Source: Minisyncoccota bacterium (GTDB lineage Bacteria > Patescibacteriota > Minisyncoccia > Phycocordibacterales > JAACPR01). From it: a stretch of 64,000 nt of DNA. Below, piece by piece: positions 1 through 64,000 of this stretch. Both the position numbers and the translations under genes were made by a program. The number at the start of each line of letters is the position of its first letter. Position 1 is the stretch's first letter. The stretch covers positions 390,273-454,272 of the forward strand of contig JBAYWG010000001.1 in NCBI GenBank assembly GCA_041674225.1, read 5' to 3'. The notes below the pieces were generated by a model that was given only the letters and a program-made list of their open reading frames with translations, was not told the origin of the DNA and did not search any database.

Positions 1-615
1 GACTATTTTTCTTTTTTTGATTATTCAAAAACTCGCAAAGGATACAGCGGTGTGGCGATCTACACAAAACACGAACCAGAAAAAGTTCAGTATGGTTTTG
101 GTATAGAAGAACTGGATCAAGAAGGTCGTCTAGTTTCTTTGTTTTATGAAAAGTTTGTGATTATAAATTGCTACTTTCCCAATGGTGGAATGGGTGGCGA
201 CAAATTTAAATTCAAACTTAATTTTTTTGATGCATTTTTGAAATATATTATTTCGTTACGCAAAAAAGGATACGATGTGATTTTTGTCGGGGATGTGAAT
301 GTTGCACATACTGCTCTGGATATTCTTCGTGCAAAAGAAAATGAAGACACTATTGGGTTTTTGCCGATTGAAAGAGACTGGGTTTCAAAAGTTGTGGAAA
401 GTGGTTTCGTGGATACTTGGCGAAAAGAAAATCCGAAGACCGAAAAATATTCTTGGTGGGACATGAAGACTCGTTCTCGCGACAGAAACGTTGGTTGGCG
501 TATTGATTATATTTTTGTCTCTGAAAATCTCGCTCCCAAAATCCGCCGCACCGAAATCCACAACGAAGTTTTCGGAAGTGATCACTGCCCTGTCTCGCTG
601 GAAATAGATTTTTAG
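1..615 (+). CDS. xth: Exodeoxyribonuclease III / AP endonuclease (EEP family), 5' end truncated by window edge
   Basis: Open frame runs from nt 1 with no upstream stop. The C-terminal GSDHCPV motif and GWRIDYIF segment are typical of ExoIII/EEP nucleases. Confidence 0.8.
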   Translation, partial: DYFSFFDYSKTRKGYSGVAIYTKHEPEKVQYGFGIEELDQEGRLVSLFYEKFVIINCYFPNGGMGGDKFKFKLNFFDAFLKYIISLRKKGYDVIFVGDVNVAHTALDILRAKENEDTIGFLPIERDWVSKVVESGFVDTWRKENPKTEKYSWWDMKTRSRDRNVGWRIDYIFVSENLAPKIRRTEIHNEVFGSDHCPVSLEIDF

Positions 616-635
616 TGTGCTAGTATCGTGCACAA

Positions 636-1022
636 ATGAACTTTACTAAACGCCATTTAGATCACACCAAGATCTATCACTACCAATTTAGAATCATAGA
701 AGATTTTTGGTTGGAGCAATTTGTTACTCTAATACAACACAAACAAATCGGAGATACTCCTTTTGGTCTACGTGATTTTTGGGAGCCCGTGCTCATCAAT
801 GGAAATCCAATCCGTGTTTACGAATTCTCACATGACTACAGCGTCATAATGGTGCTTGTAAAAGGCATCGGAGGATATCGAAATGTCTTGTGTAACGGAA
901 ATTTTTCCGTAGATGATGACGGCTTGCTTCTCGGCGGCCTCACAATGTTTGATGGACAAAACACTATCAAAGGCACTGGATATATTATGCTTGGCCAAAG
1001 TTGCCTAGCAGTACTGCCCTAA
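636..1022 (+). CDS. Hypothetical protein
   Basis: 128-aa ORF in an intergenic slot. No recognisable motif. Confidence 0.3.
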   Translation: MNFTKRHLDHTKIYHYQFRIIEDFWLEQFVTLIQHKQIGDTPFGLRDFWEPVLINGNPIRVYEFSHDYSVIMVLVKGIGGYRNVLCNGNFSVDDDGLLLGGLTMFDGQNTIKGTGYIMLGQSCLAVLP

Positions 1023-1390
1023 CCGGCAGTTTTTCTTTTAAAGGACATTTATCCCCAACACTCTGAATAATGTCCTTTACATGTCCTTTATAAGAACTAC
1101 AATAGATAACGAACCTAGATCTTTCAGAACTTTCAACAATAAAATAATAACTAGGACAAGTGTGCACTTATAACACTATCGCCCTTAAATGCCCGAGACT
1201 TTTCTCGATTTGCTTAATTGTAGGCTGCGAATAGAAAACAAAAAAGTAAGAAAAGCACATTAAAATCCTTCAACCCACGCCGTCTGGCAAAAACAAAAAT
1301 TGACTCCTCTCGTCAAATTTTAAATCCTCTCAAAAAACTCAATCCAGACGGCTGTTTCTTTCAAAGAAGGATTTCTTATTTATTTTAAGG

Positions 1391-2851
1391 TTACTTCACT
1401 TTGTGTTTTGCTTTTAGTTCTTGAATAACCTTGTCATCTTCTTCTTCTAGACGGTCTTTGCCCTTTTTTCCTAATTCATCTAGTTGTGCATCACTCATTT
1501 TATTTAAATCAGTTACACGTGTAACAAGGTGCTCATCTGTGTTTTTTTCTGGTTCATCTAGCACTTCCTCTAATAAAGCATGCAAAATGGCTCCAATTCT
1601 AGGTCCTTTCTCTACTCCAAGCTCCATTAGTTTCACACCATCCACTTTCAACATTCCGACAGATAAAGGCGCACGCAAAGCCTCCTCAATCATTGATTGA
1701 TATTTTCTGAATCTATATGGCTCTTCTACCGGTCTTCCTGTGCCGATTCGGTCGCATTTTCGCAGCTCTACTAGATCCCAAATACTGTCAGTCCCCACTT
1801 TAGTTATAATCCTTCGCACAGCAGAAAGAGTTATTTGGTCCGGATCAGCGAAAAACATATGCCAACGCACAAGTCGTGTAACTTCCTCTATTGTTTCACG
1901 TGAAAAGCGTAAGTCTGCTAATGTTTCCCGTGTAACCTTTGCCCCGACCACTTCGTGGCCATAAAATGTGGCTTTATTCCCTACCATTCTCTTTGTGTGA
2001 GGTTTTGCAATGTCGTGGAACAATACAGCCAATCGAAGCTCTAATCGGTGGCCTTTATCTGCTGAATGTTGCAAAGCTCTCAAAGAGTGTTCAAAAACAT
2101 CATATTTATGTGCTTGAGTTTCTTGTGAAACCCCTACCATGCCGTCTATCGCTGTTGAAACATATTTTAATATTCCCAACTTTTGCAACATCACGATTCC
2201 AATCATTGGATTATCCGACATTATAAGCTTCTTGAATTCGTCTCGAATTCTTTCACGTGAAACCTTTTCAAGTAATCCGCCTAGTTCAGATATGGCGTTT
2301 GCTGTCTCAGACTCAATAATAAAGCCAAGTTCTGCTGAAAAACGCACTGCACGCATTATTCTTAGCGCATCTTCTCGAAATCTTTCCTTTGGATCCCCTA
2401 CTGTTCTTATAACTTTGGCTTCCAAATCATCTTGTCCTTTATAAAGGTCAACAATTTGTCCTTTAGAAAGTGCAATTGCATTGATTGTGAAATCTCGTCG
2501 AGACAAATCATCTTTAATGTTTTTGCTGAAAGACACTTTGTCTGGATGACGGTGGTCTGAGTATTCTGATTCTAATCTGTAAGGTGTTATCTCTATTACT
2601 TTCAACGTCGGATCTTCATCTTCTGTCTTTACCCCAACTGTTCCAAAGGTGTTTTCATAAAAAGAATCTGGAAAAATCTCTTGAATTTCCTCAGGTGTTG
2701 CATTAGTTGTGACATCCCAATCCTTAGGAGTTTTGTTTAAAAATAGGTCTCGTACGCATCCACCCACTAAAAAAGCCTCAAAACCTGAACTTTCTAGGCT
2801 GTCTAAGATGTTTTGCACTGATTGTGGAATGTTGTATCGACTAGTCTTCAT
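1391..2851 (-). CDS. cca: CCA-adding tRNA nucleotidyltransferase (polymerase-beta head + HD domain)
   Basis: N-terminal GGCVRD nucleotidyltransferase motif, downstream HD-domain histidines, 486 aa. Confidence 0.85.
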   Translation of the reverse strand: MKTSRYNIPQSVQNILDSLESSGFEAFLVGGCVRDLFLNKTPKDWDVTTNATPEEIQEIFPDSFYENTFGTVGVKTEDEDPTLKVIEITPYRLESEYSDHRHPDKVSFSKNIKDDLSRRDFTINAIALSKGQIVDLYKGQDDLEAKVIRTVGDPKERFREDALRIMRAVRFSAELGFIIESETANAISELGGLLEKVSRERIRDEFKKLIMSDNPMIGIVMLQKLGILKYVSTAIDGMVGVSQETQAHKYDVFEHSLRALQHSADKGHRLELRLAVLFHDIAKPHTKRMVGNKATFYGHEVVGAKVTRETLADLRFSRETIEEVTRLVRWHMFFADPDQITLSAVRRIITKVGTDSIWDLVELRKCDRIGTGRPVEEPYRFRKYQSMIEEALRAPLSVGMLKVDGVKLMELGVEKGPRIGAILHALLEEVLDEPEKNTDEHLVTRVTDLNKMSDAQLDELGKKGKDRLEEEDDKVIQELKAKHKVK

Positions 2852-2912
2852 TGCGACATTCTAGCATAAAACCCTTTATCTTTATCAATCTTAATGTATA
2901 ATCTTGTTCATT

Positions 2913-2984
2913 GCTCTTGTGGTGAAATGGATATCACAGCGGTCTTCGGAACCGTCGTTGGGGGTTCGAGTCCCTCCAGGAGCA
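2913..2984 (+). tRNA. tRNA-Arg (anticodon TCG), no encoded CCA
   Basis: Hand-folded cloverleaf: acceptor GCTCTTG/CAGGAGC, anticodon stem GCGGT/ACCGT with loop CTTCGGA, T-arm GGGGG-TTCGAGT-CCCTC, discriminator A then CAAAAG. Confidence 0.8.
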
Positions 2985-3006
2985 CAAAAGGTTTATACCT
3001 TTAAAA

Positions 3007-3077
3007 GCGGGTATAGTTTAGTGGTAAAATGAGTCCTTGCCAAGGATTAGACGGGAGTTCGATTCTCCCTACCCGCA
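3007..3077 (+). tRNA. tRNA-Gly (anticodon GCC), no encoded CCA
   Basis: Acceptor GCGGGTA/TACCCGC, anticodon loop TTGCCAA, T-arm GGGAG-TTCGATT-CTCCC. Confidence 0.8.
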
Positions 3078-3304
3078 CAAATAAGGGTTTTCTGGGGATA
3101 ACTATGGGGATATGTGTATAAAAGACATCATTTTTGTCTAATAAACAAGTTTGTGTTTTAAAATAGTGTTATTTATAGCCAAATAAAATTGTCTAATAGA
3201 CTTATATGTTTCACGTGAAACACTTTAGATCATGTGAATATCTTCATAATTCCTTGAGTTTTTCTTTAATACCGTTTCACATGTAACCATTTATGATGTA
3301 AAAC

Positions 3305-3679
3305 ATGAAAAATCATAAAGAATTTGGGAATTATTGTGAGGAAGAGGCGAGTTTGTTTCTTATAAGACAGGGATTTTCGATCTTGTTTAAAAACTATCTG
3401 ACGTCCTTTGGAGAAATAGACATTATTGCCGAGAAGAACAGCGTTATTCACTTTGTTGAGGTCAAGGCAGTTTCACGCGAAACATTCGAAAGGGGAATCA
3501 GACCTCAAGATCATGTTACACGTGAAAAGATTAGAAGGATAAAAATGGTTGCTCAACACTTCTTGGTTTCTTATGGATTGGCCGGAGTTTCCAATCAAAT
3601 TGATCTCGTGGCTATTGTCACAGCGCAAAAACTTTCCAAAGATTTAATTTCTATCGAATATCTACCGCAGATTTTCTAA
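3305..3679 (+). CDS. YraN/UPF0102 family endonuclease-like protein
   Basis: About 120 aa with a GEIDIIA...VHFVEVK core typical of the UPF0102 family. Confidence 0.65.
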   Translation: MKNHKEFGNYCEEEASLFLIRQGFSILFKNYLTSFGEIDIIAEKNSVIHFVEVKAVSRETFERGIRPQDHVTREKIRRIKMVAQHFLVSYGLAGVSNQIDLVAIVTAQKLSKDLISIEYLPQIF

Positions 3680-3726
3680 ATCTTTACTAGACCGAAGCAA
3701 TTTCAGGTGTTACTATGCTTTACATT

Positions 3727-3799
3727 CGGGGTGTGGTGTAACGGCTAACATGCTCGCTTTGGGAGCGAGTGACTCCGGGTTCGAATCCCGGCACCCCGA
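3727..3799 (+). tRNA. tRNA-Pro (anticodon TGG), no encoded CCA
   Basis: Acceptor CGGGGTG/CACCCCG, anticodon stem CTCGC/GCGAG with loop TTTGGGA, T-arm CCGGG-TTCGAAT-CCCGG, discriminator A. Confidence 0.85.
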
Positions 3800-3800
3800 C

Positions 3801-4685
3801 ATGAAAAAAATGAAAATAGTAACTCACGCTGGAAGCTTTCATTTGGATGACTTGTTTGCAATAGCAACTATTTCTTTAATTTATCCAGACATTGAGATTG
3901 TGCGTTCGAGAGATAAAAGTGAAGCGGCAAGCGCTGATTTTGTTGTGGATGTAGGAGACGTGAATGATACAGAAAAAAACAGATTTGATCATCATCAACC
4001 AGGTGGGGCAGGGGTTAGAGAAAATGGTGTTCCATATGCAAGCTTTGGTTTAGTTTGGAAAAAATTTGGAACTGAAGTTTCTGGCGGAGATGCTCGTGTA
4101 CAGGATTTGGTTGATAAAAAAATGGTTCAACCAATTGATGCTGCTGATAACGGTTTCAATATGTATCGTGAAACTAAATCAGGACTATCTCCTTATCTTC
4201 TAGACAACGCTTTCAAGGCTCTGACACCTACGTGGCGAGACGAAGGAACTGTAGATGACACTTTCACTAGAATTCTACCTTTAGCTCGAGAAATCTTATT
4301 AATGGAGATCAAAAAAGCTAAATATTTCTTTGAGGATACTGAAATTGTGAAAGAGGCTTATAAAAATGCGCCTGATAAAAGAATTATTGTTTTGGAACAT
4401 CCTTTGGCTTGGAAATCTGTTATCTCTAGAAAAAATGAACCAATTTATGTTATTCATCCAAATCAAATGACAGGGGAGTGGATTGTCGCTTGTGTGCGAA
4501 AGACCCCACGTTCTCATGAAAATAGAAAACTTTTGCCACAAGCGTGGGCAGGAAAAAGAAAAGAAGATTTGGAAAAAATCACGGGTGTAGAAGGTGCAGA
4601 GTCTTGTCATAACAAAAGATTTATCGCAACAGCGTGGAGTAAAGAAGCTGCGGTGAAATTGGCTGAGATTGCTGTGAAGAATTAA
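3801..4685 (+). CDS. MYG1/UPF0160 family metal-dependent hydrolase
   Basis: N-terminal THAGSFHLDD motif. Start placed at the ATG immediately after tRNA-Pro, because the ORF-track start at 3750 lies inside the tRNA. Confidence 0.7.
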   Translation: MKKMKIVTHAGSFHLDDLFAIATISLIYPDIEIVRSRDKSEAASADFVVDVGDVNDTEKNRFDHHQPGGAGVRENGVPYASFGLVWKKFGTEVSGGDARVQDLVDKKMVQPIDAADNGFNMYRETKSGLSPYLLDNAFKALTPTWRDEGTVDDTFTRILPLAREILLMEIKKAKYFFEDTEIVKEAYKNAPDKRIIVLEHPLAWKSVISRKNEPIYVIHPNQMTGEWIVACVRKTPRSHENRKLLPQAWAGKRKEDLEKITGVEGAESCHNKRFIATAWSKEAAVKLAEIAVKN

Positions 4686-4806
4686 ATTACGGTCACATTG
4701 ACTTTTTGTATTTTTGTGATTTAATTGCGCGTGGACAGCTCTAGGTTATTTCAATTAGAATCTAGGGAATTTCTGTTTTTTGAAACTCAACCCAATTTAA
4801 AACGGG

Positions 4807-5910
4807 ATGACAAGCAATACAGTTAAAAATGAGGAGTCGGAACCTCTCAAAATATTTCCGGAGAAGACTCGAGTCGCTATGCCATTTAAACCCAGGCCGG
4901 ATCAAATATTGGTCTTGCTAATGTTGGAAACTGAAGAAGGGAAGATTGTTTTTCCTAATCTCAATTCAGATGACATCACCTACATTGAAAAGGAGAAGGA
5001 TGGAGTTCTGTATCTCAAGGAAAAGGAGTGTTTGTTTGTGGGCTGTGGAAGAGATCCGCGATTCGATCCAAACGCACATCCAAATAATCCTTGGGACTCT
5101 GCATCTTCGATGATGACCAGACATTTGGGATTATTTAAAAAATACCCAATATGGAGGAAAGTCATTGAAGAGGTCCGCAGTGCCTACAGGGGAAGACAGT
5201 TAGAGTCGGGCGAGATTGCTTTGATGGCTGACGCCCTTTATGGTTCTCATGGTGGACTCGTTGGAGATGCTTCGGTTATTCAGTGGGTGAAAACTGCGTA
5301 CGATGCCGAAATTCATTTCGGTGACAAAAAACAGTTGAAACCATTGGATAGATGGGGTGTGCTCGATATTCTCAAACAACAAAATTCTCCGAGTGCTGAG
5401 TGGTTTGAGATGATGATCAGTGAGTGTCAGTCTCATTACGAAAGGAGTAAGAATGATGCGAAGACAGTCTTTGTGGGTCTTGAACCCAAAAAATTCAATC
5501 ACCCGATTCATGGAGAATTGAATCTGTACATCGTTTCGACCGACAATGAGAAGGTGGCATCGTATGCGTGGAAGAATACGGACGCTGATATTCTAGTTGT
5601 TTTGAAGAGCAATGGACAGGTCGCAATTCAAACTAAAAGAGAGAGGCTTTTTGACATGACGGAAGTCTGGCAAAAAATTGTTGAACTTGAACCAAAAGGA
5701 AGAGGCTCTGAATTGTGGGATTTATATTCCGGTCCGAGGATGATTCTCAACGGTTCTCGATCTAATCCCAATACTCCTCCGACGAAGCTTACTCTGGAAG
5801 AAATAGCTGAAATTATTCAGAACGTTCTGACAGGGAAAGAATACCTCGACAGAATGAGGCCGAGTGTTGGAGACATGCTTGAAGCTGCTCTATCTGGGTT
5901 TGGAAGTTAA
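4807..5910 (+). CDS. Hypothetical protein (367 aa)
   Basis: Long uninterrupted ORF, locally GC-richer. No recognisable motif. Confidence 0.5.
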   Translation: MTSNTVKNEESEPLKIFPEKTRVAMPFKPRPDQILVLLMLETEEGKIVFPNLNSDDITYIEKEKDGVLYLKEKECLFVGCGRDPRFDPNAHPNNPWDSASSMMTRHLGLFKKYPIWRKVIEEVRSAYRGRQLESGEIALMADALYGSHGGLVGDASVIQWVKTAYDAEIHFGDKKQLKPLDRWGVLDILKQQNSPSAEWFEMMISECQSHYERSKNDAKTVFVGLEPKKFNHPIHGELNLYIVSTDNEKVASYAWKNTDADILVVLKSNGQVAIQTKRERLFDMTEVWQKIVELEPKGRGSELWDLYSGPRMILNGSRSNPNTPPTKLTLEEIAEIIQNVLTGKEYLDRMRPSVGDMLEAALSGFGS

Positions 5911-5983
5911 GTTGATGAAGTTTAGAGCGCGAGTGGAAACACTCGCGCTCTTTTTCTTTTTAATTGATATAATTATTTTATAA

Positions 5984-6379
5984 ATGCCACCAAAAACTTT
6001 TCAAAAAACTGTAGAAAATTTTGAATGTGAACACTGTCATAATCCAGTGTCTGGAAACGGATATACAAATCATTGTCCTGCGTGTTTGTGGTCTAAGCAT
6101 GTTGATATAAATCCTGGAGATAGAGCTGCCACATGTGGAGGAATGATGAAGCCAACGGCATTAGAGAATGAAAATGGAGAATATGTTGTGACTCACACTT
6201 GTATAAAATGTTCGTACAAAAAAAGAAATAAAATTTCTCCAACGGATGATTTTGATGTTGTTGTACAAGTGGCTACAGATTTAGCAGAAATAGATTCTAA
6301 AGGTTTCTCATCAAGAGCTCCTCTAGGCGCGGGGCAACAAGCTCAAAATCTTCTGCTTGTGTCTGCAGGTTCCCAGTAA
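5984..6379 (+). CDS. RNHCP-domain zinc-ribbon protein
   Basis: CEHCHNP...YTNHCPAC...CIKC cysteine pattern containing the literal NHCP motif. Confidence 0.6.
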   Translation: MPPKTFQKTVENFECEHCHNPVSGNGYTNHCPACLWSKHVDINPGDRAATCGGMMKPTALENENGEYVVTHTCIKCSYKKRNKISPTDDFDVVVQVATDLAEIDSKGFSSRAPLGAGQQAQNLLLVSAGSQ

Positions 6380-7526
6380 TAAAGCTAGAAAGACTTCTTC
6401 CTGTTTCATTTTTTATTTCTCTGTTGATGTAGCTAAGAGTTAAAACATTTGCTACCAAATACTCGGCAGAACTTCCTGTGTTTGTGCTTACAATAATTCC
6501 TCCAAGAACATTATCTTTAAAAGCTCCACCTCCACTTGAACCCCGCTGCGCTACAGTAGTATCCCCAGTTGCTACGACATCAACTGTGTTTTGTCCGAGT
6601 GTAAAAATTTCTCGAATGCGAACACGGTCTGTTTGAAGCTCTGTGTTTTTTGCAATTTCTAAAGAAGATGTCATTTTCCCAGGATAACCAGCAATTGTAA
6701 CTGTGTCTCCTACATCAAGAAAATTAGAATCAGTATTTATTTTTAAAGAAGGGAATGCAGGTAGAGCGAGTGTTGGATTTGTATTTCCTGTAATCAAAAG
6801 TAATGCATAGTCGTATTTTCCTGTACCTGTTGGAGAAGAATTATTTATTTGACGATAATTTTCTTCAATCCAAGTTTCTGAAATATATAAAGGCACAGCA
6901 TTGAATCCATACAAAGGAATATTTTCTCTGCGAAGTGTGCAGTTGTATCCAGCGTCTTTTAATAAAAATTGTTGGGCGACATGAGCGTTTGTTAACACAA
7001 CTCCACTTGAAGAAATAATAACTCCGCTACCTGTTGAAAGAGAAATCATATTTCCGATTTGTCTGATGCAAAGAATATTCACAAGAACATTTTCGATTGA
7101 ATTTATTGCAGAGGTGTCTGGTGTTGCCGCTGTGGTGACTGTGATTTGCTCAGAAACAATTTCAGGAGATTGTTGTGCTTGTGGAATAGTTTGTGCTGGT
7201 ACAGTGCTGATTGGTGTAATTATTTTTTCTGTAATTTTTATGACTGGAGTTTTGATTGGTTCTGGGGGAATTATTGGTAGGGGAGTTTGAATAGATTTCG
7301 GCTTAGTAATATTTGCATCCGGAAGATTTAAAATATTTATTTTTGGCAGAGGGATTTGAGTTAGTTCTTGAATTAATCCAGGGCTTTCTTCTTCGATTAT
7401 TTCTTCAATTGGGTTTAAATTACTTGAATCATCAATGTCAGCGTGTGGAGAAAGCCCTAAAACTGTTAAAGAGGATACTATTACAAGGAAAACTCTTTGG
7501 GCAATTATTCGAATTAAGAATGGCAT
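6297..7526 (-). CDS. Secreted trypsin-like (S1 family) serine protease with a Pro/Thr-rich linker
   Basis: Signal peptide, TNAHV (catalytic His) and GSSGG (catalytic Ser) motifs. Confidence 0.75.
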   Translation of the reverse strand: MPFLIRIIAQRVFLVIVSSLTVLGLSPHADIDDSSNLNPIEEIIEEESPGLIQELTQIPLPKINILNLPDANITKPKSIQTPLPIIPPEPIKTPVIKITEKIITPISTVPAQTIPQAQQSPEIVSEQITVTTAATPDTSAINSIENVLVNILCIRQIGNMISLSTGSGVIISSSGVVLTNAHVAQQFLLKDAGYNCTLRRENIPLYGFNAVPLYISETWIEENYRQINNSSPTGTGKYDYALLLITGNTNPTLALPAFPSLKINTDSNFLDVGDTVTIAGYPGKMTSSLEIAKNTELQTDRVRIREIFTLGQNTVDVVATGDTTVAQRGSSGGGAFKDNVLGGIIVSTNTGSSAEYLVANVLTLSYINREIKNETGRSLSSFITGNLQTQAEDFELVAPRLEELLMRNL

Positions 7527-7615
7527 GGTTTAACTTTCACTTATTGCCACATCTGTGTCAATCTGATAATCTCAATATTACAACAAATTTTGTTGTGTGT
7601 ATCGTATAGATCTTT

Positions 7616-7689
7616 GCGGGTATAGTTTAATGGTAGAATGACTGCCTTCCAAGCAGTAGATGGGAGTTCGATTCCCCCTACCCGCACCA
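7616..7689 (+). tRNA. tRNA-Gly (anticodon TCC) with genomically encoded CCA
   Basis: Acceptor GCGGGTA/TACCCGC, anticodon stem ACTGC/GCAGT with loop CTTCCAA, T-arm GGGAG-TTCGATT-CCCCC, then A-CCA. Confidence 0.85.
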
Positions 7690-7714
7690 AATTAAAAGTG
7701 TTATCTTTATAGAT

Positions 7715-8467
7715 ATGTTCGAAAAATTCTTAGAAGAATTGGGTCTAAGTGATAAAGAGTCAAAAGTTTATTTAGCATTGTTGGAAGTTGAAAATGATTC
7801 TGTAATCGATTTATCTAAAAAAACAGATATTAACAGAACAACAATTTATCCAGTTTTGGAATCTCTTTCTAAAAAAGGTTTGATTAGTGAAATTAAGGTT
7901 GATAAAAAAGTTCGTTATGCCGCTGAATCTCCTGAGAGATTAGAAACTTATGTTGAAAGAAGAAAAATTCAATTAGAGGAGCAAGAAAGAAAGTTGAAAG
8001 ATATTATTCCGCAGTTGAAGAGTGTGCAGCGGGATAAAGGAGAAAAACCAATCATAAAGTTTTATGATGGTAAGGAAGGAATAATGTCAGCTATAAAAGA
8101 ATATTTTGGACCAAATCCGAAAGGTGGCGATGCTTATTTTTTATATGATTATGATTTAGTTAATGAAATTTTTACCCCACAAGAGATTAAAACTGCCCAA
8201 AATAATAGAAGCCAAGCGAAGATAAATGCATTTTCTTTTTATGCGAGTAAAAACGAGTCACTATCAAACAGTGAGTCATCATCAAGAATTCAAGTTGATG
8301 GTGATAAATATCCAATCTATTGTGATATTGGAGTATATGATGATTATGTAAGAATTCACACTTTAAATAAAAAAGTTTCTGCTATATATATAAAAAACAA
8401 GGATATCGCCGAAACTTTTAAGTCTTTATTTAGAATCGCTTTCGATAATTACAAAAGTAACAAGTAG
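7715..8467 (+). CDS. TrmB-family winged-helix transcriptional regulator
   Basis: N-terminal LSDKESKVYLALLE...TIYPVLESLSKKGLI wHTH typical of the TrmB family. Confidence 0.65.
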   Translation: MFEKFLEELGLSDKESKVYLALLEVENDSVIDLSKKTDINRTTIYPVLESLSKKGLISEIKVDKKVRYAAESPERLETYVERRKIQLEEQERKLKDIIPQLKSVQRDKGEKPIIKFYDGKEGIMSAIKEYFGPNPKGGDAYFLYDYDLVNEIFTPQEIKTAQNNRSQAKINAFSFYASKNESLSNSESSSRIQVDGDKYPIYCDIGVYDDYVRIHTLNKKVSAIYIKNKDIAETFKSLFRIAFDNYKSNK

Positions 8468-8482
8468 TCTAGAAAGAAAAAT

Positions 8483-8518
8483 CTCCCTCGCAGCAAAAGC
8501 TGGAGGGAGTGTTTTTTT
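8483..8518 (+). terminator. Rho-independent terminator
   Basis: CTCCCTC-loop-GAGGGAG hairpin followed by a T7 run. Confidence 0.6.
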
Positions 8519-8959
8519 AAAATTGGACTTATTTAGATATCTCTAAAAATTTGTCCAGAAAACATTTTCAATTTTTAATCTCCAAAGTCGCCCATAATGA
8601 ACTCCTTTCTGTTTTGAAATTTGGTGAACGACCAATTAGTGCTGAATCAACACCCCCACCCGAAACCCTATGCAAGGCTCGGGTGGGGGCGCATCATCTG
8701 CGTGTCTTAGCCGTGCATAGGTCACCTCCTTTCAGTTGAACTATCTGATTGAAATCCTGGTCTAGAAAGACAAGGCAATCAGATTTCTAAGATAGTATAG
8801 CAAATTTTAGATAAATGTCAATACATATAAACAGTTTTGTCTTATATTTCTTTTAAAACACGGCTTATTTATGGTTTTTTTGTTAAAAATGTTTATTTTG
8901 ATTAAATAATTTTCATTGACTTTTAAGTAAAAACGTGATAATATAAGAGAAGAAATTAA

Positions 8960-9062
8960 GTAGCCATAGCCACAAGAGCCTTAATATTAAGACCCTTCTG
9001 GCTATGGCTACCGAGTGGTATATCCGAGCTACACGTCAGTCCATCGTGAAAAACAGGACTCG
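8960..9062 (+). ncRNA. Structured leader element X (copy A): 13-bp hairpin plus conserved GAGUGGUA...GUGAAAAACAGGACUCG tail
   Basis: GTAGCCATAGCCA...TGGCTATGGCTAC perfect hairpin. A paralogous copy at 17794-17895 carries a compensatory C:G to A:U change. Confidence 0.5.
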
Positions 9063-9094
9063 TTCGGCTATCGACAAGAGCCACCAAGTACATT

Positions 9095-9439
9095 ATGAAG
9101 ACATATTTTTCGAACGATTCGAACCCCTCAGTCACTGTTTACTACTGTATCCCTGAGACAGTATTCGAAATAAATTTATTTGGATGTTTCTATATCGCAG
9201 TGGTAAAAAAACCAGAAGGGTTCATATTCTGGTGGGAAAATCCAGACCTGAGTCATCTTGGCCCTGACGATGAACTCCTCGAGGAACACAATCCTAGTGA
9301 ATGTGTTGAGCTTCCTGATGAATTCCTAAGGAAGCTTGAGGAAAAGCTGCGAAATGTTGACCATGTGGACAACCTTTTGTGGGATTCATCTTCGGAACAA
9401 TGGAAAAGCCTTCCGTCTGTTTTGCAGTTTGAAGATTAA
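9095..9439 (+). CDS. Hypothetical acidic protein (114 aa)
   Basis: ORF immediately downstream of element X. Start context AGTACATTATGAA is shared with the next ORF. Confidence 0.4.
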   Translation: MKTYFSNDSNPSVTVYYCIPETVFEINLFGCFYIAVVKKPEGFIFWWENPDLSHLGPDDELLEEHNPSECVELPDEFLRKLEEKLRNVDHVDNLLWDSSSEQWKSLPSVLQFED

Positions 9440-9620
9440 TAGTGGTACTCCACTCGGTTCATAGATTAATACCGTAAAATCTACTTGGAGAACTTCGGTT
9501 CTCCTCTCAACTGAGCTTGCAACAATTTGATAGTTGTAAGTTCACAGAGAGTAAAACGTTCAGACACTCGTTATAAAACAGTCTGTGCAAGTCAAAGCAG
9601 CAATTGACACCTAGTACATT

Positions 9621-10130
9621 ATGAAACCAATTATTGCCTTCTATGAAATGCTCTGCGATCTTATTGAGACCGGAGTGAAAGGAGCTGGTACCGGCAGCTA
9701 TCCTGCAAGGAAGATGGAAATTGATCTTATTAGCTTGTCTGGTAAGGCTCGTGCTTCCAAAAACCCTGTTAGCTGGGTTGGTGCTGACAATGCAAACATC
9801 CTTTCCATGATGTTGCGTTGTATCAACGACAACGAAAACTCAAGCGGCAGACAGTGGGAACTCAGTGTTGAAACTCTGATGATCTCTGCATTCGGAGATC
9901 TGTCCGCCGTTCGTGATACAGAAGCGCTTCAAACTTTCGGACGGTTGAGAAGGGTGTGCTTCATGGACAAGAAAGAACTCTTTCTCTGGAGTCGTAAGAA
10001 AACTGAGAGAGAAGACGGAAGTGCTGTCATTGTGCTGCACGTCAGTGATCTACGAGCTTTTCAGTCTCTGATTCACGTCAGTGGCTCGAAAGGAAACCTC
10101 GAAGATGGTTTGATGATCATCAAGCCTTAA
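9621..10130 (+). CDS. Hypothetical protein (169 aa)
   Basis: ORF downstream of element Y. Protein-like composition. Confidence 0.45.
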   Translation: MKPIIAFYEMLCDLIETGVKGAGTGSYPARKMEIDLISLSGKARASKNPVSWVGADNANILSMMLRCINDNENSSGRQWELSVETLMISAFGDLSAVRDTEALQTFGRLRRVCFMDKKELFLWSRKKTEREDGSAVIVLHVSDLRAFQSLIHVSGSKGNLEDGLMIIKP

Positions 10131-10210
10131 TTGGAAACGCTAAAGGAGAACAGCGTACAACTCCGGCTCTGCATACACTTGCAGAGTCTTTTTATTTTAA
10201 GATATTTAAA

Positions 10211-10241
10211 TAAAAAATAGCCCCTTTTGCAAAGGGCTATT
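10211..10241 (-). terminator. Rho-independent terminator (bidirectional hairpin)
   Basis: TAGCCC-TTTTGCAAA-GGGCTA hairpin flanked by an A-run on the + strand, which is a T-run on the - strand. Confidence 0.55.
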
Positions 10242-10253
10242 AAGTTTAACTTT

Positions 10254-11414
10254 TCAGTTAATCAACCAACTTAACGCCGGTTTCTTGTGGAATATTCTTT
10301 CTGCGATTACCGCATTAGTATATTCTTTGTCTTCGGTGACTTCTTGAATTATCTCTATCCAGTCTGGAATTTGCAATTCATGCTCCAGATTGGTTAGTTC
10401 TATTTCAAGCATCCCAATCTCAACACTCGGATCAGTACTTGTATTGGAGTTTTTGAAGACATCCAGTTCCAAATATTGATTTGCCCAAAGCATACAGTGT
10501 CGAGTTTTGTTTACCGGACATGTGTCTGGTTTAATCATTGAAGACATGAGCTCGAACTCACTTTCTCCGATGATTCTCTCAACTTCGAGTCTTTGGCCTG
10601 GGCCGTGATCGCGTTTTTCAGTCATGAAGTAGGTGTAGAAACCATCGTGACCGCGTTTGCGAATACGGATTTCCGCCTTATCACTTCCTGTTGTTAGATA
10701 AATCTGCTCGATGTCGATTGAGACAGCTTCCTTGGGAATGTTCATTGGATTGAACTTTACTAAGAATTTTCTTTCTCTTTCGACAGGAATCGGCACCCCA
10801 ATAACTGCACAAACTTCTTGATAAACTCGGTGGAGTTTTTCTTGAAAATCGGTACTGTTGTCGACGACTCTCATGTGAGGATGACCAACCCAGGCTTGCT
10901 GAGTTCTCTTATCAAGATCTCTCGCTTGTTGGGGAGTCTCGTGTCTCGCTGAATTGTTTGCCAGAGTGTAGAAATCCTCAGCACCTTCTGCGGCTGTGAC
11001 CATGTGAATGACTGCGTCATATCTCGCATGACTAGCACTCACTGGATTGAGTTCTCTTGTTTGCAGCAGAGACAAGTAGTCTTCTTTTTCCATGTATGCA
11101 CTCCCGTCGGGAATACCACGGTCGTAGATGACTACAATCTTTTGATCTGCTGGAAGATTTTTTGCAATCTCCAAAATGTTATTTTCGATGCTCAAACTTA
11201 TGTTGAGAATCGCATTTTGAAGCATGTCTCCCGAGATTGAATTTTTGCCTGGCATTACTCCAGCGTTGATACATAGGGTCGCCATCTCTGGGATGACAAA
11301 AACCACATGATTTTCAATCTCTTCAATTTTCTCTCTCAAGAAAGAGAGGCCACTAGACTTTCCTCCGCAAGGGCCACCGGTCAGGACTATTCGGTATATG
11401 TTTTTGGGTTGCAT
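10254..11414 (-). CDS. P-loop AAA-type ATPase fused to a C-terminal CYTH (triphosphate tunnel) domain
   Basis: Walker A TGGPCGGKSS at the N-terminus. The C-terminal half starts ERERKFLV and has the alternating acidic/basic strands of CYTH. Confidence 0.65.
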   Translation of the reverse strand: MQPKNIYRIVLTGGPCGGKSSGLSFLREKIEEIENHVVFVIPEMATLCINAGVMPGKNSISGDMLQNAILNISLSIENNILEIAKNLPADQKIVVIYDRGIPDGSAYMEKEDYLSLLQTRELNPVSASHARYDAVIHMVTAAEGAEDFYTLANNSARHETPQQARDLDKRTQQAWVGHPHMRVVDNSTDFQEKLHRVYQEVCAVIGVPIPVERERKFLVKFNPMNIPKEAVSIDIEQIYLTTGSDKAEIRIRKRGHDGFYTYFMTEKRDHGPGQRLEVERIIGESEFELMSSMIKPDTCPVNKTRHCMLWANQYLELDVFKNSNTSTDPSVEIGMLEIELTNLEHELQIPDWIEIIQEVTEDKEYTNAVIAERIFHKKPALSWLIN

Positions 11415-11530
11415 AGATTGGTTTAGTTGGTTGTGAATGAACTGCTACTCTTCACTGATTATGTTTAAAAGGTTCGTTGTTTTCTAGTCTTTCTGCGTTG
11501 AGTCAAATTTTTTAGACTAAAATGTCTAAA

Positions 11531-12202
11531 CTATTCTTCATCAGTTGTATTTAAAAAATATTCTGCAAAAAAGTGATCTTTCTTGTTTTCTTTAACAAGT
11601 TTTAATATCTTTTTCGCTCCAGGTAAAATGTTTTTGCTATCTATTTCATCAAATGTTCCCCAGAAGCATTCTCCAACTGTATTCCCGTCTTCTAATTCTC
11701 CAGTCACTTCTGTTCCAGAGAAGACATGGCAAAGAAGGTGTGTAACTAATTCTGTTTCATCGTGCACAGCAATATAAACATCGCCCCTGTGTTTTAGTTT
11801 TGCAGATAATCCAGATTTTTCTTTCAGTTCTCTTTCTGCCGAATCTTTTATTCTTTCCTCGAGGTGAATTTTCCCATATGGAAAAGAAACAAAATTAATA
11901 AAGGGCGCTCTTTTTTGACGGTAGAGTAAATACTTTCCATCTTTTTCAATTACCATTGATGTAACAATTTTGGGTTGAGTTCTTTCTTCAAATGTATCAA
12001 AAGACATCCTGCTGATTAGGTGTTTTCCTGCAGATGTCAGACTGTATGTTTTATCTTTTGAAATAATCAAACCAAGTTTTGTTAGGGAGTTTAGGTGGTA
12101 CACAAAAACATTTCCCTCGACTTCTTTATCTTTTAGATCTGAGTAACGGATCTTTTTCTGTAGAGAAAGTTTTTTAAGGATGTCTTTTTGAATTTCGTGC
12201 AT
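11531..12202 (-). CDS. Winged-helix + Nudix hydrolase domain protein
   Basis: Nudix box GKIHLEERIKDSAERELKEKSG, N-terminal HTH-like segment. Confidence 0.7.
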   Translation of the reverse strand: MHEIQKDILKKLSLQKKIRYSDLKDKEVEGNVFVYHLNSLTKLGLIISKDKTYSLTSAGKHLISRMSFDTFEERTQPKIVTSMVIEKDGKYLLYRQKRAPFINFVSFPYGKIHLEERIKDSAERELKEKSGLSAKLKHRGDVYIAVHDETELVTHLLCHVFSGTEVTGELEDGNTVGECFWGTFDEIDSKNILPGAKKILKLVKENKKDHFFAEYFLNTTDEE

Positions 12203-12348
12203 GGTGAAATATTAACATATAACAAATTAATTCTAAAAACTCACGATTTTGTATTATAAATAAAGATCATTTTGGCAAAGTTTGTGTGTAACAATTTAAT
12301 ACGGATTCTGTAATTAATTATTATTTTTGAGGGTTATTTGATACAATC

Positions 12349-13086
12349 TTGTTAATTATGAAAAATAAAATACTTGAGCAGATTGGTTTATCAAAGAATG
12401 AGAGTGAGATTTATTTAGCACTTTTAGATTTAGGACCTTCAAGTATTTCAAAAATCTCTGAGAAAACCGCCATCCACCGACCACTTATTTATAAAGCACT
12501 ACCTGAACTTTTGGAGAAAAAATTGGTTAGCCAAACTCAGAAAGGGAAAAATGTGCTTTATGTGGCGGAACCACCAAATAGATTAGAATCAATTTTTGAT
12601 GAATTAAAATATCAATTCTTTGAACTTTTACCTGATCTAGAAGACTCATACTCAAGCAACAATAAAAAACCGAAAATTAGATTTTTGGAAGGGAAGGATG
12701 GAACTAAAAGAGTTTTTGATGATGTTGTGAGAAGTTTGAATAAAGGAGATACTTTTTATAGATACACTTCAAACAAAGATGGAAAAGAGAAAAAAGATCG
12801 ATATGTTCCGAGAATTTATTGGACTATGCGTGACGCTAAAAAATTGGAGAGGCAAGTGATCACAAACGAGAAGACTGCAAAAGCAAAAATAGAAAAAATT
12901 GATAGATTTGTGAAAGGAATGCCAGAAGATTTTGGACCTTTTGAACACAACATTACAGAAATTATTTATGGAGACAGAGTTTCTTTTATAGACTACAACT
13001 CAGACACCGCGATGATTATTGAAAGCAAACCGATTGCTGAGTTTCAAAAACATATCTTCAAGACATTTTATAAGAAGTTAAGTTAA
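12349..13086 (+). CDS. TrmB-family transcriptional regulator (paralog of 7715-8467)
   Basis: LSKNESEIYLALLDLGPSSISKIS...LIYKALPELLEKKLV wHTH. Similar length and architecture to the first TrmB-like gene. Confidence 0.6.
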   Translation: MLIMKNKILEQIGLSKNESEIYLALLDLGPSSISKISEKTAIHRPLIYKALPELLEKKLVSQTQKGKNVLYVAEPPNRLESIFDELKYQFFELLPDLEDSYSSNNKKPKIRFLEGKDGTKRVFDDVVRSLNKGDTFYRYTSNKDGKEKKDRYVPRIYWTMRDAKKLERQVITNEKTAKAKIEKIDRFVKGMPEDFGPFEHNITEIIYGDRVSFIDYNSDTAMIIESKPIAEFQKHIFKTFYKKLS

Positions 13087-14436
13087 TTACTCGTGCCACC
13101 TTCGTTCTGCTCGAATTGGTGCATCTGCAACTAGTTTTATGCGAAGGTCTGAAGGAAGAAAATCAAGGGTGAATGATCTTCCTTCGATTACAATCTTGCT
13201 TTCAGAAGTGTCTCGGATTTTTGATATTTCCCTAGCTGAAAATTCTATAACTTCTTTCTGATATTTTTTTGCGATGTCAGGGATTTTATTTTCAACCCTG
13301 CTTTCTCGGAGTGCTTGTCCGTAAACTTTTTTGATATCTAGATTCGTGTGAAAGAGTCTTAATTCTCCTGATGTGCTCTTGTAGTACATGTTTTTGAAGA
13401 TATTTTTTGTGAATTTTATTTTTGCTAGGTTTAGTAAAGTGAGGTATCTGAAAATGTCTCCCATTGAGAAGATTTTTGCGTTTAGTTTTTTTGCCAATTC
13501 TTTTGTGGTTGAGCTTTTTCCGACTCCACTTTTTCCTTCTAGAGAAATTATTTTGGTCTCCTTTTTTATGTCAGTCTCGATTATTTTGATAACATTTTTT
13601 ATTCCAATTACTTTTCCTGTATCTACTGTGATTGTTTTCTTAGGTTTTTGTATTCTCAATCCTTTGTTTGAAAGATTTTCTTTATTTACTTTATCTATCT
13701 GATCATCTCTGTGATCTCTTTCAATTATTGAATGTAGTATTTCACTTACCCCATGTGATTTTATTCTATGAGTTATTTTCTCTTTTCCTATTTCTGAGAC
13801 CACGCAATCTTTTATTATTGTATTCAGTTCAGCTGTTTTAAATTCCGAGAAGTATTTGTCACCAAAATCTCCGAGACCAGGAACTATATAACCTTTTTCG
13901 TCTAAACATTTATCTAGTTGTCCGATTATTATTTTAACTTTTGGATAAAGAGTTAAGATTTTATTTACTCCCTCTGGTGAGGCTAAGATGTTTGCTACGA
14001 CTATTTTTTCTTCTGCGACATTTTTCTTTAAACATCTTTCGATTGCGTCGATAATAGTGTTTCCAGTTGCTAACATGGGATCAACTATGATGACAAAGTT
14101 GTTTTTGTTTATTTTTCCCTCTTCAAAATCAACCTCTGTTTCTAGTGTTTCCTCGTTTCGCTTTGAGCTTAGGTGGTAATAATTTTTTATTTTAAATTTC
14201 TTTAGGCTCGGGATAAAAGCGAGTGCAGATCTCCAGGGAAGAATAACGACCGTGTTATTTTTTTCTATATGATTTAAAGATTCTTTAATTATTTTGTCTG
14301 TAATTATTTCAGAATTTTCTCTAAAGATTTTTCCTTTGGTTTGTTCATGAAAAGATTTGTTGGGATATCCGGCTCTTAAAATTTTAAATGCGGTGTTGAA
14401 TTTTTTATCTGGAGTTACTATTTTTATTTTCTTCAT
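13087..14436 (-). CDS. Uracil phosphoribosyltransferase fused to cytidylate kinase
   Basis: N-terminal half has DPMLATGNT and YIVPGLGDFGDKYF (UPRT). C-terminal half has P-loop ISLEGKSGVGKSS and cmk-like sequence. Confidence 0.75.
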   Translation of the reverse strand: MKKIKIVTPDKKFNTAFKILRAGYPNKSFHEQTKGKIFRENSEIITDKIIKESLNHIEKNNTVVILPWRSALAFIPSLKKFKIKNYYHLSSKRNEETLETEVDFEEGKINKNNFVIIVDPMLATGNTIIDAIERCLKKNVAEEKIVVANILASPEGVNKILTLYPKVKIIIGQLDKCLDEKGYIVPGLGDFGDKYFSEFKTAELNTIIKDCVVSEIGKEKITHRIKSHGVSEILHSIIERDHRDDQIDKVNKENLSNKGLRIQKPKKTITVDTGKVIGIKNVIKIIETDIKKETKIISLEGKSGVGKSSTTKELAKKLNAKIFSMGDIFRYLTLLNLAKIKFTKNIFKNMYYKSTSGELRLFHTNLDIKKVYGQALRESRVENKIPDIAKKYQKEVIEFSAREISKIRDTSESKIVIEGRSFTLDFLPSDLRIKLVADAPIRAERRWHE

Positions 14437-14460
14437 TTAATTTTATTATAGTTTATTTTT

Positions 14461-14512
14461 TCCGTTTCGTCCTTTTGGACTCATCAGGCAAAGAACTTAC
14501 CTTGCGACAGTG
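14461..14512 (-). ncRNA. Hammerhead ribozyme, type III (HHR-1)
   Basis: Minus-strand read: CACUGUC|GCAAGG-UAAGUU-CUUUGC (stem I) CUGAUGAG UCC-AAAA-GGA (stem II) CGAAAC GGA. Full catalytic core, GUC cleavage triplet. Confidence 0.8.
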
Positions 14513-14581
14513 GACGGATGGAACGTGCATCCGTCAATTTGTTTCAGTTTCAGGAAGTTTTTTCTCCCTAGTGCGCCTCGA

Positions 14582-14962
14582 TTAGCCGTGGCCGATGACC
14601 GGGACGCGACCGATCTCCTCTCTCTCCTCTTGGGCTCGTTGCCTTTCGCGGGCTTCTTCGTGGCCGAAAGAGCGGAGATAACTTTCGTCATGCTCTCGCT
14701 GCTCTTGCTCGTAGGATGCCCGAAGCGGTGTTCGGATCAAGGATGAGAGTTCGTCTCTGACCTCTTTGGGCCATGATTTCCTGATCCGCAGGAGGTCGCC
14801 GATGAATCTCTCAGCGTCATTGATATCGAGGTGTCCTCGCATCATTCGGCAGAGGTCTTCGGAGGTGTTTGGGTGTTGTCTGTTGGTCGGCATGGGTCGT
14901 TTGGGGCGTGGAGTTGGTGGGGACTGTTTCGTCTTGCTTCTACACTTGTAGAAGAGACTCAT
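14582..14962 (-). CDS. Hypothetical small charged protein between two hammerhead ribozymes (coding status uncertain)
   Basis: 126-aa ORF. Its 5' end overlaps HHR-2, so the true start is probably an internal Met. Confidence 0.3.
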   Translation of the reverse strand: MSLFYKCRSKTKQSPPTPRPKRPMPTNRQHPNTSEDLCRMMRGHLDINDAERFIGDLLRIRKSWPKEVRDELSSLIRTPLRASYEQEQREHDESYLRSFGHEEARERQRAQEEREEIGRVPVIGHG

Positions 14963-14990
14963 CAGGCGAGATACTTATCTCGCGACAGAA
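14921..14990 (-). ncRNA. Hammerhead ribozyme, type III (HHR-2)
   Basis: Minus-strand read: UUCUGUC|GCGAGAU-AAGU-AUCUCGC CUGAUGAG UCU-CUUCUAC-AAGU-GUAGAAG-CA-AGA CGAAAC AGUCC. Stem III is CUG/CAG. Confidence 0.8.
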
Positions 14991-15036
14991 GACGGATGGA
15001 ACGTTCATCCGTCAATTTGGTTCAGTTTCAGGAAGT

Positions 15037-15360
15037 TTATTCTTCCTCTGCGCCGGTGCGAATGTACCCTCTTCGCTCGAGTTCCTTCAGGCAGATATGC
15101 ATTTCCCTCGGACTACCTGCTTGAAACAGGACTCGCATTTGTTTGCGGGTTAGTCGGGCAGGGTTTGCTAGATTTGCTTCCGCTCTTTTCATTAGGCGAT
15201 TGAAGGCTTTCTCGCAAGCTGGCGGTGCGTGGCGGTCTTTGGCCTTTGGTGGTTCGGTTTGCTCGCGCATCTTGGCTTTTTGTGCGGAGATTATGCCGTT
15301 GTAGCGTGGTACGCAGGTGCAGGATGTGGTCATGGGTAGTTTGGGGTTTGGGGTTAACAA
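15037..15360 (-). CDS. Hypothetical small protein, possible HTH at C-terminus (coding status uncertain)
   Basis: 107-aa ORF upstream of HHR-2 on the minus strand. Confidence 0.3.
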   Translation of the reverse strand: MLTPNPKLPMTTSCTCVPRYNGIISAQKAKMREQTEPPKAKDRHAPPACEKAFNRLMKRAEANLANPARLTRKQMRVLFQAGSPREMHICLKELERRGYIRTGAEEE

Positions 15361-15747
15361 AGAACAAATTTATTTTTTTGTAAATTGTAAGGTCTAATCC
15401 AACATATTTATAGTCTAGTCAAATTGAGTCAATTGTTTTTATCAGAAGTGGTATTTTTATGTGCAGGGGGTTCAGGCAATATTATAAGTAAAGTATTTGA
15501 AAATATTTTTTATTTATGGTCAATGTGTACAGAGATGGGAGCGAGGTGAATTTAGTGGCTTTAAATATAGCTATTATTTGATTTTTCAGTGTAATTTTTA
15601 GTTTCAAAAAAACTTTTTTATACAACTTTTTTAAAAAAGTAGCAAAAAAATATAAATTCTGTCTAAAATTTGAAACATTATAAAAATGTAAATATGGCTT
15701 AAAATATGATAAAAAATGATATCTAAAATTAGAAACGACAAAAACGC

Positions 15748-15776
15748 TTGACAAAAAATGAAAATGGGTATATACT
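15748..15776 (+). promoter_or_regulatory. Consensus sigma70-type promoter (TTGACA-17 nt-TATACT)
   Basis: Perfect -35 TTGACA at 15748-15753, 17-nt spacer, -10 TATACT at 15771-15776, in an AT-rich region with upstream direct repeats. Confidence 0.6.
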
Positions 15777-15837
15777 ACTTTCAAACCTAAAACAAGCACA
15801 CAACATTCAACAACCAGCCAATAGAAAGGAGGAGGGC

Positions 15838-15888
15838 ATGATTTACCAAATCTACCCCGATGGGACCATTGTGGTCGTCCGCCGATAG
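15838..15888 (+). CDS. Candidate 16-aa leader peptide (MIYQIYPDGTIVVVRR)
   Basis: ATG 5 nt downstream of the strong SD AAGGAGGAGGG, about 55 nt from the predicted TSS. Stop TAG. Confidence 0.3.
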   Translation: MIYQIYPDGTIVVVRR

Positions 15889-16342
15889 GCCGGAATAGTG
15901 GGTTCGTTCAAACCGAATCTGCTCCCTTAAAATAAGATCTTCCACACGGTCTTATTTTAAGGTAGCGGAAGTTACCTAGTTCTTTAAAAGATAAAAGATA
16001 GCCTGCACCTTAATCAGAGTATTGCTAGTACTTTGATTAAGGCGCAGGACATTAACAGTTGTTTGGCGGCCTAAAAATAGGGAAACAAAGTTTCCCCTTT
16101 CGGCTGATCACCGATTGAACTACCCAGGAGGTTTGTGTCATGTTTGAACACGAGCAAGAAAGGTGGAGGAAGATGTTCACAATTTAAAGAACATCTGGAA
16201 GGTTGGTAACCGTAAACTGTTGTGGTGCATGTAAGGGTGCCACGATTGTCCTTTGGACAATCAAAAGTCAATGCCTAATCAATATTAGGTACACACGTCT
16301 ACACGAAGTGATGGAATGCTTAACCAGCTCCATGCACTTCGT

Positions 16343-16396
16343 CCTGTCGCGAGATGCATGTCTCGCCTGATGAGTCCAAAAGGACGAAACAGTTGC
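16343..16396 (+). ncRNA. Hammerhead ribozyme, type III (HHR-3)
   Basis: CCUGUC|GCGAGA-UGCAUG-UCUCGC CUGAUGAG UCC-AAAA-GGA CGAAAC AGUUGC. Shares stem I with HHR-2 and stem II with HHR-1. Confidence 0.85.
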
Positions 16397-16524
16397 ATTT
16401 TTAAAATATAAAATCTTTGTACTGCATTCCGTGTTCAATTCTTTTGGAAGATAAACACCACTCAATTTAATGTGGCCCCCAAAATTGGACACAGTGCTCG
16501 GTATAAAGATTTATACCAACAGTT

Positions 16525-16540
16525 CTTTAAATAAAAATAA
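16525..16540 (+). repeat. 16-nt direct repeat CTTTAAATAAAAATAA (copy 1 of 3)
   Basis: Exact 16-mer, also present at 17307 and 17776. Confidence 0.7.
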
Positions 16541-17252
16541 TCATTTTCTTGGAACTCCGCAGTCACAAAATTGAAACTAAAATTTGGTTTTAATTTTGTG
16601 GCTGTGGAGGGCCCGATAGACTCGCAAGAGTTGATAGGATAGTTGCCAAAAGACAATTACTATCCGGGTGTGTAAAAACATCTAAATCTCCATCTTGAAA
16701 CTAGTGTGCTCCGGGAGGGGTATCCAAACATTAGTGTAGAGAGCTGTAGAAGTCTGCAAACTTCGAAAGCAGTTAGAAGCGTTCAGGGCTGCAACCCAAA
16801 AACGTGGAAAGCCAAGTGTGCATCAGGCACGGCTCGCAAGGCTGTGTGCAGTGCACCCCTCTTTCTTGGCATGTCTTACAACTATATAAAGTTGCTAACG
16901 GCATAAAGAGGGAAATCAATCATCGTAGGGCTGTGCCACAATACCAGAGAATTGGGAAAACTCTGGGTGAAAAGTGGAAGAGGAACGCCACCTCAAATGG
17001 AAAAAGCCCCGGCCAGGGAAATATCCAAGAAGATGATTGAGGATAAAGGGTGCGCACACACCCTAAAACAATTCGGTGAGATTCCGAAATGTGTGGTCAA
17101 AAGACAGCTACCGTTAGCAGCGGTGGTCGGCTCGCAAGAGTATTGCTGTCATTGAGAGTATGTGAGCTTCGGCTTCTGACCTTTGTACTCTCTCCCAAAT
17201 TTTTCGGTTCGGAACTAGGTTCAACCGGGTTGTAAGTTATCCAAAAACTTTC

Positions 17253-17302
17253 TCTGTCTCGAAATGTAATTTCGACTGATGAGCTCAAAAGAGCGAAACA
17301 GA
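17253..17302 (+). ncRNA. Hammerhead ribozyme, type III (HHR-4)
   Basis: UCUGUC|UCGAAAU-GUA-AUUUCGA CUGAUGAG CUC-AAAA-GAG CGAAAC AGA. Stem III is UCUG/CAGA. Confidence 0.85.
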
Positions 17303-17306
17303 TGAT

Positions 17307-17322
17307 CTTTAAATAAAAATAA
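17307..17322 (+). repeat. 16-nt direct repeat CTTTAAATAAAAATAA (copy 2 of 3)
   Basis: Exact copy, immediately 3' of HHR-4. Confidence 0.7.
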
Positions 17323-17775
17323 ATTCTCTGCACCGAATTGCATTTAAGTTTTTTAAATTCAGTTCGGTGCAGGGAGTTGTTGCGACCCCATAGTACGTGA
17401 GTCAAAGAGGGATAAATGATACCCTCGCGAAAAGATCAGCTGCAACATGCTAAAAGAGCTTAGGAATTTATGCTCGATCGAAAAATTTCCAATCATATGA
17501 CCAAGGTCGAAAGACGCTGTTACATCTCCCAGAAGAGATGGTGCGACGAGGCAATCTAGAACGCCTTTTCAATCGCATTACCTAATGCCCTTCAACCGGC
17601 GGTTTATATTACTCGAGATTAGATCTCTTGCGGATATAGATTGGTTAACAAACGACAGGTTAGGTATCTCGTGTTGAATCGGGACATCATCGCAACAATT
17701 TTTCGCACTTTTTCAAAAAAAGTGCACTTCATTGAGCTTACGAAATTTGATATTCGCAAGTTCATAGAGTTTGTA

Positions 17776-17791
17776 CTTTAAATAAAAATAA
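17776..17791 (+). repeat. 16-nt direct repeat CTTTAAATAAAAATAA (copy 3 of 3)
   Basis: Exact copy, immediately 5' of element X copy B. Confidence 0.7.
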
Positions 17792-17793
17792 AA

Positions 17794-17895
17794 GTAGACA
17801 TAGCCAAAGGAATTTTTAAATAGAATTTCTTTGGCTATGTCTACTGAGTGGTAGATGAGCTGCACATTGGTCCGTTTGTGAAAAACAAGGACTCG
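17794..17895 (+). ncRNA. Structured leader element X (copy B)
   Basis: GTAGACATAGCCA...TGGCTATGTCTAC hairpin plus UGAGUGGUAGAU...GUGAAAAACAAGGACUCG. Paralog of 8960-9062. Confidence 0.5.
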
Positions 17896-17924
17896 TCTGA
17901 CGAACGTATCGTCACCCCAGACTT

Positions 17925-18245
17925 ATGAGCAAGCACCACTATCGTAAACCTGCTGCTAAACCTGTGTGTCCTTGCGGACATGCTACGACCGATGCTCTCT
18001 GGGTGTTAGACATCCAAGGAGACCGACCTATCAGGGTTCATCGGCCATGCGGTCAGGCGATCTTGAAGAACGCGCCGAAAGGAACGCAGGGCAAAATTCG
18101 TCCTTCCCGCGAGCTCAAAGAGATTCACAAGAAGCAGAGGTACGAGCGCGAGCTCTCCTCCAGTTTCTGGAACTCCAAGCTTGAAGGTGTCAAAGGCAAG
18201 TCTTTACAAGACTTGGTGAAGACCGCTCCCGACAGGCAGTCCTGA
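17925..18245 (+). CDS. Hypothetical basic Cys-containing protein (106 aa)
   Basis: ORF directly after element X. CPCGH...PCGQ suggests a small zinc-binding fold. Confidence 0.4.
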   Translation: MSKHHYRKPAAKPVCPCGHATTDALWVLDIQGDRPIRVHRPCGQAILKNAPKGTQGKIRPSRELKEIHKKQRYERELSSSFWNSKLEGVKGKSLQDLVKTAPDRQS

Positions 18246-18381
18246 TGGATTGGTTGAAACAAGTTTCTCTAGCTCTTTTCCTTTCAAAAAAGAGTCGCAC
18301 TGTCAGCGGATAATAATCAACCCCGCTAGACTAAGAGTTTGCAGATTTCTTAAATCTGCACTTACTTGAGCTTGCAACAAG

Positions 18382-18780
18382 ATGTTGTTGGTTCATAGAG
18401 TGTTAGTTCTTTCAAAAACAAAACAAAAAAATATGATCATCTCAAATGCATTTTCACTCAACATGTTTGAAACCCTCGAAGGAGAAATTCTCAGCAGAGA
18501 GCTTAGTGTCACGGAAATCTCGAAAGAGCAGGCTGTTGAACTTTTAACAGACCCTGAGCTTGGAGGAGTAGATTCAGCTGTTGGACATGCCGACACTGCT
18601 GCGCTTTTTTCTACGATTCTCGGAATCGAGATCCCGTGTGAGCGCAAGACGATTCAACTCAACCCTGAAAATGGTTGGCTTATTGTCGGGCAGTATCATG
18701 GACCACGTCTTGAAGAAGGAAGTACTACACTTCCGGAGGGTGCCAGTATTCGCTGGTACGAAATCGAGATTAAGTCTTGA
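18382..18780 (+). CDS. Hypothetical protein (132 aa; may start at internal Met 18439)
   Basis: ORF downstream of element Y copy B. Confidence 0.45.
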   Translation: MLLVHRVLVLSKTKQKNMIISNAFSLNMFETLEGEILSRELSVTEISKEQAVELLTDPELGGVDSAVGHADTAALFSTILGIEIPCERKTIQLNPENGWLIVGQYHGPRLEEGSTTLPEGASIRWYEIEIKS

Positions 18781-18789
18781 GAGATTATT

Positions 18790-19077
18790 ATGAATTTGGA
18801 AGAAATTTCAAAGCTCTATGATGATCCTCAAGATGCAATGAGGATTTTACAAACATCTGTTGAAGGAAAACACAGATATTTCCGAAACGAGAAAGCTTTC
18901 GAAAGGTTTCTGAGAAAAGAACAAGACTCATATCAGCGTCGCAAGACTGCTGGTGTTTCAAGTCCGGTTTCACTTCTTGAGAATACTCTCGACTCTTCTC
19001 CTTTAAGGAACGAAACTTTGCCCCCGGGCAGTAATGGTTTCAATGTGATTATCTGGCAGGAAACTTCCAAAGGATAA
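18790..19077 (+). CDS. Hypothetical protein (95 aa)
   Basis: ORF tightly following the previous one (10-nt gap), followed by a terminator. Confidence 0.45.
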   Translation: MNLEEISKLYDDPQDAMRILQTSVEGKHRYFRNEKAFERFLRKEQDSYQRRKTAGVSSPVSLLENTLDSSPLRNETLPPGSNGFNVIIWQETSKG

Positions 19078-19085
19078 TCATTGAA

Positions 19086-19112
19086 CCCTGCAATAAAATG
19101 TAGGGTTTTTTC
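19086..19112 (+). terminator. Rho-independent terminator
   Basis: CCCUGCA-AUAAAA-UGUAGGG hairpin followed by a T6-7 run, 9 nt after the ORF stop. Confidence 0.55.
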
Positions 19113-19127
19113 TTTAAATTTATACAA

Positions 19128-19158
19128 AGCAAAAAGCCGGCGGAGCCGGCTTTTTGCT
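19128..19158. terminator. Bidirectional Rho-independent terminator
   Basis: GCAAAAAGCCGGC-GGA-GCCGGCTTTTTGC, a perfect hairpin with A/T runs on both sides. It lies downstream of hup on the minus strand. Confidence 0.7.
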
Positions 19159-19229
19159 TATTTACTTAAAATTCTGTGAAGATAAATTTAATAACTTAAA
19201 ATTTAACCGTTTTGAACTTGTACGTATAT

Positions 19230-19502
19230 TTATTTAACAGCTTCTTTCAAAGCTTTTGCAGCTCTAAACTTTGGAGTTTTCATAGCTGGAACTTTGATAG
19301 CTTCACCTGTTCTTGGGTTTCTAGCTGTTCGGGCTGCTCGTGTTTTAGCTTCAAAAATACCGAATCCTGCAACTGAAACTTCTTCTCCAGATGTTAAAGA
19401 TTTGATAATTGAATCAAAAACAGCGTCAACAACCTTTTCTGCTTCTACCTTTGTTGTACCTAATACTTCATGTACCTTTTCTACAATGGCTGCTTTATTC
19501 AT
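19230..19502 (-). CDS. hup: DNA-binding protein HU
   Basis: 90 aa. MNKAAIVEKV...GFGIFEAKTRAARTARNPRTGEAIKVPA matches the HU/IHF fold signature. Confidence 0.9.
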   Translation of the reverse strand: MNKAAIVEKVHEVLGTTKVEAEKVVDAVFDSIIKSLTSGEEVSVAGFGIFEAKTRAARTARNPRTGEAIKVPAMKTPKFRAAKALKEAVK

Positions 19503-19659
19503 ATATGTTGGTTGTATTAATCAATCCGTAAAAAACGGGTTTGTTAACCGATAACCGCTTAAAACGACTTTGTTATTAAGCTGGAAATAATTATATAAAA
19601 CAAGGGTTTTATAGCAATAGAGCCACGAGTACACCTTGTTTATAACTTTTTGTCAAAAA

Positions 19660-21171
19660 TTATCTTGCAACTTCAATAACTCTGTTTTCTCGTATCACTG
19701 TAACCTTGATTTCCCCAGGGTATTTTAGGTCTTTTTCTATTTTCAGGGCTATATTCCTAGCTAAATTACGCGCTTCTAAATCTGAAATTTCTTCAGGATT
19801 TACAAAAATTCTTATTTCACGTCCTGCTTGTAGGGCGTAAGATTTTTCTACTCCTTTAAATTCATTGGCTATAGCTTCCAAATCATTTAAGCGTTTTAAG
19901 TAGTTTTCTGTGTTATCTCTTCTGGCTCCTGGACGACTTCCAGAAATAGAATCCGCAACTTGAACGATAATTGATTCAGGTGTTTCATAAGGGTATTCTT
20001 CGTGATGTGCTTGCATAGCTTTTACAACAGATTCATCTGCTCCAAATTTTTGTAAAATTCTGCGCCCGATTTCTACGTGAGTTCCGGCAATTTCGTGATC
20101 AACTGCTTTTCCAATATCGTGAAGAAGTGCACCAGCTTTGGCTACTCGCACATCTGCACCTATTTCTTCAGCAATCATTCCTGCAATGTGAGACATTTCG
20201 ATTGAGTGTTGCAAAACATTGTGACCATAACTCGTTCGAAAGTGAAGTCTTCCTAAAATAGAAATAATTCGTGGGTCTAAATTAAAAATCCCACATTCAT
20301 AAGCGGCTTGTTCTCCTTTTTCAATGATTATTTTATTTATAGATTTCTTTGCTTTTTCAACGCATTCTTCGATTTTTGCAGGTTGAATTCGTCCATCTAG
20401 AACTAATTGTTCCAAAGCTATTTTTGCAATTTCACGACGAACTGGATCAAAAGAAGAAATTGAGATTGTCGCTGGTGTATCATCAATAATTAATTCAACA
20501 CCAGTAGCTCTTTCAAAACTTTTTATGTTTCGACCTTCTTTTCCAATGATTTTTCCTTTTATTTCGTCAGAAGGAAGAGTGACACTGCTAGAAAAAATAT
20601 CTGAAGATACAGAGTTCCCAAGTCGGTGGATAGCTGTGGTTATAATATCGCGAGCTTTTGCTTCCAATTTTTCTTTTCCACTGATATCCATTTTTTGTAA
20701 ACGAATCAAAATATCTTCGGATTGTTCTTTTTCAAGATTTTCAATTAGTTCTTTTTTAGCATCTTCTTTTGAAATTTCTGCAATTTTTTCTATAGAATCA
20801 ATTCTTTCTTTTTCAAGTTTCTTTAATCTGTCTTCAATTTCTTCAATTTGAGTCTCTTTTATTTTAATCTCTTCCGACAATTCATCCAAATCAGTCTGTC
20901 TTTTGTCTAGATAACTTTCTTTATTTATCAGTCTAGCTTCTGTTTTCTCTACTTTTTCTTCAAATTCAATAGCTGTGTCTTTGGCTTCTTTAATAATATT
21001 CTGAGCTTCCTCTCGTGCTGAGACCATCATTTCCTTTATTTCTAGCTCCATTGAGCCTCTTTTACCCAGAGAAATTATGAATCGCAAAAACCATCCCAGA
21101 GCTATTCCGGCTAATCCTGCTGCCATTGCTATTATTAATACTATTAGTAGAGACATGATTTTTAGCGCCAA
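19660..21171 (-). CDS. rny: Ribonuclease Y
   Basis: N-terminal TM helix, coiled-coil, KH domain (GKIIGKEGRNIK) and HD domain (HDIGK), 503 aa. Confidence 0.9.
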   Translation of the reverse strand: MALKIMSLLIVLIIAMAAGLAGIALGWFLRFIISLGKRGSMELEIKEMMVSAREEAQNIIKEAKDTAIEFEEKVEKTEARLINKESYLDKRQTDLDELSEEIKIKETQIEEIEDRLKKLEKERIDSIEKIAEISKEDAKKELIENLEKEQSEDILIRLQKMDISGKEKLEAKARDIITTAIHRLGNSVSSDIFSSSVTLPSDEIKGKIIGKEGRNIKSFERATGVELIIDDTPATISISSFDPVRREIAKIALEQLVLDGRIQPAKIEECVEKAKKSINKIIIEKGEQAAYECGIFNLDPRIISILGRLHFRTSYGHNVLQHSIEMSHIAGMIAEEIGADVRVAKAGALLHDIGKAVDHEIAGTHVEIGRRILQKFGADESVVKAMQAHHEEYPYETPESIIVQVADSISGSRPGARRDNTENYLKRLNDLEAIANEFKGVEKSYALQAGREIRIFVNPEEISDLEARNLARNIALKIEKDLKYPGEIKVTVIRENRVIEVAR

Positions 21172-21577
21172 AACCCAGAAATCTGCTTGGCGACTTCATC
21201 ATAGAGAAAGGGGTGGTGTTTTGCAAGAAAAAGAAAAAGGAGCCCAACCCCCTAAGAATTTTTGTTCTCAAACAAAACAAGTTAATTTCGGGTGGACTCC
21301 TGTCCTGCTTCCCAATCTTTTCCCGTAAGAACAAACGCGTTGCAGAACAAATGTGTTCTGAACATATTGCTACAAAGCGACGCTGCTATTTGACGTTGCG
21401 GGAGAGCAGTCGTATGGCTTTATAATTCTCACCAGCAAAGGAGGAGCTGGCTGGGGGTTGGGGGAGGGGGATTTTTTAAGGATTACTCCTTAAATTGTAT
21501 AAAGATAAAGAACAGAAACTAAATTTCTGCGCATATTCTAACCTTTCTGTATTAGTGTGTCAATACCAGATTTGAGA

Positions 21578-22153
21578 TTATTTACCTAAAACTTTATCAA
21601 TCAATCCATATTTTTTAGCCTCTTCAGCAGACATGAAATAATCTCTGTCAGAATCTTTTTCAATTTGTGCTGTTGTTTTTCCTGAAGCTTCTGCAAGAAT
21701 TTTATAAAGATTATCTCGTAGTTTTAGAATTTGTTTTGCTGTTATTACAATATCTGATGCTTGTCCAGAAATTCCTCCCATTGGTTGGTGGATCATGATT
21801 TCAGAGTTGGGTAGGGCAAATCTTTTTCCTTTATCTCCTGCTGCAAGAATAACTGCCCCCATAGAAGCTGCGATACCAACACAAACTGTGGCGATAGGAT
21901 TTTTGATATGTCTCATTGTATCGATGATGGCTAGACCGGCTGTAATAGACCCCCCGGGAGAGTTAATGTATAGCTTCACTTCTTTCTTAGGATCTTCTGA
22001 TTGAACGAAAAGAAGTTGAGCTACTATCAAATTGGCCATGTAGTCGTCTATTTCTCCACCAACAAAAATAATATTTTCTTTTAATAGTCGTGAATAAATG
22101 TCGTATGCTCTTTCGCCAAATTGGCTTTTGTCGATTACTGTTGGAATTATCAT
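21578..22153 (-). CDS. clpP: ATP-dependent Clp protease proteolytic subunit
   Basis: Conserved [14 protein letters not shown]...[11 protein letters not shown]...GIAASMGA motifs. Confidence 0.9.
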
Positions 22154-22186
22154 AGGGTTTGAATATAACAGTTTTTTTAATTGATG

Positions 22187-22669
22187 TTAAGAGGCTAGTT
22201 TATCTAGAAAATCTTTTTTATCTTTTTCATTTTTTAAAATAATAGCTTCAGCCGGAGCTTCTAAATGTTCGATTGATCTATTAAAGTTTTCATCGCTCAC
22301 TTCATGATGTGTTTTGTCTATTAAACTTTGAGCTCTCCTTCTTTTTATTTCTTCAAGAGGAACTTCCAAATAAATTATTATTGGTTCTGCATTATTTTCT
22401 TTTGCTAAATTTATAAAAATTTCTCGGGTTGCTGGATGGGTGTTTGTGCTGTCGTAAATAACAGAAATATTGTTTTGCAGATTTTCTTTAATTTTATTTT
22501 TACAATCTTCTAATGCAGTTTCATAATTTAATTCAAAATTTGTTTTAGATAGCTCCACCCAATTTTTATCAAAGCTAATTAATTTTGCCCCGATTTTATT
22601 TTCAATCTCTTTTGATAAAAGTGACTTGCCTGCGAAAGGGAGTCCACAAAGTATATAAAGTTTTTTCAT
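22187..22669 (-). CDS. P-loop kinase-like ATP-binding protein
   Basis: Walker A GLPFAGKS, about 160 aa, AAA_33/zeta-toxin-like kinase fold inferred. Confidence 0.55.
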   Translation of the reverse strand: MKKLYILCGLPFAGKSLLSKEIENKIGAKLISFDKNWVELSKTNFELNYETALEDCKNKIKENLQNNISVIYDSTNTHPATREIFINLAKENNAEPIIIYLEVPLEEIKRRRAQSLIDKTHHEVSDENFNRSIEHLEAPAEAIILKNEKDKKDFLDKLAS

Positions 22670-22755
22670 GAAATTTATTATAGATTGTTTCTGTTAAAAC
22701 CATACTTTGACAAAACGTTGTTTTATTGTAGTATGTTTTTGGAAAGGACTTTAAT

Positions 22756-23247
22756 ATGCAAGTAGAAAAAATTGGTAAAGATCGTCGGATAATTACTCTG
22801 AGCAGTTCTGACACTTTACTTAAAGCTTCAGAACTCGAAAGACAAATTAAGAAATTTGCTGAAGAGATTTTTTTCGTAATTCAATACGAGAACTGTAATT
22901 TGGAGGTGAGAAGATTTCTTACTCCTGTCATTCTTCGTCTTCAGATGAAATGGATTCTTACACAGAATGGAGTGATTCATGTGTCAGTTCCTCATGAGGG
23001 TTTCTATCAATATTTCCTCGGAGTTAACTGGGAAGATTTTTATGATGAAATTGAGATAGATGATGCTGCAAAAATAATCGACAAAAGAATTGATCATATT
23101 TTTGCAGTGATGCGTGGCAGAGGAAGAAAATTTTCGACAGTCAGATTGTTGGAAATTCCATCAGAAGGACGTCTTGATTTTTCTCTTTGTGCTATCAACA
23201 ATCCAAACTACAATGACCCGGGTTTAATCCCATGGAGTTGGCTTTAA
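22756..23247 (+). CDS. Hypothetical protein (163 aa)
   Basis: ORF with good context. No motif recognised. Confidence 0.45.
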   Translation: MQVEKIGKDRRIITLSSSDTLLKASELERQIKKFAEEIFFVIQYENCNLEVRRFLTPVILRLQMKWILTQNGVIHVSVPHEGFYQYFLGVNWEDFYDEIEIDDAAKIIDKRIDHIFAVMRGRGRKFSTVRLLEIPSEGRLDFSLCAINNPNYNDPGLIPWSWL

Positions 23248-23286
23248 GCCTCTCCTTTTTATTTATTAAATTATTAAAAAATTATT

Positions 23287-23991
23287 ATGAAAATACACAG
23301 ATTTTTTTTAGAGACAAAAATTGGAAATCAAGACAAAGTAAAAATTGTTGATCCAAACTTGGTACATCAGATTAAAGATGTACTGCGATTTAATGGTGGA
23401 GAGGAAGTGGTTCTTCTAGACGGGACTGGGATAGAATTTTTTGGACGAATTGAATCTGTGTCAAAAAAAGATGTTGTCGTGTTCAAGGAGAAAGTTAAAA
23501 AAGCTTCAAAAAGTGAAAGTGAAAAAATAGAAGTTCACCTTTTTGCTGCGATCACAAAGAAGGATAAATTTGAGTGGGTTTTGCAAAAAGCTACTGAGAT
23601 TGGAGTGTCGAGAATTACTCCGATTATTTCTGAGAGGACAGAAAAAAATAAATTGAATATGGATCGAGCAGATAAAATTGTGCGAGAAGCTGCGGAACAA
23701 TCTGAGAGAAAAGATTTACCTTTTGTGGATGAGCCGGTGAAACTTTCTATCGCACTAAAAGTTTCTGAAGAGACTCCTTTGATTTTAGATATAAATGCTC
23801 CAAAAATTGATTTGCAAAAAATTCGTGAGAATAAAAAACTTTGCATCTTTGTTGGGCCCGAAGGAGGATGGAGTCAACGAGATCGAGAACTTTTTGATAA
23901 AAGAAAAGTTGAATATGTTTCACTTGGAAAAAATGTTTTGCGCGCAGAAACAGCATCTGTTGCCATCGCCTCTGTTTTGTTATTGGGATAA
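23287..23991 (+). CDS. rsmE: 16S rRNA (uracil1498-N3)-methyltransferase
   Basis: C-terminal GPEGGWS...LG.NVLRAETA motif of the RsmE/SPOUT family. Confidence 0.8.
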   Translation: MKIHRFFLETKIGNQDKVKIVDPNLVHQIKDVLRFNGGEEVVLLDGTGIEFFGRIESVSKKDVVVFKEKVKKASKSESEKIEVHLFAAITKKDKFEWVLQKATEIGVSRITPIISERTEKNKLNMDRADKIVREAAEQSERKDLPFVDEPVKLSIALKVSEETPLILDINAPKIDLQKIRENKKLCIFVGPEGGWSQRDRELFDKRKVEYVSLGKNVLRAETASVAIASVLLLG

Positions 23992-24044
23992 TTGATCAGA
24001 GTTATTCAGTGGAATCTGTGTGAAACTTCGTAAGGTGTTACACA

Positions 24045-24097
24045 AAAAATAAAAGACTCACATTCGACAATGCCGAATGTGAGTCTTTTATTTTTTG
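24045..24097. terminator. Bidirectional Rho-independent terminator (rsmE / tig)
   Basis: AAAAGACTCACATTCG...CGAATGTGAGTCTTTT 16-bp hairpin with T-runs on both strands. Confidence 0.7.
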
Positions 24098-24106
24098 TAT
24101 TGCAGT

Positions 24107-25147
24107 TTAAAGTGTCTCTAACATTTTAAAAACAGCTTCGTTTGTTAATACATTTTCAACATAAAGCTTTGCGTGTGCTTCGTTGATACTCGGGTCGTGT
24201 TCTTTGATGTGATGAAGTTCATGTTCGATTTCTTTTTCATCAATCTTTATTTTTTCTGCTTCTGCGATTTTTGGTAATACCAAATTCATCTTTACTCGTT
24301 TCACAGCATCTGGTCTCCACTCGTTTTTCAAATCTTCTTCAGTCTTTTTTATTTGAGCAAGATATTCCTCTGGATTCATTTTGAATTGTTCGATGTCGTG
24401 TTTGAATTTTCCAAACATTCTTTCAAGTTCTTGGACGATAAGTGGTTCAGGAATTTCGGCAGCAACATTTTCGACGATTGATTCAATGATCTTTATTCGA
24501 TGAGTTTCTGTTGCTCGCATCTTTTTTTCTTCCAACATGTTTTCTTTTAGTTTTGTTTTGAACTCATCAACTGTTTTAAAATCTCCGAGTGTTTTTACAA
24601 ACTCATCATCGAACGCAGGAAGTTCTAAATTTTCCATATCAACTTTTTTTCCTTCAGACATCGCCACTCCTTGAGCTCGCTGTTTTTGGATGTACTGGAT
24701 GTACTCTTCAACTTCTGATTCTTTCAATTCAACTTCTTCTTTTTTAATTTTTGATGCGAGAGTTTTGTAGTCGGGAAGAGTGATCACTGGCATTGATGTC
24801 ACATTCATTTTGAACACAAGAGGATTGTCGGCTGCAATTTTTGTAACGTTAATATTTGGAAAAGTTAAAGCTTCGATTTTTTCTGTTGCTAATACGATTG
24901 GGATAATATTGTAAACTGCTCGGTAAGCTGATTTTTCTAACACCATCATTTCTCCAACTTTTTGAACAATGATTTTTTCTGGAGCTGTTCCTTTTCTAAA
25001 ACCATCCACTTCGATTTCATTTGAAATCTCTTTTACAGCATCTTGTCGGAATCCCTGTACGACTTCAAAAGGCACCTCGATTTCTAGTTCAATTTGTCCA
25101 GCTGATAAATTCTCTCTGTTTAATATTTTATATTTTTCATTTGTCAT
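24107..25147 (-). CDS. tig: Trigger factor (short form lacking the PPIase domain)
   Basis: Ribosome-binding signature GFRKGTAPEKII near the N-terminus. 346 aa. Confidence 0.75.
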   Translation of the reverse strand: MTNEKYKILNRENLSAGQIELEIEVPFEVVQGFRQDAVKEISNEIEVDGFRKGTAPEKIIVQKVGEMMVLEKSAYRAVYNIIPIVLATEKIEALTFPNINVTKIAADNPLVFKMNVTSMPVITLPDYKTLASKIKKEEVELKESEVEEYIQYIQKQRAQGVAMSEGKKVDMENLELPAFDDEFVKTLGDFKTVDEFKTKLKENMLEEKKMRATETHRIKIIESIVENVAAEIPEPLIVQELERMFGKFKHDIEQFKMNPEEYLAQIKKTEEDLKNEWRPDAVKRVKMNLVLPKIAEAEKIKIDEKEIEHELHHIKEHDPSINEAHAKLYVENVLTNEAVFKMLETL

Positions 25148-25168
25148 AAGTAGGCCGAGTTTACACTA

Positions 25169-25212
25169 AAAATAAAAAATAAAAAAGGCGCGCCGGCGGA
25201 GCCGGCGCACCT
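25169..25212 (-). terminator. Rho-independent terminator
   Basis: GCGCCGGC-GGAG-GCCGGCGC hairpin with a T-run on the minus strand, downstream of the 96-aa gene. Confidence 0.55.
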
Positions 25213-25226
25213 CTCTTTTTCACTAA

Positions 25227-25517
25227 CTAAATTTGAAATTCCGCTTCGATTGATTTCAATTCTTCTTCCATATCTTCTACTTCAGTTGAATTTAATTCTG
25301 CTTCGATGTCTGTGATCTCATCAGACTCATTTACTGTTTCTGTTTGAGTTGTTTCTGGATTTTCAACTTCAACATTTACTTTTTCTTTGATTGTAGAAAA
25401 AAGATAGAAAGCTCCCAAGATGATGATAAGGATTATTATCACTGAACCAACTAGAGGACCTACTTTGTCACCAGACTTTGTATTTTTTGTTTCAAAATTT
25501 TGTGTCTCGTTTTCCAT
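25227..25517 (-). CDS. Small membrane protein with acidic C-terminal tail
   Basis: One TM helix plus an acidic repeat region. Confidence 0.45.
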   Translation of the reverse strand: MENETQNFETKNTKSGDKVGPLVGSVIIILIIILGAFYLFSTIKEKVNVEVENPETTQTETVNESDEITDIEAELNSTEVEDMEEELKSIEAEFQI

Positions 25518-25534
25518 AAAAGTTTTTCTTAATT

Positions 25535-26068
25535 TTATTTAATAACTTCCACCACTTCTACCAAAGAAGTTTTTGTAGATTTCAAACTCTCTACGATTTC
25601 TTTAACAAGTGTTTTAATTCCTTCAAAACGAATTTCTTCTCCGCTTTCAACTAAATTTTCAATTTCTGTTTTTGTAGATTCAATCAAATCTTTTGAATCA
25701 TTAATCAAATTTTTTGCTTCTTCTAATTTTGTTTTTGCTTCACTAAGATCTTTATCTGTTTCAGATTCAATCTTTTCAATTCTTGATTCAATTTTTTCCG
25801 CAAGCTTTTCTAAACGAGCTACTGTTCTATCAAATCTTTCAAAAACGTTATCTACTTTTTTAGAAAAAGTTTCTTTTCGTTTTTCTGTAAATCTTGCTTT
25901 TATCTCTTCTTTTTTTACAGATAAGTTTTCCCTTATCTCTTGTCTTTTTTGTTCTCTGTTTTCGACTCTGTCTTCGATGCAATTCTCTCTTTCATCAGCT
26001 TGCACTGGAAGTGCTGATACTAATGCAAACGCAACTAATAAAAATGTAATAAATTTGTATTTCTTCAT
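25535..26068 (-). CDS. Secreted coiled-coil protein
   Basis: Signal peptide followed by Glu/Lys-rich heptad-like sequence. Confidence 0.45.
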   Translation of the reverse strand: MKKYKFITFLLVAFALVSALPVQADERENCIEDRVENREQKRQEIRENLSVKKEEIKARFTEKRKETFSKKVDNVFERFDRTVARLEKLAEKIESRIEKIESETDKDLSEAKTKLEEAKNLINDSKDLIESTKTEIENLVESGEEIRFEGIKTLVKEIVESLKSTKTSLVEVVEVIK

Positions 26069-26112
26069 AATAATTAATCCTTATCTGATAACCTATTAAT
26101 TTTAGCACGAAA

Positions 26113-26141
26113 GAAAAAACCCGCCTTCGGCGGGTTTTTTC
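26113..26141. terminator. Bidirectional Rho-independent terminator (ppa)
   Basis: AAAAAACCCGCC-TTCG-GCGGGTTTTTT. Confidence 0.7.
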
Positions 26142-26152
26142 TTTCTTAATCT

Positions 26153-26701
26153 TTATTTATTTTTCTCTTTATACTCCGCGTACATTTGTATAGATTTCTC
26201 TACAGCTTCTTTCGCTTCTTTACTATCTCCGATTCCTTGAATATCTACCACGTGAGCATCTGAGTCACTCTTCAAACTTTTATAAGTTTCAAAGAAGTGA
26301 GTGATTTCTTTTAGTTGATGAGGGTTAACATCTTTTATGTCTTTTACATTTTCCCAGCGTCTATCTTTTACAGGAACTGCAATCACTTTAAAATCTGATT
26401 CTCCATCGTCAATCATTCGAATCACTGCCACAGGTCGAACTTTTACAACAATTCCAACATTCAGTGGCCATGTTGTAAGAACTACAACATCAAGCGCATC
26501 ATTGTCTTCCCAAAGTGTTTGAGGTGCAAAACCATAATCAACTGGATAAGGAGCTGTTGAGTAGTTTGCTCTATCAAGCGCAATTAAACCAGTTTCTTTA
26601 TCAATCTCATATTTATTGTTTGATCCTTTTGGAATCTCAATAATTACGTTAAATTCTTCTGGTGCTTTGTCTCCTAAAGGAACATCATGCCAAAGGTTCA
26701 T
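26153..26701 (-). CDS. ppa: Inorganic pyrophosphatase
   Basis: Family I PPase motifs (DNDALDVVVL, YPVDYGF), 182 aa. Confidence 0.85.
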   Translation of the reverse strand: MNLWHDVPLGDKAPEEFNVIIEIPKGSNNKYEIDKETGLIALDRANYSTAPYPVDYGFAPQTLWEDNDALDVVVLTTWPLNVGIVVKVRPVAVIRMIDDGESDFKVIAVPVKDRRWENVKDIKDVNPHQLKEITHFFETYKSLKSDSDAHVVDIQGIGDSKEAKEAVEKSIQMYAEYKEKNK

Positions 26702-26714
26702 ATTTTTAATTAAA

Positions 26715-27854
26715 TTAAGCTTCTAATTTTTGTTCTGCTTCTTCTGGAACTTCTACTGAAGCAATATCAATTTTCCAACCTGTTAATTTTGCAGCAAGAC
26801 GAACGTTTTGACCACCTTTTCCAATCGCTAATGATTGTTGATCTGGTGCTACTAATACTTTCGCAATACGAGCTTCTTCTGTTTCAGTTGTTTGAATATC
26901 TAAAACATGAGCAGGAGAAAGCGCTTCCTCTACGAATTTTGCTGGATCTTCTGACCATTCGATAATATCGATTTTTTCTCCTCCAAGTTCAGACATAATT
27001 GTTGAAACTCGAACTCCTCTTTGTCCAACAAGTGCTCCAACTGGATCGATGTGATCATCATGAGAAATAACAGCAATCTTTGATCTAGAACCGGCTTCTC
27101 GGGCAATTGATTTAACCTCTACAATTCCTTGTGTTAATTCCGGAACTTCCGCATTGAATAATTCTTCCAAGAATTTTGGATGAGAACGAGAAAGTTTTAG
27201 AAAAACTCCTCTAGATGTTTCATCTACCTTGAAAAGATAAGCTCGAACTCTTTCTCCTTGCTTGAATCTTTCTCCTGGAATTTGTTCTTCGTATGATAAA
27301 AGTCCAACTGCTCTTCCCATATCAAGATATACAGAACCTCGTTCCATTCTCTCTACTGTTCCTGAAACGATTTCTCCTTCTTTTTGCCCAAATTCAGATA
27401 GAACTGATGTTTTCTCAGCTTCTCGAATTTTTTGCATTATTACTTGTTTTGCTGTTTGAGCAGCGATTCGTCCAAAATCATCTTTATTTTCTAATGGAAA
27501 AATTAGCTCGTCTCCAACTTTTGCTCCAGTTTTCATCAATTTAGCGTCTTCTAACAGAATGTGATGTTCTGAATTGAAATGAACTTTTGGTTCTTCACCT
27601 TCGATATTTTCAATAACCTCATTTTCATCCATTACGACACTGTCTTTATCAACCACGATTCTAACTTGGTTAAATTCAACAGCTCCTGAGTTTAAATCAA
27701 ATTTAGCTCGTACAATTTGACCTTTTTTCCCGTATTCCTTTCTGTAAGCATTTGCCAAGGCAAGCTCAATAGCATCAATCACGACTTCTCGTCCAATTCC
27801 TTTTTCTTCCTCTAACTGTGTCATCACAGCGTTTACTACCTTTAAATCGATCAT
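26715..27854 (-). CDS. nusA: Transcription termination/antitermination factor NusA
   Basis: N-terminal domain, S1 and two KH domains. Lies next to ppa, with a 13-nt gap. Confidence 0.85.
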   Translation of the reverse strand: MIDLKVVNAVMTQLEEEKGIGREVVIDAIELALANAYRKEYGKKGQIVRAKFDLNSGAVEFNQVRIVVDKDSVVMDENEVIENIEGEEPKVHFNSEHHILLEDAKLMKTGAKVGDELIFPLENKDDFGRIAAQTAKQVIMQKIREAEKTSVLSEFGQKEGEIVSGTVERMERGSVYLDMGRAVGLLSYEEQIPGERFKQGERVRAYLFKVDETSRGVFLKLSRSHPKFLEELFNAEVPELTQGIVEVKSIAREAGSRSKIAVISHDDHIDPVGALVGQRGVRVSTIMSELGGEKIDIIEWSEDPAKFVEEALSPAHVLDIQTTETEEARIAKVLVAPDQQSLAIGKGGQNVRLAAKLTGWKIDIASVEVPEEAEQKLEA

Positions 27855-27977
27855 ATATTTAATTGTTTAGTTTTTTTAAAAAATTAAGCCCGCCGGGAGG
27901 CGAACTTGACCCTAAAAGTGTACCAGCTATTTTAAATTTGGTCAATGTGGCTATAAATCTGTATATATATAGAATAG

Positions 27978-28505
27978 ATGCATATGAAAAAACCAAGCAT
28001 TTCAACAACAATCATTTTTATAATAATTTTATTAGCCGTAGTCGGTCTTATTTTTCTTAACAAACCAAAGCAAACAGAAGCTCCAACTGACAGTGCACCC
28101 GAAACTCAAAATACTGCTGCTTCTACTACTTCAACAACAAATACTCAGGTAAATACTGCAACAAATCCAGACACTCCGGTTTCTTCACAACCAACAACTC
28201 CTGGAACACAAGTTATCTACGGCGATGGTGTTGTTACAACTATTACTCAAACAGGAGGACCAACAGGTGAAGCTCCAATAATTGAAAGTTTTGTTTTGGA
28301 TAATCCTGGTTCAGCAGTTTGTAGATTTAGTTGGGATGTGCGAAAAGCGAAGACTTGTAATTTTGTAAATGTTTCTACAAAGATGCAGGTGGATGCAGTA
28401 AATGACGAAGGAATAATTCAGACTAGTGAAAAGGGAGATTACCAATTGAAATGCTATGGTGACGGTGGAAAAATTACAACTTCATCAGTTGTGAGTTGTA
28501 AATAA
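27978..28505 (+). CDS. Secreted protein with Thr/Pro-rich low-complexity linker
   Basis: TM/signal segment followed by a TTSTTNTQVNTATNPDTP region. Confidence 0.5.
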   Translation: MHMKKPSISTTIIFIIILLAVVGLIFLNKPKQTEAPTDSAPETQNTAASTTSTTNTQVNTATNPDTPVSSQPTTPGTQVIYGDGVVTTITQTGGPTGEAPIIESFVLDNPGSAVCRFSWDVRKAKTCNFVNVSTKMQVDAVNDEGIIQTSEKGDYQLKCYGDGGKITTSSVVSCK

Positions 28506-28532
28506 TATTTAAATTAAAATTTAAAAAAGAAA

Positions 28533-28567
28533 AATCACGCAATCGACTGCGTGATTTTTCTTTTTTA
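28533..28567 (+). terminator. Rho-independent terminator
   Basis: ATCACGCA-ATCGAC-TGCGTGAT hairpin followed by a T-run. Confidence 0.65.
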
Positions 28568-28600
28568 TTTTGTTAAAACGCTTTATAATGAAAGCAACTT

Positions 28601-30343
28601 ATGTACATCGAGGAAAACAAACTAAAAAGTTTTATGATCGATTCTGGATTAGTTTCAGAAACCGATATTATTAATGCAGAAAAATCTATTGCAAATAATC
28701 CAAATCAATCTGTTGGAGATTTTTTAATCAGTGAAGGAAAAATTAGTGATGACGATTTAAAAAGAGTCCAAGCATATCTTGTTGGAATTCCTTTTATTGA
28801 TATTTCTGCACAAAAAATTCCTTTTGAAATTCTTTCTATTATTCCAGAACCGATTGCGAGAAATAGAAACATTATTGCTTACGGGAAAGACGAGAATCGT
28901 TTAGAGGTTGCAATGCTTGATACAGATGATCTTTCTTCTTTGGATTTTATAAAAAAGAAAACAGGTTTTACAATTCTTCCTCGACTTACTTCTTCTTCTT
29001 CTATAAAAAAAGCGCTAGTTCAATATCAAAAAAGCTTGAAAGCCGATTTTGGAGATTTGATTAAAAAAGATACAGACGCAATGAAGACTGTGAAAGAGGG
29101 AGAGGAAAATGAAAAAAATCTTTTAGAAGTGGCGCAAGATTTGCCTGTGGTGCGTATTGTGGATACTCTTTTGAAACATGCGATTTTACAAAACGCTTCT
29201 GATATTCATATTGAGCCACAAGAAAATGAATTGCTTGTGCGATATCGTGTGGACGGAATACTTTTTGAAGCGATGACCCTTCCAAAACAAAGTGGACTTT
29301 CTATTGTTGCGAGAATAAAAGTTTTGGCGAGTTTGAAAATTGATGAAAAAAGATTGCCACAAGATGGGCGTTTCAAGATTGATTTAGATGGAGAAAAAGT
29401 TTCTTTCCGTGTTTCTATTTTGCCAACATATTATGGAGAGAAAACTGTTATGCGTATTTTGCGCGAGGGTGGTGGTGGATATACTCTGGAATCACTTGGA
29501 TTTCATGGAGAAGGTCTGGAAAAAATCTATGAAGCTACAAAACAAACTACCGGAATGATTCTAACCACTGGACCGACTGGTTCTGGAAAATCTACAACGC
29601 TCTATACTCTGCTTGATATTTTGAATACTCCGGATGTAAATATTTCTACAATCGAAGATCCTGTGGAATATCAAATGAAACGCGTTAATCAAACTCAGGT
29701 GAAACCAGAGATTGGTTTTAGTTTTGCTGAAGGTTTGAGGAGTTTGGTGCGACAAGATCCCGACATTATCATGGTGGGAGAAATTCGAGATGGGGACACT
29801 GCCGGGCTTGCTATCAACGCTGCTCTTACAGGACACTTGGTGCTTTCAACTTTGCACACCAACTCTGCGGCTGGAACCGTGCCTAGACTTTTGGACATGG
29901 GTGCAGAATCTTTTCTTTTGGTATCTACGCTTCGCGTGATTATTGCGCAAAGACTTGTTCGAAAACTTGGAAAAAATAAAGAAAAATATTTTTTGTCGGC
30001 AGCTGGACTGAAGTCACTAGCGAAATCAGTTAACTTGGATAATGTTCTGAAAGTTTTAATTGATGAAAAAATCGTTGAACCAAAGGCTACTTGGGATAAA
30101 ATTCCGTTTTATAAAGCAAAAGTTAATGGAGATGATGATGGTTTTTCTGGACGAATTGGAATTCATGAAATTTTAAAAACTTCGCCTACGATTCAGGAAA
30201 TGATTATTGCGGGAAAAACTGCTGAAGATATAGAGGAGCAAGCAAAAAAAGAGGGAATGATGACTATGCTTGAAGACGGAATTTATAAAGCTGTGCGAGG
30301 TGTGACAACTATCGAAGAAGTGTTGAGAGTTATTTCTGAATAA
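28601..30343 (+). CDS. pilB: Type IV pilus assembly ATPase (GspE/PilB family)
   Basis: GspE N-terminal domain, Walker A GPTGSGKSTT, Asp/His boxes. Confidence 0.85.
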   Translation: MYIEENKLKSFMIDSGLVSETDIINAEKSIANNPNQSVGDFLISEGKISDDDLKRVQAYLVGIPFIDISAQKIPFEILSIIPEPIARNRNIIAYGKDENRLEVAMLDTDDLSSLDFIKKKTGFTILPRLTSSSSIKKALVQYQKSLKADFGDLIKKDTDAMKTVKEGEENEKNLLEVAQDLPVVRIVDTLLKHAILQNASDIHIEPQENELLVRYRVDGILFEAMTLPKQSGLSIVARIKVLASLKIDEKRLPQDGRFKIDLDGEKVSFRVSILPTYYGEKTVMRILREGGGGYTLESLGFHGEGLEKIYEATKQTTGMILTTGPTGSGKSTTLYTLLDILNTPDVNISTIEDPVEYQMKRVNQTQVKPEIGFSFAEGLRSLVRQDPDIIMVGEIRDGDTAGLAINAALTGHLVLSTLHTNSAAGTVPRLLDMGAESFLLVSTLRVIIAQRLVRKLGKNKEKYFLSAAGLKSLAKSVNLDNVLKVLIDEKIVEPKATWDKIPFYKAKVNGDDDGFSGRIGIHEILKTSPTIQEMIIAGKTAEDIEEQAKKEGMMTMLEDGIYKAVRGVTTIEEVLRVISE

Positions 30344-30345
30344 TT

Positions 30346-31560
30346 ATGAAATTTAAATATAAAGCACAAAACACAGCCGGAAATTATGTAGAAGATGTTG
30401 CAGATGCAAAAGACAGTTTTGATTTAGCGAGAATTTTGAAAGAAAAAGATTTAAATATGATTTCTGCAAAGCCAGTGAACGGTGGAAAGTTTTCTCAAAT
30501 AATTCAATCAATCACAAATTTTGGAACAGTTTCTACAAATGAAAAAATTCTTTTTGGAAAAAATCTTTCTTCAATGCTTGAAGCGGGTCTGCCACTTTCG
30601 CGCGCTATCGAAGTAATGGGAAGACAAAGTCGAAACAAAAAATTTAAGTTTGTGATGAACAGTATTAATGATTCTATTAAAAGCGGAGATTCTTTGTCGG
30701 GTGCACTATCAAAATTTCCTCATATTTTTCCAAGTCTTTTTATTTCAATGGTGCGAGCGGGAGAAGAATCTGGTGATTTGGTTGGATCTTTGGGAATCGT
30801 TTCTACCCAAATGGAAAAAACTCACGAACTGAAAAAGAAAATTCAAGGAGCGATGATTTATCCAGGAGTGATTATCACAGCGATGGCAGGTATTGGTATT
30901 TTTATGTTAATTTTTATCGTGCCAACTTTGACAAAAACTTTCGTTGAACTGAATGTCGAACTTCCAAAATCTACGCAGTTCATTATTAGTATTTCTGACG
31001 CTTTTAAAAACAATACTATTATTTTGCTTGGAGCTTTAGCTTTTGTAATCGGTTTGATTTTTATGGGTTTCAAAACTTCAACAGGGAGAAGAATTATGGA
31101 TTGGACTCTTTTGCATATGCCTTTGGTTTCTAGATTGGTAAAAGAAACAAATTCTGCGAGAACTACTCGGACACTGTCTGCGTTGATAATTTCTGGAGTG
31201 CCTTATCTAACTGCTGTAGATATTACGACTGGTGTGATGCAAAATTCTTATTACAAAGCAGTGCTAAAAAAAGCTGGAAAAAATGTTGAGCTTGGTTTGC
31301 CTGTGGCAAAAATCTTTGAAGAAAATCAAAAGTTGTATCCTGTGTTTGTGTCAGAGATGATTGCGGTAGGAGAGGAGACTGGTGAACTTGGAAACATGCT
31401 TATGAAAGTGGCTGTGTATTATGAAAACGAAGTTGAACAAAAAACAAAAAACATGTCGACAATTGTGGAACCATTTTTGATGATCGTAGTTGGAGCCGCT
31501 GTGGGATTTTTCGCACTTTCGATGATCAGTCCGATGTATTCATTGGTAGAGAATATATAA
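30346..31560 (+). CDS. pilC: Type IV pilus inner-membrane platform protein (GspF/PilC family)
   Basis: Two T2SSF repeats and three TM segments. Lies 2 nt after pilB. Confidence 0.8.
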   Translation: MKFKYKAQNTAGNYVEDVADAKDSFDLARILKEKDLNMISAKPVNGGKFSQIIQSITNFGTVSTNEKILFGKNLSSMLEAGLPLSRAIEVMGRQSRNKKFKFVMNSINDSIKSGDSLSGALSKFPHIFPSLFISMVRAGEESGDLVGSLGIVSTQMEKTHELKKKIQGAMIYPGVIITAMAGIGIFMLIFIVPTLTKTFVELNVELPKSTQFIISISDAFKNNTIILLGALAFVIGLIFMGFKTSTGRRIMDWTLLHMPLVSRLVKETNSARTTRTLSALIISGVPYLTAVDITTGVMQNSYYKAVLKKAGKNVELGLPVAKIFEENQKLYPVFVSEMIAVGEETGELGNMLMKVAVYYENEVEQKTKNMSTIVEPFLMIVVGAAVGFFALSMISPMYSLVENI

Positions 31561-31561
31561 A

Positions 31562-31592
31562 ACAGCCACCCTGTGTTGGGTGGCTGTGTTTG
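31562..31592 (+). terminator. Rho-independent terminator
   Basis: CAGCCACCC-TGTGTT-GGGTGGCTG hairpin followed by a U-rich run. Confidence 0.55.
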
Positions 31593-31603
31593 GAGATTGA
31601 GGT

Positions 31604-32056
31604 TCAATCTCCTTGGTCCGTTTGGTTTCCTGGAGGTTTCTCTTTCTCATCGTTGGCAAAATAAGTTTGCCAATTTTTCTCATTCTTGCTCGCGACCGCG
31701 ACCTTTTTGAAGACCCTGTTGATCTCACCATTTTCGTAGACATTGTCCACGTATCTGGCTCCGATGAAGATAGGATCACCTTTCCTTCCAATGCCTTCCA
31801 TTGTGAATGGCTTGTCGAGCACGGGGTAGTAGCTTAGCACCGCTCCTTTTTCCGAGACCAGACTCACCGTTCCGTCTCGATGAATTTCCTGAATAGCGAG
31901 GCCGTCACCGTTGAGAAGGATGCAACCTTCGCGACTGTCTACCACTTTGAGTGGTTGGGGTTGTTCGCAGCCGGTAAGGGCGACGAGGGTGAAAATGAAT
32001 GCTGCCAACATTGATTTTAGAGTGGCAACTTCTCCTCTTTTGGTTCTATTTTTCAT
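31604..32056 (-). CDS. Lipoprotein (hypothetical)
   Basis: Lipobox LVALTGC after the signal peptide. Confidence 0.5.
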   Translation of the reverse strand: MKNRTKRGEVATLKSMLAAFIFTLVALTGCEQPQPLKVVDSREGCILLNGDGLAIQEIHRDGTVSLVSEKGAVLSYYPVLDKPFTMEGIGRKGDPIFIGARYVDNVYENGEINRVFKKVAVASKNEKNWQTYFANDEKEKPPGNQTDQGD

Positions 32057-32142
32057 TGGTACAGATTTTTATGGAGTTTATAACACATTATTTTGGTTGT
32101 CAAAGACTTAAGATAAAGAATAATTTAGGTTAAAATTGTGAA

Positions 32143-32751
32143 ATGACTAAAGAAAATCCTAAATTTGAGGAGATGAAGAAGATTCGTGATGAAATCATGG
32201 AGTTGAAAGAATCTCCTCTATATATAGAGAGGGTGGAGAACGGGTATTTTCCTGTGATTGGGGCCGGAAGCCATGACGCGAATATCATGTTTATTGGTGA
32301 GGCACCTGGAAAAAACGAGGCGAAGACCGGACGGCCTTTTTGCGGGGCTTCCGGCCGTATCCTCGATGAACTTCTTCAAACTATCAAAACAAAAAGAGAT
32401 GACGTTTATATAACTAATATTGTAAAAGACCGACCAACAGGCAATCGCGATCCACGTCCAGAAGAAATAGAAATTTACTCTCCATTTCTCGACAGACAAA
32501 TTGAAACCATTCAGCCAAAAGTCATTGCAACACTCGGAAGATTTTCTATGCAATACATTATGAAAAAATTTGGTTTAGAGAAAGATCTAGATATTATTTC
32601 AAAAAATCACGGAAAAATTTTTGAAGCAAAAGCATCTTACGGAAAAATAAAAATCATTCCACTTTATCATCCTGCTGTCGCAATTTATTCTCGTACACAG
32701 TTACCACAATTAAAACAAGACTTCGAGCTTTTGAAAGAGTACAATAGTTAG
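32143..32751 (+). CDS. Uracil-DNA glycosylase, family 4
   Basis: GEAPGKNEAKTGRPFCGASGRIL and HPAVAIY motifs. Confidence 0.8.
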   Translation: MTKENPKFEEMKKIRDEIMELKESPLYIERVENGYFPVIGAGSHDANIMFIGEAPGKNEAKTGRPFCGASGRILDELLQTIKTKRDDVYITNIVKDRPTGNRDPRPEEIEIYSPFLDRQIETIQPKVIATLGRFSMQYIMKKFGLEKDLDIISKNHGKIFEAKASYGKIKIIPLYHPAVAIYSRTQLPQLKQDFELLKEYNS

Positions 32752-32753
32752 TA

Positions 32754-34553
32754 ATGAATAGAGGTTTTACACTTATCGAAACTGTAATCGGCGTTGCGAT
32801 TTTTGCAATGATAGCTACATCTGCATGGATGGGGCTTGTAAAAATTTTTGATGCTGTCGCAATTCTTCGAACAAAAACTATTGCAGTAAACTTGGCGACA
32901 GAACAAATTGAAATTATTAGAAATCTTCCTTATTCAAAAGTTGGAATTCAAAACGGACTCCCTGCAGGAGATGTTCCTTATGAACAAATATTAGAAAGAG
33001 ACGGAAAAAGTTTTCTTGTGAGAACTGCAATCAGAAATATTGATTTAGCATTTGATGGATTAATTGGTGGTACTCCAAACGATTTATCTCCAGCAGATAA
33101 TAAATTAGTCGAAGTGGAAGTTTCTTGTTCAAATTGTGCAAAACAAATTGACCCAATTGTTTTTAGTACGAGAATCGCTCCAATGGCTTTAGAGACAACT
33201 GGAAATAACGGCGCATTATTTATTTCTGTCTTTGATTCCAACGGGCAACCAGTGTCCGGTGCAAATGTTTCTGTGGAATTTAATGCCACAACAACTCCAG
33301 TAATTATAAATGACATGACGAATGCTTCAGGTCTTCTACAAATTATTGATGCTCCTCCAGGGGTAGAGGCTTATGAAATTTTGGTCACAAAAGCCGGGTA
33401 TTCTTCAGAAAGAACTTATGCAACTGGTGAAGTTTCAAATCCTTCGCCAAATAAATTGCATGCGAATGTGGTTTCAGGACAAGTTACTCAAATTAGTTTT
33501 TCGATTGATAGACTTTCTGTTCTGACTGTAAACACTAGAACTGTTGCTTGCTCTCCAATTTCAAGTGTCGATTTCAATATTGAAAGTTCAAAAATGATTG
33601 GTGTGAACACTCCTAAATATGATGTGGATCATGTAACAAATGTTTCAGGACAGAAAATTATCAGTAGTTTAGAGTGGGATACGTATAATTTAACTTTGTT
33701 GGAATCAGGGAAACATTTGATTGGTGCAAATCCTAGCCTTCCCTTTGATGTTTTTGCTGGTACTGAACAAACTTTAGATTTAATTTTGGGATCATCAGAT
33801 CCAAACGCTGTGCTCGTGACTGTGGTGGATGGAGCAAATCAACAATTACTTTCTGATGCAATAGTAAAATTCACTCAAGGTTCTGTGATGAAAACTGCAA
33901 CAACTGGTAGTGGTTATCTTGAGCAAACAGATTGGTCTGGAGGTCAGGGACAAATCAATTTTATAAATGAATCACAATATTTGACACAAGATGGGGGAAT
34001 AGAAACAAACAGTCCAGATGGAGAATTAAAGTTAGATTATTTTGCGGGCAATTATTCGAACAGTGGTTTATTAGAATCTTCTGTTTTTGATATTGGTACC
34101 ACTACAAATTTCTTGACACTTTCTTGGACGCCATCTGATCAGCCTCAGTTTTCAGGATTAAATTCTGCAAAATTTCAAATCGCTACAAATGAAACTTTAG
34201 AAGACACGCCCGAGGTTCCTTTGGTTTGGGATTTTAGAGGTCCAAGTGGTAGTAGTGGAACTTATTATGATACTCCGGGGCAAGCCATTGCGAGCCTGCA
34301 CGACGGCGACAGATATTTGAAATATAAATTATTTTTATCTACTGGAGATTCTTCTGTAACACCAAATATCTCTGATGTGCGTTTTAGTTTTGCTACCGAC
34401 TGTACTCCTGTGGGACAGGCCTATGTTGGTGGGTTAAATAACTCTTCTTATAATTTGGAAATTTCAAAACCAGGTTATGAGACGATAAATTATTCTGGAC
34501 TTCTTTTCAATCAACCTTGGCAAACTGTTAAAATAACTTTGAATCCATTATAA
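32754..34553 (+). CDS. Large prepilin-type (N-terminal methylation motif) pseudopilin-like protein, 599 aa
   Basis: N-terminus MNRGFTLIETVIGVAIFAMI is a class III signal peptide. Confidence 0.7.
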   Translation: MNRGFTLIETVIGVAIFAMIATSAWMGLVKIFDAVAILRTKTIAVNLATEQIEIIRNLPYSKVGIQNGLPAGDVPYEQILERDGKSFLVRTAIRNIDLAFDGLIGGTPNDLSPADNKLVEVEVSCSNCAKQIDPIVFSTRIAPMALETTGNNGALFISVFDSNGQPVSGANVSVEFNATTTPVIINDMTNASGLLQIIDAPPGVEAYEILVTKAGYSSERTYATGEVSNPSPNKLHANVVSGQVTQISFSIDRLSVLTVNTRTVACSPISSVDFNIESSKMIGVNTPKYDVDHVTNVSGQKIISSLEWDTYNLTLLESGKHLIGANPSLPFDVFAGTEQTLDLILGSSDPNAVLVTVVDGANQQLLSDAIVKFTQGSVMKTATTGSGYLEQTDWSGGQGQINFINESQYLTQDGGIETNSPDGELKLDYFAGNYSNSGLLESSVFDIGTTTNFLTLSWTPSDQPQFSGLNSAKFQIATNETLEDTPEVPLVWDFRGPSGSSGTYYDTPGQAIASLHDGDRYLKYKLFLSTGDSSVTPNISDVRFSFATDCTPVGQAYVGGLNNSSYNLEISKPGYETINYSGLLFNQPWQTVKITLNPL

Positions 34554-34555
34554 AT

Positions 34556-35161
34556 ATGAAAAAAGGTTTCACTTTAATTGAATCAGTAATTGCAGTAGCC
34601 ATATTTAGCTCGGTTGTTGTTGCCATTGGAGCTTTTCAAAGAGATGTTTTTTTCTTTAATGATATTTTACAAACAGGATTAAACAATATTACAGAAGCCA
34701 GAAAAGTTTTGAGACCATTTGTTGGGGAAGTGCGTGGAGCACAACCTTCAAATCTTGGTGCTTCAGCTGTGCAAAATGCAGAAGAAAAATCTTTTATATT
34801 TTTTACAGACTTAAATGCAGATGGATTAAAAGAAAGAGTGCGATATTTTGTTGATGGAGATACTTTTAAAAAGGGTGTTATCGAGCCAATTGGTAATCCA
34901 TTTGTATATGATCAAAATAATGAAAAAATAACTAATGTGGTAAATGATGTTGTAAATGTAGACACGAAATTTTATTACTATGGTTCAAATTATAATGGTA
35001 CAGAAGAAACACCACCGCTAGCCTTCCCCGTGTCTCCTTCGGAAGTTCGTTTGGTAAAAGTTGATTTAACCATTGATACAAATCCGAATCGTGCTCCTGG
35101 TAGAATGACTATCACAACACAAGCAACAATTAGAAATTTGAAAGACAATTATGAAGACTAA
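34556..35161 (+). CDS. Prepilin-type pilin/pseudopilin
   Basis: MKKGFTLIESVIAVAIF N-terminus. Confidence 0.7.
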   Translation: MKKGFTLIESVIAVAIFSSVVVAIGAFQRDVFFFNDILQTGLNNITEARKVLRPFVGEVRGAQPSNLGASAVQNAEEKSFIFFTDLNADGLKERVRYFVDGDTFKKGVIEPIGNPFVYDQNNEKITNVVNDVVNVDTKFYYYGSNYNGTEETPPLAFPVSPSEVRLVKVDLTIDTNPNRAPGRMTITTQATIRNLKDNYED

Positions 35162-36596
35162 TAATTTAAAAAATAATAGTGGAATAATTCTTTTGAATAC
35201 TTTAGTTTTTGGAATGGTTGCCGTGATGTTAATTGTTGCACTCTCTAGCTGGTTTACTGTGACTTATCGAGGCTCAAGAAAAGTTATTGATGAAGAGCAA
35301 GCCTTTCATATTGCTGAAGCAGGAATTGAATATTACAGATGGCATTTAGCTCACGCACCACAAGATTTTACTGACGGAAATGCTGCGAATGTTGCTCAGC
35401 CTTATAAGCATGATTTTTTTGATAAAAATGATGAAAAAATTGGTGAGTTTGAATTAACTATTATAGCTCCAGAAAGTGGTTCGACTTTGGTGACTGTTGA
35501 GTCAAAAGGAATCTTGGATGCATCAGGAGTTTCAAAAACTATTAGAGCAGAATTCGCAAAACCTACATTTGCAAAATATGCTTTTATTTCAAATGAAAAT
35601 ATTCGTCTTGGCGAAGGTACAGAAGTTTTTGGGTTGATTCATTCAAACGAAGGTGTTCGTTTTGAGGGAGTTGCTCATAATTTGGTGACGAGCGCCCAGA
35701 CTACTTATGATGATCCAGATCATGGAGGAGCAAAAGAATGGGGAGTTCATACTCATGTGGATCCTGTTGATCCAATGCCGAATACTCCTTTGCCAAATAG
35801 ATTTGATATTTTTCAATCTGGGCGCGAGGTGGGTGTGCCAGCAATAGATTTTGATGGACTTACTGCCACAATGGCCGATTTAAAATCAAAGGCGCAGGCA
35901 GATGGCAGATATCATGGAAGCTCTGGAAAGAGTGGATATAATTTAGTTTTAAAAACTAATGGAACTTATCAATTATACAAAGTGAATTCTTTGATTAATC
36001 CCTCTAACTCTTGCAATAACGCTCTTGGTCAGCCTGATTGGGGAAGTTGGAGTATAAATAAACGATCTTTGGTTGGTACATATCAAATGCCGGATAACGG
36101 TGTAATTTTCCTTGAAGATCATGTTTGGGTTGAAGGACAAATAGATGAAGAAAGATTGACTATCGTGGCAGCACGATTTCCAGAGGCTCCTGGGCAATAC
36201 AGAAATATTATTATCAACAAAGATATTTTGTATTCAAACATGGATGGGCAAGATGTTTTGGGTTTGATTGCGCAGGGAGATATTAATATTGGAATGTATA
36301 GTGATGATGTTTTAGATATTCATGCAGCGATGATCGCAAAGAATGGAAGAATTGGAAGATATTATTACCGACCACCTTCAAATAATAATGGATGCTCTCC
36401 TTATCATACGAGAAACACAATTAATGTTTATGGAATGATTGGCACAAACGGTAGATATGGTTTCGCTTACACAGATGATACTGGTTATATAAACAGAAAT
36501 GTGACTTACGACGCAAATCTTCTTTATAATTCTCCGCCAGAGTTTCCACTTACTGCAGATCAATACGAAATAATTTCTTGGGAAGAATTGGATTAG
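35151..36596 (+). CDS. Pilus-associated membrane-anchored protein (PilX-like, hypothetical)
   Basis: N-terminal hydrophobic anchor and a large extracellular region, within the pilus cluster. Confidence 0.45.
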   Translation: MKTNNLKNNSGIILLNTLVFGMVAVMLIVALSSWFTVTYRGSRKVIDEEQAFHIAEAGIEYYRWHLAHAPQDFTDGNAANVAQPYKHDFFDKNDEKIGEFELTIIAPESGSTLVTVESKGILDASGVSKTIRAEFAKPTFAKYAFISNENIRLGEGTEVFGLIHSNEGVRFEGVAHNLVTSAQTTYDDPDHGGAKEWGVHTHVDPVDPMPNTPLPNRFDIFQSGREVGVPAIDFDGLTATMADLKSKAQADGRYHGSSGKSGYNLVLKTNGTYQLYKVNSLINPSNSCNNALGQPDWGSWSINKRSLVGTYQMPDNGVIFLEDHVWVEGQIDEERLTIVAARFPEAPGQYRNIIINKDILYSNMDGQDVLGLIAQGDINIGMYSDDVLDIHAAMIAKNGRIGRYYYRPPSNNNGCSPYHTRNTINVYGMIGTNGRYGFAYTDDTGYINRNVTYDANLLYNSPPEFPLTADQYEIISWEELD

Positions 36597-36622
36597 TTGA
36601 AAATTGATATATAATATTTTTA

Positions 36623-38773
36623 ATGATTGAAAAAATATTTAATACAAATTTAATTTCAAAATTGATTTTAAGTTTAGTTGTTCTTTTACCAATTTTCTAT
36701 TTACCAGCAAGTTTATCGTCTTTGATTTTTGCCAAAACAGCTTTGCTTTATTTTTTTGTTTTTGTTGTTGCTCTATGTGCTGTATTTGCTTTTCTAAAAT
36801 CAAAAGAAAAGTTTTTAGATTTTAGTTATTTTAAATTTGGTGCACTTGCAGTGGTGCTTTCTTATACTGTTTCGGCGTTACTTTCAGAAAGTTTCAGGGT
36901 TTCTTTTTGGGGAAGGGATTTAGCAATAGATAGTTGGGCAACAGTATTCAGTTTGTTTTTGCTGTTTTGTTTAATTACAAGACATTTCCAAAAGAGTTAT
37001 GCACTAAATGTTATTTTCAGTTTTATATTTGTTTCTGGGTTACTTTCAATTTTTCAATTATTAAATATTTTAGTTCCAAGCTTTCCAACTCTTGGGATTT
37101 TCTACGACGCATCATCTAGTATTTTGGGAAAAGTTAACGATCTCTCTTTGTTCTTGGTTGTTGGTGTTATTTTGATTACTTTAGCTCTAGAGCAGCTTAA
37201 AATGACAAGTAAGTTTAAAGCCATTCTTTATGTAATTGGTATTTTGAATTTGAGTCTAATATTGCTAATTAACTTTAATTTAAGTCTCTATATTATAATT
37301 GGTTTTGGAGTTATCTATTCAATTTATAAGTTTGTAGTTTATAAAAATATTAATCAAAAACTAAAAGGCGAAGATTTAAAAGTGTTCGGTGCCTCTTTGT
37401 TTTTGTTAACCATTTCTGTTATTTGGTTATTTTTTGGATCAGGGATAAGTTCAGAGTTATCTAAAAAATTAAATTTTAATTATGTTGAGGTTCGACCATC
37501 TCTTTCTAATACAATTGAAATAAGTAAAAAATCTTTAGAACAGAATTTATTCTTTGGATCAGGCCCAGCAACTTTTGAAAGAATGTGGCCGCAGTTGAGA
37601 TCAGATGAAGTTTTAAAAACAGATTTTTGGAATGTTGATTTTAGATTTGGATACGGATTAATTTCATCTTTTGGAGTTACTTTAGGTTCTGTAGGAGTTA
37701 TCGTGTGGATTATATTTTTGATAATGGTTCTTTCATATGTTATTAAATCGTTACTATTTAAAACAAAAGATTTAAGCTCTAAATTTATTTTAGATGCTTT
37801 TGCAATTTCAACCGTAGTTCTTTGGATTATTTCGGTGATGTATATTCCAACCATTAGCTTATTTGCTCTCGCGTTTATTTTCACAGGAATATTATTTGCT
37901 TTACTAAAAGATATTAAAGTAATAGAAGTTTTAAAAATTCAATTCAATCAATCTGCTGGAAAAATTTTAGCAATTGTATTCATTGTTGTTTTAGGAATAT
38001 TTTATTATGTGTTGTTAGGAAAATTTGTAGCACATTCATATTTTCAAAAAGCTCAGTTTGCTGTTGTTGAGAATAATACCGATCAAGCTCTAATTTATTT
38101 AGAGAAGTCTATAGAAAAAGATGATTTAGATATTTATCACCGATCTTTGTCAGTAATTTATACTAATTTTTTGTATCAAGAGATTAATAGCGAAAAAGAA
38201 TTAAATAAAGAAGAGTTGGAATCTATTATTCAGAAAATAATACAAAATTATGATTTGGCTATTAAATATGATCAAAATAATTACTCCAATTATTTGAACA
38301 TGGCTGACTTTTTTGCAGAGCTGCTGGCATTGGAAGTTTCACCAGAAGAAGCTTACACAATGTCTACTAATTTATATAACAAAGCTGGGCAACTAAAACC
38401 TAATAATCCTTATATTGAATTACAAAAATCTAAGCTGAGTTTTTTTAATCAAGAATATTCTAAAGCCAAAGAGGGAATCGCTAAAACAATCTCACTTAGA
38501 CCTCAATATTACGAAGCATATCTTGCTCTTTCTCAAATGGAACTTGAAATGGGAAATGGTCAGATTGCTGTCGATACTTTGACTGAATATTTGAAAATAA
38601 TGCCAGATGATCATAATGCGATGTTTCAATTAGGGTTACTTTATGCCGGTGTGAATGATTATCAAAATGCTGCTATTATTTTTCAAAACCTTCAATCAAT
38701 ATATCCAGAAGATCAAAACCTAAGGGGTGTGTTGGAAAACATTAAAAATGGTAATTTAAGTGATACAATATAA
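36623..38773 (+). CDS. Polytopic membrane protein with C-terminal TPR repeats (O-antigen ligase/Wzy-like, hypothetical)
   Basis: At least 10 predicted TM helices, then a TPR-like C-terminal domain. Confidence 0.45.
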   Translation: MIEKIFNTNLISKLILSLVVLLPIFYLPASLSSLIFAKTALLYFFVFVVALCAVFAFLKSKEKFLDFSYFKFGALAVVLSYTVSALLSESFRVSFWGRDLAIDSWATVFSLFLLFCLITRHFQKSYALNVIFSFIFVSGLLSIFQLLNILVPSFPTLGIFYDASSSILGKVNDLSLFLVVGVILITLALEQLKMTSKFKAILYVIGILNLSLILLINFNLSLYIIIGFGVIYSIYKFVVYKNINQKLKGEDLKVFGASLFLLTISVIWLFFGSGISSELSKKLNFNYVEVRPSLSNTIEISKKSLEQNLFFGSGPATFERMWPQLRSDEVLKTDFWNVDFRFGYGLISSFGVTLGSVGVIVWIIFLIMVLSYVIKSLLFKTKDLSSKFILDAFAISTVVLWIISVMYIPTISLFALAFIFTGILFALLKDIKVIEVLKIQFNQSAGKILAIVFIVVLGIFYYVLLGKFVAHSYFQKAQFAVVENNTDQALIYLEKSIEKDDLDIYHRSLSVIYTNFLYQEINSEKELNKEELESIIQKIIQNYDLAIKYDQNNYSNYLNMADFFAELLALEVSPEEAYTMSTNLYNKAGQLKPNNPYIELQKSKLSFFNQEYSKAKEGIAKTISLRPQYYEAYLALSQMELEMGNGQIAVDTLTEYLKIMPDDHNAMFQLGLLYAGVNDYQNAAIIFQNLQSIYPEDQNLRGVLENIKNGNLSDTI

Positions 38774-38778
38774 ACGAT

Positions 38779-38964
38779 ATGAAAAAATTTCAACAAGTAA
38801 AATTATTAGTGTTAGTGGTTTTATTATTAGTATCGCCGATTTTATGGATAGTTTTGGGGAATATTCCGGTAGATTTTAACGACACTCAATCTTGGATTTA
38901 TTTAATTACTTTTGCAGTTTTGGCACTTGCTGTGTTTTTTGCTTTAGACTCGAATAAAAAGTAG
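38779..38964 (+). CDS. Small two-TM membrane protein
   Basis: 61 aa, hydrophobic. Confidence 0.35.
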   Translation: MKKFQQVKLLVLVVLLLVSPILWIVLGNIPVDFNDTQSWIYLITFAVLALAVFFALDSNKK

Positions 38965-39015
38965 TTTTATTGTGGATATGGTGGAAATTATTTTAAAATA
39001 ATCCGTGTTACAATT

Positions 39016-39690
39016 TTGATATATTCATTTAAAATAAATATAATGATAAAAAACATTTTAAGCACAATATTTATTTTTACCCTGCTGATTGGATGCATTC
39101 CTTTTTTTGAACCATCGATTCTAAATGCTATAGAAGATGAAGTTCTTGTAAACCTTACTGTTGATTCTGGAATTTCTATTACATCTCCTGCGGACGTGAC
39201 AATGTCTAACTTAGGTACTTCTGTAAATACATCTACTGGTGGAGCTGTTTGGAATGTAAAAACCAATGATCCTGACGGCTATAGTCTTTCTGTAAAAGCA
39301 TCTGCTGCTCCTGCTATGGTTAGTGGTGGAAATAGTTTTTTGGATTACACCGAAGCTACACCAGGAACTCCTGATGCTTGGTCTGTTGATGCCTCTACTA
39401 TTCAATTCGGTTTTTCTGGGTTAGGGACAGATGTTGTCAATGTGAACAGTGATCAATATGCTGCTACAGGTCAAACTACATGTGATAATGGTGTGGCTTC
39501 ATCGACTGTTAATTCAACACTAAGATTTTTAGGTTTTGAAACATCAAATCAAACTCTTGCAACTCGAGCAGCAACCACAACTACGGCTGGAATTGATACG
39601 AGAATTTGTTTCGCGGCTGCGCAAAACGGAGTATATGCACCAGCAGGGGCATATCAAGCTACTATTACAGCTACTGCAGTGGCGCTTTAA
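39016..39690 (+). CDS. Secreted WxL-like cell-surface protein (paralog A)
   Basis: Signal peptide. Shares ISITSPADV / GYSLSVKASAA / YQATITATAVAL blocks with 40701-41456. Confidence 0.5.
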   Translation: MIYSFKINIMIKNILSTIFIFTLLIGCIPFFEPSILNAIEDEVLVNLTVDSGISITSPADVTMSNLGTSVNTSTGGAVWNVKTNDPDGYSLSVKASAAPAMVSGGNSFLDYTEATPGTPDAWSVDASTIQFGFSGLGTDVVNVNSDQYAATGQTTCDNGVASSTVNSTLRFLGFETSNQTLATRAATTTTAGIDTRICFAAAQNGVYAPAGAYQATITATAVAL

Positions 39691-39693
39691 GAT

Positions 39694-40704
39694 ATGGATT
39701 ATATAATAAATTTTATGTTTAAAAGAGAATCAAAAATAAATTCTTTAGCGATTTTGTTTTCATTGATTTTTATTTTAATTTCTATCCCTCAAGTTTCTGA
39801 TGCTCAGGTTACAAGGGAACAGTTGGGAGTAGAGCTTTTGAATGATTTTGTTTTGGAACCAGCTAAAAATGAAGTTTTATTAAACCCCGGAGAATCTTCT
39901 GTGGAGTATTTATCTATTATTAATAGAAAAGCCGTAAATGTGGATTTTCAAATTCAAATAGAAGATATTGTTGGATCTGATGATATTGCAGAACAGGTAA
40001 AACTTTTAGGTGATGAAAAAGGTCCTTATTCTCTAAAAGATTTTTTGATTCCAGAAATTACGGAATTTACACTTGAGCCAGGCGAAAAAATTACTATTCC
40101 TGTACGTGTAGAGCTTTCACAGGATGCTGAGCCTCGAGGTTATTATGGTGCTTTAATTGTTTCGTCTAGAGGAGATGATAGTAGAGTAGATTCTAATGGA
40201 GAAGTAAGTGGTAAAACAGAAATTATAACTAGATTGGGTTCAATTTTTCTTGTGAGAATAAATGGAGATGTGATTGAAAAAAGTGAGCTGGTAGATTTTA
40301 AAACAATCGGTCCTAAAAAATACGTTTATTTCTCTAATCCAGAAGGTTTTGAGGTTGCGATAAAAAATAAAGGAAATGTTCACTTGGTTCACTATGGAGA
40401 AATAAAAATTAAAAATCTTTTTGGTAAAGAAGTGACTAGTCTGCCAATAAATGCTTTCTTTTCACTTCCAGATTCAACTAGATATAGAGAATTGTCGTGG
40501 AAAGATGGTTTTGCTTTTGGTTTTTATAGAGCGGAATTAGCTTTATATCAAGGTTTTGAAAATGAAGATGGTTTTCTAGATTCAAATATTTGGTTTTTTG
40601 TACTTCCTTGGAAACTAACACTAGGTTTGTTGCTGTTAGCCTTCGTTATCTTTGTAGTTATTAGATATTTTAAAAAGAATTTTAAACTGGAAAGAAAAAA
40701 ATGA
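39694..40704 (+). CDS. Cell-surface protein with signal peptide and C-terminal TM anchor (DUF916/DUF3324-like)
   Basis: Sec signal, beta-rich body, C-terminal hydrophobic helix plus a basic tail. Confidence 0.45.
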   Translation: MDYIINFMFKRESKINSLAILFSLIFILISIPQVSDAQVTREQLGVELLNDFVLEPAKNEVLLNPGESSVEYLSIINRKAVNVDFQIQIEDIVGSDDIAEQVKLLGDEKGPYSLKDFLIPEITEFTLEPGEKITIPVRVELSQDAEPRGYYGALIVSSRGDDSRVDSNGEVSGKTEIITRLGSIFLVRINGDVIEKSELVDFKTIGPKKYVYFSNPEGFEVAIKNKGNVHLVHYGEIKIKNLFGKEVTSLPINAFFSLPDSTRYRELSWKDGFAFGFYRAELALYQGFENEDGFLDSNIWFFVLPWKLTLGLLLLAFVIFVVIRYFKKNFKLERKK

Positions 40705-41456
40705 GAGATGTTTTTCATTCTATTCTAATTACATTACTAGTTTTTATTTCAATCATCCCGGTTATTTCTGTTGGACAAGTACGAGAAAGCGCAAATTATA
40801 AAATAGAAAGAGATAGTTTGAATGTAGGAGGTGGATTTAGTTCTAGTGCTAATTATCAGACGGAGAGTTCTGTTGGTGAGGTATCAACTGGTTTTTCAGA
40901 TAGCGACAACTATACTGTTTCAGCTGGATTTCAACAAAGTTTAGAGGCATCTTACATCTCAATTTCTTCTCCTGCTGACTTAAATATGGATTCTGTGAAT
41001 GGTTTGACTGGAGGTGTTTCAACTTCTTCAATTGCTTGGACTGTAACTACAAATAACAACGCAGGATATTCTTTGGCTATTAAAGCGAGCACAGATCCTG
41101 CTTTGAAATCGGTACTCGATGAATTTCAGGATTATGGAATCGCTGTGACGGATCCAGATTTTGATTTTTCTATAGATTCTACAACAGCAGAATTTGGATT
41201 TAGCCCAAGTGGGACACATATCTTAGATAAATTTAAAGATAACGGCAGTGTTTGTAATTCTGGTTCTGGAGACACTCTTTATAAGTGTTGGGAAGGTCTA
41301 GCAACTTCTTCACAAACCGTAGCTCAAAGTGCGTCTTCAAACGATCCTTCTGGAACTGTTACAACAATTCACTTTCAAGCTGAGTCTGGTGCAGATAAAA
41401 TTTTAACGGCGGGGAGTTATTCTGCTACAATAACAATGACGGCCTTGGCGCTTTAG
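40701..41456 (+). CDS. Secreted WxL-like cell-surface protein (paralog B)
   Basis: Paralog of 39016-39690. C-terminal YSATITMTALAL resembles the WxL C-terminal motif with the Trp replaced. Confidence 0.5.
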   Translation: MRDVFHSILITLLVFISIIPVISVGQVRESANYKIERDSLNVGGGFSSSANYQTESSVGEVSTGFSDSDNYTVSAGFQQSLEASYISISSPADLNMDSVNGLTGGVSTSSIAWTVTTNNNAGYSLAIKASTDPALKSVLDEFQDYGIAVTDPDFDFSIDSTTAEFGFSPSGTHILDKFKDNGSVCNSGSGDTLYKCWEGLATSSQTVAQSASSNDPSGTVTTIHFQAESGADKILTAGSYSATITMTALAL

Positions 41457-41467
41457 TCATTTTTGAA

Positions 41468-42586
41468 ATGAATAAAAGAAAAGAAAGTATAATATTTTTT
41501 GTAGTAATTTTATTTTTATTTAGTACACCTCTTTTTTTAAAGGCCCAATTAAACACACAATCTGGTGATACGGATGTAAATTTGATAGTGGAGGGTTGTA
41601 ATAATAATTTAATTTGTGAGGCAAATATAGGAGAAGATTTGGCAACATGTCCTAATGATTGCTCATTTATACCTCCAGCCGAAGATGATGAAGAGCCTAC
41701 TCGTGATTCTAATCGTCCTCCTAGTTTGAGACAAGATTTTTTTTCTGAATCTAATTTAATTCAACATCTTCCACCTACTAATTTAAAAATATCAATTGAA
41801 GAAAAGAACGTTTATTTATTTTGGAATAATCCCAAAGATGTAAATTTTGATTTTATTAGAATAATGAAAAATAATTATTACACCACCAATCCATATGAAG
41901 GGAGTATTGTGTATGAAGGAAATTTAGAATCACAGTCTGATTATTTGGAAAAGTTTGATGAAGATTATTTTTATATATTTTTTGCAAAGTATAAAGATGG
42001 AAATTTCTCTGCGCCGGTAGTTGTGAGCGTGAATTCAAGAAAACCTAGTATTTTTGAAGATATTAAAAAAGAAGTGAAGGATGATATTGAAATAAATCTA
42101 GAAAAACCTTTCGAACCAATATTCTTTTCAGATAAACTAAATCTATATGAAATAAATTTTACTCAGAACGGCGAAAGAATCTTCTGGAAAAAGGATATTT
42201 TAAAGGCTTATAGCGATATTCCAATAGAATTATCTTTTTCAAAGAAAAATATTTTTGCACCAATAGATAATTATTTTATAGAAATAGATTTTTTTGATTC
42301 AAATGATGTCTTTTTGAGAAGAGAAGTGATGAAGATAGATTATATTGGAGGAGCTGAGACATATAAGGGTAATATTTCTAATCTATCTTTTGTGAGTAGA
42401 TTGAGTTTTAAAATTTACATTGCGGAAAAAGGCGAACAAAAAAATGTTGTTGCTGGTATAATAGATTTTAGTAATAAAGTAGAAGAATTTCCAACCACTA
42501 GATCTTTTGAAAAATATATACTCATAATACTCATTATGTTGTTTATATTATTCATCTTTTTCAAGAAGAAACGCAAGGATAACTAA
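41468..42586 (+). CDS. Secreted protein with C-terminal TM anchor and basic tail (FN3-like, hypothetical)
   Basis: Signal peptide, C-terminal ILIILIMLFILFIFFKKKRKDN. Confidence 0.45.
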   Translation: MNKRKESIIFFVVILFLFSTPLFLKAQLNTQSGDTDVNLIVEGCNNNLICEANIGEDLATCPNDCSFIPPAEDDEEPTRDSNRPPSLRQDFFSESNLIQHLPPTNLKISIEEKNVYLFWNNPKDVNFDFIRIMKNNYYTTNPYEGSIVYEGNLESQSDYLEKFDEDYFYIFFAKYKDGNFSAPVVVSVNSRKPSIFEDIKKEVKDDIEINLEKPFEPIFFSDKLNLYEINFTQNGERIFWKKDILKAYSDIPIELSFSKKNIFAPIDNYFIEIDFFDSNDVFLRREVMKIDYIGGAETYKGNISNLSFVSRLSFKIYIAEKGEQKNVVAGIIDFSNKVEEFPTTRSFEKYILIILIMLFILFIFFKKKRKDN

Positions 42587-42644
42587 TTTTTTCAAACAAA
42601 AAAAATGTTAAAATTTAAGCGGCGATGGCCAATGCTTTTTTGTT

Positions 42645-45600
42645 ATGAAAAAATTATTAATTAAAACTTTAACATTCAAAATAATCTTAATATTGGCCTT
42701 ATTAAATTTTTCTTTAATTGATTCAAAAGACGTCTTTGCCGCTATTAATCCAGAAATAAATTATCAAGGAAGACTTCTTGATGACCTTGGAGATCCTGTT
42801 GCTGATACTGATTTTAATATTCAATTTAAACTATATACAGTAGATACTGGAGGTACGGAAATTTGGACAGAAAATCATTGTTATTCTCCGGATGATGGTG
42901 CAACTTGTGATGGAACAGGTGTAGATAGCAGAATTACCACAAGAGACGGTTTGTTTAGTGTGATGCTTGGAAGTGTCAACTCACTTTCTGATGTTGATTT
43001 CAATCAAACACTTTATTTGGGAATAAATATTGGAGGAACGGGAGACACTCCTAGTTATGACGGAGAAATGACACCTAGAAAAGTACTCGGAGCTGTACCT
43101 GCAGCTTTTGAAGCTGGAAAATTGAATGGAATTACATCCGATCAATTTTTTAGAAATGATATTTTAAATGCTACAAACAGTGCAACAACTTCACTTGCGA
43201 TTCAACAAAACGGTGCCGGAAAAGTGGCGGAATTTTTCGGCTCAACTGGAAATAGTTTGTTTACAGTGCAGTCGAATGGAAATGTGGGGATTGGGACATC
43301 AACACCATCTGCAATGCTTGCTGTACATGGAACATTCTATGCTTCAAGTACTTCAAGTTTTGGTTCTGATGTCTCACTACTTAATTCTTCAAAATTATAT
43401 TTGAACCCATATGATTATATTTATAGTAATGGTGGAGGTTCTACATATTTATCTAGCCCTTTTGCACAATCTGTATTTATAACTTCAGGACAATCAGCTC
43501 AGTCTGCCTCTCTGAAACTATCAACTTCTGAGAATAAAAGTGCTGGACTTATACATTATGACGTAGCTCATGCAAATGGAAGATTACTTGAAATGTATTC
43601 AGAACCAGGTGTTGCCTTGTCTTTTTCTCCTGCCCTTACTGAAGCAATGCGAATTACCACTGGAGGAAATGTTGGAATTGGTACAACGAATCCGACTGCC
43701 AAACTAGAAGTTAAGACTTCAGATACTGAGACATTTAGCGTATCAGGAAGAGCTCTAGGAGATTTTACCGGTTCACCAACAATTGGTGCAACAAACGGAA
43801 ACGTTTTCATAACGGATGGTGTTCGCGTTGGTAGTTATAGTGGTCTTACTTCTGTAAATATTGGACAAACCGATTACGCTAATAGTCTTATACAAGTTGG
43901 TGGTGGAAGCGCGCTGAATGGTATAGGTGTCCGACTTGGAAGTGATGAGACATACCAAGGCCCTTTTAAGGTTTTGAGTGGGAATAATACTGAGTTGTTC
44001 AGAATTATGCCAACAGGGAATGTCGGGATTGGTGCGACAGCACCTCTTGAAAAATTAGATATAGGAACTGCAGTTGCTAGCAGTGAAACAGGAAGTGCAA
44101 ATATTAAATTCAGTTACACACCCCAACCTTCAGATTTTAACAACTCTATTCGTAATTCATTTTCAGGAGTAAATAGTTTTCAAACTATGGCTTTTTATGT
44201 AAAAAGTACGAGTGAAGTAAACCCTCTTACTCTTACCGGAGATAATAGAGTTTTAATAAATGGAACACCCTCATTTAATACTGCTGTTGCTGTTGGTGCT
44301 GGGGCGGCAGGTTTGACTCCGACAGGTCAGCTTCAAATCCTCGATACTTATAATGGGGGATCTTTTGCTCACGAAACTCTGGTAATGAATTATTCTGCAA
44401 ATCAGTACAAAACAAGTTTCGGAGCTAATTTTAACAACGTTGCGGCAGACAATTTCCTTACACTTAACATTTCTTCAGGTTCATCAACTCAGGCGGCAAA
44501 TGTACAGACGTGGTTAGGAAATGGGAATGTTGGAATTGGAACAACAACACCTTCAAAAGAACTTTCAGTAGATGGTGATTTTGTGGTTACTGGTAATATT
44601 GAGGTTAGTGATTCAACTTTTCTTTCTGAAGATTATTTAAACTTTTCAAATACTGTTGGAAGCTCTGGGTTTGGGCTTAGAAACAATGCTGGTGTAATCG
44701 AGTATAAAGATTCTTCTGGTGCGTGGATTCCTTTAAATGAGATTGGTCAGGAGACATACGGGTACGTTAAATTTTCTGATGTAAAATCTGATGGTACGGA
44801 TGCTGGTACGGCAACTTCAGGCTCTTGGTTTACAAGAACTCTAAATACAGAATCAGACGATACTATTGGTTCAACTCTTTCTTCAAATACTTTTACACTA
44901 CCAGCTGGTACTTATCGCATAGATGCGAAAGTTCCGGGATTCCATGTTAATGGACATCAATCTAGGTTATATAACGTTACAGACGGTGCCGTTTCTTTAT
45001 TAGGGTCAAATGCAACTGCTGTAAATTTACTTTCTGCTACACATTCATTTATCAATGGTGTTATAACAATAGCCTCAGAAAAAACTTTTCGTATTGAACA
45101 AAGAGTTCAAACAACTAGAGCTAGTGATGGTCAGGGTTCTGATAATGGTTTTGCTGGAACTGATGAATTATATACGGTTGTAGAGGTTAGTAGTTTAACG
45201 GCAGAATCTGCAGCTTCTGGATCTTGGACAGTTAATGGAAGTGATATAAGTTTTGAAGGGGGAAAGGTTGGTATTGGAACATCTAACCCAACTACAGGTT
45301 TATTGGTTTTGGAAAGCTCTGCATCCTCAGCGTTTGACGGATTGTCGCTTATAAACAGTGTATCAGGAACAGGGCTCGGCTCTAATCGTATTTTGTTTGG
45401 TCGAAGTGTCGCTAGCAATCATCAGCAAGCCGCTATTATTTCAGATATCACGCTAGCAAACGACTTCGGTGAAGGCTACCTCGCCTTCCAGACACAGACT
45501 GCAGGAGCACTAGCGGAGCGTATGCGTATAACAAACTCAGGTGATATTGGAATTGGTACTAGTACTCCACAAAGAAGACTACATGTTCAAGTTGGTTCGG

Positions 45601-46418
45601 ATGTTGCACCTGTTCGTTTCCAAGATTCAAATGGATATTGTGAAATTAATCCAACTTCTACTACTTGGACATGTACCTCTGATCAAAGATTGAAAGAAAA
45701 CATTCTTGACGTTGCAAGCACTACACCAGATTTATTTGAAAAAATGATGCAATTACGACCTGTAACTTTTGAATGGAAAACAGATGAAACAAACACTACT
45801 CGAGTTGGGCTTATTGCTCAAGAGGTCGAACTAATTTTTCCTGAGTTTGTGACAACAGATTCTGAAACAGGCTTAAAAACTGTTGCTTACGGTTCTTTTG
45901 TTCCATATTTAATATCTGTAGTGCAAGATTTAGCTAATAAACTTGGTGAGTTAGCAAAAAGAATTGATGAAATAGATTTAGTTGGAGGATTTATTGCAAA
46001 ACTAACAATCGGTTCTAGTGAAAAACCAACTGGCGTGACTTTATATGATGAAGTGACAGGAGATCCTTATTGTATGTCTGTGAGAAATGGAGATATGGTG
46101 ACAAAATTTGGTGAATGTACAGATGAATCACAAGAACCTACAGGAAATTCTAATGATGATACTGGAGAAATACCTCATATTTTCAACTCGAATATAGAAG
46201 AAGAGGAGAATCCAGATATTATTTTTGAAGATGAAATTGTTGATGTTGAAGAAATCTCCGAGGTAGATGAAGTTGAAGAAATTATTGAAATTGAAGATGT
46301 TTCTATAATAGAAGAAACAGAAGAGGTAGAAGAAGTGGAGGAACTGGACACAACAGAAGAGGTGCAAGTGATTTTTGAAACGAATAATTCCTCAGGTTCT
46401 GTAGAATTAAATCTGTGA
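42645..46418 (+). CDS. Giant secreted tail-fibre-like protein with C-terminal peptidase S74 intramolecular-chaperone domain and acidic tail
   Basis: At least six GNVGIGTxxP repeats. TSDQRLKENI...LIAQEVE matches the S74 auto-cleaving chaperone signature. Poly-Glu C-terminus. Confidence 0.7.
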   Translation: MKKLLIKTLTFKIILILALLNFSLIDSKDVFAAINPEINYQGRLLDDLGDPVADTDFNIQFKLYTVDTGGTEIWTENHCYSPDDGATCDGTGVDSRITTRDGLFSVMLGSVNSLSDVDFNQTLYLGINIGGTGDTPSYDGEMTPRKVLGAVPAAFEAGKLNGITSDQFFRNDILNATNSATTSLAIQQNGAGKVAEFFGSTGNSLFTVQSNGNVGIGTSTPSAMLAVHGTFYASSTSSFGSDVSLLNSSKLYLNPYDYIYSNGGGSTYLSSPFAQSVFITSGQSAQSASLKLSTSENKSAGLIHYDVAHANGRLLEMYSEPGVALSFSPALTEAMRITTGGNVGIGTTNPTAKLEVKTSDTETFSVSGRALGDFTGSPTIGATNGNVFITDGVRVGSYSGLTSVNIGQTDYANSLIQVGGGSALNGIGVRLGSDETYQGPFKVLSGNNTELFRIMPTGNVGIGATAPLEKLDIGTAVASSETGSANIKFSYTPQPSDFNNSIRNSFSGVNSFQTMAFYVKSTSEVNPLTLTGDNRVLINGTPSFNTAVAVGAGAAGLTPTGQLQILDTYNGGSFAHETLVMNYSANQYKTSFGANFNNVAADNFLTLNISSGSSTQAANVQTWLGNGNVGIGTTTPSKELSVDGDFVVTGNIEVSDSTFLSEDYLNFSNTVGSSGFGLRNNAGVIEYKDSSGAWIPLNEIGQETYGYVKFSDVKSDGTDAGTATSGSWFTRTLNTESDDTIGSTLSSNTFTLPAGTYRIDAKVPGFHVNGHQSRLYNVTDGAVSLLGSNATAVNLLSATHSFINGVITIASEKTFRIEQRVQTTRASDGQGSDNGFAGTDELYTVVEVSSLTAESAASGSWTVNGSDISFEGGKVGIGTSNPTTGLLVLESSASSAFDGLSLINSVSGTGLGSNRILFGRSVASNHQQAAIISDITLANDFGEGYLAFQTQTAGALAERMRITNSGDIGIGTSTPQRRLHVQVGSDVAPVRFQDSNGYCEINPTSTTWTCTSDQRLKENILDVASTTPDLFEKMMQLRPVTFEWKTDETNTTRVGLIAQEVELIFPEFVTTDSETGLKTVAYGSFVPYLISVVQDLANKLGELAKRIDEIDLVGGFIAKLTIGSSEKPTGVTLYDEVTGDPYCMSVRNGDMVTKFGECTDESQEPTGNSNDDTGEIPHIFNSNIEEEENPDIIFEDEIVDVEEISEVDEVEEIIEIEDVSIIEETEEVEEVEELDTTEEVQVIFETNNSSGSVELNL

Positions 46419-46428
46419 TAAAATTACT

Positions 46429-47202
46429 TTGATGTCTGCTAGAAAGAAGCTCGTTATCGGCAATTGGAAAATGAATCCCCAAACTCTTATTGAAGCTAAG
46501 CGTATTTTCTCTACATTTAAAAAAACTAAAAGAGATGACAAAGGTGCGACTGTAGTTTTTTGTCCACCGTTTCCATTTATTAATGAACTTAGTAAAAGTT
46601 ATTCAGGAACTAGAATATTTTTTGGTGCACAAGATTTGTTTTGGAAAGAAGAAGGTTCTTATACAGGGGAAGTGAGTCCAAAAATTTTGCAAAGTGTTGG
46701 AGCTAAATTTGTAATTGTTGGACATTCTGAAAGAAGAAGTCTTGGAGAGAGTGAATCTGTGGTATGTGAAAAAGTAAAAGCGACTTTGAAGGCTGGAATG
46801 CACGCTGTTCTTTGTGTTGGAGAATCTACAAGAGATATTCACGGAAAATATCTGCACACTTTGAAAGAACAAATTTTGTCTGCACTAGATGGAGTTGAAG
46901 TTTCTTCTTTGAAACGATTGATTGTGGCGTATGAACCTGTTTGGACAATCGGAGAAGGACACACCGCAATTGATAATCATGATTTACATCAGACAATTTT
47001 ATTTATTAAGAAACAATTGATTGAAAAGTATGACCGAAAAGTCGGAGATGCAATCTCAATTGTTTATGGAGGATCTGTGGATTCGGAAAATGCCAATCTT
47101 TTGATTAAAGAAGGGGGAGTAGATGGATTTTTGGTTGGAAGAAATAGTTTGAATGCATTTGAATTCGCAAAAATAATTTCAGAAGTTTCAAGAAAAAAAT
47201 AA
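46429..47202 (+). CDS. tpiA: Triosephosphate isomerase
   Basis: NWKMN, IVGHSERR and YEPVWAIG-type motifs. Confidence 0.9.
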   Translation: MMSARKKLVIGNWKMNPQTLIEAKRIFSTFKKTKRDDKGATVVFCPPFPFINELSKSYSGTRIFFGAQDLFWKEEGSYTGEVSPKILQSVGAKFVIVGHSERRSLGESESVVCEKVKATLKAGMHAVLCVGESTRDIHGKYLHTLKEQILSALDGVEVSSLKRLIVAYEPVWTIGEGHTAIDNHDLHQTILFIKKQLIEKYDRKVGDAISIVYGGSVDSENANLLIKEGGVDGFLVGRNSLNAFEFAKIISEVSRKK

Positions 47203-47206
47203 TTTT

Positions 47207-48343
47207 ATGAAAAAAGTAAACTTTGAAAAAATAAAAACTATTGATGACCTGGGAGATATTAAGGGGAAGAAGGTTTTATTGCGATTGAGCTTGAATGTGC
47301 CTGTAGAAAAGGGACATGTGGTGGATCCTTTTCGTATTGAAATGGCGATTCCAACTATTATGGAGCTTAGAGATAAAGGTGCAAAAGTTATTCTTTTAAG
47401 CCATATTGGACGAGATCCAAAAGAAACATTGGAGCCGATAATGAGATATCTTCAAGACACTCTGCCTGTGGTTTTTATACGAGATATTTTTTCAAACAAT
47501 GTTCAAAAAATGATTGATTATGCAGCTCCTGGAAGTGTAATTATTTTTGAAAACTTACGCCGACATGAAGGTGAAGAGAAAAATGATCCTGAATTTGCAA
47601 AACATCTCGCATCCTTTGGAGATATTTATATAAACGATTCTTTTCCTGAATGCCACAGAAAGCACGCTTCAATTGTGGGTATTCCGGAACTTCTACCAAG
47701 TTTTGCAGGAAGACAACTGATACAAGAGATCACAAATCTTTCAAAATCATTCAACCCAGAGCATCCGTTTTTGTTTATTTTAGGTGGAGCAAAAGTAGAA
47801 ACAAAACTGCCTTTAATAAATAATTTTCTAGATAATGCTGACAATATTTTTATTGGAGGAATTTTGGCGAATGATTTTCTAAAAACAATGAATCTACAAA
47901 CAGGAAAATCCGCTCTTTCAAATCAAACAGTTCCGAAGGAATTGCTGGATAATAAAAAGATTATTTTGCCATCTGACATTGTGGTAGACAGAAATGGTAA
48001 AAAGGAAAATATTCCACATGACGCTGTTTTGGAAAACGATAAAATTTTTGATATTGGAAGAAAAAGTGTTGAGACTGTTTGTGATTTGATCAAAAAAGCA
48101 AAATTTATTTTATGGAATGGCCCTGTTGGTTTTTGTGAAGGAGGTTTTTGTGAAGGAACCGAAATTATTGCTAATGCGATTGTGGAGAGTAAAGCTGTTT
48201 CAATTGTGGGAGGGGGAGATACTTTGGCCTCTGTTTCAGATGAAGTGCAAGCTAAAATGACTTTTATTTCTACAGGTGGTGGTGCGATGTTGGATTATCT
48301 TGCAAATGGAAATATTCCCGGTGTTGAAGCTCTAGAGAGATAA
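47207..48343 (+). CDS. pgk: Phosphoglycerate kinase
   Basis: Canonical PGK architecture and length. Sits immediately downstream of tpiA, the conserved pairing. Confidence 0.8.
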   Translation: MKKVNFEKIKTIDDLGDIKGKKVLLRLSLNVPVEKGHVVDPFRIEMAIPTIMELRDKGAKVILLSHIGRDPKETLEPIMRYLQDTLPVVFIRDIFSNNVQKMIDYAAPGSVIIFENLRRHEGEEKNDPEFAKHLASFGDIYINDSFPECHRKHASIVGIPELLPSFAGRQLIQEITNLSKSFNPEHPFLFILGGAKVETKLPLINNFLDNADNIFIGGILANDFLKTMNLQTGKSALSNQTVPKELLDNKKIILPSDIVVDRNGKKENIPHDAVLENDKIFDIGRKSVETVCDLIKKAKFILWNGPVGFCEGGFCEGTEIIANAIVESKAVSIVGGGDTLASVSDEVQAKMTFISTGGGAMLDYLANGNIPGVEALER

Positions 48344-48344
48344 A

Positions 48345-48773
48345 TTACAAGAAAGATTTTATTTTCTCTGCCATTTCTTTTAATTGCTCTGGTGATTCGT
48401 CGTGTGCCAAGATCGGATTTATTTCGTGTTCTTTGAAAAGGGGGATTAGGTGTAGATGTGCATGAGGGACTCCAAAACCTTCCACTGCCATTCCTACACG
48501 TACACAAGCCGTAGCTTTTTGTATTGCTGGTGCAATTTTTGTCGCTAATTCAAAAATTCCCAAATACGTTGCTTTGTCTAAATCAAAAATATAATCCATT
48601 GGTTTTTTAGGGATTATTAGAGTATGACCTAAGTTTATTGGTTTGATGTCTATGAATACAAAGTAATTTTCATCTTCATATATTTTGTCACAAGGAATCT
48701 CTCCAGAGATAATTCGTTCAAATATTGTTGGGTTTAAGCTCATAAATTCATAATATGCTAAAATCGAGCACAT
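48345..48773 (-). CDS. HIT-family (histidine triad) hydrolase
   Basis: HAHLHLIP histidine-triad motif. Confidence 0.8.
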   Translation of the reverse strand: MCSILAYYEFMSLNPTIFERIISGEIPCDKIYEDENYFVFIDIKPINLGHTLIIPKKPMDYIFDLDKATYLGIFELATKIAPAIQKATACVRVGMAVEGFGVPHAHLHLIPLFKEHEINPILAHDESPEQLKEMAEKIKSFL

Positions 48774-50472
48774 GAAAAGATACGAGTTACGAGAAGGTGT
48801 TCCAGAAAAAGTAACTCAAGAATTGGCTGGTTATCCAGAATTGGTACAAAAACTTTTATTTCATCGAGGAATTTCAGATTATAATGCTGCAGAAATATTT
48901 TTTAAACCAGATTTCGAAAGAGATTTGCACGATCCTTTTTTGCTTCCGAACATGGATGAAGCTGTAAATCGAATTTTGTTAGCGATAAAAGAAAATCACA
49001 GATTCACTATTTATTCTGATTATGACGCTGATGGAATTCCAGCGTCCGTGGCTTTGCATGATTTTTTTAAGAAAATTGGTTACGAGAATTTTGATGTATA
49101 TATTCCACATAGAAACAGAGAGGGTTTTGGGTTGAATAAAAAAGCAATTCAAGAAATCGCCTCACGAGGTTCAAAGTTGATGATCACCGTCGATTGTGGG
49201 ACTTCGGATGTAGATGAAGTGGCACTTGCCAGGTCTCTAGGAATTGATGTGATTATCACCGATCATCATGAAGCTCATGAAGTTTTGCCAGATGCGATAA
49301 TTGTTAACCACAAATTGATTGGTTCAAAATATCCGGAAAGAATTTTGTGTGGTGCAGGTGTAGTTTTTAAATTGATTCAAGCTTTGATTGCGAAAGGAGA
49401 TTTTAATTTACCGAAAGGTTTTGAAAAATGGTTTTTGGATATGATTGGAATTGCAACTTTGGCAGACATGGTGCCATTGGTGGGGGAGAATCGAGCACTG
49501 GCGCATTACGGTTTGATTGTGTTGCGCAAATCTCCAAGGCCTGGATTGCAGCAACTTCTCCGAAAAACTCGAACAAATCAAAATCAAATTAGTGTAATGG
49601 ATGTTGGGTTTACAATTGCTCCTAGAATCAATGCGGCATCGAGAATGGGAGAGCCTGATGTGGCATTTAATTTGTTGGCAGAAAAATCTTTTGAAAAAGT
49701 TGGTGCGCTTGTGGATCATTTACATGAAATTAATGATCAAAGAAAAGGTCATGTGGCTGTGATTACAAAAGCTGTGTATCAAAAAATGCATGAGATGGAA
49801 AATTCTGATGAATTGAAAGTGATTGTTGCAGGTAATCCTTTGTGGCAGCCTTCTCTTTTAGGGCTTGCTGCTAGCTCTGTGGTGGAAAAGTACCAGAAGC
49901 CAGTTTTTCTTTGGGGAAGAGGCGATGGAGAAGAATTAAAGGGTTCTTGTCGAAGTATTGAAGGTGTGAGTACTTTGGAATTATTAAATGATGTATCTGA
50001 TTTATTTCATGCTCATGGTGGGCACGATCAGGCTGGGGGTTTCGTTGTGCAATCAGAACATGTGGATTTTTTGCAAGACCGTTTATCTGCTGCTTATGAA
50101 AAATGCGTTTCTGAACAATCTGAACAAGTTGTTTTTCTAGATGCAGAAATTACAATCCCAGAAATTAATTATTCTTTTTTTAATCAAGTTCAAAAATTGA
50201 GTCCCTTCGGTATTGGAAATGAAGAGCCAAAATTTTTAGTTAAAAATATTTTAGTTAATGATGTGCAGAAGTTCGGAAAAAATAAAGAGCACATAAAGAT
50301 AATTTGCGAAGATAACGGAAAGCAAATCGAAGCAATTTCTTTCTTTTCAAATGAAGATTCTTTTTCAAATCCAGTGAAAAAAGATATGAAAATTTCTATT
50401 GTTGCAATTATTGAGAAAAACCAGTGGGGAAAGAGTAGCTTAAGATTGAGAATTTTGGATGTGCTTCTCTAA
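48772..50472 (+). CDS. recJ: Single-stranded-DNA-specific exonuclease RecJ
   Basis: DHH motifs (DYDADG, DHH) and a DHHA1 domain, 566 aa. Confidence 0.85.
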   Translation: MKRYELREGVPEKVTQELAGYPELVQKLLFHRGISDYNAAEIFFKPDFERDLHDPFLLPNMDEAVNRILLAIKENHRFTIYSDYDADGIPASVALHDFFKKIGYENFDVYIPHRNREGFGLNKKAIQEIASRGSKLMITVDCGTSDVDEVALARSLGIDVIITDHHEAHEVLPDAIIVNHKLIGSKYPERILCGAGVVFKLIQALIAKGDFNLPKGFEKWFLDMIGIATLADMVPLVGENRALAHYGLIVLRKSPRPGLQQLLRKTRTNQNQISVMDVGFTIAPRINAASRMGEPDVAFNLLAEKSFEKVGALVDHLHEINDQRKGHVAVITKAVYQKMHEMENSDELKVIVAGNPLWQPSLLGLAASSVVEKYQKPVFLWGRGDGEELKGSCRSIEGVSTLELLNDVSDLFHAHGGHDQAGGFVVQSEHVDFLQDRLSAAYEKCVSEQSEQVVFLDAEITIPEINYSFFNQVQKLSPFGIGNEEPKFLVKNILVNDVQKFGKNKEHIKIICEDNGKQIEAISFFSNEDSFSNPVKKDMKISIVAIIEKNQWGKSSLRLRILDVLL

Positions 50473-50889
50473 TACTTCATTCACTTTTATTAAAATCTCA
50501 TCTAGGGTAAGTGTTGCTTTTACTAAATATTTTTCTGCACCTAGACTTAAACCTTTTTCAATTTCTTCTTTTTGACCAAAGTTTGAAAGAATAACAACTG
50601 GAATATTTTTTGTTTCTTCTTTGCTTTTGATTTCTTCAAGAATCTCAAAACCATTTTTTCCAGGAAGTAAGATATCCAAAATAATAATATCTGGAGTAGT
50701 TGTTTTTAAAATAGCAAAAGCTTGATCAGCGTCGATTGCGTGTAATAGTGTGCATTTATTGATAGAGCACTTTCTAGAAATCATGTCTGACAAAAGCAAA
50801 TCATCTTCCACCCACATGATGACTTTGTCTGTTGGCTGATCTCCTTCACAAAGTACTTCCGAATCAACATCTATATCGTTTTTACTCAT
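50440..50889 (-). CDS. Response regulator receiver-domain protein (CheY-like)
   Basis: DIIILDILLPG phospho-acceptor Asp context. Stand-alone receiver domain. Confidence 0.7.
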   Translation of the reverse strand: MSKNDIDVDSEVLCEGDQPTDKVIMWVEDDLLLSDMISRKCSINKCTLLHAIDADQAFAILKTTTPDIIILDILLPGKNGFEILEEIKSKEETKNIPVVILSNFGQKEEIEKGLSLGAEKYLVKATLTLDEILIKVNEVLEKHIQNSQS

Positions 50890-50918
50890 GATTTTATTGT
50901 AGCACTATATAAATAAAT

Positions 50919-52484
50919 CTACATCCTTTTAGTCGTTGGGAGTTCTATATAGAAAGACGTCTCACCTTCTTTTGTGCTTTCAAACCATATTCTTCCACCA
51001 TGGTCTTCTACGATGTTTTTGGTAATAAAAAGCCCAACTCCTAGCCCTTCAGTCTCTTTTCTTATAGCATTTTTAGCTCTGAAGAATCTTTGGAATATGT
51101 TTTCGGCCTCTTCTTTTGGAATACCGATTCCTTTGTTTTTCACAATTACTTGCAAAGTGGTATTAATTTTTCTGGTCTCAATATTTATAACGCTGTTTTC
51201 ATTACCGTATTTAATTGCATTATCTATAAGGTTTTGTAGGACGATTGAGATTTTTTTGTGGTCAATTTCTGCCATAAGTTTTTCTGCTGGCCGCTTCCAT
51301 TCAATTTTTATATTTCTCTTCACAGACAATGAGTTCACAGATTTTAATGTGTCTTCAATCACTTCAGACATATCTGAACTTTTGAAAACATAATCATATT
51401 TTTCTTTTGTATATAAATCGATATCTAGTAAATCGTTCACTAACTCAATAACTTTATTGTTGCTACTGATATTTTTTTCTAAAAAGTTTTTCTGATCGTC
51501 GGTAAGTTTTCCTATTTCATCATTCTTTAACATTGTAAGACCCCATTTAATTGCTGAAAGGGGAGTTCTCAATTGATGAGCTGCCACAGAAATGAACTCA
51601 GATTTCTTTTCGTCTAGTTTTTTCAAATCATCATAAGCTAGTTGAAGTTCCGTTGTTCTTTGTGCGATAGTCTTTTCAAGAGATTCATTTACAGATGTTA
51701 ATTCCTCTGTTTTTTCACGGACTTGTCTTTCCAATTCTTTTTTACTCATCAAAGAAAGCCATTCATCCATACCCAGAATTCTCTCTGGAATGATTTTTAG
51801 AACCACAGCAGAAAGTTCTGCATTATATTGTTGTTTGAAATTTGTAAAAATATCTCGGAAAATATTCTTTGTAAGTTTTTCTCCTAGTGATAATTCAATT
51901 TTGCCATATAGAACATTAACTAAATTTTTGAATGATTTTGTTATTTCATCCATTTGATAATTGAATCCGTCGTTGATGCTTTGATCTATTAGACAAAAAT
52001 CTAAACCATTTGGTGTGATTTTAATTTTAGAAAGAAAAGGATCTTTGATATCTTTCATTGTTTTTACTAATGTCGCATTTCCTAAGTGTTCATTTATATA
52101 TTCAACAAGTTTAAATATGAAGTTTTCATAAATAGAAATAGTCTGTTCCTTTTTAGGAAGAAAAATAAGCCTAAAGCCCAATGAAAGCTTCTTTGTATCA
52201 GCCTCTCTTTTTAATGCCTCTCTCAGTGTTTCAGGTGTGTAGTTTTTATAATTTTCTGTCTTATTGTTTATTATAAATTCTTCCCAGTTTAAATAAAGAT
52301 TTATAAATACTTCATCATTGCCATCTCTATATTTTTTCTTTAGGCGATTGTATTGGAAAAGATAATTTTCGATTGTGTCAGGATGATGACTAATACTTGC
52401 TAGAAAAGAAAAAATTTTGTCTGCCTCAGTGGGCTTTGTTGGTTTTTGTGAAAAAAAATTATTGAAGAAAGGTATTCTAAACAT
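50919..52484 (-). CDS. Sensor histidine kinase
   Basis: H-box AAHQLRTPL plus HATPase_c N/G boxes at the C-terminus. Confidence 0.8.
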   Translation of the reverse strand: MFRIPFFNNFFSQKPTKPTEADKIFSFLASISHHPDTIENYLFQYNRLKKKYRDGNDEVFINLYLNWEEFIINNKTENYKNYTPETLREALKREADTKKLSLGFRLIFLPKKEQTISIYENFIFKLVEYINEHLGNATLVKTMKDIKDPFLSKIKITPNGLDFCLIDQSINDGFNYQMDEITKSFKNLVNVLYGKIELSLGEKLTKNIFRDIFTNFKQQYNAELSAVVLKIIPERILGMDEWLSLMSKKELERQVREKTEELTSVNESLEKTIAQRTTELQLAYDDLKKLDEKKSEFISVAAHQLRTPLSAIKWGLTMLKNDEIGKLTDDQKNFLEKNISSNNKVIELVNDLLDIDLYTKEKYDYVFKSSDMSEVIEDTLKSVNSLSVKRNIKIEWKRPAEKLMAEIDHKKISIVLQNLIDNAIKYGNENSVINIETRKINTTLQVIVKNKGIGIPKEEAENIFQRFFRAKNAIRKETEGLGVGLFITKNIVEDHGGRIWFESTKEGETSFYIELPTTKRM

Positions 52485-53175
52485 GGTATTTTTTTGTGAA
52501 ATAAATCCCTACTACAATAGTAATCCAAGAAATTAAAAGAACAACATCGCTAATGTCTCCAAAGTAGGAAATGTCATTCCAAGATCTGTAAAAGAATAAA
52601 ATATTACTAATTGCTAATAAAATTAATCCGCTAGATAGACACACAATTCCACAGTGTGTTCTTTTCCCAGAAATTCTTATTGCCATAACTCCGATTGTAA
52701 TAAGAAAAGTATTTAATATTTGTACCCATCCTAAAAAGAAAGATGTTGCAAAATAGGTAATTAAAAAAACAAAAATTGTTTCTACGAATACAAATTTTGG
52801 AAGATTTAATTTATATGTTGTAAGTAATAGATATAAACCAGCGACCATTAAAAGTGATTCTACTAACCATAATGTTTTATTGATTTGAATTTGAGTATTG
52901 AAATCTATTAAAAGTATATTAATCAAAGACAGTACACCGGAGATTCCAAAATATAACAAACTTTTACCTACAAAATTTTTGATACCAATTTTATTTATAC
53001 TTTCGATTACTAAAAATATTCCAATAATCAAAGTGATGTAAAGTGAAGTTTGAAATACTGACTGTAGAAAAGGGGAGATACCTAGTATTGTGATAAAAAA
53101 TATTCCACACAAGAAAGCTAAAAGTGAAATTATTGCAAAAGTCCTCTCTAATTTATCACAAGAATTTGTAAGCAT
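52477..53175 (-). CDS. Polytopic membrane protein (hypothetical)
   Basis: At least 6 TM helices. Overlaps the kinase start by 8 nt, so it may be the sensor membrane module. Confidence 0.5.
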   Translation of the reverse strand: MLTNSCDKLERTFAIISLLAFLCGIFFITILGISPFLQSVFQTSLYITLIIGIFLVIESINKIGIKNFVGKSLLYFGISGVLSLINILLIDFNTQIQINKTLWLVESLLMVAGLYLLLTTYKLNLPKFVFVETIFVFLITYFATSFFLGWVQILNTFLITIGVMAIRISGKRTHCGIVCLSSGLILLAISNILFFYRSWNDISYFGDISDVVLLISWITIVVGIYFTKKYHV

Positions 53176-53176
53176 T

Positions 53177-53974
53177 TTATATTTCGAAGTTTTTTCTTTC
53201 TGGCATTTTAGATAATAAAATCACAGCGTAAGTAAAGATGATTGATGAAAGTACGTACAGTTGATCTGCTATATCGCCGTTCCAAACAATTTCTGTTGCT
53301 GTTCTATAGCTAAAGACAAGGTCTGCCATAGTGATTGTAAACATAGCTAAAACCCAAACCAAAATACCTCTGTAAATTTTCCCTCCAGCCATAATAAGTA
53401 GTGCCACACCTCCTCCTACATAAATAGAGTCACTCAAAGCAAACCCAAAGTTGAAGAAGTTTTCCCAAAATGGTAATTCCCCAGAAATTTCTGGCTTACC
53501 TACAAAGAACAACATTGCTAAAACTAAAATCAAAAACACGCCAGAAGCTGACACAATACTACTTGCTTTAGCGCTTGTTCTGTAAATTTGTAGAAGTGAG
53601 CCAACAGCTAAAGCATATGGAATTGTCATTGCTAAGAAAAATATATCTGCAATAGATGGATATGGAACACTTATGTTTTCTGCGAAGTTGTAATAAACCC
53701 AAATAATCGAACCGATTGCAAATAATGCGTTTGCAATTCCTGTATTTAAAATTGCAGTAGAGACACCCCCTCTGTCACCAATTTTTTTATAATATTGAAA
53801 ACAAATTATTGCAGAAATAGCAAAAACTAACCCTAGAACTAAAGAAGCCCAGTTAGTTATAGAACTATCTGTTTGTTCTGTGAATTGTATCCATAAGAAA
53901 AAAGCGATAGAGCCAAATCCTGATAATGTGATTATTGTAAAAGCTTTTCTGTGAAATTTTTGTAGTAAATCCAT
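53177..53974 (-). CDS. Polytopic membrane protein (hypothetical)
   Basis: At least 7 TM helices. Confidence 0.5.
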   Translation of the reverse strand: MDLLQKFHRKAFTIITLSGFGSIAFFLWIQFTEQTDSSITNWASLVLGLVFAISAIICFQYYKKIGDRGGVSTAILNTGIANALFAIGSIIWVYYNFAENISVPYPSIADIFFLAMTIPYALAVGSLLQIYRTSAKASSIVSASGVFLILVLAMLFFVGKPEISGELPFWENFFNFGFALSDSIYVGGGVALLIMAGGKIYRGILVWVLAMFTITMADLVFSYRTATEIVWNGDIADQLYVLSSIIFTYAVILLSKMPERKNFEI

Positions 53975-54027
53975 GACTAAATTGTAGCATTTATTTAATT
54001 AATTTAAGGTTTTTTATAAACAATATT

Positions 54028-54750
54028 TTGCGTGATATACTTCTCAAAATGAAAATCGCAACAATTTTTACAGATGGTGCATCTCGAGGTAATCCTGGGC
54101 CGGGGGGTTGGGGATCAATTATTTCTTTTAATGGGGAGATTTTAGAAATTGGGGGACGAGAATCCAAAACTACAAACAACAGAATGGAGTTAACTGCTGT
54201 GACAAGCGCTTTAAGTGGTTTAGTTGAAACTAAAAAAACAGAAAATGTAATTATTTTTACTGATTCGAGTTATGTTTTAAATGGTTCTACAAAGTGGATT
54301 CATGGTTGGAAGAGAAATGATTGGAAAAAACAAGATAAAAGTGAAGTTTTAAATAAAGATCTTTGGGAGAAGATGGACTTTCTTTTGGAAAATTTAAATG
54401 TGGAATGGAATCTAGTAGCAGGGCACGCTGGTGTAGCAGGTAATGAGCGGTGTGATGTTATTGCTACTTCTTTTGCGGACAACAATCCAATAGATTTATA
54501 TTCTGGACCCGCAGACAAATATTTTGTTGATATTAAAAATATTGCTCCTTTGGCTGTAAATAAAGACGCAAAAAACAGAGCTAAAACAAAGGCCTATAGC
54601 TATTTGTCTTTAATTAATGGAGAGTTGGTAAAACATTCAACTTGGGCTGAATGTGAAGAAAGAGTGCGAGGTGTAAAAGGTGCAAAATATAGAAAAAGCA
54701 TTTCACCACAAGATGAAATGGATATTATTGCCGAGTGGAACGGGAAATAA
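54028..54750 (+). CDS. rnhA: Ribonuclease HI with C-terminal extension
   Basis: IFTDGASRGNPGPGGWG and the DEDD core. About 90 extra C-terminal residues. Confidence 0.8.
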   Translation: MRDILLKMKIATIFTDGASRGNPGPGGWGSIISFNGEILEIGGRESKTTNNRMELTAVTSALSGLVETKKTENVIIFTDSSYVLNGSTKWIHGWKRNDWKKQDKSEVLNKDLWEKMDFLLENLNVEWNLVAGHAGVAGNERCDVIATSFADNNPIDLYSGPADKYFVDIKNIAPLAVNKDAKNRAKTKAYSYLSLINGELVKHSTWAECEERVRGVKGAKYRKSISPQDEMDIIAEWNGK

Positions 54751-54802
54751 AATTTCGTTAAATTTTCTCTAGAGATTCTCTGAATTTTATTGCGATGTTA
54801 TT

Positions 54803-56206
54803 TTGGAGAAGTCATATCATTTAGAGATGCTTTTTTATAGCGTTGTGTTTTCTTTTTTAGCTGGAGTTTTTTTGTTTGAAGTGATTGGTTTGAAGATTTA
54901 TTCAATCGTTTTTATATTTTTGGTTGGTGTATATTGTTTGATTGCATTTAAAAACTTTCAGATATTTCTGGTGGTTTTATTATTCCTGATTGGTGGATGG
55001 AGGATTTTAAATATAGAGAAAATTAACAATGCGGATTTTTTGTTAAACAAAGATTCTCAATTCGAAGGAGTGGTGGTGAGCGAACCGGATAAAAGGGAAT
55101 TTAATACGCATTATGTCGTTGAATTAAAAGAGTATGATTCGTTAGTCAGAATAACTTTACCTAGATTTCCAGAACTTGCCTTTAATATGCAAATTGTATT
55201 CTCGGGTAAATTACAATCACCGGAAAGTTTTGAAAATGAAAATGGAATCGAATTTGATTATCCAAAATTTTTAGCAAAAGACGGTATTGCATACCTGATG
55301 TTTTATCCTAAGTTAATCTCTAGAGAAGAAAATGCTCCAGAAAATTTTTTAAATAAAATCTGGATCGGTTTTTATAAAACATTAATCAAAATTAAGAGTG
55401 TTTTTTCGGTGAGTTTGCAAAAAGAATTAAAAGAACCGCAAGCGGGTTTGGCGTCAGGAATATTAATTGGATCAAAACAAGCGTTAGGAAAAGATTTACT
55501 GGAAGATTTTAGAAGGGCAGGGTTGATACATCTCGTGGTTTTGTCTGGATATAATGTAACGATTATTGCAGATGCAATCCGAAAACTTCTCTCTGGACTG
55601 CCGATTTTTTACGCAAAAAATTTATCAATATTTTTTATAATATCTTTTGCAATTCTCACTGGGGCTAGTGCGACGACAATTAGAGCCAGTATTATGGCCA
55701 TAATTGCAGTGCTTTCTTTTTCAACTTCTAGAAAGTATCAAGTAAATAGGGCACTCTGGGTCGCCGCTTTCCTTATGGTACTTCACAATCCGAGAATTCT
55801 TACCGGCGACCCAGGCTTCCAGCTCTCATTCGTTGCCACTCTCGGATTGATTCACGTCAGCCCGCTTATTTCAGAAAAATTAAAATTCATAACTGAAAGA
55901 TTTCAAATCCGCGAAATAATCTCCACAACAATCGCCACTCAAATCACAGTTTTACCTCTGTTGGTAAAAATGACAGGAGAAATATCTGTAGTTGCGATGA
56001 TTTCAAATCTTTTAGTTTTGCCATTTATGCCTTTGGCGATGCTTCTCTCAGCAATATCTGGAGCTTTTTCATTTCTAAATCCAATAATAAAAATTGTTTC
56101 TCTCGTAGCTTATATAATTTTGAGTTTTATTATTTTTGTCGCAGAGTGGACTTCGAGTTTATCTTTTGCAGTCGTCAAAATTTCTTTCAACAATCTCCCA
56201 ATTTAA
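54803..56206 (+). CDS. comEC: ComEC/Rec2 competence channel domain protein (N-terminal part of a split ComEC)
   Basis: DUF4131-like N-terminal TM bundle plus the competence domain (LSGYNVTIIA, multiple TM). No beta-lactamase domain in this ORF. Confidence 0.7.
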   Translation: MEKSYHLEMLFYSVVFSFLAGVFLFEVIGLKIYSIVFIFLVGVYCLIAFKNFQIFLVVLLFLIGGWRILNIEKINNADFLLNKDSQFEGVVVSEPDKREFNTHYVVELKEYDSLVRITLPRFPELAFNMQIVFSGKLQSPESFENENGIEFDYPKFLAKDGIAYLMFYPKLISREENAPENFLNKIWIGFYKTLIKIKSVFSVSLQKELKEPQAGLASGILIGSKQALGKDLLEDFRRAGLIHLVVLSGYNVTIIADAIRKLLSGLPIFYAKNLSIFFIISFAILTGASATTIRASIMAIIAVLSFSTSRKYQVNRALWVAAFLMVLHNPRILTGDPGFQLSFVATLGLIHVSPLISEKLKFITERFQIREIISTTIATQITVLPLLVKMTGEISVVAMISNLLVLPFMPLAMLLSAISGAFSFLNPIIKIVSLVAYIILSFIIFVAEWTSSLSFAVVKISFNNLPI

Positions 56207-56746
56207 ATTCGCAAAAAAGTCTTCGATGTAAGTCGCTTTTCCTGAAGGTAAATAGTCTGCAACAAAAGAGTGTTCCCACATATCTAGAGCCAAAATCGGT
56301 GTGCAACCATTTAAATGTCCTAAATGCTGCTCATCAATCCAAGAGTTCAAAAGTTGATTTGTTTTTGGATCGAAATATAAAATAGCCCAACCGATTCCGC
56401 GAGTTTTTGCAATTGTTTTAAATCTATTAATCCAATTTTCAAATGAACCAAAATCTTCTGTAATTTTATTTTTTAAATCTCCTTCAGAAATTTCTTTAGC
56501 ACCACCTTCTAGTGATTCAAAATAAACTTCATGATTTCGCATTCCGTCGAATTCAAAAGAGAAGCGTCTTTGCATTTCAGAGATAGCATAAGCATCTTTT
56601 TCAGCATCTCGAGTTGATACTTCTTCCAAAATTAAGTTTGCGTGTTTTACATAACCTTCATAAAGTTTTACATGTTCCTCTATAGTTTTCTCTGAAATTC
56701 CTTTTAAAACTGGGACATTAAACTTTTTTGCTTCAAATTTTTGCAT
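56159..56746 (-). CDS. sod: Fe/Mn superoxide dismutase
   Basis: N-terminal HH pair and C-terminal DMWEHS(F) motif. Confidence 0.8.
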   Translation of the reverse strand: MQKFEAKKFNVPVLKGISEKTIEEHVKLYEGYVKHANLILEEVSTRDAEKDAYAISEMQRRFSFEFDGMRNHEVYFESLEGGAKEISEGDLKNKITEDFGSFENWINRFKTIAKTRGIGWAILYFDPKTNQLLNSWIDEQHLGHLNGCTPILALDMWEHSFVADYLPSGKATYIEDFFANLNWEIVERNFDDCKR

Positions 56747-56807
56747 TTTATTTATAATTTAGATTCTTTTAATAAAGACATTATATCAAACTGATACAAT
56801 ACTTATC

Positions 56808-57683
56808 GTGAATAATATATTAACTCCGCAGGAAATCAAAAAGCTTTCTATAAACCTAGTTCTGCTGGCTACTCTTTTATTTACTGCCATTTCAGGTTGG
56901 CTACAGATTGCCACAAATGAAAATAAGGGTAATTTGCAGGTGAGTTTCCTAGATGTGGGTCAGGGCGATGCTATTTTTATTGAAGCTCCAAACAAAATGC
57001 AGGTCATCATCGACACTGGTCCAAACGGCAAAATATTAGAATCTTTAAATAATAAAATATCTTTTTTCGATCAAAGTATTGATGCTGTGATTTTGACTCA
57101 TCCAGACTTGGATCACATCGGTGGAACAATCGATTTATTTAATTCCTACGAAATTCCTTTATTGATTTCTGCCACAAGTTCAAAACAAACCGACGCCACT
57201 GAAGAGATCAAAACTTTATCTGTTGAAAGAAGAGAAGTAAAAGAAGGTGACATTCTAATGATTGACGCAGAGAAAAATATTTATTTAGAAATATTGCATC
57301 CAGAAACTGATTACATAAGTGTGGATTCAAACGATCAATCAATTGTGGCTAAATTAATTTTTGATCAGACCTGCTTTATTTTTATGGGAGACGCTTCAAA
57401 AGAAGTTGAAATGAAAATTATTAAAAAATACAGCGATAAAATAAAATGCGACGTTTTGAAAGTAGGGCATCACGGCTCGCACACTTCTTCAGAAGAAAAA
57501 TTTATTGGATTTGTGGCTCCAAAATACGCAATCATCTCTGCTGGAAAAGATAATAAATATGGGCATCCTCACAAAGAAGTCTTAGATACTCTTTCAAAAT
57601 TTAATGCAGAAATATTAAATACTGCAGATTTAGGAAATATCACTTTTTGGAGTGATGGGAAAACTATTGAGAGAGAATATTAG
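56808..57683 (+). CDS. Metallo-beta-lactamase fold protein (ComEC C-terminal-like)
   Basis: LTHPDLDHIGG and KVGHHGS motifs, signal/TM at the N-terminus. Confidence 0.7.
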   Translation: MNNILTPQEIKKLSINLVLLATLLFTAISGWLQIATNENKGNLQVSFLDVGQGDAIFIEAPNKMQVIIDTGPNGKILESLNNKISFFDQSIDAVILTHPDLDHIGGTIDLFNSYEIPLLISATSSKQTDATEEIKTLSVERREVKEGDILMIDAEKNIYLEILHPETDYISVDSNDQSIVAKLIFDQTCFIFMGDASKEVEMKIIKKYSDKIKCDVLKVGHHGSHTSSEEKFIGFVAPKYAIISAGKDNKYGHPHKEVLDTLSKFNAEILNTADLGNITFWSDGKTIEREY

Positions 57684-57922
57684 ATAACCCCAGCGTCTTT
57701 AAGAGCTTTGTACGCACCTTTTTTGTTGATAGTTTTGATAGCTCGAGTAGATAGAGTTAGGTTTAGAGTTTCGTTTATTTCTGGTACGAAAATTCGCTTC
57801 TTTTGCAGGTTAACATACTTTCGAACTTGTCCTGTCGGATTAAATTTAGTAGCACGAATACGGTTTGAGTATCCGCCACCCATTTGTGAATGCTTCCCAG
57901 TTATTGCGCATGCTTTTGCCAT
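57680..57922 (-). CDS. rpmB: 50S ribosomal protein L28
   Basis: MAKACAITGK start typical of L28. The ORF-track start at 58021 is an overextension. Confidence 0.75.
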   Translation of the reverse strand: MAKACAITGKHSQMGGGYSNRIRATKFNPTGQVRKYVNLQKKRIFVPEINETLNLTLSTRAIKTINKKGAYKALKDAGVI

Positions 57923-57977
57923 ATAATTTGTATTTAGTTTTGCCATACTACCAAACACTCTATATAATGCAAGTGTC

Positions 57978-58589
57978 ATGGAACCGATTTCAATAATATT
58001 GCTAGTAGTAATAATCATCATGTCTGTAGTTGTGCATGAGGTAGCACACGGATATGCGGCTTTATGGTTAGGGGATTCTACTGCTCATTATGCTGGTCGA
58101 CTTACCTTAAACCCTATAAAACACTTGGATTTATTTGGTTCGGTGATTGTTCCTTTGCTTCTTTCTTTCTCGGGTATGGTTTTTGGTTGGGCAAAACCGG
58201 TTCCTTATAATCCTTATAATTTGAGAAATCGTCGTTGGGGAGAATTATTGGTTGCCATAGCTGGACCCATTTCAAATATTCTCTTAGCTGTGATTTTTGG
58301 GATGTTCATTCGGCTAACTTCTGTGGATTCATTAGGCATGACGAGTGTGATGTATGTCGCTTCTTTGATTGTGCACATCAATATAGTTTTGGCGATTTTC
58401 AATTTGATTCCCGTTCCGCCACTAGATGGATCAAAAATTCTTTTCGCAATTTTGCCAAATCAATATAATCAAATAAAAATTGTTCTAGAAAGATTTGGTT
58501 TTATTATAATTTTATTTTTTATAATATTTTTGTGGCAAATGTTTTCTCCAATCATCGATTTCTTCTTTAAATTAATAACGGGATTTTAA
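57978..58589 (+). CDS. Site-2 protease family (M50) zinc metalloprotease, short form
   Basis: HEVAHG zincin motif inside a TM helix. At least 4 TM. Confidence 0.7.
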   Translation: MEPISIILLVVIIIMSVVVHEVAHGYAALWLGDSTAHYAGRLTLNPIKHLDLFGSVIVPLLLSFSGMVFGWAKPVPYNPYNLRNRRWGELLVAIAGPISNILLAVIFGMFIRLTSVDSLGMTSVMYVASLIVHINIVLAIFNLIPVPPLDGSKILFAILPNQYNQIKIVLERFGFIIILFFIIFLWQMFSPIIDFFFKLITGF

Positions 58590-58610
58590 ACATCGTGTTA
58601 AAATATTTTT

Positions 58611-59087
58611 ATGAAAAAGAAAGCTCCTTCTAAAGGAAAGCGTTATCCTGATTTAGTTTCTCAAAACAAAGCTTTATGTAAGGCTATTTCTTTATTGCCG
58701 ACCACAACGAAATCTAGTGTTCCTGCTATCTATATAAAATCTCTGCCGATGGTAATTGGTGTTATGACAATAATAGCTTTGATTATCCTTCCAACTTCGC
58801 GAAACTTTTTCTCTGAAATATCATCAAATACTTTTAAAAATTTTTCTTATAAAAACGAAGAACTTAAATCACATCTAATTTTTTCACTGAGAGCTGGTGT
58901 GACTGCTTATTCAGATCAAATCAAAAAAAATATAAAAATACTTCCAATAGATACTGAAATAGAACCTCAATTATATGGCGGAAGGGTAGAACCGAGTGTT
59001 GACAGAGCTGTTTTGGCAGAGGGTTTACACTCAATGACAGCGAGCCTTTCTGATGGTTTTTCTAAAATTAAGCCAGATAGCTTTTAG
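58611..59087 (+). CDS. Hypothetical membrane-anchored protein
   Basis: 158-aa ORF with one TM. Confidence 0.4.
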
Positions 59088-59154
59088 GGTATTGCATCAA
59101 AATGAAGTGTGTAGTAGAGTGTCCCTACCTTTTTATAGGGACTTTTTATTGTAT

Positions 59155-59571
59155 ATGCCAACAGTTAATCAATTGATTAAAAATAATAGAAGCAAACCAA
59201 AACGCCGAACAAAGGCGATTGCACTTCGACGTGGTTTCAATACACTAAAAAACAAACCTACAAAATATAATGCTCCTTTCAAAAGAGGTGTTTGTATCAA
59301 AGTTACAACAAAAACACCCCGAAAACCCAACTCTGCTATTCGAAAAATCGCGAGAGTTAGACTTACAAACGGTCAAGAAGTAACAGCCTACATTCCAGGA
59401 ATGGGACACAATCTACAAGAACACTCTGTGGTAATGCTACGAGGTGGTCGTGTAAAAGACGTAAACATTCGATACACAATTGTTCGAGGAGTTCTGGATG
59501 CAGAAGGTGTAAAGAAACGAGGAAAGAGCCGAAGTCGTTACGGAGCTAAAAAGCCAAAAGCAGACAAATAA
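59155..59571 (+). CDS. rpsL: 30S ribosomal protein S12
   Basis: [27 protein letters not shown]. Start moved to the internal Met relative to the ORF track. Confidence 0.9.
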
Positions 59572-59580
59572 TAAAATAAT

Positions 59581-60051
59581 ATGCGAAGACCATTAAAGAA
59601 AAAACCAATAATCAAACCAGATGTTAAATACAGCTCAACAAAAGTTGAGAAGTTTATTAACCATGTAATGGAAGAAGGTAAAAAAGAAACTGCTCGTAAA
59701 ATTGTTTACAAAGCTTTTGACGAAATCAAAAAATCAGAAAAAGTTGAAAATCCTCTAGAAATCTTTGATGCAGCTTTGAAAAATGCGGCTCCAGTGATGG
59801 AAGTTCGATCAAGACGAGTTGGAGGTGCCAACTACCAAGTGCCTCGAGAAGTTCGACCTGAGCGAAGACAATTCCTTGCTATGACTTGGATTAAAACTGC
59901 TGCTTACTCTAAAAAGGGAACTCCTATGCACAAAAAACTAGCTACAGAATTGATCCTTGCTTCAAAAGGAGAAGGAGAAGCTGTGAAGAAGAAAGAAAAT
60001 ACACACAAGATGGCAGAAGCAAACAAAGCATTTGCTCACTTTGCTTGGTAA
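59581..60051 (+). CDS. rpsG: 30S ribosomal protein S7
   Basis: 156-aa ORF between rpsL and fusA, the conserved str-operon slot for S7. Confidence 0.8.
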
Positions 60052-60107
60052 TATCTGTTAAGATATTCAGTACAACTTTAAAAGTAATTAATATTTAGTT
60101 TATTTAT

Positions 60108-62255
60108 ATGGCACGAGATTATCCATTAGACAAAGTTCGAAACTTTGGAATTATTGCACACATCGACGCAGGTAAGACTACAACAACAGAAAGAATTCTT
60201 TTCTATACTGGTGTTTCTCATAAAATCGGAGAAGTTCACGAAGGTGAAGCTACTATGGACTGGATGGAACAAGAACAAGAAAGAGGTATCACAATTACTT
60301 CTGCCGCTACTACTGCTTTCTGGGTTCCAACATATGCCAAAGGAGATGAATCAAGAAAACATCGTTTTAATATTATCGACACGCCAGGTCACGTAGACTT
60401 TACTGTGGAAGTTGAAAGAAGTTTGAAAGTTCTCGACGGTGGAGTTGTGGTTTTCGACGGAGTTGCCGGTGTGGAAGCTCAATCAGAAACAGTTTGGAGA
60501 CAAGCTGATAAATATGGTGTGCCACGAATTTGTTTCATCAATAAAATCGACCGAACAGGTGCCTCTTTCGATCGATCATTTAAATCTATTGAAGACCGAC
60601 TTTCTAAAAATGCTGTGCGAGCGCAACTGCCTTGGGGAGAAGAAGGAGAACTAAAAGGTATTGTAGATCTTTTGAAAATGAAGGCTTACACTTTCTCTGG
60701 AGACATGGGGAATGTTATTACAGAAATAGAAGTGCCTGAAGAAATGAAAGCAGAAGCTGAAAAATGGCGAGCAGTTTTCATCGAAAGAATTGTTGAAAAT
60801 GATGAAGAAGCTATGAACGCTTTTCTAGATGGAAAAGAACCAGACACTGATACTTTGAAAAAAATTCTACGAAAAGCTGTTATCGACAGAACTGTTATTC
60901 CAGTTTTCACAGGTTCATCTTTGAAAAACACAGGAGTTCAATTAGTTTTGGACGCTGTTGTTGATTACCTTCCATCTCCTATAGATATTCCACCAATCGG
61001 AGGTACTGATCCAAAAACTGGAGAAGAAATTGTTAGAAAAGCTTCTGATGAAGAACCATTTTCTGCTCTTGCATTCAAACTACAAACTGACCCTTATGTA
61101 GGACAACTTACATACTTCCGAGTTTACTCAGGGTCTGTTTCTGCTGGTTCATATATTTACAATGTTTCAACTGGAGAAAAAGAAAGACTAGGACGAATCT
61201 TGAGAATGCATGCAAACGAAAGAGAAGAAGTGCAAACAGTTTACGCTGGAGAAATCGCAGCTGCTGTAGGTCTAAAAAATACTCACACTTCAGATACACT
61301 TTGTGATGAAGCAAAACAAATTGAGCTTCACCGAATCGAATTCGCTGAACCAGTTGTGTCTCTACGAATCGAACCAAAAACTAAAGCCGACCAAGAAAAA
61401 ATGGGTATCGCTTTGAAAAAACTTGCTGAAGAAGATCCAACTTTCCGAGTTACTTCAGATGAAGAAACTGCAGAAACAATTATTTCTGGTATGGGAGAAC
61501 TTCACTTGGAAATTCTTGTTGATCGAATGAAAAGAGAATTCAATGTTGAAGCTAATGTTGGACAACCTCAAGTAGCATACCGAGAAACAATTCTTGGAGA
61601 AGGTGATGCTGAATATAAATACATCAAACAATCAGGAGGAAAAGGACAATACGGTCACGTTAAAATTAAGATCAAGCCACTTGCTCCAGTTGATCCAGAA
61701 GAAAAACTTGCAAAAAATATCAAGCGATCAGAAGGATTTGAATTTATCAACAATATCAAGGGAGGAGTTGTGCCTGTTGAATTTATTCCTGCTGTTGAAA
61801 AGGGAATTAAAGAAGCAATGGAAAGAGGAATCGTTGCTGGATACAAAATGGTGGATGTTTCTGCAGAGTTGTATGATGGTTCATACCATGATGTCGATTC
61901 ATCAGAAATCGCTTTCAAACTAGCTGCAAGTCACGCTTTCCAAGAAGCAGCTGCACGAGCTCGAGCTTCAATTCTTGAACCTATTATGAAAGTAGAAATC
62001 GTTATTCCAGATCAAAACACTGGAGATATTACTGGAGATATTTCTTCAAAACGAGGACAAATCGAAGGTATGGAAGAAAGAGGAATGGGAATTCAAGCTG
62101 TTCGAGCGCTTGTTCCACTTTCAGAAATGTTTGGTTACACAACTAGACTTCGATCTATGACAGCGGGTAGAGGGTCTGCTGCGATGGAGTTTCATCATTA
62201 TGATGTTGTGCCGGCTAATGTGGCTGAAGAAATTAAAAAGAAACGAGGGAAATAA
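60108..62255 (+). CDS. fusA: Elongation factor G
   Basis: GTP-binding motifs [21 protein letters not shown]. 715 aa. Confidence 0.95.
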
Positions 62256-62386
62256 AATCCTACTAAGCAAAGACACGCTGTAAAAGAAAAAACGAAACGC
62301 TCTGCGTTTCGTTTTTTCTTTTCAGCTAACTCTCGCCGTTTGGGACGGCTCCGAGATGTCTTTGCTTAGTAGGATTTTATTTCTCT
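62246..62386. repeat. About 130-bp element bounded by 24-bp perfect terminal inverted repeats (ATAAAATCCTACTAAGCAAAGACA), enclosing the fusA terminator
   Basis: Left arm 62253-62276 overlaps the fusA stop. Right arm 62356-62379 is its exact reverse complement. Internal hairpin GAAACGCTCTGCGTTTC followed by T7. Confidence 0.6.
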
Positions 62387-62428
62387 CGCTAGTTCTCGAA
62401 TATTTGTATGATATTATTTTAAGATAAT

Positions 62429-62872
62429 ATGAATATTTTTGAAATAGTAGGTAAAGTTTTAATAGGTATCATTTCGGTACCTTTTATGTTTATTGGAATG
62501 ATTGCACCAATTTCATTTCTATTTGTTCTTATAGATTCATATATAAAAGTCAAAAAAATAGTGATTAGAGAAATAGATGAAAGATTTGTTGTAAATGATC
62601 GTGATCTACTAATGAAAAAATCTAGACAAATTGGTTTTGTAAGTTTGATAATTTCAACGTCAATGTTAATAATATTTTATTTTTTTATGGATTTATTTTT
62701 TAATTTTTTCCGTGTGTCTAGTACAGGTGAAATTTATACAGATGATTTTACACCAATGATTGTTGCAGGTTTTTGTATAGCTGCTAATGGATTTTTGGGA
62801 TTTATGATTGCAAAAATTTTAATAAAAAGAGAAATTAAAAAGTATTTTTTGCAATATGAAAATAATATTTGA
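62429..62872 (+). CDS. Hypothetical membrane protein (147 aa)
   Basis: At least 3 TM. Confidence 0.4.
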   Translation: MNIFEIVGKVLIGIISVPFMFIGMIAPISFLFVLIDSYIKVKKIVIREIDERFVVNDRDLLMKKSRQIGFVSLIISTSMLIIFYFFMDLFFNFFRVSSTGEIYTDDFTPMIVAGFCIAANGFLGFMIAKILIKREIKKYFLQYENNI

Positions 62873-62961
62873 TTTCAATTAGGGTGTCTTTTAAATGAGG
62901 AGAGTTTTAACATAATAGAAAAAATCCCGCCAACATTTTCAGTGGCGGGATTAAAGGGGTG

Positions 62962-63402
62962 TTAGTCTTTCCAAACTGCTCTGTAGAGAAGTTTGGTGAT
63001 TCCTAAGTAAAATTTGAATTTCGAAATCGGTGATCCATCGCAGATGAGTTCTCTTGGTAATTGCAGTGTTACAAAGAGAGAATCAAGTGAGAAATCAGGA
63101 TTGAGACGACGTTCCAAAATATCATCTGACTCAATACTTCTTGGATCCAAGATGTTTGTAAGTCCAGGTTTCTTTTTAAGTTTGCGTTCAGTATGTTCCT
63201 TGCGCAATGGTAGTAGTCTCACACAAATCATCGCTTGTTTTTTTGTCAGAGCACCCGGAATTCTTGTTGGGCTGAAAAACTGGTGAAGTTTTCCAGCATT
63301 TTTCTTTCCGAGCATTGTTTCATACTTGGTAAGAATTTCATCTTGAGCAGTTGAATCCATTAATGATTCAAATGCTGTTTCTTCTACGGTTTTTACACTC
63401 AT
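62962..63402 (-). CDS. Hypothetical protein (146 aa)
   Basis: ORF only. Confidence 0.4.
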   Translation of the reverse strand: MSVKTVEETAFESLMDSTAQDEILTKYETMLGKKNAGKLHQFFSPTRIPGALTKKQAMICVRLLPLRKEHTERKLKKKPGLTNILDPRSIESDDILERRLNPDFSLDSLFVTLQLPRELICDGSPISKFKFYLGITKLLYRAVWKD

Positions 63403-63667
63403 GGTTTTTTAAGTTGAGGTACTGTTGAGGTTCTGGGCCATATTACATTCACGAAAAGCAAAGTCAAATTATCAATTTGACACTACCCTTAAAATCATAT
63501 AATCTCTTCTCTGTAAGGCCTGAGACAAGTGGCGTCCAAATAAGACCGCTCGAGACCTGAAAAACGTGGTGATAATTATGTAAATAATTTAGTTGCGTTT
63601 CTCTAATATTTCTCTCTACGGCCTTGCAAAACAAAGGTCGTTTATTTTTTAAAGTCCAAACAAAAAA

Positions 63668-64000
63668 ATGGCAATTACAAAACAAAAGAAAACAGAAATC
63701 ATCGATAAATTAAAAGAAGCTGCAAAAAGCGAATCAGCAGTTTTTGTTAGTTTCCGAGGAGTTCCTGTTTCAGAAGTGACAACAATGCGATCACAATTGC
63801 GAGACAATGGTGTTGCATACTTTGTTGCAAAGAAAACTCTTATCAAAAAAGCTTTTGCTGAAGCTGGTATCGAAGGTGAAGTTCCTACATTAGATGGGGA
63901 AGTAGCTGTAGCATACTCAACAGACGCAACTGCTCCTGCTAGAGAAGTTTTTGATTTCCACAAAAAATTTGGCGACAAACTAAGAATTGTTGGAGGTGTG
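63668..64000 (+). CDS. rplJ: 50S ribosomal protein L10, 3' end truncated by window edge
   Basis: MAITKQKKTEIIDKLKE...FVAKKTL is a typical L10 N-terminus. Not in the ORF track because there is no in-window stop. Confidence 0.8.
   Translation, partial: MAITKQKKTEIIDKLKEAAKSESAVFVSFRGVPVSEVTTMRSQLRDNGVAYFVAKKTLIKKAFAEAGIEGEVPTLDGEVAVAYSTDATAPAREVFDFHKKFGDKLRIVGGV

Follow-up and report, generated by a model that had tools for sequence, protein, structure and literature searches.

Motif Y, a covariation-supported RNA element that alternates with hammerhead ribozymes between gene cassettes of CPR bacteria

In this work we describe motif Y, a genuine, structured and previously undescribed RNA motif whose helices are supported by covariation. 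Y and hammerhead ribozymes are interchangeable separators between cassette units in CPR bacteria, which form a large group with almost unexplored mobile elements and RNA biology. By analogy with known processing signals we propose, tentatively and with rather less than even confidence, that Y may act as RNA-level punctuation of gene and ncRNA cassettes, being cut by a host double-strand-specific (RNase III-like) endonuclease.

Motif Y in the window

The window, i.e., the whole stretch of 64,000 nucleotides of DNA that was analyzed, is a low-GC (about 0.33) segment of a bacterial chromosome, in which the Y-bearing islands are richer in G+C (0.42-0.45). It also carries genes for RNase Y (19660-21171), HU, ClpP, the CCA-adding enzyme and TrmB-type regulators. 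The core pattern of the motif, GAGCTTN{10,30}GTTCAYAGAG, matched the 64-kb window at three places, always on the + strand (Y-A, 9513-9549; Y-C, 17734-17769; Y-B, 18368-18400), and none in 100 dinucleotide-preserving shuffles (0.00 expected versus 3 observed). The similarity between the A and B copies, on which the preliminary description was based, is therefore significant against shuffled sequence. Both of the strings quoted there are present in the window, but the A string occupies positions 9510-9551 rather than 9519-9552 (its start was off by 9), the B string spans 18364-18402 (off by 1), and the third copy, at 17734-17769, had been overlooked. No copies beyond these three were found when the whole window was searched, with the filters off, with covariance models that included the second-generation model R2. 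The scores of Y-A were 80.3 bits (model R1) and 69.7 bits (model R2), and its minimum-free-energy fold consists of P1 plus P2/P3 (z = -5.45). The positions of the three copies and of the surrounding features are given in Table 1.

Table 1. Features around the three copies of motif Y in the window
Feature	Position	Strand	Description and evidence
Promoter of module A, sigma-70-type	8916..8944	+	TTGACT-17-TAATAT; promoter scan; kept in L121, L127, L160 and L162
Leader X-A	8960..9094	+	Long hairpin 8960-9011, H-type pseudoknot, hairpin GGCU...AGCC, AUG without Shine-Dalgarno
X-A pseudoknot stems	CACG 9032-35 / CGUG 9045-48; GUCC 9039-42 / GGAC 9056-59	+	
ORF1-A	9095..9439	+	114 aa, orphan; variable slot
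Y-A, P1	9487..9504	+	Hairpin GGAGAAC-UUCG-GUUCUCC; sequence reading; abuts P2 with 0 nt between
Y-A, core	9505..9550	+	P2 5' UCUC, J5' AACU, P3 9513-9543, J3' ACA, P2 3' GAGA
Y-A, P3 hairpin strands	9513-9543	+	GAGCUUGCAAC...GUUGUAAGUUC; pattern match
Leader of ORF2-A, downstream of Y-A	9553..9620	+	Pseudoknot of the X-A type, plus hairpin
ORF2-A leader pseudoknot stems	AACG 9555-58 / CGUU 9569-72; AGAC 9562-65 / GUCU 9581-84	+	
ORF2-A	9621..10130	+	169 aa; family of about 45 small proteins, usual second gene of such modules
Intrinsic terminator closing module A	10165..10188	+	Terminator scan
Hammerhead downstream of small GC-rich ORF	14459..14513	-	Hammerhead_3, 35.0 bits, E = 1.5e-4
Hammerhead with long stem II, downstream of second small minus-strand ORF	14921..14991	-	Hammerhead_3, 35.2 bits, E = 1.3e-4
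Strong promoter, sigma-70-type	15748..15776	+	TTGACA-17-TATACT; scan, 11/12 matches
HH1, type III hammerhead with abutting upstream hairpin	16341..16395	+	Rfam Hammerhead_3, 40.4 bits, E = 4.4e-6
AU box, copy 1	16526..16540	+	TTTAAATAAAAATAA; exact repeat; then long hairpin opening the next unit
HH2, hammerhead just upstream of AU box and long hairpin	17251..17304	+	Hammerhead_3, 43.7 bits, E = 5.1e-7; family D1
AU box, copy 2	17308..17322	+	Exact repeat; 4 nt after HH2
Y-C	17705..17770	+	P1 17705-17725, P2 ACUU/GAGU, J5' CAUU, P3 17734-17763, J3' AUA; 61.1 bits
AU box, copy 3	17777..17791	+	Exact repeat; 7 nt after Y-C, then long hairpin of X-B
Leader X-B, upstream of ORF1-B	17793..17924	+	Long hairpin and pseudoknot
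ORF1-B	17925..18245	+	106 aa, orphan
Y-B	18341..18401	+	P1 18341-18359, P2 ACUU/GAGU, J5' ACUU, P3 18368-18394, J3' AUA; 58.9 bits
ORF2-B	18433..18780	+	STIV_B116-like (Pfam)
ORF3-B	18790..19077	+	
Intrinsic terminator closing module B	19083..19108	+	Terminator scan; next + strand terminator-like site after promoter 15748

Structure and covariation of motif Y

The elements of Y follow each other in the order P1, P2, J5', P3 and J3'. P1 is a hairpin of 7-12 bp with loops that range from UUCG to 11 nt; its stem differs in length and sequence in every homologue, and the hairpin is always present. It is directly followed, with no nucleotide between, by P2, a helix of 4 bp with the form 5' WCUY / 3' GAGW. 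J5' has 4 nt of the form N-A-Y-U and J3' the form A-Y-A. In P3 the first five pairs are conserved, GAGCU / RGUUC (G-C, A-U, G.U, C-G, and U-A or U.G), and the upper part is variable. Pairing is possible between the U that precedes P3 and the first A of J3', which leaves R.A and Y.Y mismatches and one bulged base. The CAACAA/UUGUUG hairpin seen in the preliminary description does exist, but it belongs to a larger one, in which the whole GAGCUU...AAGUUC stretch is paired over 10-13 bp. When ten versions of Y were folded, all of them gave P1 plus P2/P3 as the minimum-free-energy structure (z from -3.2 to -8.0), and the stability of the two hairpins was between -21 and -38 kcal/mol.

Relatives of Y were found through the contexts of ORF2-A homologues, through one strict-pattern scan of metagenomes and one of genomes, and through model searches of fetched loci. 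The alignment contains 14 distinct versions, namely winA, winB, winC, L121a, L127, L128, L131, L134a, L134b, L140, L144, L161, L134v1 and L134v2, the last two being diverged versions in L134 (2820-2898 and 4480-4556, both with P1). In this alignment 96.4% of the pair cells were paired, versus 34-46% in slid registers. Compensatory changes, i.e., changes on both sides, were observed in 10 of the 16 pairs, and the observed values were reached by none of 500 shuffles. In P2, U-A is replaced by A-U at one pair, and the diverged copies have U-A/C-G in place of C-G/U-A; covariation is also seen in the "conserved" pairs of P3, in L161 and in the L134 variants. P3 positions 1-4 are G-C in 12, A-U in 14, G.U in 13 and C-G in 12 of the 14 versions, an invariance that is partly due to ascertainment, since the patterns used to retrieve most copies had the conserved bases fixed; L134a, L134v1, L134v2 and L161 came to light without them. 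In the orthologous pair L140/L144, in which Y lies downstream of the same uppS-linked 168-aa gene, the core is kept, and P1 and the upper/inner part of P3 are wholly replaced with full compensation. Y consists there of P1, P2 and P3 alone and is self-contained. The joining strands are more flexible: the internal loop of L134a and L134b can close into Watson-Crick pairs with one bulged U left, and in L134v1 and L134v2 both J5' and J3' are altered (UGUG/CUA).

Distribution of Y

In the metagenomes and MAGs searched, Y was seen only in CPR/Patescibacteria, the other genomes with Y being a Paceibacterota MAG, which carries an identical A-type copy, a Staskawiczbacteria MAG and a MAG labelled Saccharibacteria. 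Further matches of the metagenome and genome scans (L129, L130, L133, L135-L139, L141-L143, L145-L147, L149-L152 and L154-L158) were dropped as chance, because they had weak folds, lacked P1, or lay inside the coding sequence of unrelated taxa. In IMG/VR a loose pattern gave more than 120 matches, all of them chance or coding and without the hairpin or P1, and the strict pattern gave three pattern-driven low scores (12-17 bits), so that no Y was found in these viral contigs; the pseudoknot pattern of leader X had 0 matches in the same database. In the literature searched, neither hammerheads nor comparable motifs were described for CPR bacteria.

Organization of the cassettes

Module A (8916-10188) has its own promoter and its own terminator. 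The promoter at 15748-15776 is the only one upstream of HH1, HH2, Y-C, X-B and Y-B, and the region 15748-19108 looks like one transcription unit, predicted to comprise HH1, HH2, Y-C, X-B, ORF1-B, Y-B, ORF2-B and ORF3-B, since the scan gave a single strong promoter, with neither a promoter at the AU boxes nor a terminator at Y. The AU box occurs in three exact copies, all on the + strand and within 1.3 kb. A promoter role for these CTTTAAATAAAAATAA boxes was discarded, as the scan found no promoter at any of the three, and an intrinsic terminator role was discarded for Y, as the terminator scan gave sites at 10165 and 19083 and none at Y, the tails of which are A-rich (e.g., GAGAGUAAAA). The leaders contain a pseudoknot whose stem 2 covaries among them (GUCC/GGAC, AUCC/GGAU, ACUC/GAGU and AGAC/GUCU). 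The leader of ORF2-A is homologous to leaders that are located downstream of hammerheads in L160, L162, L167, L170 and L171.

As the preliminary description had pointed out, Y-A and Y-B sit between the first and the second ORF of their modules (Table 1), ORF1-A and ORF2-A share their start context, both beginning in AGTACATTATGAA (repeat family D15), and the cargo proteins of A and B are not similar to each other (no BLASTP match at E≤1e-3). With Pfam, the cargo proteins of both modules gave nothing except the STIV_B116-like assignment of ORF2-B; when 30 cargo and neighbor proteins were analyzed, the cargo proteins were orphans and no conserved island-encoded nuclease was found beside Y. The AlphaFold model of ORF2-A (pLDDT 91) had no PDB match at E≤0.001. 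The idea of a conserved RNA scaffold with swapped cargo was right in substance, as near-identical X and Y elements surround unrelated ORFs in L121: in the two modules of this locus the promoter, the X leader and the 190-nt Y spacer are nearly identical, and ORF1 and ORF2 are unrelated. The ORF1 slot is filled by a different protein in the window, L127, L121a, L121b, L128 and L131, and conservation around this slot begins and ends sharply at the stop and start codons. Cargo also recurs in other combinations, so that ORF1 of L127 resembles ORF1 of L161, ORF1 of L121b resembles ORF1 of L167, and ORF2 of L121b resembles ORF1 of L162.

Islands A and B had been regarded as paralogous modules, which holds for their RNA parts but only for these, the cargo being unrelated. 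Likewise, the order X-ORF1-Y-ORF2 is present in A and B, and the search for further modules of this kind placed Y between ORF1 and ORF2 in winA, winB, L121 (twice), L127, L128 and L131, but Y is not bound to that order, as observed in L134, L140, L144 and Y-C. It was found after a non-coding structured unit (window 17722-17776, which is Y-C, and L134 4934-4988) and after a single gene (L140, 12 nt before a terminator; L144, 25 nt before the next gene), and in the L134 island there are four Y-type elements, one after each cistron. The orientation is constant, with Y always on the sense strand and at the 3' side of a unit. The cassette unit is better described as a leader and ORF with a separator behind them.

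Hammerheads and Y in the same slot

The stretch 14450-17900 contains no long ORF and harbors four type III hammerhead ribozymes. All of them score below the Rfam gathering score of 48.5, yet they are complete; the CUGAUGA...GAAA core of HH1, for example, is complete. The hammerhead at 14459-14513 lies inside a repeat that is 87% identical to 14956-15047 (family D2), and it has a syntenic copy in L127 that scores 44.4 bits. The four hammerheads were absent from the preliminary description, and they are the main clue to the role of Y.

The exchange of Y and hammerheads was observed in several settings. Within the window, HH2 and Y-C are both located 4-7 nt upstream of an identical box, CTTTAAATAAAAATAAA, and of the long hairpin that opens the next unit (repeat family D1), Y-C being the end of a non-coding unit. 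Module A and its homologues have in common the promoter, the X leader, the family of ORF2 and the pseudoknot leader in front of it. Among them, P1 and Y are present in winA, L121, L127 and L131, and the same slot holds a hammerhead in the homologous modules L160 (Rfam, 46.7 bits) and L162 (41.5 bits). In L163, L167, L170 and L171 a hammerhead-like sequence with CUGAYGA...GAAA but a non-canonical 10.1/11.1 was read by eye in the Y slot; these four of the seven "hammerhead" spacers were not reported by Rfam at E≤1 and constitute weaker evidence. In the L167 spacer the 5' part is homologous to window positions 9441-9486 and the middle is hammerhead-like, so that only the middle piece has been exchanged. 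Finally, a single array in L161 carries both elements, in the order leader, ORF0, P1 and Y, AU box/long hairpin/leader, ORF1, hammerhead, AU box/long hairpin/leader, ORF2 (Y, 56.2 bits with model R2; hammerhead, 45.6 bits). In every hammerhead of these loci a variable hairpin abuts stem III, as P1 abuts P2 in Y, and a hairpin that abuts the closing helix in both elements would fit the protection of the 3' end after cleavage.

Possible function of Y

What we observe is how Y is built and conserved, where it lies and that it exchanges places with hammerheads; that it is cleaved, at which site and by what agent, we infer. That Y is most likely a cleavage point is suggested by the slot it shares with hammerheads, whose context elsewhere implied processing or new ribozymes: in prophage transcripts single genes are often flanked by several hammerheads, which was interpreted as a sign that the transcripts are processed into mRNAs of one gene each (PMC3088659), and gene context shared with hammerheads was a clue to twister and later ribozyme classes (PMC6765202). 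According to the proposed model, a long primary transcript of the mobile islands of CPR bacteria would be split into units, each unit boundary being either a hammerhead or Y, and Y, like the hammerhead, would be a putative cut site of the transcript. P1 would stay on the 3' end of the upstream product as a protection, and the irregular P2-loop-P3 hairpin, with its conserved GAGCU/RGUUC and CUY/GAG pairs, its G.U wobble and its R.A and Y.Y mismatches, would be the part recognized and cleaved. The downstream product would then open with its own long hairpin and leader. A host RNase III-like nuclease seems likelier than self-cutting because P2-loop-P3 is almost entirely helical.

Cleavage of Y by such a nuclease is consistent with the three copies versus 0 expected, the covariation and conserved fold, the location on the sense strand and at the 3' side of units throughout, and the lack of a promoter at the AU boxes and of a terminator at Y. 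It is also consistent with the equivalence of Y and hammerhead slots along three independent lines (HH2/Y-C in the window, the L160/L162 spacers and the L161 array). An RNase III processing site comprises about two helical turns of (irregular) double-stranded RNA; in Y, P2, the mismatches and P3 add up to 18-20 stacked positions, and a longer helix could form only via P1 stacked across a nick. Against this reading, P2 has only 4 bp, so that coaxial stacking of P1 on P2 would be needed, the strong sequence conservation of P2 and the base of P3 is not normally required by RNase III, and no conserved island-encoded nuclease adjoins Y.

Y could instead be a new class of small self-cleaving ribozyme, with P2, the internal loop and the base of P3 as the active site; the U that invariably precedes P3, the G.U wobble and the strand A-Y-A would take part in it. 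The cut would be site-specific and protein-free, as that of the hammerhead in sister cassettes, and would leave 2',3'-cyclic phosphate and 5'-OH ends. We regard this as doubtful, even though the slot in homologous spacers and arrays is common with hammerheads, which follows the context logic of PMC6765202, and ribozymes of 31-35 nt made of two stems and an internal loop exist (PMC11620745). In addition, Y is self-contained in L140 and L144, the G.U at P3 position 3 and the neighboring A-U are kept almost without exception, and the conservation of Y across CPR lineages and mobile islands without a conserved partner protein favors independence from an island-encoded protein. Against self-cleavage, very few unpaired nucleotides are conserved, the loop of L134a and L134b can close, the joining strands differ in the diverged L134 copies, the P1 and P3 loops (UUCG to 11 nt) offer no conserved loop or pseudoknot for tertiary contacts, and no known ribozyme model matches Y. 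In its full form, i.e., a ribozyme of about 45 nt plus an accessory hairpin, unknown to date, confined so far to CPR/Patescibacteria and having replaced hammerheads as the cutter, this proposal seems rather unlikely. It is unlikely, too, that Y stays uncut and serves as a structural boundary (a stop for 3' exonucleases, an insulator of leader folding or an uncoupler of translation between adjacent cistrons) or as a binding site for a host protein. Two stable hairpins after stop codons, which in L140 lie directly before a terminator, would suit such a role, sequence-conserved helices are typical of protein-binding sites, and cleavage may fall in the downstream AU-rich box, an RNase Y gene being present in the window. 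However, this leaves unexplained why the slot is otherwise filled by a self-cleaving ribozyme, and simple stabilizer hairpins need no sequence in P2 and the base of P3, nor a wobble, conserved across lineages.

The swapped ORFs would be explained if Y acted at the DNA level as a cassette recombination site, either an attC-like folded single strand or a REP-like palindrome. Such a role would agree with an imperfect palindrome that has a conserved base, a variable top and bulged bases, with its place at the 3' end of orphan ORFs that are small and undergo precise exchange, and with a serine recombinase or integrase near some loci. This is nevertheless very unlikely: the attC R boxes (RYYYAAC / GTTRRRY) are missing from copies B and C as well as from most homologues, no integron integrase adjoins any copy, and the conserved G.U and the many U.G form pairs in RNA, which they would not do on the complementary strand of DNA. 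Moreover, the orientation of Y always matches transcription, and it is an RNA enzyme that otherwise occupies the slot. Finally, if stem II is taken away from a type III hammerhead, the topology that remains is that of Y (an abutting hairpin, then the closing helix, a hairpin, a short strand and the closing helix again), so that Y might be a neutral relic, a decayed hammerhead that has lost stem II and most of its core. This is extremely unlikely, as no CUGANGA or GAAA core is left, and a conserved sequence of its own in distant loci together with compensatory changes indicates selection rather than decay.

Only about a dozen classes of self-cleaving ribozymes are known, several of which were found through a context shared with hammerheads. 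In the case of Y the evidence from context goes beyond neighborhood alone, because homologous spacers and arrays hold a hammerhead in the same slot, which makes Y attractive for a cleavage assay, as a cheap and direct candidate. Should the cut be made by a host nuclease, Y still defines an undescribed RNA motif supported by covariation and, with it, a modular cassette architecture of CPR bacteria ("leader - ORF - separator") in which orphan genes can be exchanged. As compact insulators, the leaders and separators could also find use in synthetic operons.

Relation to described elements

When all 4227 models of Rfam 15 were run with cmscan at E up to 10 over 8400-19400, 17690-18440, L131 and L128, none matched Y, and at permissive thresholds over the relevant regions both Y and X were matched only by hairpin noise (microRNA models). 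The clustered hammerheads of PMC3088659 are placed, as Y is, between small, variable and mostly orphan genes of one long transcript, and in sister cassettes the slot is truly filled by a hammerhead (L160, L161 and L162; HH1 and HH2 in the window). The hammerhead is characterized by a conserved CUGANGA...GAAA core with an NUH cleavage triplet and by three helices that meet at a junction. In contrast with it, Y has neither a CUGANGA/GAAA core nor a three-way junction and is a nearly fully helical element of two hairpins. Y was rejected as a hammerhead because CUGANGA...GAAA strings are present in 0 of the 14 versions, the Rfam Hammerhead models match the four true hammerheads of the window and not Y, and P1 stands beside P2-loop-P3 without a third helix. 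The hammerhead blocks S, C and G can be permuted in order (PMC10085705), but blocks C and G are absent from Y. A TS-like minimal ribozyme (PMC11620745) differs from Y in loop sizes and sequence. No ribozyme model was reported at Y for twister, twister-sister, hatchet, hairpin, HDV-like or glmS (cmscan, E≤5-10).

In the pistol ribozyme a pseudoknot of six base pairs joins the P1 loop to the P2/P3 internal loop, and the linker has conserved A residues. Y lacks both the linker and such a pseudoknot, and its P1 loops are unconserved (UUCG, CUU, CA, ACACCAUA and others); with a J5' of only 4 nt and no match to Rfam Pistol at E≤10, Y was rejected as a pistol. The order of elements, i.e., a 5' hairpin, a helix, an internal loop and a second hairpin, is nevertheless the same in Y as in pistol and the pseudoknot-type hammerhead (PMC11300833).

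In the polycistronic early mRNA of phage T7, the RNase III signals of the R1.1 type are irregular intercistronic hairpins with an asymmetric internal loop. Y appears analogous to them, having an internal loop between two helices, repeated copies with a common sequence and a presumably protective upstream hairpin. It differs in a lower helix of only 4 bp, which would need stacking of P1, in being only a putative RNase III substrate, and in its hosts, which are CPR bacteria and not enterobacteria. Short non-coding modules that bracket small orphan ORFs swapped between genomes are also known from the PeSL elements of T4-type phages and from integron attC sites. X and Y resemble these as conserved non-coding modules around swapped orphan ORFs, but X and Y are transcribed RNA structures with covarying G.U pairs and no attC R boxes, and Y has no promoter. 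Y was rejected as an attC site, the B and C copies and most homologues having CACUU.../...GAGUG and no AAC/GTTRRR boxes; no integrase was found among the ORFs scanned beside the Y copies of the window. Y belongs to none of the described families tested and, by analogy, would work like the clustered hammerheads and the T7 RNase III sites.

Domain V of group II introns has an AGC (or CGC) triad with a G.U wobble at the base of the helix, a two-nucleotide bulge in the 3' strand, a GNRA tetraloop and a stem of about 14 bp, and it is preceded by domains I-IV and followed by domain VI. P3 positions 1-4 of Y (GAGC...GUUC) have such a triad and wobble, and the base of P3 thus resembles the AGC-triad end. 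Y was rejected as a domain V, as it has no bulge or only a 1x1 mismatch and its loops are AAUUUGAUA, AGA, AAAA, GUU and others; there were no matches of Rfam Intron_gpII or group-II-D1D4 at Y, and no domain VI or other intron domains. The likeness of Y to domain V and to U6 is a resemblance only: in Y-A the strand after P3 reads ACAGAGA, similar to the U6 box, and in other copies it reads AUAGAGU.

Hammerhead motifs and unit boundaries

The features mapped here comprised four type III hammerhead ribozymes, which scored 35-44 bits with the Rfam model, and since its gathering score is 48.5 they would escape standard annotation. In all four a short stem III (3-5 bp) was abutted by a variable hairpin. 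The two minus-strand copies belonged to 87%-identical blocks, each formed by the hairpin GACGGAUG..CAUCCGUC and a hammerhead, that followed the paralogous small ORFs. These ORFs had no Pfam match, and the arrangement of two small ORFs with their hairpin/hammerhead blocks was syntenic in the related locus L127. In addition, a hammerhead-like element of L163 (~4845-4922) carried two additional GCAA-capped hairpins between CUGACGA and stem II, and is perhaps an unusual variant of the hammerhead or else inactive.

Features of the window and of related loci (L140, L144); window coordinates unless stated
Feature	Position	Strand	Remark
Type III hammerhead	14459-14513	-	core complete, below Rfam gathering score
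Type III hammerhead	14921-14991	-	core complete, below Rfam gathering score
Type III hammerhead	16341-16395	+	core complete, below Rfam gathering score
Type III hammerhead	17251-17304	+	core complete, below Rfam gathering score
Small ORF pair with its hairpin/hammerhead blocks	14459-15360	-	ORFs paralogous, GC-rich, ~100 aa each
TTTAAATAAAAATAA, three exact copies	16526-16540; 17308-17322; 17777-17791
Pseudoknot leader	9030-9094; 9553-9620; 17860-17924
Putative mini-ORF	15838-15888	+	strong Shine-Dalgarno site
Putative mini-ORF	16141-16188	+	strong Shine-Dalgarno site
Putative mini-ORF	L140 10817-10940		strong Shine-Dalgarno site
Putative mini-ORF	L144 ~3790-3860	-	strong Shine-Dalgarno site

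On the plus strand, a stretch of ~1.9 kb (15785-17700) that follows a near-consensus promoter lacked a long ORF and was divided into units by hammerheads and by the two-hairpin separator Y. GNRA-type loops were abundant there (e.g., GGCUCGCAAGAG, three times), which suggests that the stretch encodes large structured RNAs; Rfam gave no hit for such RNAs. After each copy of the AU box TTTAAATAAAAATAA came a hairpin of 20-25 bp with which a unit begins, and similar boxes (hairpin and CUUUAAAUAG) preceded ORFs of L134 and L161. No promoter was predicted at the TTTAAATAAAAATAA boxes, which may represent an RNase site (perhaps of RNase Y) or a spacer.

At 9513-9552, the GAGC...GUUC base of P3, the second hairpin of Y, with its G.U wobble, resembled the end of group II intron domain V that holds the AGC triad. 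The ACAGAGA right after P3 resembled the U6 box of that sequence; the remaining defining features were absent.

A common leader of the cassette ORFs

The same type of leader was found ahead of every cassette ORF, both in the window and in the related loci (25 leaders, from L121, L127, L131, L160-L163, L165, L167, L170 and L171). Its 5′ part is an H-type pseudoknot with an AACG/CGUU or CACG/CGUG stem, a covarying second stem of 4-5 nt and an A-rich third loop (UURAAACA), followed by a hairpin with the loop (A)ACGACA. The AUG lies 8-12 nt past this hairpin, without a Shine-Dalgarno sequence. The leader had no Rfam match, and may act as a translation-control or ligand-sensing element.

Cargo proteins, gene neighbors and putative mini-ORFs

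ORF2-A (9621-10130) belongs to a family of ~45 homologues (P0001-P0045) of ~160 aa, with the invariant residues F91, D93, R130, G133, S134 and H140. The predicted model, of high confidence (pLDDT 91), a helical bundle with a small beta sheet, had no match in the PDB at E≤0.001. The ORF2 family is the constant partner and ORF1 the variable one, and this pairing recalls toxin/immunity or defence pairs. ORF2 of module B (18433-18780), inside this CPR bacterial island, is a STIV_B116-like protein (PF08960), of a family known from archaeal viruses. Serine recombinase and Fic genes (L160, 4596-6596), NYN and Zeta-toxin genes (L161, 2769-4469) or a phage integrase gene (JGI contig of the homologue P0015) adjoin the modules, which is consistent with their location in mobile or defence islands.

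The putative mini-ORFs had strong Shine-Dalgarno sites (MIYQIYPDGTIVVVRR; MFEHEQERWRKMFTI). A YPDG-IVV-R stretch was common to the first of them (15838-15888) and to the leader region of the gene that L140 and L144 share, a likeness in which either a peptide or an RNA structure may have been kept.

Follow-up and report, generated by a model that had tools for sequence, protein, structure and literature searches.

A compositionally foreign locus between upp-cmk and hup of a Paceibacterota bacterium as a probable pair of ribozyme-bounded cassette arrays

Overview

A 4.7-kb segment between upp-cmk and hup of a Paceibacterota (CPR) bacterium is probably a hypervariable accessory locus, in which two divergent arrays of promoterless cassettes are bounded by self-cleaving RNAs (Table 1). 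Within the window (the whole stretch of 64,000 nucleotides that was analysed), the segment combines a foreign base composition with promoters, terminators, structured RNAs and ribozymes that covary and are placed between units. The locus is long-standing and fast-changing, rather than a fresh mobile-element insertion.

Table 1. Features of the segment, in window coordinates
Feature	Position	Strand	Details
Compositionally atypical segment	14450-19160		4.7 kb, between upp-cmk and hup
HHR-1, type III hammerhead	14459-14513	-	Rfam RF00008 35.0 bits, E 4e-5; full core
HHR-1 predicted cleavage	between 14506 and 14505	-	
3' boundary element	14514-14581	-	AACUUCCUGAAACUGAAAC, then hairpin GACGGAUG..CAUCCGUC; part of repeat D1
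m103, cargo ORF	14582-14893	-	103 aa, orphan, GC 0.56; start ATG 14893
HHR-2, type III hammerhead	14921-14991	-	Extended stem II; Rfam 35.2 bits, E 3.6e-5
HHR-2 predicted cleavage	between 14984 and 14983	-	
m98, cargo ORF	15037-15333	-	98 aa, orphan, GC 0.53; start ATG 15333
AT-rich spacer	15366-15790	.	GC 0.24; divergent promoters
Leftward promoter	-35 15514-15509; -10 15491-15486	-	TTGACC, TCAAAT; read from sequence
Rightward promoter	15748-15776	+	TTGACA-17-TATACT; 11/12 matches; conserved in L006
Short ORF	15838-15888	+	16 aa, MIYQIYPDGTIVVVRR; strong Shine-Dalgarno AAAGGAGG in front
ncRNA-1 (tentative)	15977-16340	+	GTTCTTTAAAAG leader, 20-bp hairpin 16002-16048, structured body; inverted repeats I9, I10
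HHR-3, type III hammerhead	16341-16395	+	Rfam 40.4 bits, E 1.2e-6
HHR-3 predicted cleavage	between 16348 and 16349	+	
Conserved spacer	16396-16521	+	L006 match, E 2.4e-18
Large ornate RNA	16522-17250	+	~700 nt; covarying structure
HHR-4, type III hammerhead	17251-17304	+	Rfam 43.7 bits, E 1.4e-7
HHR-4 predicted cleavage	between 17258 and 17259	+	
ncRNA-2	17305-17699	+	A-rich leader, 26-bp hairpin 17322-17378, body closed by helix GUUGCGA/UCGCAAC
Two-hairpin motif, copy 1	17700-17789	+	GCACUnAnUUGAGC-hairpin-GYUCAUAGAGU; model R1 78.8 bits
orf106 5' leader RNA	17773-17924	+	A-rich leader, 22-bp hairpin 17793-17845
orf106	17925-18245	+	106 aa; Zn-ribbon-like CPCG...PCG core, then long helix
Two-hairpin motif, copy 2	18334-18423	+	5' UTR of DUF1874 gene; model R1 84.3 bits
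DUF1874 / AcrIII-1-Crn2 family ring-nuclease homolog	18433-18780	+	115 aa; PF08960 38.9 bits, cutoff 26
orf95	18790-19077	+	95 aa, orphan; gene in public annotations
Intrinsic terminators	19083-19108, 19127-19159	+	Inverted repeat I17

Four hammerheads positioned between units

All four type III hammerheads have a complete core, with Rfam E-values of 1e-7 to 8e-5 and scores of 35-44 bits, which lie under the Rfam gathering threshold of 48.5. An independent descriptor search of the 64 kb returned exactly these four, and reversed-sequence controls returned 0. Across 19 compact hammerheads from these arrays, CUGAUGAG and CGAAA were invariant and compensatory changes were present in 13 of the 16 pairs, spread over all three stems. 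These ribozymes are real and under selection. Each is on the strand of its own cassette and between units, with a 3' hairpin directly 5' of the cleavage site and an A/C-rich leader directly 3' of the ribozyme, a placement that fits a role in transcript processing.

The terminal ribozyme of the leftward array (HHR-1) ends 23 nt upstream of the upp-cmk start codon (14436). It is conserved in three lineages and keeps its place beside upp-cmk in both L005 and L006, with covariation in stem I and a cleavage triplet of GUC, GUU or GUA (nucleotide limited to the allowed C, U and A). HHR-2 is retained entire in L005 (1-67) and L006 (1534-1604), homology stopping directly after CGAAACAG; HHR-3 is conserved in L006 (188-242), and the termini of contig L238 are identical to HHR-4.

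The 3-bp stem III could instead favour dimeric cleavage or ligation. Under a retrozyme- or viroid-like reading, units would be excised and circularised (e.g., by RtcB), and a functional or mobile circular RNA would spread via an RNA intermediate. Same-strand type III hammerheads with this short stem do flank units of 478 nt (-) and 910 nt (+), all stem III are interchangeable (CUG/CAG) such that ligation into a circle would restore a hammerhead, the ends of L238 (a 1527-nt contig found in four samples) share 26 nt of the same hammerhead, and circular products were considered by Perreault et al. 2011 (PMC3088659). We nevertheless regard this reading as quite doubtful: no reverse transcriptase is nearby, the direct repeats are just 92 nt and much shorter than long terminal repeats, the 26-nt overlap differs from the k-1 that circularity would produce in a de Bruijn contig, L238 is accounted for just as well by an assembly that breaks where ribozymes repeat (cf. 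L002, L005, L239), and circles were not detected in the arrays of Perreault et al. (PMC3088659).

Composition and coding content

GC content is 0.430 in the segment vs 0.353 in the remaining window, peaking at 0.52-0.55 across 14500-15250 and holding at 0.40-0.48 across 15750-19000, with the 425-nt AT-rich spacer (GC 0.238) interrupting the GC-rich sequence. Third codon positions of segment ORFs have a GC of 0.34-0.63 vs 0.15-0.28 in upp-cmk, HU, RNase Y, TrmB and NUDIX, and tetranucleotide deviation reaches z=3.8 at 17-19 kb (z=2.3 at 16-18 kb). A second tetranucleotide-atypical region was observed at 9-11 kb (z=3.6).

Public gene calls are absent between 14437 and 18381, where we argue that three additional ORFs are genuine genes. 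If so, about one third of the segment is coding and two thirds non-coding, which agrees with the lack of codon-like periodicity over most of the segment described in the initial annotation. That annotation had also proposed a GC-skew and k-mer scan of what it took for foreign DNA, and GC, tetranucleotides and third codon positions all deviate, in line with that view. Its three small ORFs are present as well, one being a PF08960/DUF1874 member. The cargo as a whole is accessory, consisting of orphan ORFs plus one member of the virus-typical AcrIII-1/DUF1874 family.

Sharp GC steps, repeated elements and a metagenome-derived assembly would also suit a chimera, with GC-rich foreign reads mis-joined into a low-GC metagenome-assembled genome. 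This is extremely improbable, since identical junctions occur in an independent ENA assembly (100% across 9.5 kb) and in Logan contigs of another run (L002, L239), and a homologous hammerhead-to-upp-cmk junction is found in diverged relatives from other samples (L005, L006-L008).

The leftward array in the upp-cmk leader

Both leftward cargo ORFs follow a common leader, read from the sequence (CCCCAAACGACCC before m103, CCCCAAACUACCC before m98); the m103 start was moved from 14962 to ATG 14893. The longer form of the m103 ORF has GC1/2/3 of 0.59/0.45/0.63. A 90%-identical 103-aa representative of m103 exists elsewhere, and no Pfam or PHROG match was found for this protein.

The segment contains two copies of a 92-nt repeat (D1) and three of a CTTTAAATAAAAATAA-plus-hairpin element. 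Searches with nhmmer located further copies of the 3' boundary element at 15053-14992 of the window (overlapping the 3' end of m98), L006 1476-1534, and L003 10580-10625 and 5525-5567, each directly upstream of a ribozyme; L238 1427-1480 is an additional copy.

The stretch holding the leftward promoter is retained in L009, immediately in front of upp-cmk (73% identity over 126 nt, E 4e-14, a significance inflated by the AT-rich sequence). It lies 90-210 nt from upp-cmk in L009 vs ~1.05-1.17 kb in the window, where two cassettes stand between. The leftward array thus appears to sit within the upp-cmk 5' leader and transcription unit. Transcription from this conserved promoter (~15514-15486) would yield an RNA carrying the foreign, GC-rich m98 and m103 cassettes followed by upp-cmk, with each cassette terminated by the conserved 3' element, its hairpin and a type III hammerhead. 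In vivo cleavage at the predicted sites, which we infer, would turn the boundary element into a terminal hairpin at the 3' end of the RNA upstream, so that each mRNA would be freed with its 3' end protected by a hairpin and bearing a 2',3'-cyclic phosphate. The next unit, and lastly upp-cmk, would receive a constant ribozyme-capped 5'-OH leader, which would insulate upp-cmk from any upstream insertion; the processed ends may thus both insulate and stabilise.

The rightward array of structured RNAs and proteins

The short ORF behind the rightward promoter has a counterpart at the same place in L006 (MIYRIHPDGTIEVIRRP), with synonymous changes between the two. We tentatively treat the sequence that follows as an RNA unit, ncRNA-1: its homology to L003 3877-3990 is weak (nhmmer E 8e-4), it contains no conserved ORF, and a different sequence takes its place in L006. 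The spacer after HHR-3 aligns with the site that a twister ribozyme occupies in L003; the twister model (R3) gave nothing in the window at E<=1.

In the large ornate RNA, an A-rich leader (16522-16540) is followed by a 25-bp hairpin (16555-16609) and then by a multi-domain body that contains GNRA loops. L003 4351-5031 matches this RNA at 76% identity, L134 6202-6820 is a divergent homolog (E 5.6e-19), and Rfam gave no match. Its structure comprises 177 pairs, 61 with double changes; 91.4% of cells are paired vs 41-47% with slid partners, the observed values were reached by 0 of 500 shuffles, and the fold-energy z-score is -6.65. ncRNA-2 lacks an ORF and is 71% identical to L238 1-483; the structure predicted for it from two sequences contains 73 pairs, including 7 compensatory ones. 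The orf106 leader is homologous to a leader at 8950-9095 of the window (nhmmer E 6e-11) and to L005 6352-6467.

Homologs of orf106 occur in L238 (63% identity) and in L134 (7565-7843; 30% identity, E 2.5e-8), in the latter immediately 5' of DUF1874, and the ORF is a conserved partner of the DUF1874 gene. Its AF2 model (pLDDT 75.9) gave no fold match at E<0.1. The DUF1874 protein also matches phrog_5063 and, in the PDB, AFV3-109 and STIV B116, in alignments that include the catalytic G-H motif; the motif His is invariant in 37 homologs. The family functions as an anti-CRISPR-type ring nuclease (AcrIII-1/Crn2; bioRxiv 10.1101/778746). The second terminator is bidirectional and shared with hup.

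The two-hairpin motif alignment contains 22 pairs, 8 compensatory. Copy 2 is also kept upstream of DUF1874 in L003 and L004, and copy 1 sits in the slot taken by ribozymes elsewhere. The rightward transcript would start at the strong sigma-70 promoter and run through the short ORF, ncRNA-1, a hammerhead, the ~700-nt RNA, the second hammerhead, ncRNA-2, the motif, orf106, the motif again, the AcrIII-1/Crn2-type gene and orf95 to the two terminators. The hammerheads, probably assisted by the motif as a putative processing element, would cut this precursor into discrete RNAs and mRNAs. In these respects the RNA-centric character given to the segment by the initial annotation was borne out: its ribozymes were recovered by both searches, its ornate RNA is supported at 16522-17250 by covariation and fold energy, its repeat-flanked modules correspond to the repeats described above, and tandem terminators do end the segment.

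Alternatively, the cassettes could be integron-like DNA units, with hammerhead-plus-hairpin elements and the two-hairpin "DUF1874 motif" folding in single-stranded DNA as attC-like sites and ribozyme activity being secondary. Weinberg et al. 2017 (PMC5737381) raised this idea for that motif, which recurs in consecutive intergenic regions, and the arrays are promoter-proximal, with promoterless cassettes, variable cargo and swap breakpoints at structured elements. This is improbable, however, as no tyrosine recombinase is found in or near the arrays of the window, L003, L005, L006 and L114, and no GTTRRRY-type core site was seen by eye at the boundaries; an invariant catalytic core with covarying stems is what is expected of an RNA enzyme, and an attC hairpin needs neither the CUGAUGAG...GAAA core nor a non-G cleavage nucleotide.

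Cargo turnover in relatives

The comparison of relatives covers three lineages plus short Logan contigs that break at ribozyme repeats, and concerns the upp-cmk side of the locus. Hammerhead-bounded units lie directly upstream of upp-cmk both in L005 (upp-cmk 96% aa identity) and in L006-L008 (73%), with the same terminal ribozyme as the window and different cargo. Between the same two hammerheads, the ORF encodes 103 aa in the window, 185 aa in L005 and 131 aa in L006, and the three are mutually unrelated. From CUGAUGAG onward, identity between the window and L005 is 99%, whereas stem I and cargo differ; L006 shares the rightward promoter, short ORF and hammerhead. These alignments show cargo replaced among relatives, with breakpoints at the ribozymes. 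In a second array of the window (8918-10130), an ORF-precise swap vs L005 was observed.

The layout recurs in L003, where the + strand carries all of the 4-6 hammerheads and 3 twisters, and where ncRNA-1, the big RNA and DUF1874 are found again; in L114, six hammerheads flank DUF1874, AAA, MoxR and VWA genes. The order big RNA, hammerhead, orf106, DUF1874 is repeated in a Saccharibacteria genome, and L134, with a genome of ~55% GC, carries this module as well. This conserved gene order argues for a dedicated system and against a random cassette array. Cargo probably derives from higher-GC donors and is exchanged by homologous recombination, a mechanism we infer to act inside the conserved ribozyme cores and leaders.

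The initial annotation had proposed that a single discrete element, mobile or derived from a phage or satellite, had integrated between upp-cmk and hup. The foreign, RNA-centric and accessory nature of the cargo stands, and a discrete element would also account for the absence of the island in the more distant relative L009, for a DUF1874/AcrIII-1 family typical of viruses and mobile elements (in at least 80 IMG/VR contigs), and for the exact hammerhead variant in 34 viral contigs. Discrete recent integration is nonetheless unlikely. The suggested duplication at the borders was not found, their longest common word being 8 nt, which is equalled by 73% of shuffles. No integrase, transposase, reverse transcriptase or phage gene occurs in the island or within 10 kb, no replication or structural gene in the island or nearby, and no match to annotated phages or plasmids was obtained. 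The IMG/VR contigs have only the ~50-nt hammerhead in common with the island, and none of 80 viral DUF1874 loci contains the big RNA, the two-hairpin motif or a match to the twister model. Furthermore, the upp-cmk transcription unit includes the left part of the island, and the site is occupied by other cargo in the relatives of 96% and 73% identity. A segment syntenic in relatives and compositionally like its flanks had been named as evidence against integration; synteny of the site is conserved but its composition and content are not host-like, so that only half of this pattern is present.

Comparison with known hammerhead arrays

Clustered bacterial hammerheads were already known and process polycistronic RNA in vitro (PMC3088659). 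What the present locus adds is the occurrence of clustered hammerheads in CPR bacteria, their RNA cargo, their position in a host-gene leader and the turnover of their cassettes, together with a ~700-nt structured RNA absent from Rfam.

Composition and borders of the island

The window comes from a metagenome-assembled genome of a Candidatus Paceibacterota (CPR) bacterium with housekeeping genes of about 35% GC. The GC content of the island (14450-19160) was 0.430 versus 0.353 for the rest of the window (0.52-0.55 at 14500-15250; 0.40-0.48 at 15750-19000; 0.24 in an AT-rich spacer inside it), and both GC3 (0.34-0.63 in island ORFs versus 0.15-0.28 in host genes) and tetranucleotide deviation (z up to 3.8) agreed with this difference. 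The initial annotation had described a compositionally foreign 4.7-kb island that contains ribozymes and ends in tandem terminators; since the composition, four type III hammerheads with complete cores and two real terminator consensus matches were all confirmed, that description was accurate. Public gene calls contained nothing at 14437-18381, and Rfam at curated (gathering) thresholds gave no match in the island, where the hammerheads surfaced only in a permissive E-value search. Elsewhere in the window, mild tetranucleotide outliers (z 2.0-2.4) were seen at 37001-39000, 43001-45000, 52001-54000 and 60001-62000, and a three-copy protein-like repeat at 43647-45568.

The foreign composition had also been taken as consistent with an integrated mobile element or a phage- or satellite-derived cassette, an interpretation that the borders and gene content did not bear out. 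The longest direct word common to the two border regions (14380-14560 and 19040-19260) was 8 nt, a length reached by 73% of shuffles. No recombinase, transposase, reverse transcriptase, or phage structural or replication gene was found by Pfam and PHROG scans of the island ORFs and their neighbours or in precomputed Pfam annotation within 10 kb on either side, and blastn at distant sensitivity returned 0 matches in 50,697 phage and 72,556 plasmid records. In IMG/VR, 34 viral contigs carried the same hammerhead variant, the ribozyme being the only feature in common with the island; 64 matches of a 17-mer of the 3' element to viral contigs came without any further similarity and were treated as chance. 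With no border repeat, no recombinase, reverse transcriptase or phage gene and no phage or plasmid match, the island is therefore not a recognisable discrete element.

Relatives were collected by protein homolog search and context look-ups (a single-protein upp-cmk scan of genome contigs gave none) and were short contigs that break at ribozyme repeats. The site was occupied, not empty, in L005 (96% identical UPRTase-CMK protein; flanks about 90% identical to the window at the nucleotide level) and in L006-L008 (73%; flanks 75-85%). Hammerheads lie at the same site in all of these loci, and the cargo between them differs. L009 (66% identical upp-cmk) had no island, yet its neighbouring genes differ too, so it is not a clean empty site. 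An exact HU protein look-up returned only the same contig, and the comparison of borders with relatives thus covers the left (upp-cmk) side. The island is a resident, variable locus. Of the rivals to the processing model described below, namely a discrete mobile element, an integron-like DNA system, a system of RNA circles and an assembly chimera joining unrelated sequence at this site, only the chimera was excluded outright; L001 and L012 carry the same locus in an independent assembly.

Organization of the two arrays

Features of the island and its neighbouring genes, in window coordinates
Feature	Position	Strand	Remark
upp-cmk	13087-14436	-	UPRTase-cytidylate kinase fusion gene; left neighbour of island
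Promoter-like TTGACC-17-TCAAAT	15514-15486	-	leftward array, first in order toward upp-cmk
A/C-rich leader, then ORF m98	15333-15037	-	leftward array, second
3' element (AACUUCCUGAAACUGAAC), hairpin, HHR-2	HHR-2 14991-14921	-	leftward array, third
Leader, then ORF m103	14893-14582	-	leftward array, fourth
Second copy of 3' element, hairpin, HHR-1	HHR-1 14513-14459	-	leftward array, fifth
Near-consensus promoter TTGACA-17-TATACT	starts 15748	+	first of rightward half (15748-19159)
16-codon ORF after strong Shine-Dalgarno	rightward array	+	kept in L006 with synonymous changes
Hairpins and ncRNA-1	between 16-codon ORF and HHR-3	+
HHR-3, then conserved spacer	HHR-3 16341-16395	+
~700-nt RNA	16522-17250	+
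HHR-4	17251-17304	+
ncRNA-2	17305-17699	+
Two-hairpin motif, copy 1	17700-17789	+
Hairpin leader and orf106	between motif copies	+
Two-hairpin motif, copy 2	18334-18423	+
DUF1874 gene, then orf95	DUF1874 18433-18780	+
Two terminators	19083-19159	+	end of rightward array
hup	19230-19502	-	right neighbour of island

Units of the rightward array open with GTTCTTT and an A-rich leader, often followed by a 20-27-bp hairpin. In the leftward array, the 3' element and the ribozyme lie in a 92-nt direct repeat, and the 64-kb window has none larger; 23 nt separate HHR-1 from the start codon of upp-cmk. Both m98 and m103 are preceded by a CCCCAAAC[G/U]ACCC-AUG leader. The ORFs originally listed here, m126 and m107, were rejected in favour of starts at the ATGs after this common leader; the m103 start was moved because the ATG of the longer m126 lies inside the CUGAUGAG core box of HHR-2. 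An exhaustive HMMER search found a 103-aa protein 90% identical to m103, which backs the reassigned start.

The conserved stretch that holds this promoter is found 90-210 nt ahead of upp-cmk in L009 versus about 1.05-1.17 kb ahead of it in the window, where two cassettes intervene; the homology with L009 is one of AT-rich DNA. From this difference in distance, the two cassettes sit inside the leader of the housekeeping gene.

Pfam and PHROG scans of cargo other than DUF1874 gave no match. The AF2 model of orf106 was adequate (pLDDT 76) and had no fold match in the PDB or BFVD. In the rightward array, ncRNA-1 may, tentatively, be a structured RNA unit. A 'decayed twister' at 16440-16520, suggested by alignment with L003, was rejected after the twister model found nothing there at E<=1.

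Hammerhead ribozymes at the unit boundaries

All four island hammerheads contain CUGANGA, GAAA and a U-H cleavage dinucleotide, and an independent descriptor search found exactly these four in 64 kb and 0 in reversed-sequence controls. Their RF00008 scores of 35.0-43.7 bits (E 1e-7 to 8e-5) are under the 48.5-bit gathering threshold because stem III has only 3 bp and the loops are compact; core defects are not the cause. We aligned 19 compact array hammerheads (from the window, L003, L005, L006, L114, L118, L119, L130, L133, L134 and L157). The CUGAUGAG box and CGAAA were invariant, stem III was open and stems I and II looped, and 13 of the 16 pairs had compensatory changes, with all three stems represented. 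The cleavage nucleotide was C, U or A and never G. At the hammerhead adjoining upp-cmk, three lineages had different stems I (GCAAGG/CUUUGC, GCAAGA/UCUUGC or GACAAG/CUUGUC) and different cleavage triplets (GUC, GUU and GUA), all of them permitted. Judged by this covariation, the array ribozymes are under selection, and self-cleavage is predicted.

Two further hammerhead-like sites were seen in L003 (3812-3866 and 5110-5175), one with CCGAUGAG, in which C replaces U4, and one whose stem II has an A-C mismatch at its base; these may be inactive or variant ribozymes.

Cargo turnover between conserved boundaries

The ORF between the two leftward hammerheads is m103 in the window, an unrelated 185-aa ORF in L005 and an unrelated 131-aa ORF in L006. 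The window and L005 are 99% identical from the CUGAUGAG box of HHR-1 into upp-cmk; 6 of the 18 stem I positions differ, and the sequence upstream of stem I is wholly different. On the HHR-2 side, homology stops right after CGAAACAG. In the rightward array, L006 and the window have the promoter, short ORF, HHR-3 and spacer in common, and the intervening sequence differs; in L238, a different 114-aa ORF replaces DUF1874 after orf106. The locus is thus a promoter-proximal array of promoterless cassettes whose cargo varies between conserved boundaries in three lineages. Since one pair of ribozymes brackets three different cargos in nature, the units act in a modular way.

A larger array of this family is present in L003, with 4-6 hammerheads and three twister-P1 ribozymes that all lie on the + strand, ncRNA-1-like and big-RNA units, the two-hairpin motif and a DUF1874 gene 69% identical to that of the window. 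Just after this DUF1874 gene, an 84-nt element (7076-7159) gave a 76.5-bit match to Rfam tmRNA that spans the ends of the model, with a tRNA-like domain (GGGGGUGA...UCCACCA) and a hairpin replacing the middle; ARAGORN reported no gene on it. In L134, from a genome of about 55% GC, big RNA, hammerhead, orf106 homolog and DUF1874 follow one another in unchanged order. A genome of this type would be the kind of donor that explains the 53-56% GC of m98, m103 and orf106.

In another Patescibacteria locus (L114 7483-16028), six same-strand hammerheads flank DUF1874, AAA_22, MoxR (bpMoxR) and VWA genes. The AAA_22 protein had a weak Csx3-like match, and the cargo is of conflict-system type. Two of these hammerheads lie inside long listed ORFs, which suggests that those ORFs are over-called.

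A second, smaller array of the same family was seen at 8918-10245 of the window, where 9-11 kb is a tetranucleotide outlier (z = 3.6). It opens with a promoter (TTGACT-17-TAATAT, 8918-8946) and a leader of about 145 nt with a hairpin (8950-9095), homologous to the orf106 leader, followed by a small ORF (9200-9439), a motif copy (9480-9569), a 160-aa ORF (9648-10130) and, near 10220, a hairpin that resembles a terminator. In L005 an unrelated 187-aa ORF takes the place of the first ORF, and the breakpoints coincide more or less with the start and stop codons. The adjoining AAA_28 gene (10254-11414) has GC 0.43 and GC3 0.43, well above host genes, and may itself be accessory cargo; a shorter AAA_28 homolog borders the L003 array. 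Two tRNA genes (3007-3081 and 7616-7690) are 85% identical to each other, the second lying directly upstream of TrmB2 and the small array.

A large structured RNA and ncRNA-2

The RNA between HHR-3 and HHR-4 is 76% identical to L003 4351-5031, and a more distant homolog lies in L134 (6202-6820, E 5.6e-19), which is from Saccharibacteria. The consensus fold of the three sequences has 177 pairs, 61 of them changed on both sides. In this fold 91.4% of cells were paired versus 41-47% with the partners slid by 1-3 columns, and 0 of 500 shuffles reached the observed values. A coding reading was rejected: a frame of 46-52 codons is kept between the window and L003, but most of its substitutions are non-synonymous and they coincide with compensatory pairs, so the constraint on the large RNA is RNA structure. 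Against Rfam 15, no family reached its gathering score, and at E<=10 only chance-level microRNA and sRNA fragments overlapped the region. Searched with a core-domain model, 49 genomic and 80 viral DUF1874 loci yielded only these three copies; a 32-mer and a degenerate pattern had 0 matches in IMG/VR viral contigs, and a 22-mer gave only a chance match in metagenome contigs, inside a histidine-kinase gene. The large RNA is genuine, and Rfam has no family for it. As a large, strongly covarying RNA common to Paceibacterota and Saccharibacteria it is a new RNA class, in a gene order beside an anti-CRISPR-type ring nuclease that recurs. The neighbouring ncRNA-2 is kept in L238 and has 7 compensatory pairs (two sequences).

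The two-hairpin motif

An alignment of four copies of the motif (two from the window, one each from L003 and L004) had 22 pairs, 8 of them compensatory. The model built for it found a third window copy, that of the small array, with its L005 homolog, as well as copies in five other Patescibacteria loci and 0 of 80 viral loci; all three window copies lie upstream of an ORF. The slot it occupies immediately precedes the A-rich leader of the following ORF, and in other units hammerheads or twisters fill this slot. The 'DUF1874 motif' recurs in consecutive intergenic regions and has been tentatively likened to attC (Weinberg et al. 2017, PMC5737381). Like that motif, the one described here is multistem, has a highly conserved internal loop and occurs in 5' UTRs, including that of the DUF1874 gene, and in successive intergenic regions, a likeness by description only, with no Rfam match at E<=10. 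Unlike the attC-like DNA role proposed there, alternation with hammerheads in one structural slot suggests, by analogy, that the two-hairpin motif may have a role in RNA processing.

The DUF1874 ring-nuclease homolog and its neighbourhood

DUF1874 is the AcrIII-1/Crn2 family of ring nucleases that degrade cyclic tetra-adenylate, with His47 of SIRV1 gp29 as the catalytic histidine (Athukoralage et al., bioRxiv 10.1101/778746). The window protein scored 38.9 bits against PF08960 (cutoff 26) and has PDB relatives in AFV3-109 and STIV B116; its SAVGHADTA segment aligns with the G-H of the solved homologs, and the H was invariant in 37 homologs. It thus belongs to the AcrIII-1/Crn2 family and keeps the catalytic His, and cA4 cleavage is predicted. 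Like AcrIII-1/Crn2, it is a small PF08960 protein in an accessory, foreign-looking context; unlike them, it has neither a type III CRISPR locus nor a phage context nearby. No CRISPR array was found in the 64 kb, and genes within 10 kb of the island are housekeeping, so that the type III CRISPR adjacency used as the criterion for Crn2 was not seen.

In Patescibacteria the DUF1874 gene is often itself a hammerhead-bounded cassette beside a TrmB-like gene. Of 46 species-representative genomic DUF1874 loci, 9 had hammerheads, at 15 sites that for the most part adjoin the gene and belong to Patescibacteria; of 80 viral loci, only 2 had any. The Firmicute Faecalibacillus (L156 7890-7956) has a twister immediately upstream of DUF1874 and an Oscillospiraceae genome (L138 2518-2578) a hammerhead immediately downstream, which extends the link between DUF1874 and ribozymes outside Patescibacteria/CPR.

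A TrmB-like gene was present within 8 kb upstream in 8/8 genomic loci with a hammerhead beside DUF1874, versus 8/38 other genomic and 0/80 viral loci (Fisher p = 5e-5). Over all genomic loci the count is 16 of 46. Since these genomes often contain TrmB paralogs, the association is no more than suggestive. TrmB-family genes were seen to adjoin every array examined (window 7715-8467 and 12349-13086; L003 2126-2884; L114 5264-6028; L134 4799-5551). The L003 gene is closest to TrmB2 of the window, and the large L003 array thus fills the TrmB/array/AAA_28 position of the window's small array, which suggests that the module may have moved between array sites.

Proposed processing and exchange of ribozyme-bounded units

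The best-supported reading of these sequences is that the ribozymes would cut each of two polycistronic transcripts into separate RNAs whose ends are standard. The upstream product of each cut would end in a hairpin a few nt before the cleavage site, and on the downstream product the folded ribozyme would come first and an unstructured A/C-rich leader next. Under such processing, unrelated ribozyme classes and a further motif would be interchangeable in one slot, cargo of any kind, protein-coding or RNA, would be accommodated, and a hammerhead would be retained directly before upp-cmk. The conserved cores would offer 25-60 nt of identity at every boundary, which fits the observed breakpoints and suggests that cassettes may be exchanged by homologous recombination within them. 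We infer that the ribozymes cleave in vivo and that their products are stable, and we likewise infer the mechanism of recombination. If true, processing and exchange together would explain why unrelated ribozyme classes and a non-catalytic motif share a slot.

A joint reading goes further: the ribozyme-matured ~700-nt RNA (perhaps with ncRNA-1 and ncRNA-2), the Zn-ribbon-like orf106 and the ring nuclease would, under a TrmB-family regulator, form an undescribed RNA-protein system of Patescibacteria, with ribozyme-bounded units as the mobile quanta of the arrays, perhaps via excised, possibly circular RNA. We consider this improbable; if true, bacteria would have their own equivalent of retrozymes, and the system would be a RiboJ-like cassette platform that arose in nature.

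Comparison with known systems

Hundreds of bacterial self-cleaving ribozymes were found between 2011 and 2015, and their role has since been an open question. Clustered hammerheads were described flanking variable genes in prophage-like regions, with the polycistronic RNA cut in vitro (Perreault et al. 2011, PMC3088659). Ribozyme-rich neighbourhoods led to twister-sister, pistol and hatchet (Weinberg et al. 2015, as cited in PMC4604425 and PMC6765202), and bacterial ribozymes are known to cluster together and with phage-type genes; their roles are still called 'largely elusive' in reviews (PMC6765202). Given those hammerhead clusters and the association with phage-type genes, this kind of system is already known. 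As in the clusters of Perreault et al. and Weinberg et al., same-strand hammerheads (with twisters in relatives) flank single genes or short blocks of variable identity, processing of a polycistronic RNA is proposed, and anti-defence-type genes are among the cargo. Unlike those clusters, the window has a CPR host, no prophage or integrase context or similarity to phage records, large structured RNA cargo, an array in the 5' leader of a housekeeping gene, and relatives whose comparison points to cargo being replaced at one and the same chromosomal site, the breakpoints lying in the ribozyme.

Our literature search found no paper linking CPR, Patescibacteria or Saccharibacteria with these ribozymes. 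What is new here is the CPR host, a new host group for ribozyme arrays; ribozyme-bounded large structured RNAs, including an unrecorded class of about 700 nt; the array in a housekeeping leader; direct comparative evidence for cassette replacement with ribozyme breakpoints; and a recurring TrmB/orf106/ring-nuclease neighbourhood. Hammerheads that delimit exchangeable expression units would be a concrete case of a role for bacterial ribozymes.

The large RNA is like GOLLD, ROOL, OLE and HEARO in being multi-domain (about 650-700 nt), with GNRA loops, strong covariation and an accessory-element context. Unlike them, it is flanked by predicted self-cleaving ribozymes, lies outside all Rfam 15 families and has so far been seen in three Patescibacteria loci only.

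An integron-like DNA system, in which a recombinase would shuffle cassettes at DNA sites, is a rival that matches the single promoter, promoterless cassettes, highly variable cargo and structured boundaries. Unlike integrons, the window has boundaries that, by inspection, are hammerheads, hairpins and GTTCTTT-type leaders with no attC consensus (GTTRRRY core); these boundaries are predicted catalytic RNAs, and exchange resembles homologous recombination in ribozyme cores. No IntI tyrosine recombinase was found in the window, L003, L005, L006 or L114.

A further rival, a system of RNA circles like those of retrozymes or viroid-like RNAs, shares short-stem-III type III hammerheads bracketing units of 0.5-1.5 kb; same-strand hammerheads of the island are spaced 478 nt (- strand) and 910 nt (+ strand) apart. 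Unlike retrozymes, which have LTRs of about 300-400 bp with a hammerhead and reverse transcriptase in trans, the 64 kb contain no direct repeat longer than 92 nt and no reverse transcriptase was seen. The units are also chromosomal and bacterial, with ORFs and bacterial-type leaders, and only the ambiguous 26-nt overlap of L238 bears on circularity. This 1.5-kb contig (1-1527), identical in four samples, starts and ends within one hammerhead sequence, its last 26 nt repeating its first exactly. It represents either a small circle or one unit bounded by two identical ribozymes.

Synthetic insulators of the RiboJ type, attributed to Lou et al. from 2012, reportedly use a hammerhead and hairpin/leader to standardise the 5' end of the downstream cistron and free its expression from upstream context. 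Compared with these, the window arrangement is natural and would also give the upstream product a 3' hairpin, and insulation would follow by analogy. The hammerhead conserved 23 nt before upp-cmk would uncouple this housekeeping gene from the foreign cassettes in its leader, and the processing and exchange model, if true, would provide natural parts for insulating synthetic operons.

Follow-up and report, generated by a model that had tools for sequence, protein, structure and literature searches.

The locus lies on a 476-kb MAG contig of Candidatus Paceibacterota, which bears out the CPR-like chromosome suspected in the preliminary description of this DNA. The window analysed here is the whole 64-kb stretch. 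An AT-rich divergent promoter spacer of about 400 bp (15340-15782) lies between two arms. The minus arm consists of two small cassettes, each ending with a UTR motif, a hairpin and a hammerhead ribozyme (HHR), followed by a distal conserved gene, which Pfam identifies as a UPRTase-cytidylate kinase fusion (UPRTase-Cmk, 13087-14436, minus strand). The plus arm begins with a structured leader of ~566 nt that extends to the HHR-3 cleavage site (RNA A, 15783-16348, z = -6.5), continues with an HHR-bounded structured non-coding RNA of 910 nt (RNA B, 16349-17258, z = -8.5) and, after HHR-4, with a highly structured non-coding stretch reaching to the distal ORFs (RNA C, 17306-17924, z = -12.4; identical in the locus L037). 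The distal block (17925-19077, plus strand) holds ORF3 (106 aa, 17925-18245), a gene for a B116/DUF1874/Csx16-like protein (18382-18780; Pfam PF08960, E = 1e-9; phrog_5063; PADLOC Csx16; NCBI DUF1874) and ORF5 (95 aa, 18790-19077). Genes of the B116/DUF1874 type are typical of viruses and of defence loci. No integrase or phage structural gene was seen beside the island in the ORF list or by Pfam, and none of the phage records was similar to the locus.

Identification of four hammerhead ribozymes

The four type III hammerheads reported in the preliminary description were all recovered: HHR-1 (14458-14515) and HHR-2 (14920-14993) on the minus strand, HHR-3 (16339-16396) and HHR-4 (17249-17305) on the plus strand. 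The strict pattern CTGATGAG-N(6-34)-CGAAAC matched four times in 64 kb, against 0.03 matches expected; all four matches fell within 14464-17299, and 0 of 100 shuffles reached this number. The CUGAUGAG...CGAAAC core and the GUC triplet were present in all sites, in agreement with the catalytic core of the family (CUGANGA ... GAAA, the A15.1-U16.1 pair and an NUH triplet), and the alignments to the covariance models showed the three-way junction of type III, in which loops close stems I and II whereas stem III is open. We used two models, RF00008 (Hammerhead_3) of Rfam and R1, a class model built from 126 CPR hammerheads of other genomes only. Against RF00008, full-length alignments scored 43.7 bits for HHR-4 (17251-17304, plus), 40.4 bits for HHR-3 (16341-16395, plus), 35.2 bits for HHR-2 (14921-14991, minus) and 35.0 bits for HHR-1 (14459-14513, minus), with E-values of 2e-7 to 6e-5. 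All are under the gathering score of 48.5 bits, and therefore none is listed by a default Rfam scan. With R1 the scores were 70.9 (HHR-4), 68.1 (HHR-3), 59.6 (HHR-1) and 46.3 bits (HHR-2), with E <= 4e-10, and no further match was obtained in the 64-kb window. Judged by sequence, the four sites are genuine type III hammerheads, for which self-cleavage is predicted.

The type III topology and the relationship of the copies as one diverging family with shared stems were as previously described: stem I is common to HHR-2 and HHR-3, and stem II to HHR-1 and HHR-3. HHR-1 has the stem I GCAAGG/CUUUGC and the stem II UCC-AAAA-GGA. The extended stem II of HHR-2, which had been given as a perfect 11-bp helix, is actually bulged, with 3 bp, a 2-nt bulge and then 7-8 bp. 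The predicted plus-strand cleavage sites, 16348|16349 in HHR-3 and 17258|17259 in HHR-4, and the 910-nt segment between them stood, but the minus-strand positions 14512 and 14990 had to be moved to 14506|14505 (after C14506 of HHR-1, with GUC at 14508-14506) and 14984|14983 (after C14984 of HHR-2), and the HHR-bounded unit on that strand measures 478 nt instead of approximately 500 nt.

A compact hammerhead subtype in CPR genomes

The class is characterized by a stem I of 6-7 bp with a UGUGUA-like loop, a stem II of 4 bp, usually with an AAAA loop, and an open stem III of 4-5 bp. Class-wide, loop I is UGUGUA-like with U17 conserved in at least 90% and loop II is mostly AAAA, and this conservation is compatible with a tertiary contact between the two loops, of the kind on which fast cleavage at physiological Mg2+ depends. 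Among the 126 members, 93.9% of cells were paired and double changes occurred at 13 of the 17 pairs; the covarying pairs included all 7 of stem I and 3 of stem II, and none of 500 shuffles matched the observed score. The subtype is common in genomes of CPR/Patescibacteria and in phage-like contigs: 79 of the 93 lineage-named loci that matched it were of CPR origin, and the exact core was present in 34 IMG/VR contigs. Neighbouring HHRs nearly always lay on the same strand (same to opposite, 58:1 for genome loci and 9:0 for viral ones). Within the arrays they were spaced by a median of 668 nt, each unit held one small ORF (median 124 aa, most without a family), and anti-restriction, repressor and toxin-type genes were noticed near some of them.

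A single one of the 20 viral copies attained the gathering score of RF00008, and none of the copies in 18 array loci did. Since the cut-off misses 19 of the 20 viral copies together with all copies of the array loci, the low scores reflect a limit of the model for members with short loops and a short stem III and are not counter-evidence. The preliminary description had regarded a score below this cut-off as refuting the hammerheads; the scores are indeed below 48.5 bits, but the cut-off is unsuitable for the short-loop subtype, and the covariation is overwhelming.

Orthologous HHRs were found in the related loci L035, L036, L158, L159, L164, L165 and L163, with the core kept; variation was restricted to N7 (U/C), the H of NUH (C/A/U) and compensatory stem positions. 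The HHR-1 orthologues (7 sequences) had an invariant core and compensatory stems. The extended stem II of HHR-2 covaries in L159 (CUUGUAC/GUACAAG against CUUCUAC/GUAGAAG), stem II of HHR-3 is UCC/GGA in the window and CUC/GAG in L035, and the HHR-3 triplet is GUA in L036 and L159. The orthologue of HHR-4 in L035 scored 75.6 bits with R1. Two HHRs of L163 carry U4C core changes and have low scores.

Could the sites be chance motifs, or decaying relics of repeats with no present function? The sub-gathering Rfam scores and the two altered L163 copies point in that direction. Against it stand the excess of strict matches over expectation, the E-values obtained with an independent model, an orthologue core that is invariant apart from permitted changes, and the massive covariation, and we consider this explanation extremely improbable. 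The sites are, as far as the motif and the models predict, active-type hammerheads of the compact subtype, belonging to one diverging family.

Minus arm: variable cassettes upstream of UPRTase-Cmk

The first cassette contains ORF-A, a variable gene predicted from the ORF list (98 aa, 15037-15333, minus strand), whose slot is filled by unrelated ORFs in other strains, for example an unrelated 57-aa ORF in L036. The second contains ORF-B, a 103-aa cassette protein (14582-14893, minus strand). Read in its own frame it has a pN/pS of 0.15-0.21, whereas the other frames give 0.8-1.8; ORF-B is protein-coding and under purifying selection, and the earlier claim of a wholly non-coding island does not hold for the minus arm. 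Among 5.8e9 proteins ORF-B had a single homologue cluster, and no family was found for it in Pfam, PHROG or PADLOC.

The 3ʹ module of the ORF-B cassette (14513-14569, minus strand), delimited from repeats and relatives, comprises a hairpin GGGAG..CUUCC, the motif UGAAACUGAAACAAAUU and a hairpin GACGGAUG..CAUCCGUC, which ends 3 nt before UGUC. Repeat comparison revealed the same elements in the ORF-A cassette (14991-15047, minus strand), within a copy at 14956-15047 that has 87% identity over 92 nt. The module is also present in L035, L036, L159 and L163, with compensatory changes in the hairpins.

HHR-1 ends about 20 nt (22 nt here) upstream of the start codon of UPRTase-Cmk. The search of other CPR genomes for syntenic arrays, which the preliminary description had suggested, was successful: an HHR array was found immediately before UPRTase-Cmk in relatives in which that gene has 96, 73, 71 and 57% identity. 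The cassette ORFs differ between relatives despite the constant layout upstream of UPRTase-Cmk. This operon region of the chromosome is vertically conserved and syntenic across species.

The exchange of ORFs within constant surroundings raises the question of a role at the DNA level, in which the HHR 3ʹ modules would serve as portable homology for cassette exchange in a recombination hot spot loosely resembling an integron array, with RNA cleavage being secondary. In closely related strains and species the slots hold six different ORFs (A, Aʹ, B, X, Y, Z) while the modules remain constant, the ORF-Z slot differs between L159 and L163, a HIT-like cassette is common to one Paceibacterota and one Saccharibacteria locus, and where strains differ, the break points coincide with the borders of modules or UTRs. 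A pure DNA role would, however, require neither the compensatory upkeep of cores and stems nor the RNA-strand G.U bias of the hairpins (see below), and neither an integrase nor attC-like sites were seen near the locus. As the primary function, we find it very improbable.

Flanking hairpins and the larger RNA module

Every cleavage site had been described as directly preceded by a strong hairpin. This was the case for HHR-1, HHR-2 and HHR-3, and in 88 of 105 cases across the class the upstream hairpin stopped 1-3 nt short of UGUC. The hairpin assigned to HHR-4, however, stops ~28 nt upstream of the cleavage site; in the predicted fold, the element nearest to that site is the helix that closes a large RNA domain. 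A long hairpin was also found at most 45 nt downstream of the HHR in 57 of 212 cases class-wide, against 11% of controls. On the HHR strand, G.U outnumbered A.C mismatches both in the downstream hairpins (79:19, P = 7e-10) and in the upstream ones (35:8). The downstream hairpins, 20-27 bp long, look like possible RNase III substrates. In the window, repeat comparison identified such a post-HHR module at 17304-17378 (plus strand), composed of the linker GAUCUUUAAAUAAAAAUAA and a long hairpin (17322-17378), and relatives of it that lack an HHR at 15979 (hairpin 16002-16048), 16522 (16555-16609) and 17773 (17793-17845). A larger module is thus built around the ribozyme: a 3ʹ hairpin, the cleavage site, the HHR, a linker and a long hairpin.

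We also considered that cleavage may be conditional, with alternative pairing, a protein or a metabolite acting as the switch of the HHRs, especially of HHR-1, which would tune the downstream gene instead of cutting constitutively, as Perreault et al. raised for phage HHRs (PMC3088659). The position of HHR-1 ~20 nt upstream of a nucleotide-salvage gene was held through deep divergence. The short stem III and the motifs UGAAACUGAAAC (upstream) and GUUCUUU (downstream) could form competing structures, the latter being, by inspection, complementary to AAAGGAC/AAAGAGC of stem II. By the same inspection, however, GUUCUUU does not covary with the stem II sequence; moreover, the HHRs carry no conserved domain resembling an aptamer, and an identical type of module follows many unrelated genes. 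Such switching appears to us to have little probability.

Plus arm: structured RNAs between the hammerheads

The plus-arm promoter, TTGACA-17-TATACT at 15748-15776, agrees with the consensus in 11 of 12 positions and is conserved in L035, L036 and L159. In RNA A, substitutions spare base pairs (P = 0.0005), and long hairpins are located at 15918-15969 and 16002-16048. RNA A also contains a micro-ORF of 16 aa (15838-15888, MIYQIYPDGTIVVVRR), preceded by AAAGGAGG, which is retained in the same three loci and shows 5 synonymous and 4 non-synonymous changes relative to L159.

RNA B consists of the HHR-3 body and ~860 nt in which hairpins of the GNRA and UUCG types occur. A long hairpin spans 16555-16609, and the core at 16680-17130 is nearly invariant. 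The 28 substitutions that separate it from L035 broke 1 pair, kept 13 and were double-compensatory in 4, compared with 11.8, 5.3 and 0.12 under the null (P < 0.0005); its 5ʹ domain is nearly unchanged in L159. No Rfam family matched RNA B, no ORF of more than 78 aa was found in it, and neither the window nor 1.1 Mb of related loci contained a second copy.

A conserved non-coding RNA between two hammerheads recalls the retrozyme- or viroid-like geometry, in which RNA B, and perhaps the 478-nt ORF-B unit, would have its ends joined via a chimeric stem III by the ribozyme or by an RtcB-type ligase. If so, double cleavage would yield stable circular RNAs through 5ʹ-OH and 2ʹ,3ʹ-cP ends. Each unit is bounded by two same-strand type III HHRs, and both units of the window keep the 4-bp core pairs of stem III; since this core (CUGUC/GAAACAG) is common to all copies, a chimeric hammerhead can form. 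RNA B is, in addition, non-coding, structured, conserved and 910 nt long, and retrozyme circular RNAs measure 600-1000 nt (PMC6155905). However, pairing at the variable outer stem III position 15.5/16.5 was 0.70 within an HHR, 0.55 across neighbours and 0.49 at random; cross-HHR pairing is near random and shows no selection for a circle. The unit ends are otherwise non-complementary, and at its 3ʹ end RNA B closes on an internal helix. The abutting 3ʹ hairpin suits a linear, exonuclease-protected end; what a circle would gain from it is not obvious. Neither LTR-like repeats nor a reverse transcriptase were seen in the island, the locus is vertically conserved in a chromosomal operon region, and Perreault et al., who sought circular or spliced products of bacterial HHR clusters, detected none (PMC3088659). 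Circular RNAs are geometrically possible but unsupported, and we regard them as unlikely.

Proposed function: punctuation of long transcripts

We propose that the HHRs probably act as RNA punctuation, splitting long transcripts into mRNAs of small genes and structured non-coding RNAs. Starting from the computed motif, its covariation and conservation, the RNA-level hairpins, the coding status of ORF-B and the synteny, we infer transcription units, cleavage in vivo and effects on stability as follows. Transcription would proceed outward in both directions from the AT-rich spacer. The minus transcript, from a presumed promoter, would comprise the ORF-A cassette, HHR-2, the ORF-B cassette, HHR-1 and UPRTase-Cmk, and co-transcriptional self-cleavage would separate its cistrons. 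The upstream products would carry a 3ʹ hairpin 5-8 nt from a 2ʹ,3ʹ-cyclic phosphate end, and the downstream products would have a 5ʹ-OH and start with the folded ribozyme body, so that the UPRTase-Cmk mRNA would have an HHR-1 leader. The plus transcript, presumably initiated at the promoter at 15748-15776, would be cut at 16348|16349 and 17258|17259 into a ~566-nt leader with the micro-ORF, the 910-nt structured RNA and a 3ʹ part with HHR-4, the A/U-rich linker, the long hairpin and three small genes. Neighbouring RNAs would probably become uncoupled in stability and dosage as a result.

Several observations weigh on the punctuation of transcripts. Stem III is short (4-5 bp), which counts against it. 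In the minus arm no promoter was above the threshold of the promoter scan, and a conserved TATAAT is located 9 nt before the UPRTase-Cmk start codon; this gene may therefore have its own promoter, which weakens the co-transcription step. The ~2 kb of conserved structured plus-arm RNA and the linker-hairpin element are left unexplained by processing. A broader idea, which we regard as quite unlikely, is a CPR-wide RNA cassette system, in which units such as RNA B and the tRNA-like mini-RNAs of other arrays would be released as discrete molecules, at least some of them circularised, and the modules would be joints for swapping small genes between CPR chromosomes and their phages. If this were true, bacteria would have DNA-encoded circular RNAs.

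Comparison with known systems

In phage T7, RNase III sites between the early genes cut the polycistronic transcript into discrete mRNAs with protective hairpins at their ends. The elements described here are likewise intercistronic RNA elements, but the proposed cutter is the RNA itself. Viroid-like circular RNAs and Obelisks combine type III hammerheads with a structured RNA of ~1 kb and are replicons without a DNA copy. The window resembles them in having a type III hammerhead beside an extensively structured RNA of ~1 kb; it differs in that this RNA is encoded in a chromosome, where its site on the 476-kb contig is flanked by housekeeping genes and conserved across species, and in that it has no Oblin-like ORF.

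In the plant and animal retrozymes of Cervera et al. (2016; summarised in PMC6155905), a pair of type III HHRs with a common orientation bounds a highly structured non-coding RNA of 600-1000 nt. Retrozymes are further marked by long direct repeats (LTRs) that flank the unit and contain the HHRs, by circular RNA intermediates and by hallmarks of retro-mobility (PBS, PPT, target-site duplications, many dispersed copies). RNA B alone is comparable, as an HHR-bounded structured non-coding unit. Here the host is prokaryotic, the locus is inherited vertically and in synteny, the minus-arm unit is coding (ORF-B), and no sign of retro-mobility was noticed. The plus-arm HHRs also lack LTR-like direct repeats: the only repeat of the window is the 92-nt minus-arm 3ʹ module, and the plus-arm flanks are unrepeated beyond the ribozyme and a 19-nt motif.

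In the haloviruses HF1/HF2, the HHphage hammerhead lies 13 nt upstream of a helicase start codon (PMC3088659). As with HHR-1 and UPRTase-Cmk, it is placed directly before a gene, and the cleaved mRNA begins at or with the ribozyme. However, that hammerhead belongs to an archaeal virus and has a variant core needing high Mg2+, whereas HHR-1 has a canonical core, a chromosomal gene downstream and cassettes upstream.

The closest precedent is provided by the HHRs of bacterial prophage regions described in 2011 by Perreault et al. (PMC3088659; reviewed in PMC6155905), which cluster around single genes or short gene blocks for small non-conserved proteins. Their cleavage was shown in vitro as well as in E. 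coli, and polycistronic processing was proposed for them (PMC3088659). Since such clusters were already published, the arrangement is less surprising than the preliminary description assumed. The minus arm fits them well, with close same-strand HHRs around single small non-conserved ORFs, and the proposed cutting of long transcripts to gene-length RNAs is shared. No mention of a CPR lineage with clustered HHRs was met in the literature searched. Unlike the earlier arrays, the present one lies in a CPR host, in a conserved operon region upstream of a housekeeping gene and not in an obvious prophage; it is built from one compact type III subtype that the Rfam cut-off misses, and its ribozymes are set inside a larger conserved RNA module, some units being structured RNA only. 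What sets it apart from the known arrays is the CPR lineage and the additional conserved RNA parts.

Four type III hammerheads and their detection

We read the window between 14200 and 17600 and found four complete hammerhead ribozyme (HHR) cores in the type III layout, with the order stem III 5' strand, GUC, stem I hairpin, CUGAUGAG, stem II hairpin, CGAAAC and stem III 3' strand; HHR-1 and HHR-2 are on the minus strand, HHR-3 and HHR-4 on the plus strand. The strict pattern CTGATGAG-N(6-34)-CGAAAC matched four times in the 64-kb window, where 0.03 matches would be expected, and each match falls within 14464-17299. The default Rfam scan of the window, which uses gathering thresholds, returned four tRNAs only and no hammerhead. 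In the E-value mode, all four sites matched Hammerhead_3 over the full model, and no other family, with scores of 43.7, 40.4, 35.2 and 35.0 bits (E from 2e-7 to 6e-5), each below the gathering score of 48.5. With R1, a covariance model made from 126 hammerheads of other genomes and none from the window, the sites scored 70.9, 68.1, 59.6 and 46.3 bits (E <= 4e-10), and nothing beyond them was found in the 64 kb. Thus, the four type III hammerheads of the preliminary description were borne out by the core pattern, the full-model Rfam matches and the R1 scores, while its rule that a score below the gathering threshold refutes a site proved too strict, as the cut-off fails for the whole subtype. 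Cleavage is predicted at 16348|16349 and 17258|17259 for the plus-strand pair, in agreement with the positions first proposed (16348 and 17258), and at 14984|14983 and 14506|14505 for the minus-strand pair, where the earlier positions were about 6 nt off.

A compact type III subtype in CPR genomes

The exact 24-nt core plus stem II was present in 34 IMG/VR contigs, and a scan of one genome per species with the pattern UGUC-N14-24-CUGAUGAG-NNN-AAAA-NNN-CGAAAC gave at least 119 loci. Among the matches listed, 79 of the 93 lineage-named loci were CPR/Patescibacteria, which indicates enrichment and not a measured rate, because the pattern was derived from the window and the number of loci is a lower bound; stems I and II were intact in 130 of 133 listed hits. 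We aligned 126 distinct copies, none of them from the window: 93.9% of cells were paired, double changes occurred at all seven stem I pairs and at three stem II pairs, and the covariation score was reached by none of 500 shuffles. Sliding the stem partners destroyed the signal.

The Rfam cut-off was passed by one of 20 viral copies and by no copy in 18 array loci, hence it fails for the whole compact subtype. The Rfam search of these 18 loci also revealed no twister, pistol, hatchet or HDV-like ribozyme and no known large RNA, and in the literature searched we found no paper linking hammerheads with Patescibacteria or CPR. The subtype is very common in CPR genomes yet lies under the Rfam threshold, so that standard annotation misses both the ribozymes and the structured RNAs bounded by them, which concerns a large part of bacterial diversity.

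Organization of the locus

The locus belongs to a Candidatus Paceibacterota MAG and lies on a contig of 476 kb; in the hammerhead stretch, the NCBI annotation is limited to ORF-B, a DUF1874 gene and one other ORF. Two arms diverge from an AT-rich spacer (15340-15782). On the minus strand, ORF-A (15333 to 15037, 98 aa) is followed by a 3' module (a UTR motif and a hairpin) and HHR-2, and ORF-B (14893 to 14582, 103 aa) by a 3' module and HHR-1; the two modules share 87% identity over 92 nt. The start codon of a gene for a UPRTase-cytidylate kinase fusion (UPRTase-Cmk) lies 22 nt past HHR-1. The pN/pS of ORF-B was 0.15-0.21 in frame vs 0.8-1.8 out of frame; ORF-B is a real gene, and therefore the island is not wholly non-coding, contrary to the earlier claim. 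The 5' UTRs of ORF-A (15334-15358) and ORF-B (14894-14917) carry C-rich repeats on the minus strand, e.g. GUUAACCCCAAACCCCAAACUACCC preceding the ATG, which correspond to G4T3-like runs on the opposite strand, and have no Shine-Dalgarno sequence; C/A-rich leaders of a like kind precede cassette ORFs in two related loci (L036 and L159).

The plus arm has a near-consensus promoter, TTGACA-17-TATACT (15748-15776, plus strand), and no ORF longer than 78 aa before 17925. HHR-3 and HHR-4 split it into RNA A (~566 nt), RNA B (910 nt) and RNA C (~620 nt), and distal to RNA C there are three small genes, one of them B116/DUF1874/Csx16-like. When the island proteins were compared with PHROG and PADLOC, only this B116/Csx16-like match emerged, and blastn detected nothing similar to the island in 50,697 phage records. 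A metagenome search with the B116-like protein retrieved one distant locus (L157), which has no hammerheads. Upstream of the locus there are four tRNA genes (2913-3799 and 7616-7686, plus strand), three of which form a cluster of less than 900 nt; no hammerhead is near them.

Conservation in relatives and cassette turnover

Protein look-ups provided contigs of relatives from other samples. One (L037) was identical to the window locus, L035 and L158 were 92-96% identical and L036 88-91% identical to it. More distant UPRTase-Cmk homologues, with amino-acid identity of 73% (L159/L160), 71% (L164/L165) and 57% (L163), have hammerhead arrays directly upstream of the gene in the same orientation; no array was found upstream of the gene in a 66% relative (L161/L162). 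A recent insertion or mobile island is weakened by this synteny down to 57% identity of UPRTase-Cmk, though the 66% relative lacks the array.

The last hammerhead (HHR-1 position) is kept in seven sequences with an invariant core. Its stem I varies (GCAAGG/CUUUGC, GACAAG/CUUGUC, UUGGAG/CUCCGA), its 16.3/15.3 pair covaries as U.G, C-G or U-A, and its triplet is GUC, GUU or GUA and never a forbidden form. Among relatives, stem II of HHR-3 changes from UCC/GGA to CUC/GAG, and the extended stem II of HHR-2 from CUUCUAC/GUAGAAG to CUUGUAC/GUACAAG. Such changes are the pattern expected of ribozymes selected to stay active. In L163, two hammerheads (7466-7534 and 7910-7978, plus strand) have CCGAAGAG and CCGAUGAG replacing CUGAUGAG (U4 to C), with longer stems I and R1 scores of only 22-28 bits; both could be slow or inactive ribozymes, or represent a separate variant.

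We also aligned the linker between the last hammerhead and UPRTase-Cmk (14437-14458, minus strand) of the window, L036, L158, L159, L164, L165 and L163. It is near-invariant in six of the seven (GGAAAAAATAAACTATAATAAAATTAAATG), and a perfect TATAAT is present in all seven, 9 nt before the UPRTase-Cmk ATG in the near-invariant six. It might function as the -10 element of a promoter giving an almost leaderless UPRTase-Cmk mRNA, and given this conserved element the gene may also have its own promoter.

The cassettes upstream of UPRTase-Cmk differ: A and B in the window, A' (unrelated, 57 aa) and B in L036, B and X (185 aa) in L035/L158, Y (65 aa) and Z (131 aa) in L159, and four in L163, the first homologous to Z and the third a HIT-like ORF resembling one beside a hammerhead in a Saccharibacteria locus. 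That L035 lacks one cassette was rejected, since the overlapping L158 gives ORF-B, an HHR-2-type ribozyme and the 185-aa ORF. The HIT-like family (QHFHLHLI / HQHFHLL) adjoins hammerheads in L040 (1057-1485, minus strand) and L163 (7998-8423, plus strand), and the ORF-Z family with its conserved 3' UTR is present in L159 (1632-2027) and L163 (6997-7398); both families occur in distant CPR lineages and in differing slots. The recurrence of cassette families suggests a shared cassette pool.

Logan contigs of L035, L036, L037, L158 and L159 end inside hammerheads or long hairpins. We rejected the ends inside hammerheads (L035, L036, L037) as RNA ends; repeated k-mers at which the assembly broke are the most likely cause, and arrays of this kind are prone to fragmentation when assembled from short reads. 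A metagenome scan for the 3' module pattern gave no matches, the window's own contig being evidently absent from that collection.

A composite module around the ribozyme

Of the 105 matches listed whose upstream 40 nt fold at <= -6 kcal/mol, 88 have just 1-3 nt between the end of the hairpin and UGUC. Within 45 nt downstream, a near-perfect hairpin follows 57 of 212 hammerheads, compared with 11% of control windows; most are of 19-28 bp and come after AGAA(A)GUUCUUU plus an A-rich linker. We located hairpins by Watson-Crick pairs only and then counted mismatches: on the hammerhead strand, G.U-type exceeded A.C-type mismatches by 79:19 in the long hairpins (P = 7e-10) and by 35:8 in the upstream ones (P = 4e-5). 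Therefore, the hairpins are RNA structures on the ribozyme's strand, and DNA palindromes were rejected by the same test. Inspection gave no sign that the downstream GUUCUUU covaries with stem II.

Four copies of the linker and long hairpin are present in the window on the plus strand (15979-16048, 16522-16609, 17304-17378 and 17773-17845), each with (A)GTTCTTTAAA plus an A/U-rich run and then a near-perfect hairpin of 20-27 bp; only the third (17304) follows a hammerhead. An 18-mer of the linker motif occurs nowhere else in the window at <= 1 mismatch. The composite module of 3' hairpin, hammerhead, A/U linker and long hairpin suggests a defined end-making mechanism, and one could speculate that the linker and long hairpin are a second cut site for a host RNase.

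Structured RNAs between ribozymes

RNA B has a folding z of -8.5 and RNA A of -6.5. We folded the window sequence of RNA B alone and mapped the 28 substitutions of L035 onto it: one pair was broken, 13 were kept and four were double-compensatory, vs 11.8, 5.3 and 0.12, respectively, under the null (P < 0.0005). ORF-B, as a coding control, had no double changes in the same test. The stems of two hairpins are compensated (GCUC-GCAA-GAGU to ACCU-GAAA-GGGU and UGU-AAAA-ACA to UAC-GAAA-GUA), both retaining an A-rich or GNRA-type tetraloop, and the 5' domain of RNA B is nearly unchanged even in L159. RNA A and RNA B matched no Rfam family, and exact IMG/VR scans for two invariant pieces of RNA B gave 0 matches. 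When the plus arm was compared by blastn with 1.1 Mb of hammerhead loci, only hammerheads and the post-HHR motif matched.

At the start of the predicted plus-arm transcript, a micro-ORF of 16 codons (15838-15888, plus strand; MIYQIYPDGTIVVVRR) lies behind a strong Shine-Dalgarno sequence, AAAGGAGG. Its frame is kept through a 3-nt indel in L035 and L036, and L159 has MIYRIHPDGTIEVIRRP, with five synonymous and four non-synonymous changes; it may encode a real peptide or act as a leader.

Neighbouring hammerheads are on the same strand in 58 of 59 pairs in genome loci and 9/9 in viral loci. Their median spacing is 668 nt and the typical unit contains one small ORF (median 124 aa). Most of the 150 flanking ORFs have no family match; the scattered families include HTH repressors, ArdC, MazF, methyltransferases, SAVED, receiver domains and RNA polymerase alpha-CTD fragments. 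Many units are unusually structured (z < -4 in 31 of 51), and high structure accompanies a low coding fraction (r = 0.57, z vs coding fraction). Hammerhead-bounded, low-coding units of other CPR genomes with z of -9 to -12 are L059:2744-3261(-), L125:5111-7445(+), L076:2495-3134(+), L148:367-1066(+), L128:904-1584(-) and L108:3386-4240(-); beyond the ribozyme and linker, they have no sequence in common with the window RNAs. In hammerhead-bounded units of two Saccharibacteria arrays, a 65-nt element (L113 5922-5986, plus strand; L098 7276-7340, minus strand) aligns with the two termini of the Rfam tmRNA model (60-66 bits, E ~1e-20) and includes a T-arm and 3' CCA. In L113 it begins 16 nt past a hammerhead; ARAGORN called no tRNA or tmRNA at it. 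From its sequence, it looks like a tRNA-like mini-RNA that the ribozymes would free.

Probable transcript punctuation and known hammerhead systems

The best reading is transcript punctuation, for which the motif, covariation, conservation, RNA-level hairpins and synteny were observed, while transcription units, cleavage in vivo and effects on stability are our inference. Co-transcriptional self-cleavage would part neighbouring RNAs, leaving an upstream product with a hairpin a few nucleotides from its 2',3'-cP end and a downstream product with a 5'-OH and the folded ribozyme as its 5' end. The minus arm would thereby yield separate cassette mRNAs and a hammerhead-led UPRTase-Cmk mRNA, and the plus arm discrete structured RNAs and a distal mRNA.

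Alternatively, the hammerhead-bounded units could circularise into retrozyme- or viroid-like RNAs, as the geometry exists and the invariant 4-bp stem III core would let the two ends of any unit re-form a hammerhead. However, the variable fifth stem III pair is kept in 70% of cases within one hammerhead, 55% across neighbours and 49% at random, the unit ends otherwise have no complementarity, and a 3' hairpin next to the cleavage site is what a linear end would call for. In the sole published work that looked for circular products of bacterial clusters, the outcome was also negative (PMC3088659). Being chromosomal and syntenic, the locus does not qualify as an RNA replicon, and it differs from retrozymes in lacking the LTRs by which these are recognized.

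Prokaryotic hammerheads that lie close together, flank small non-conserved ORFs and are phage-linked have been described (Perreault et al. 2011, PMC3088659; 2017 review, PMC6155905). Such clustered ribozymes cleave in vitro and in E. coli, and processing was proposed with the function left open (PMC3088659, PMC6155905). The locus makes the role of prokaryotic hammerheads directly testable, because one ribozyme has held its place at a single gene junction through deep divergence, the strains are a natural cassette-swap series, protein-coding and RNA-only units both lie between ribozymes, and the ribozyme is embedded in a composite module. Compared with the literature searched, four features are new: the abundance in CPR of a compact type III subtype missed by the Rfam cut-off, the hairpin-HHR-linker-hairpin arrangement as a composite module, the occurrence between ribozymes of structured units that hold RNA only, and a vertically conserved locus in which hammerheads punctuate a turnover-prone cassette array before a housekeeping gene.
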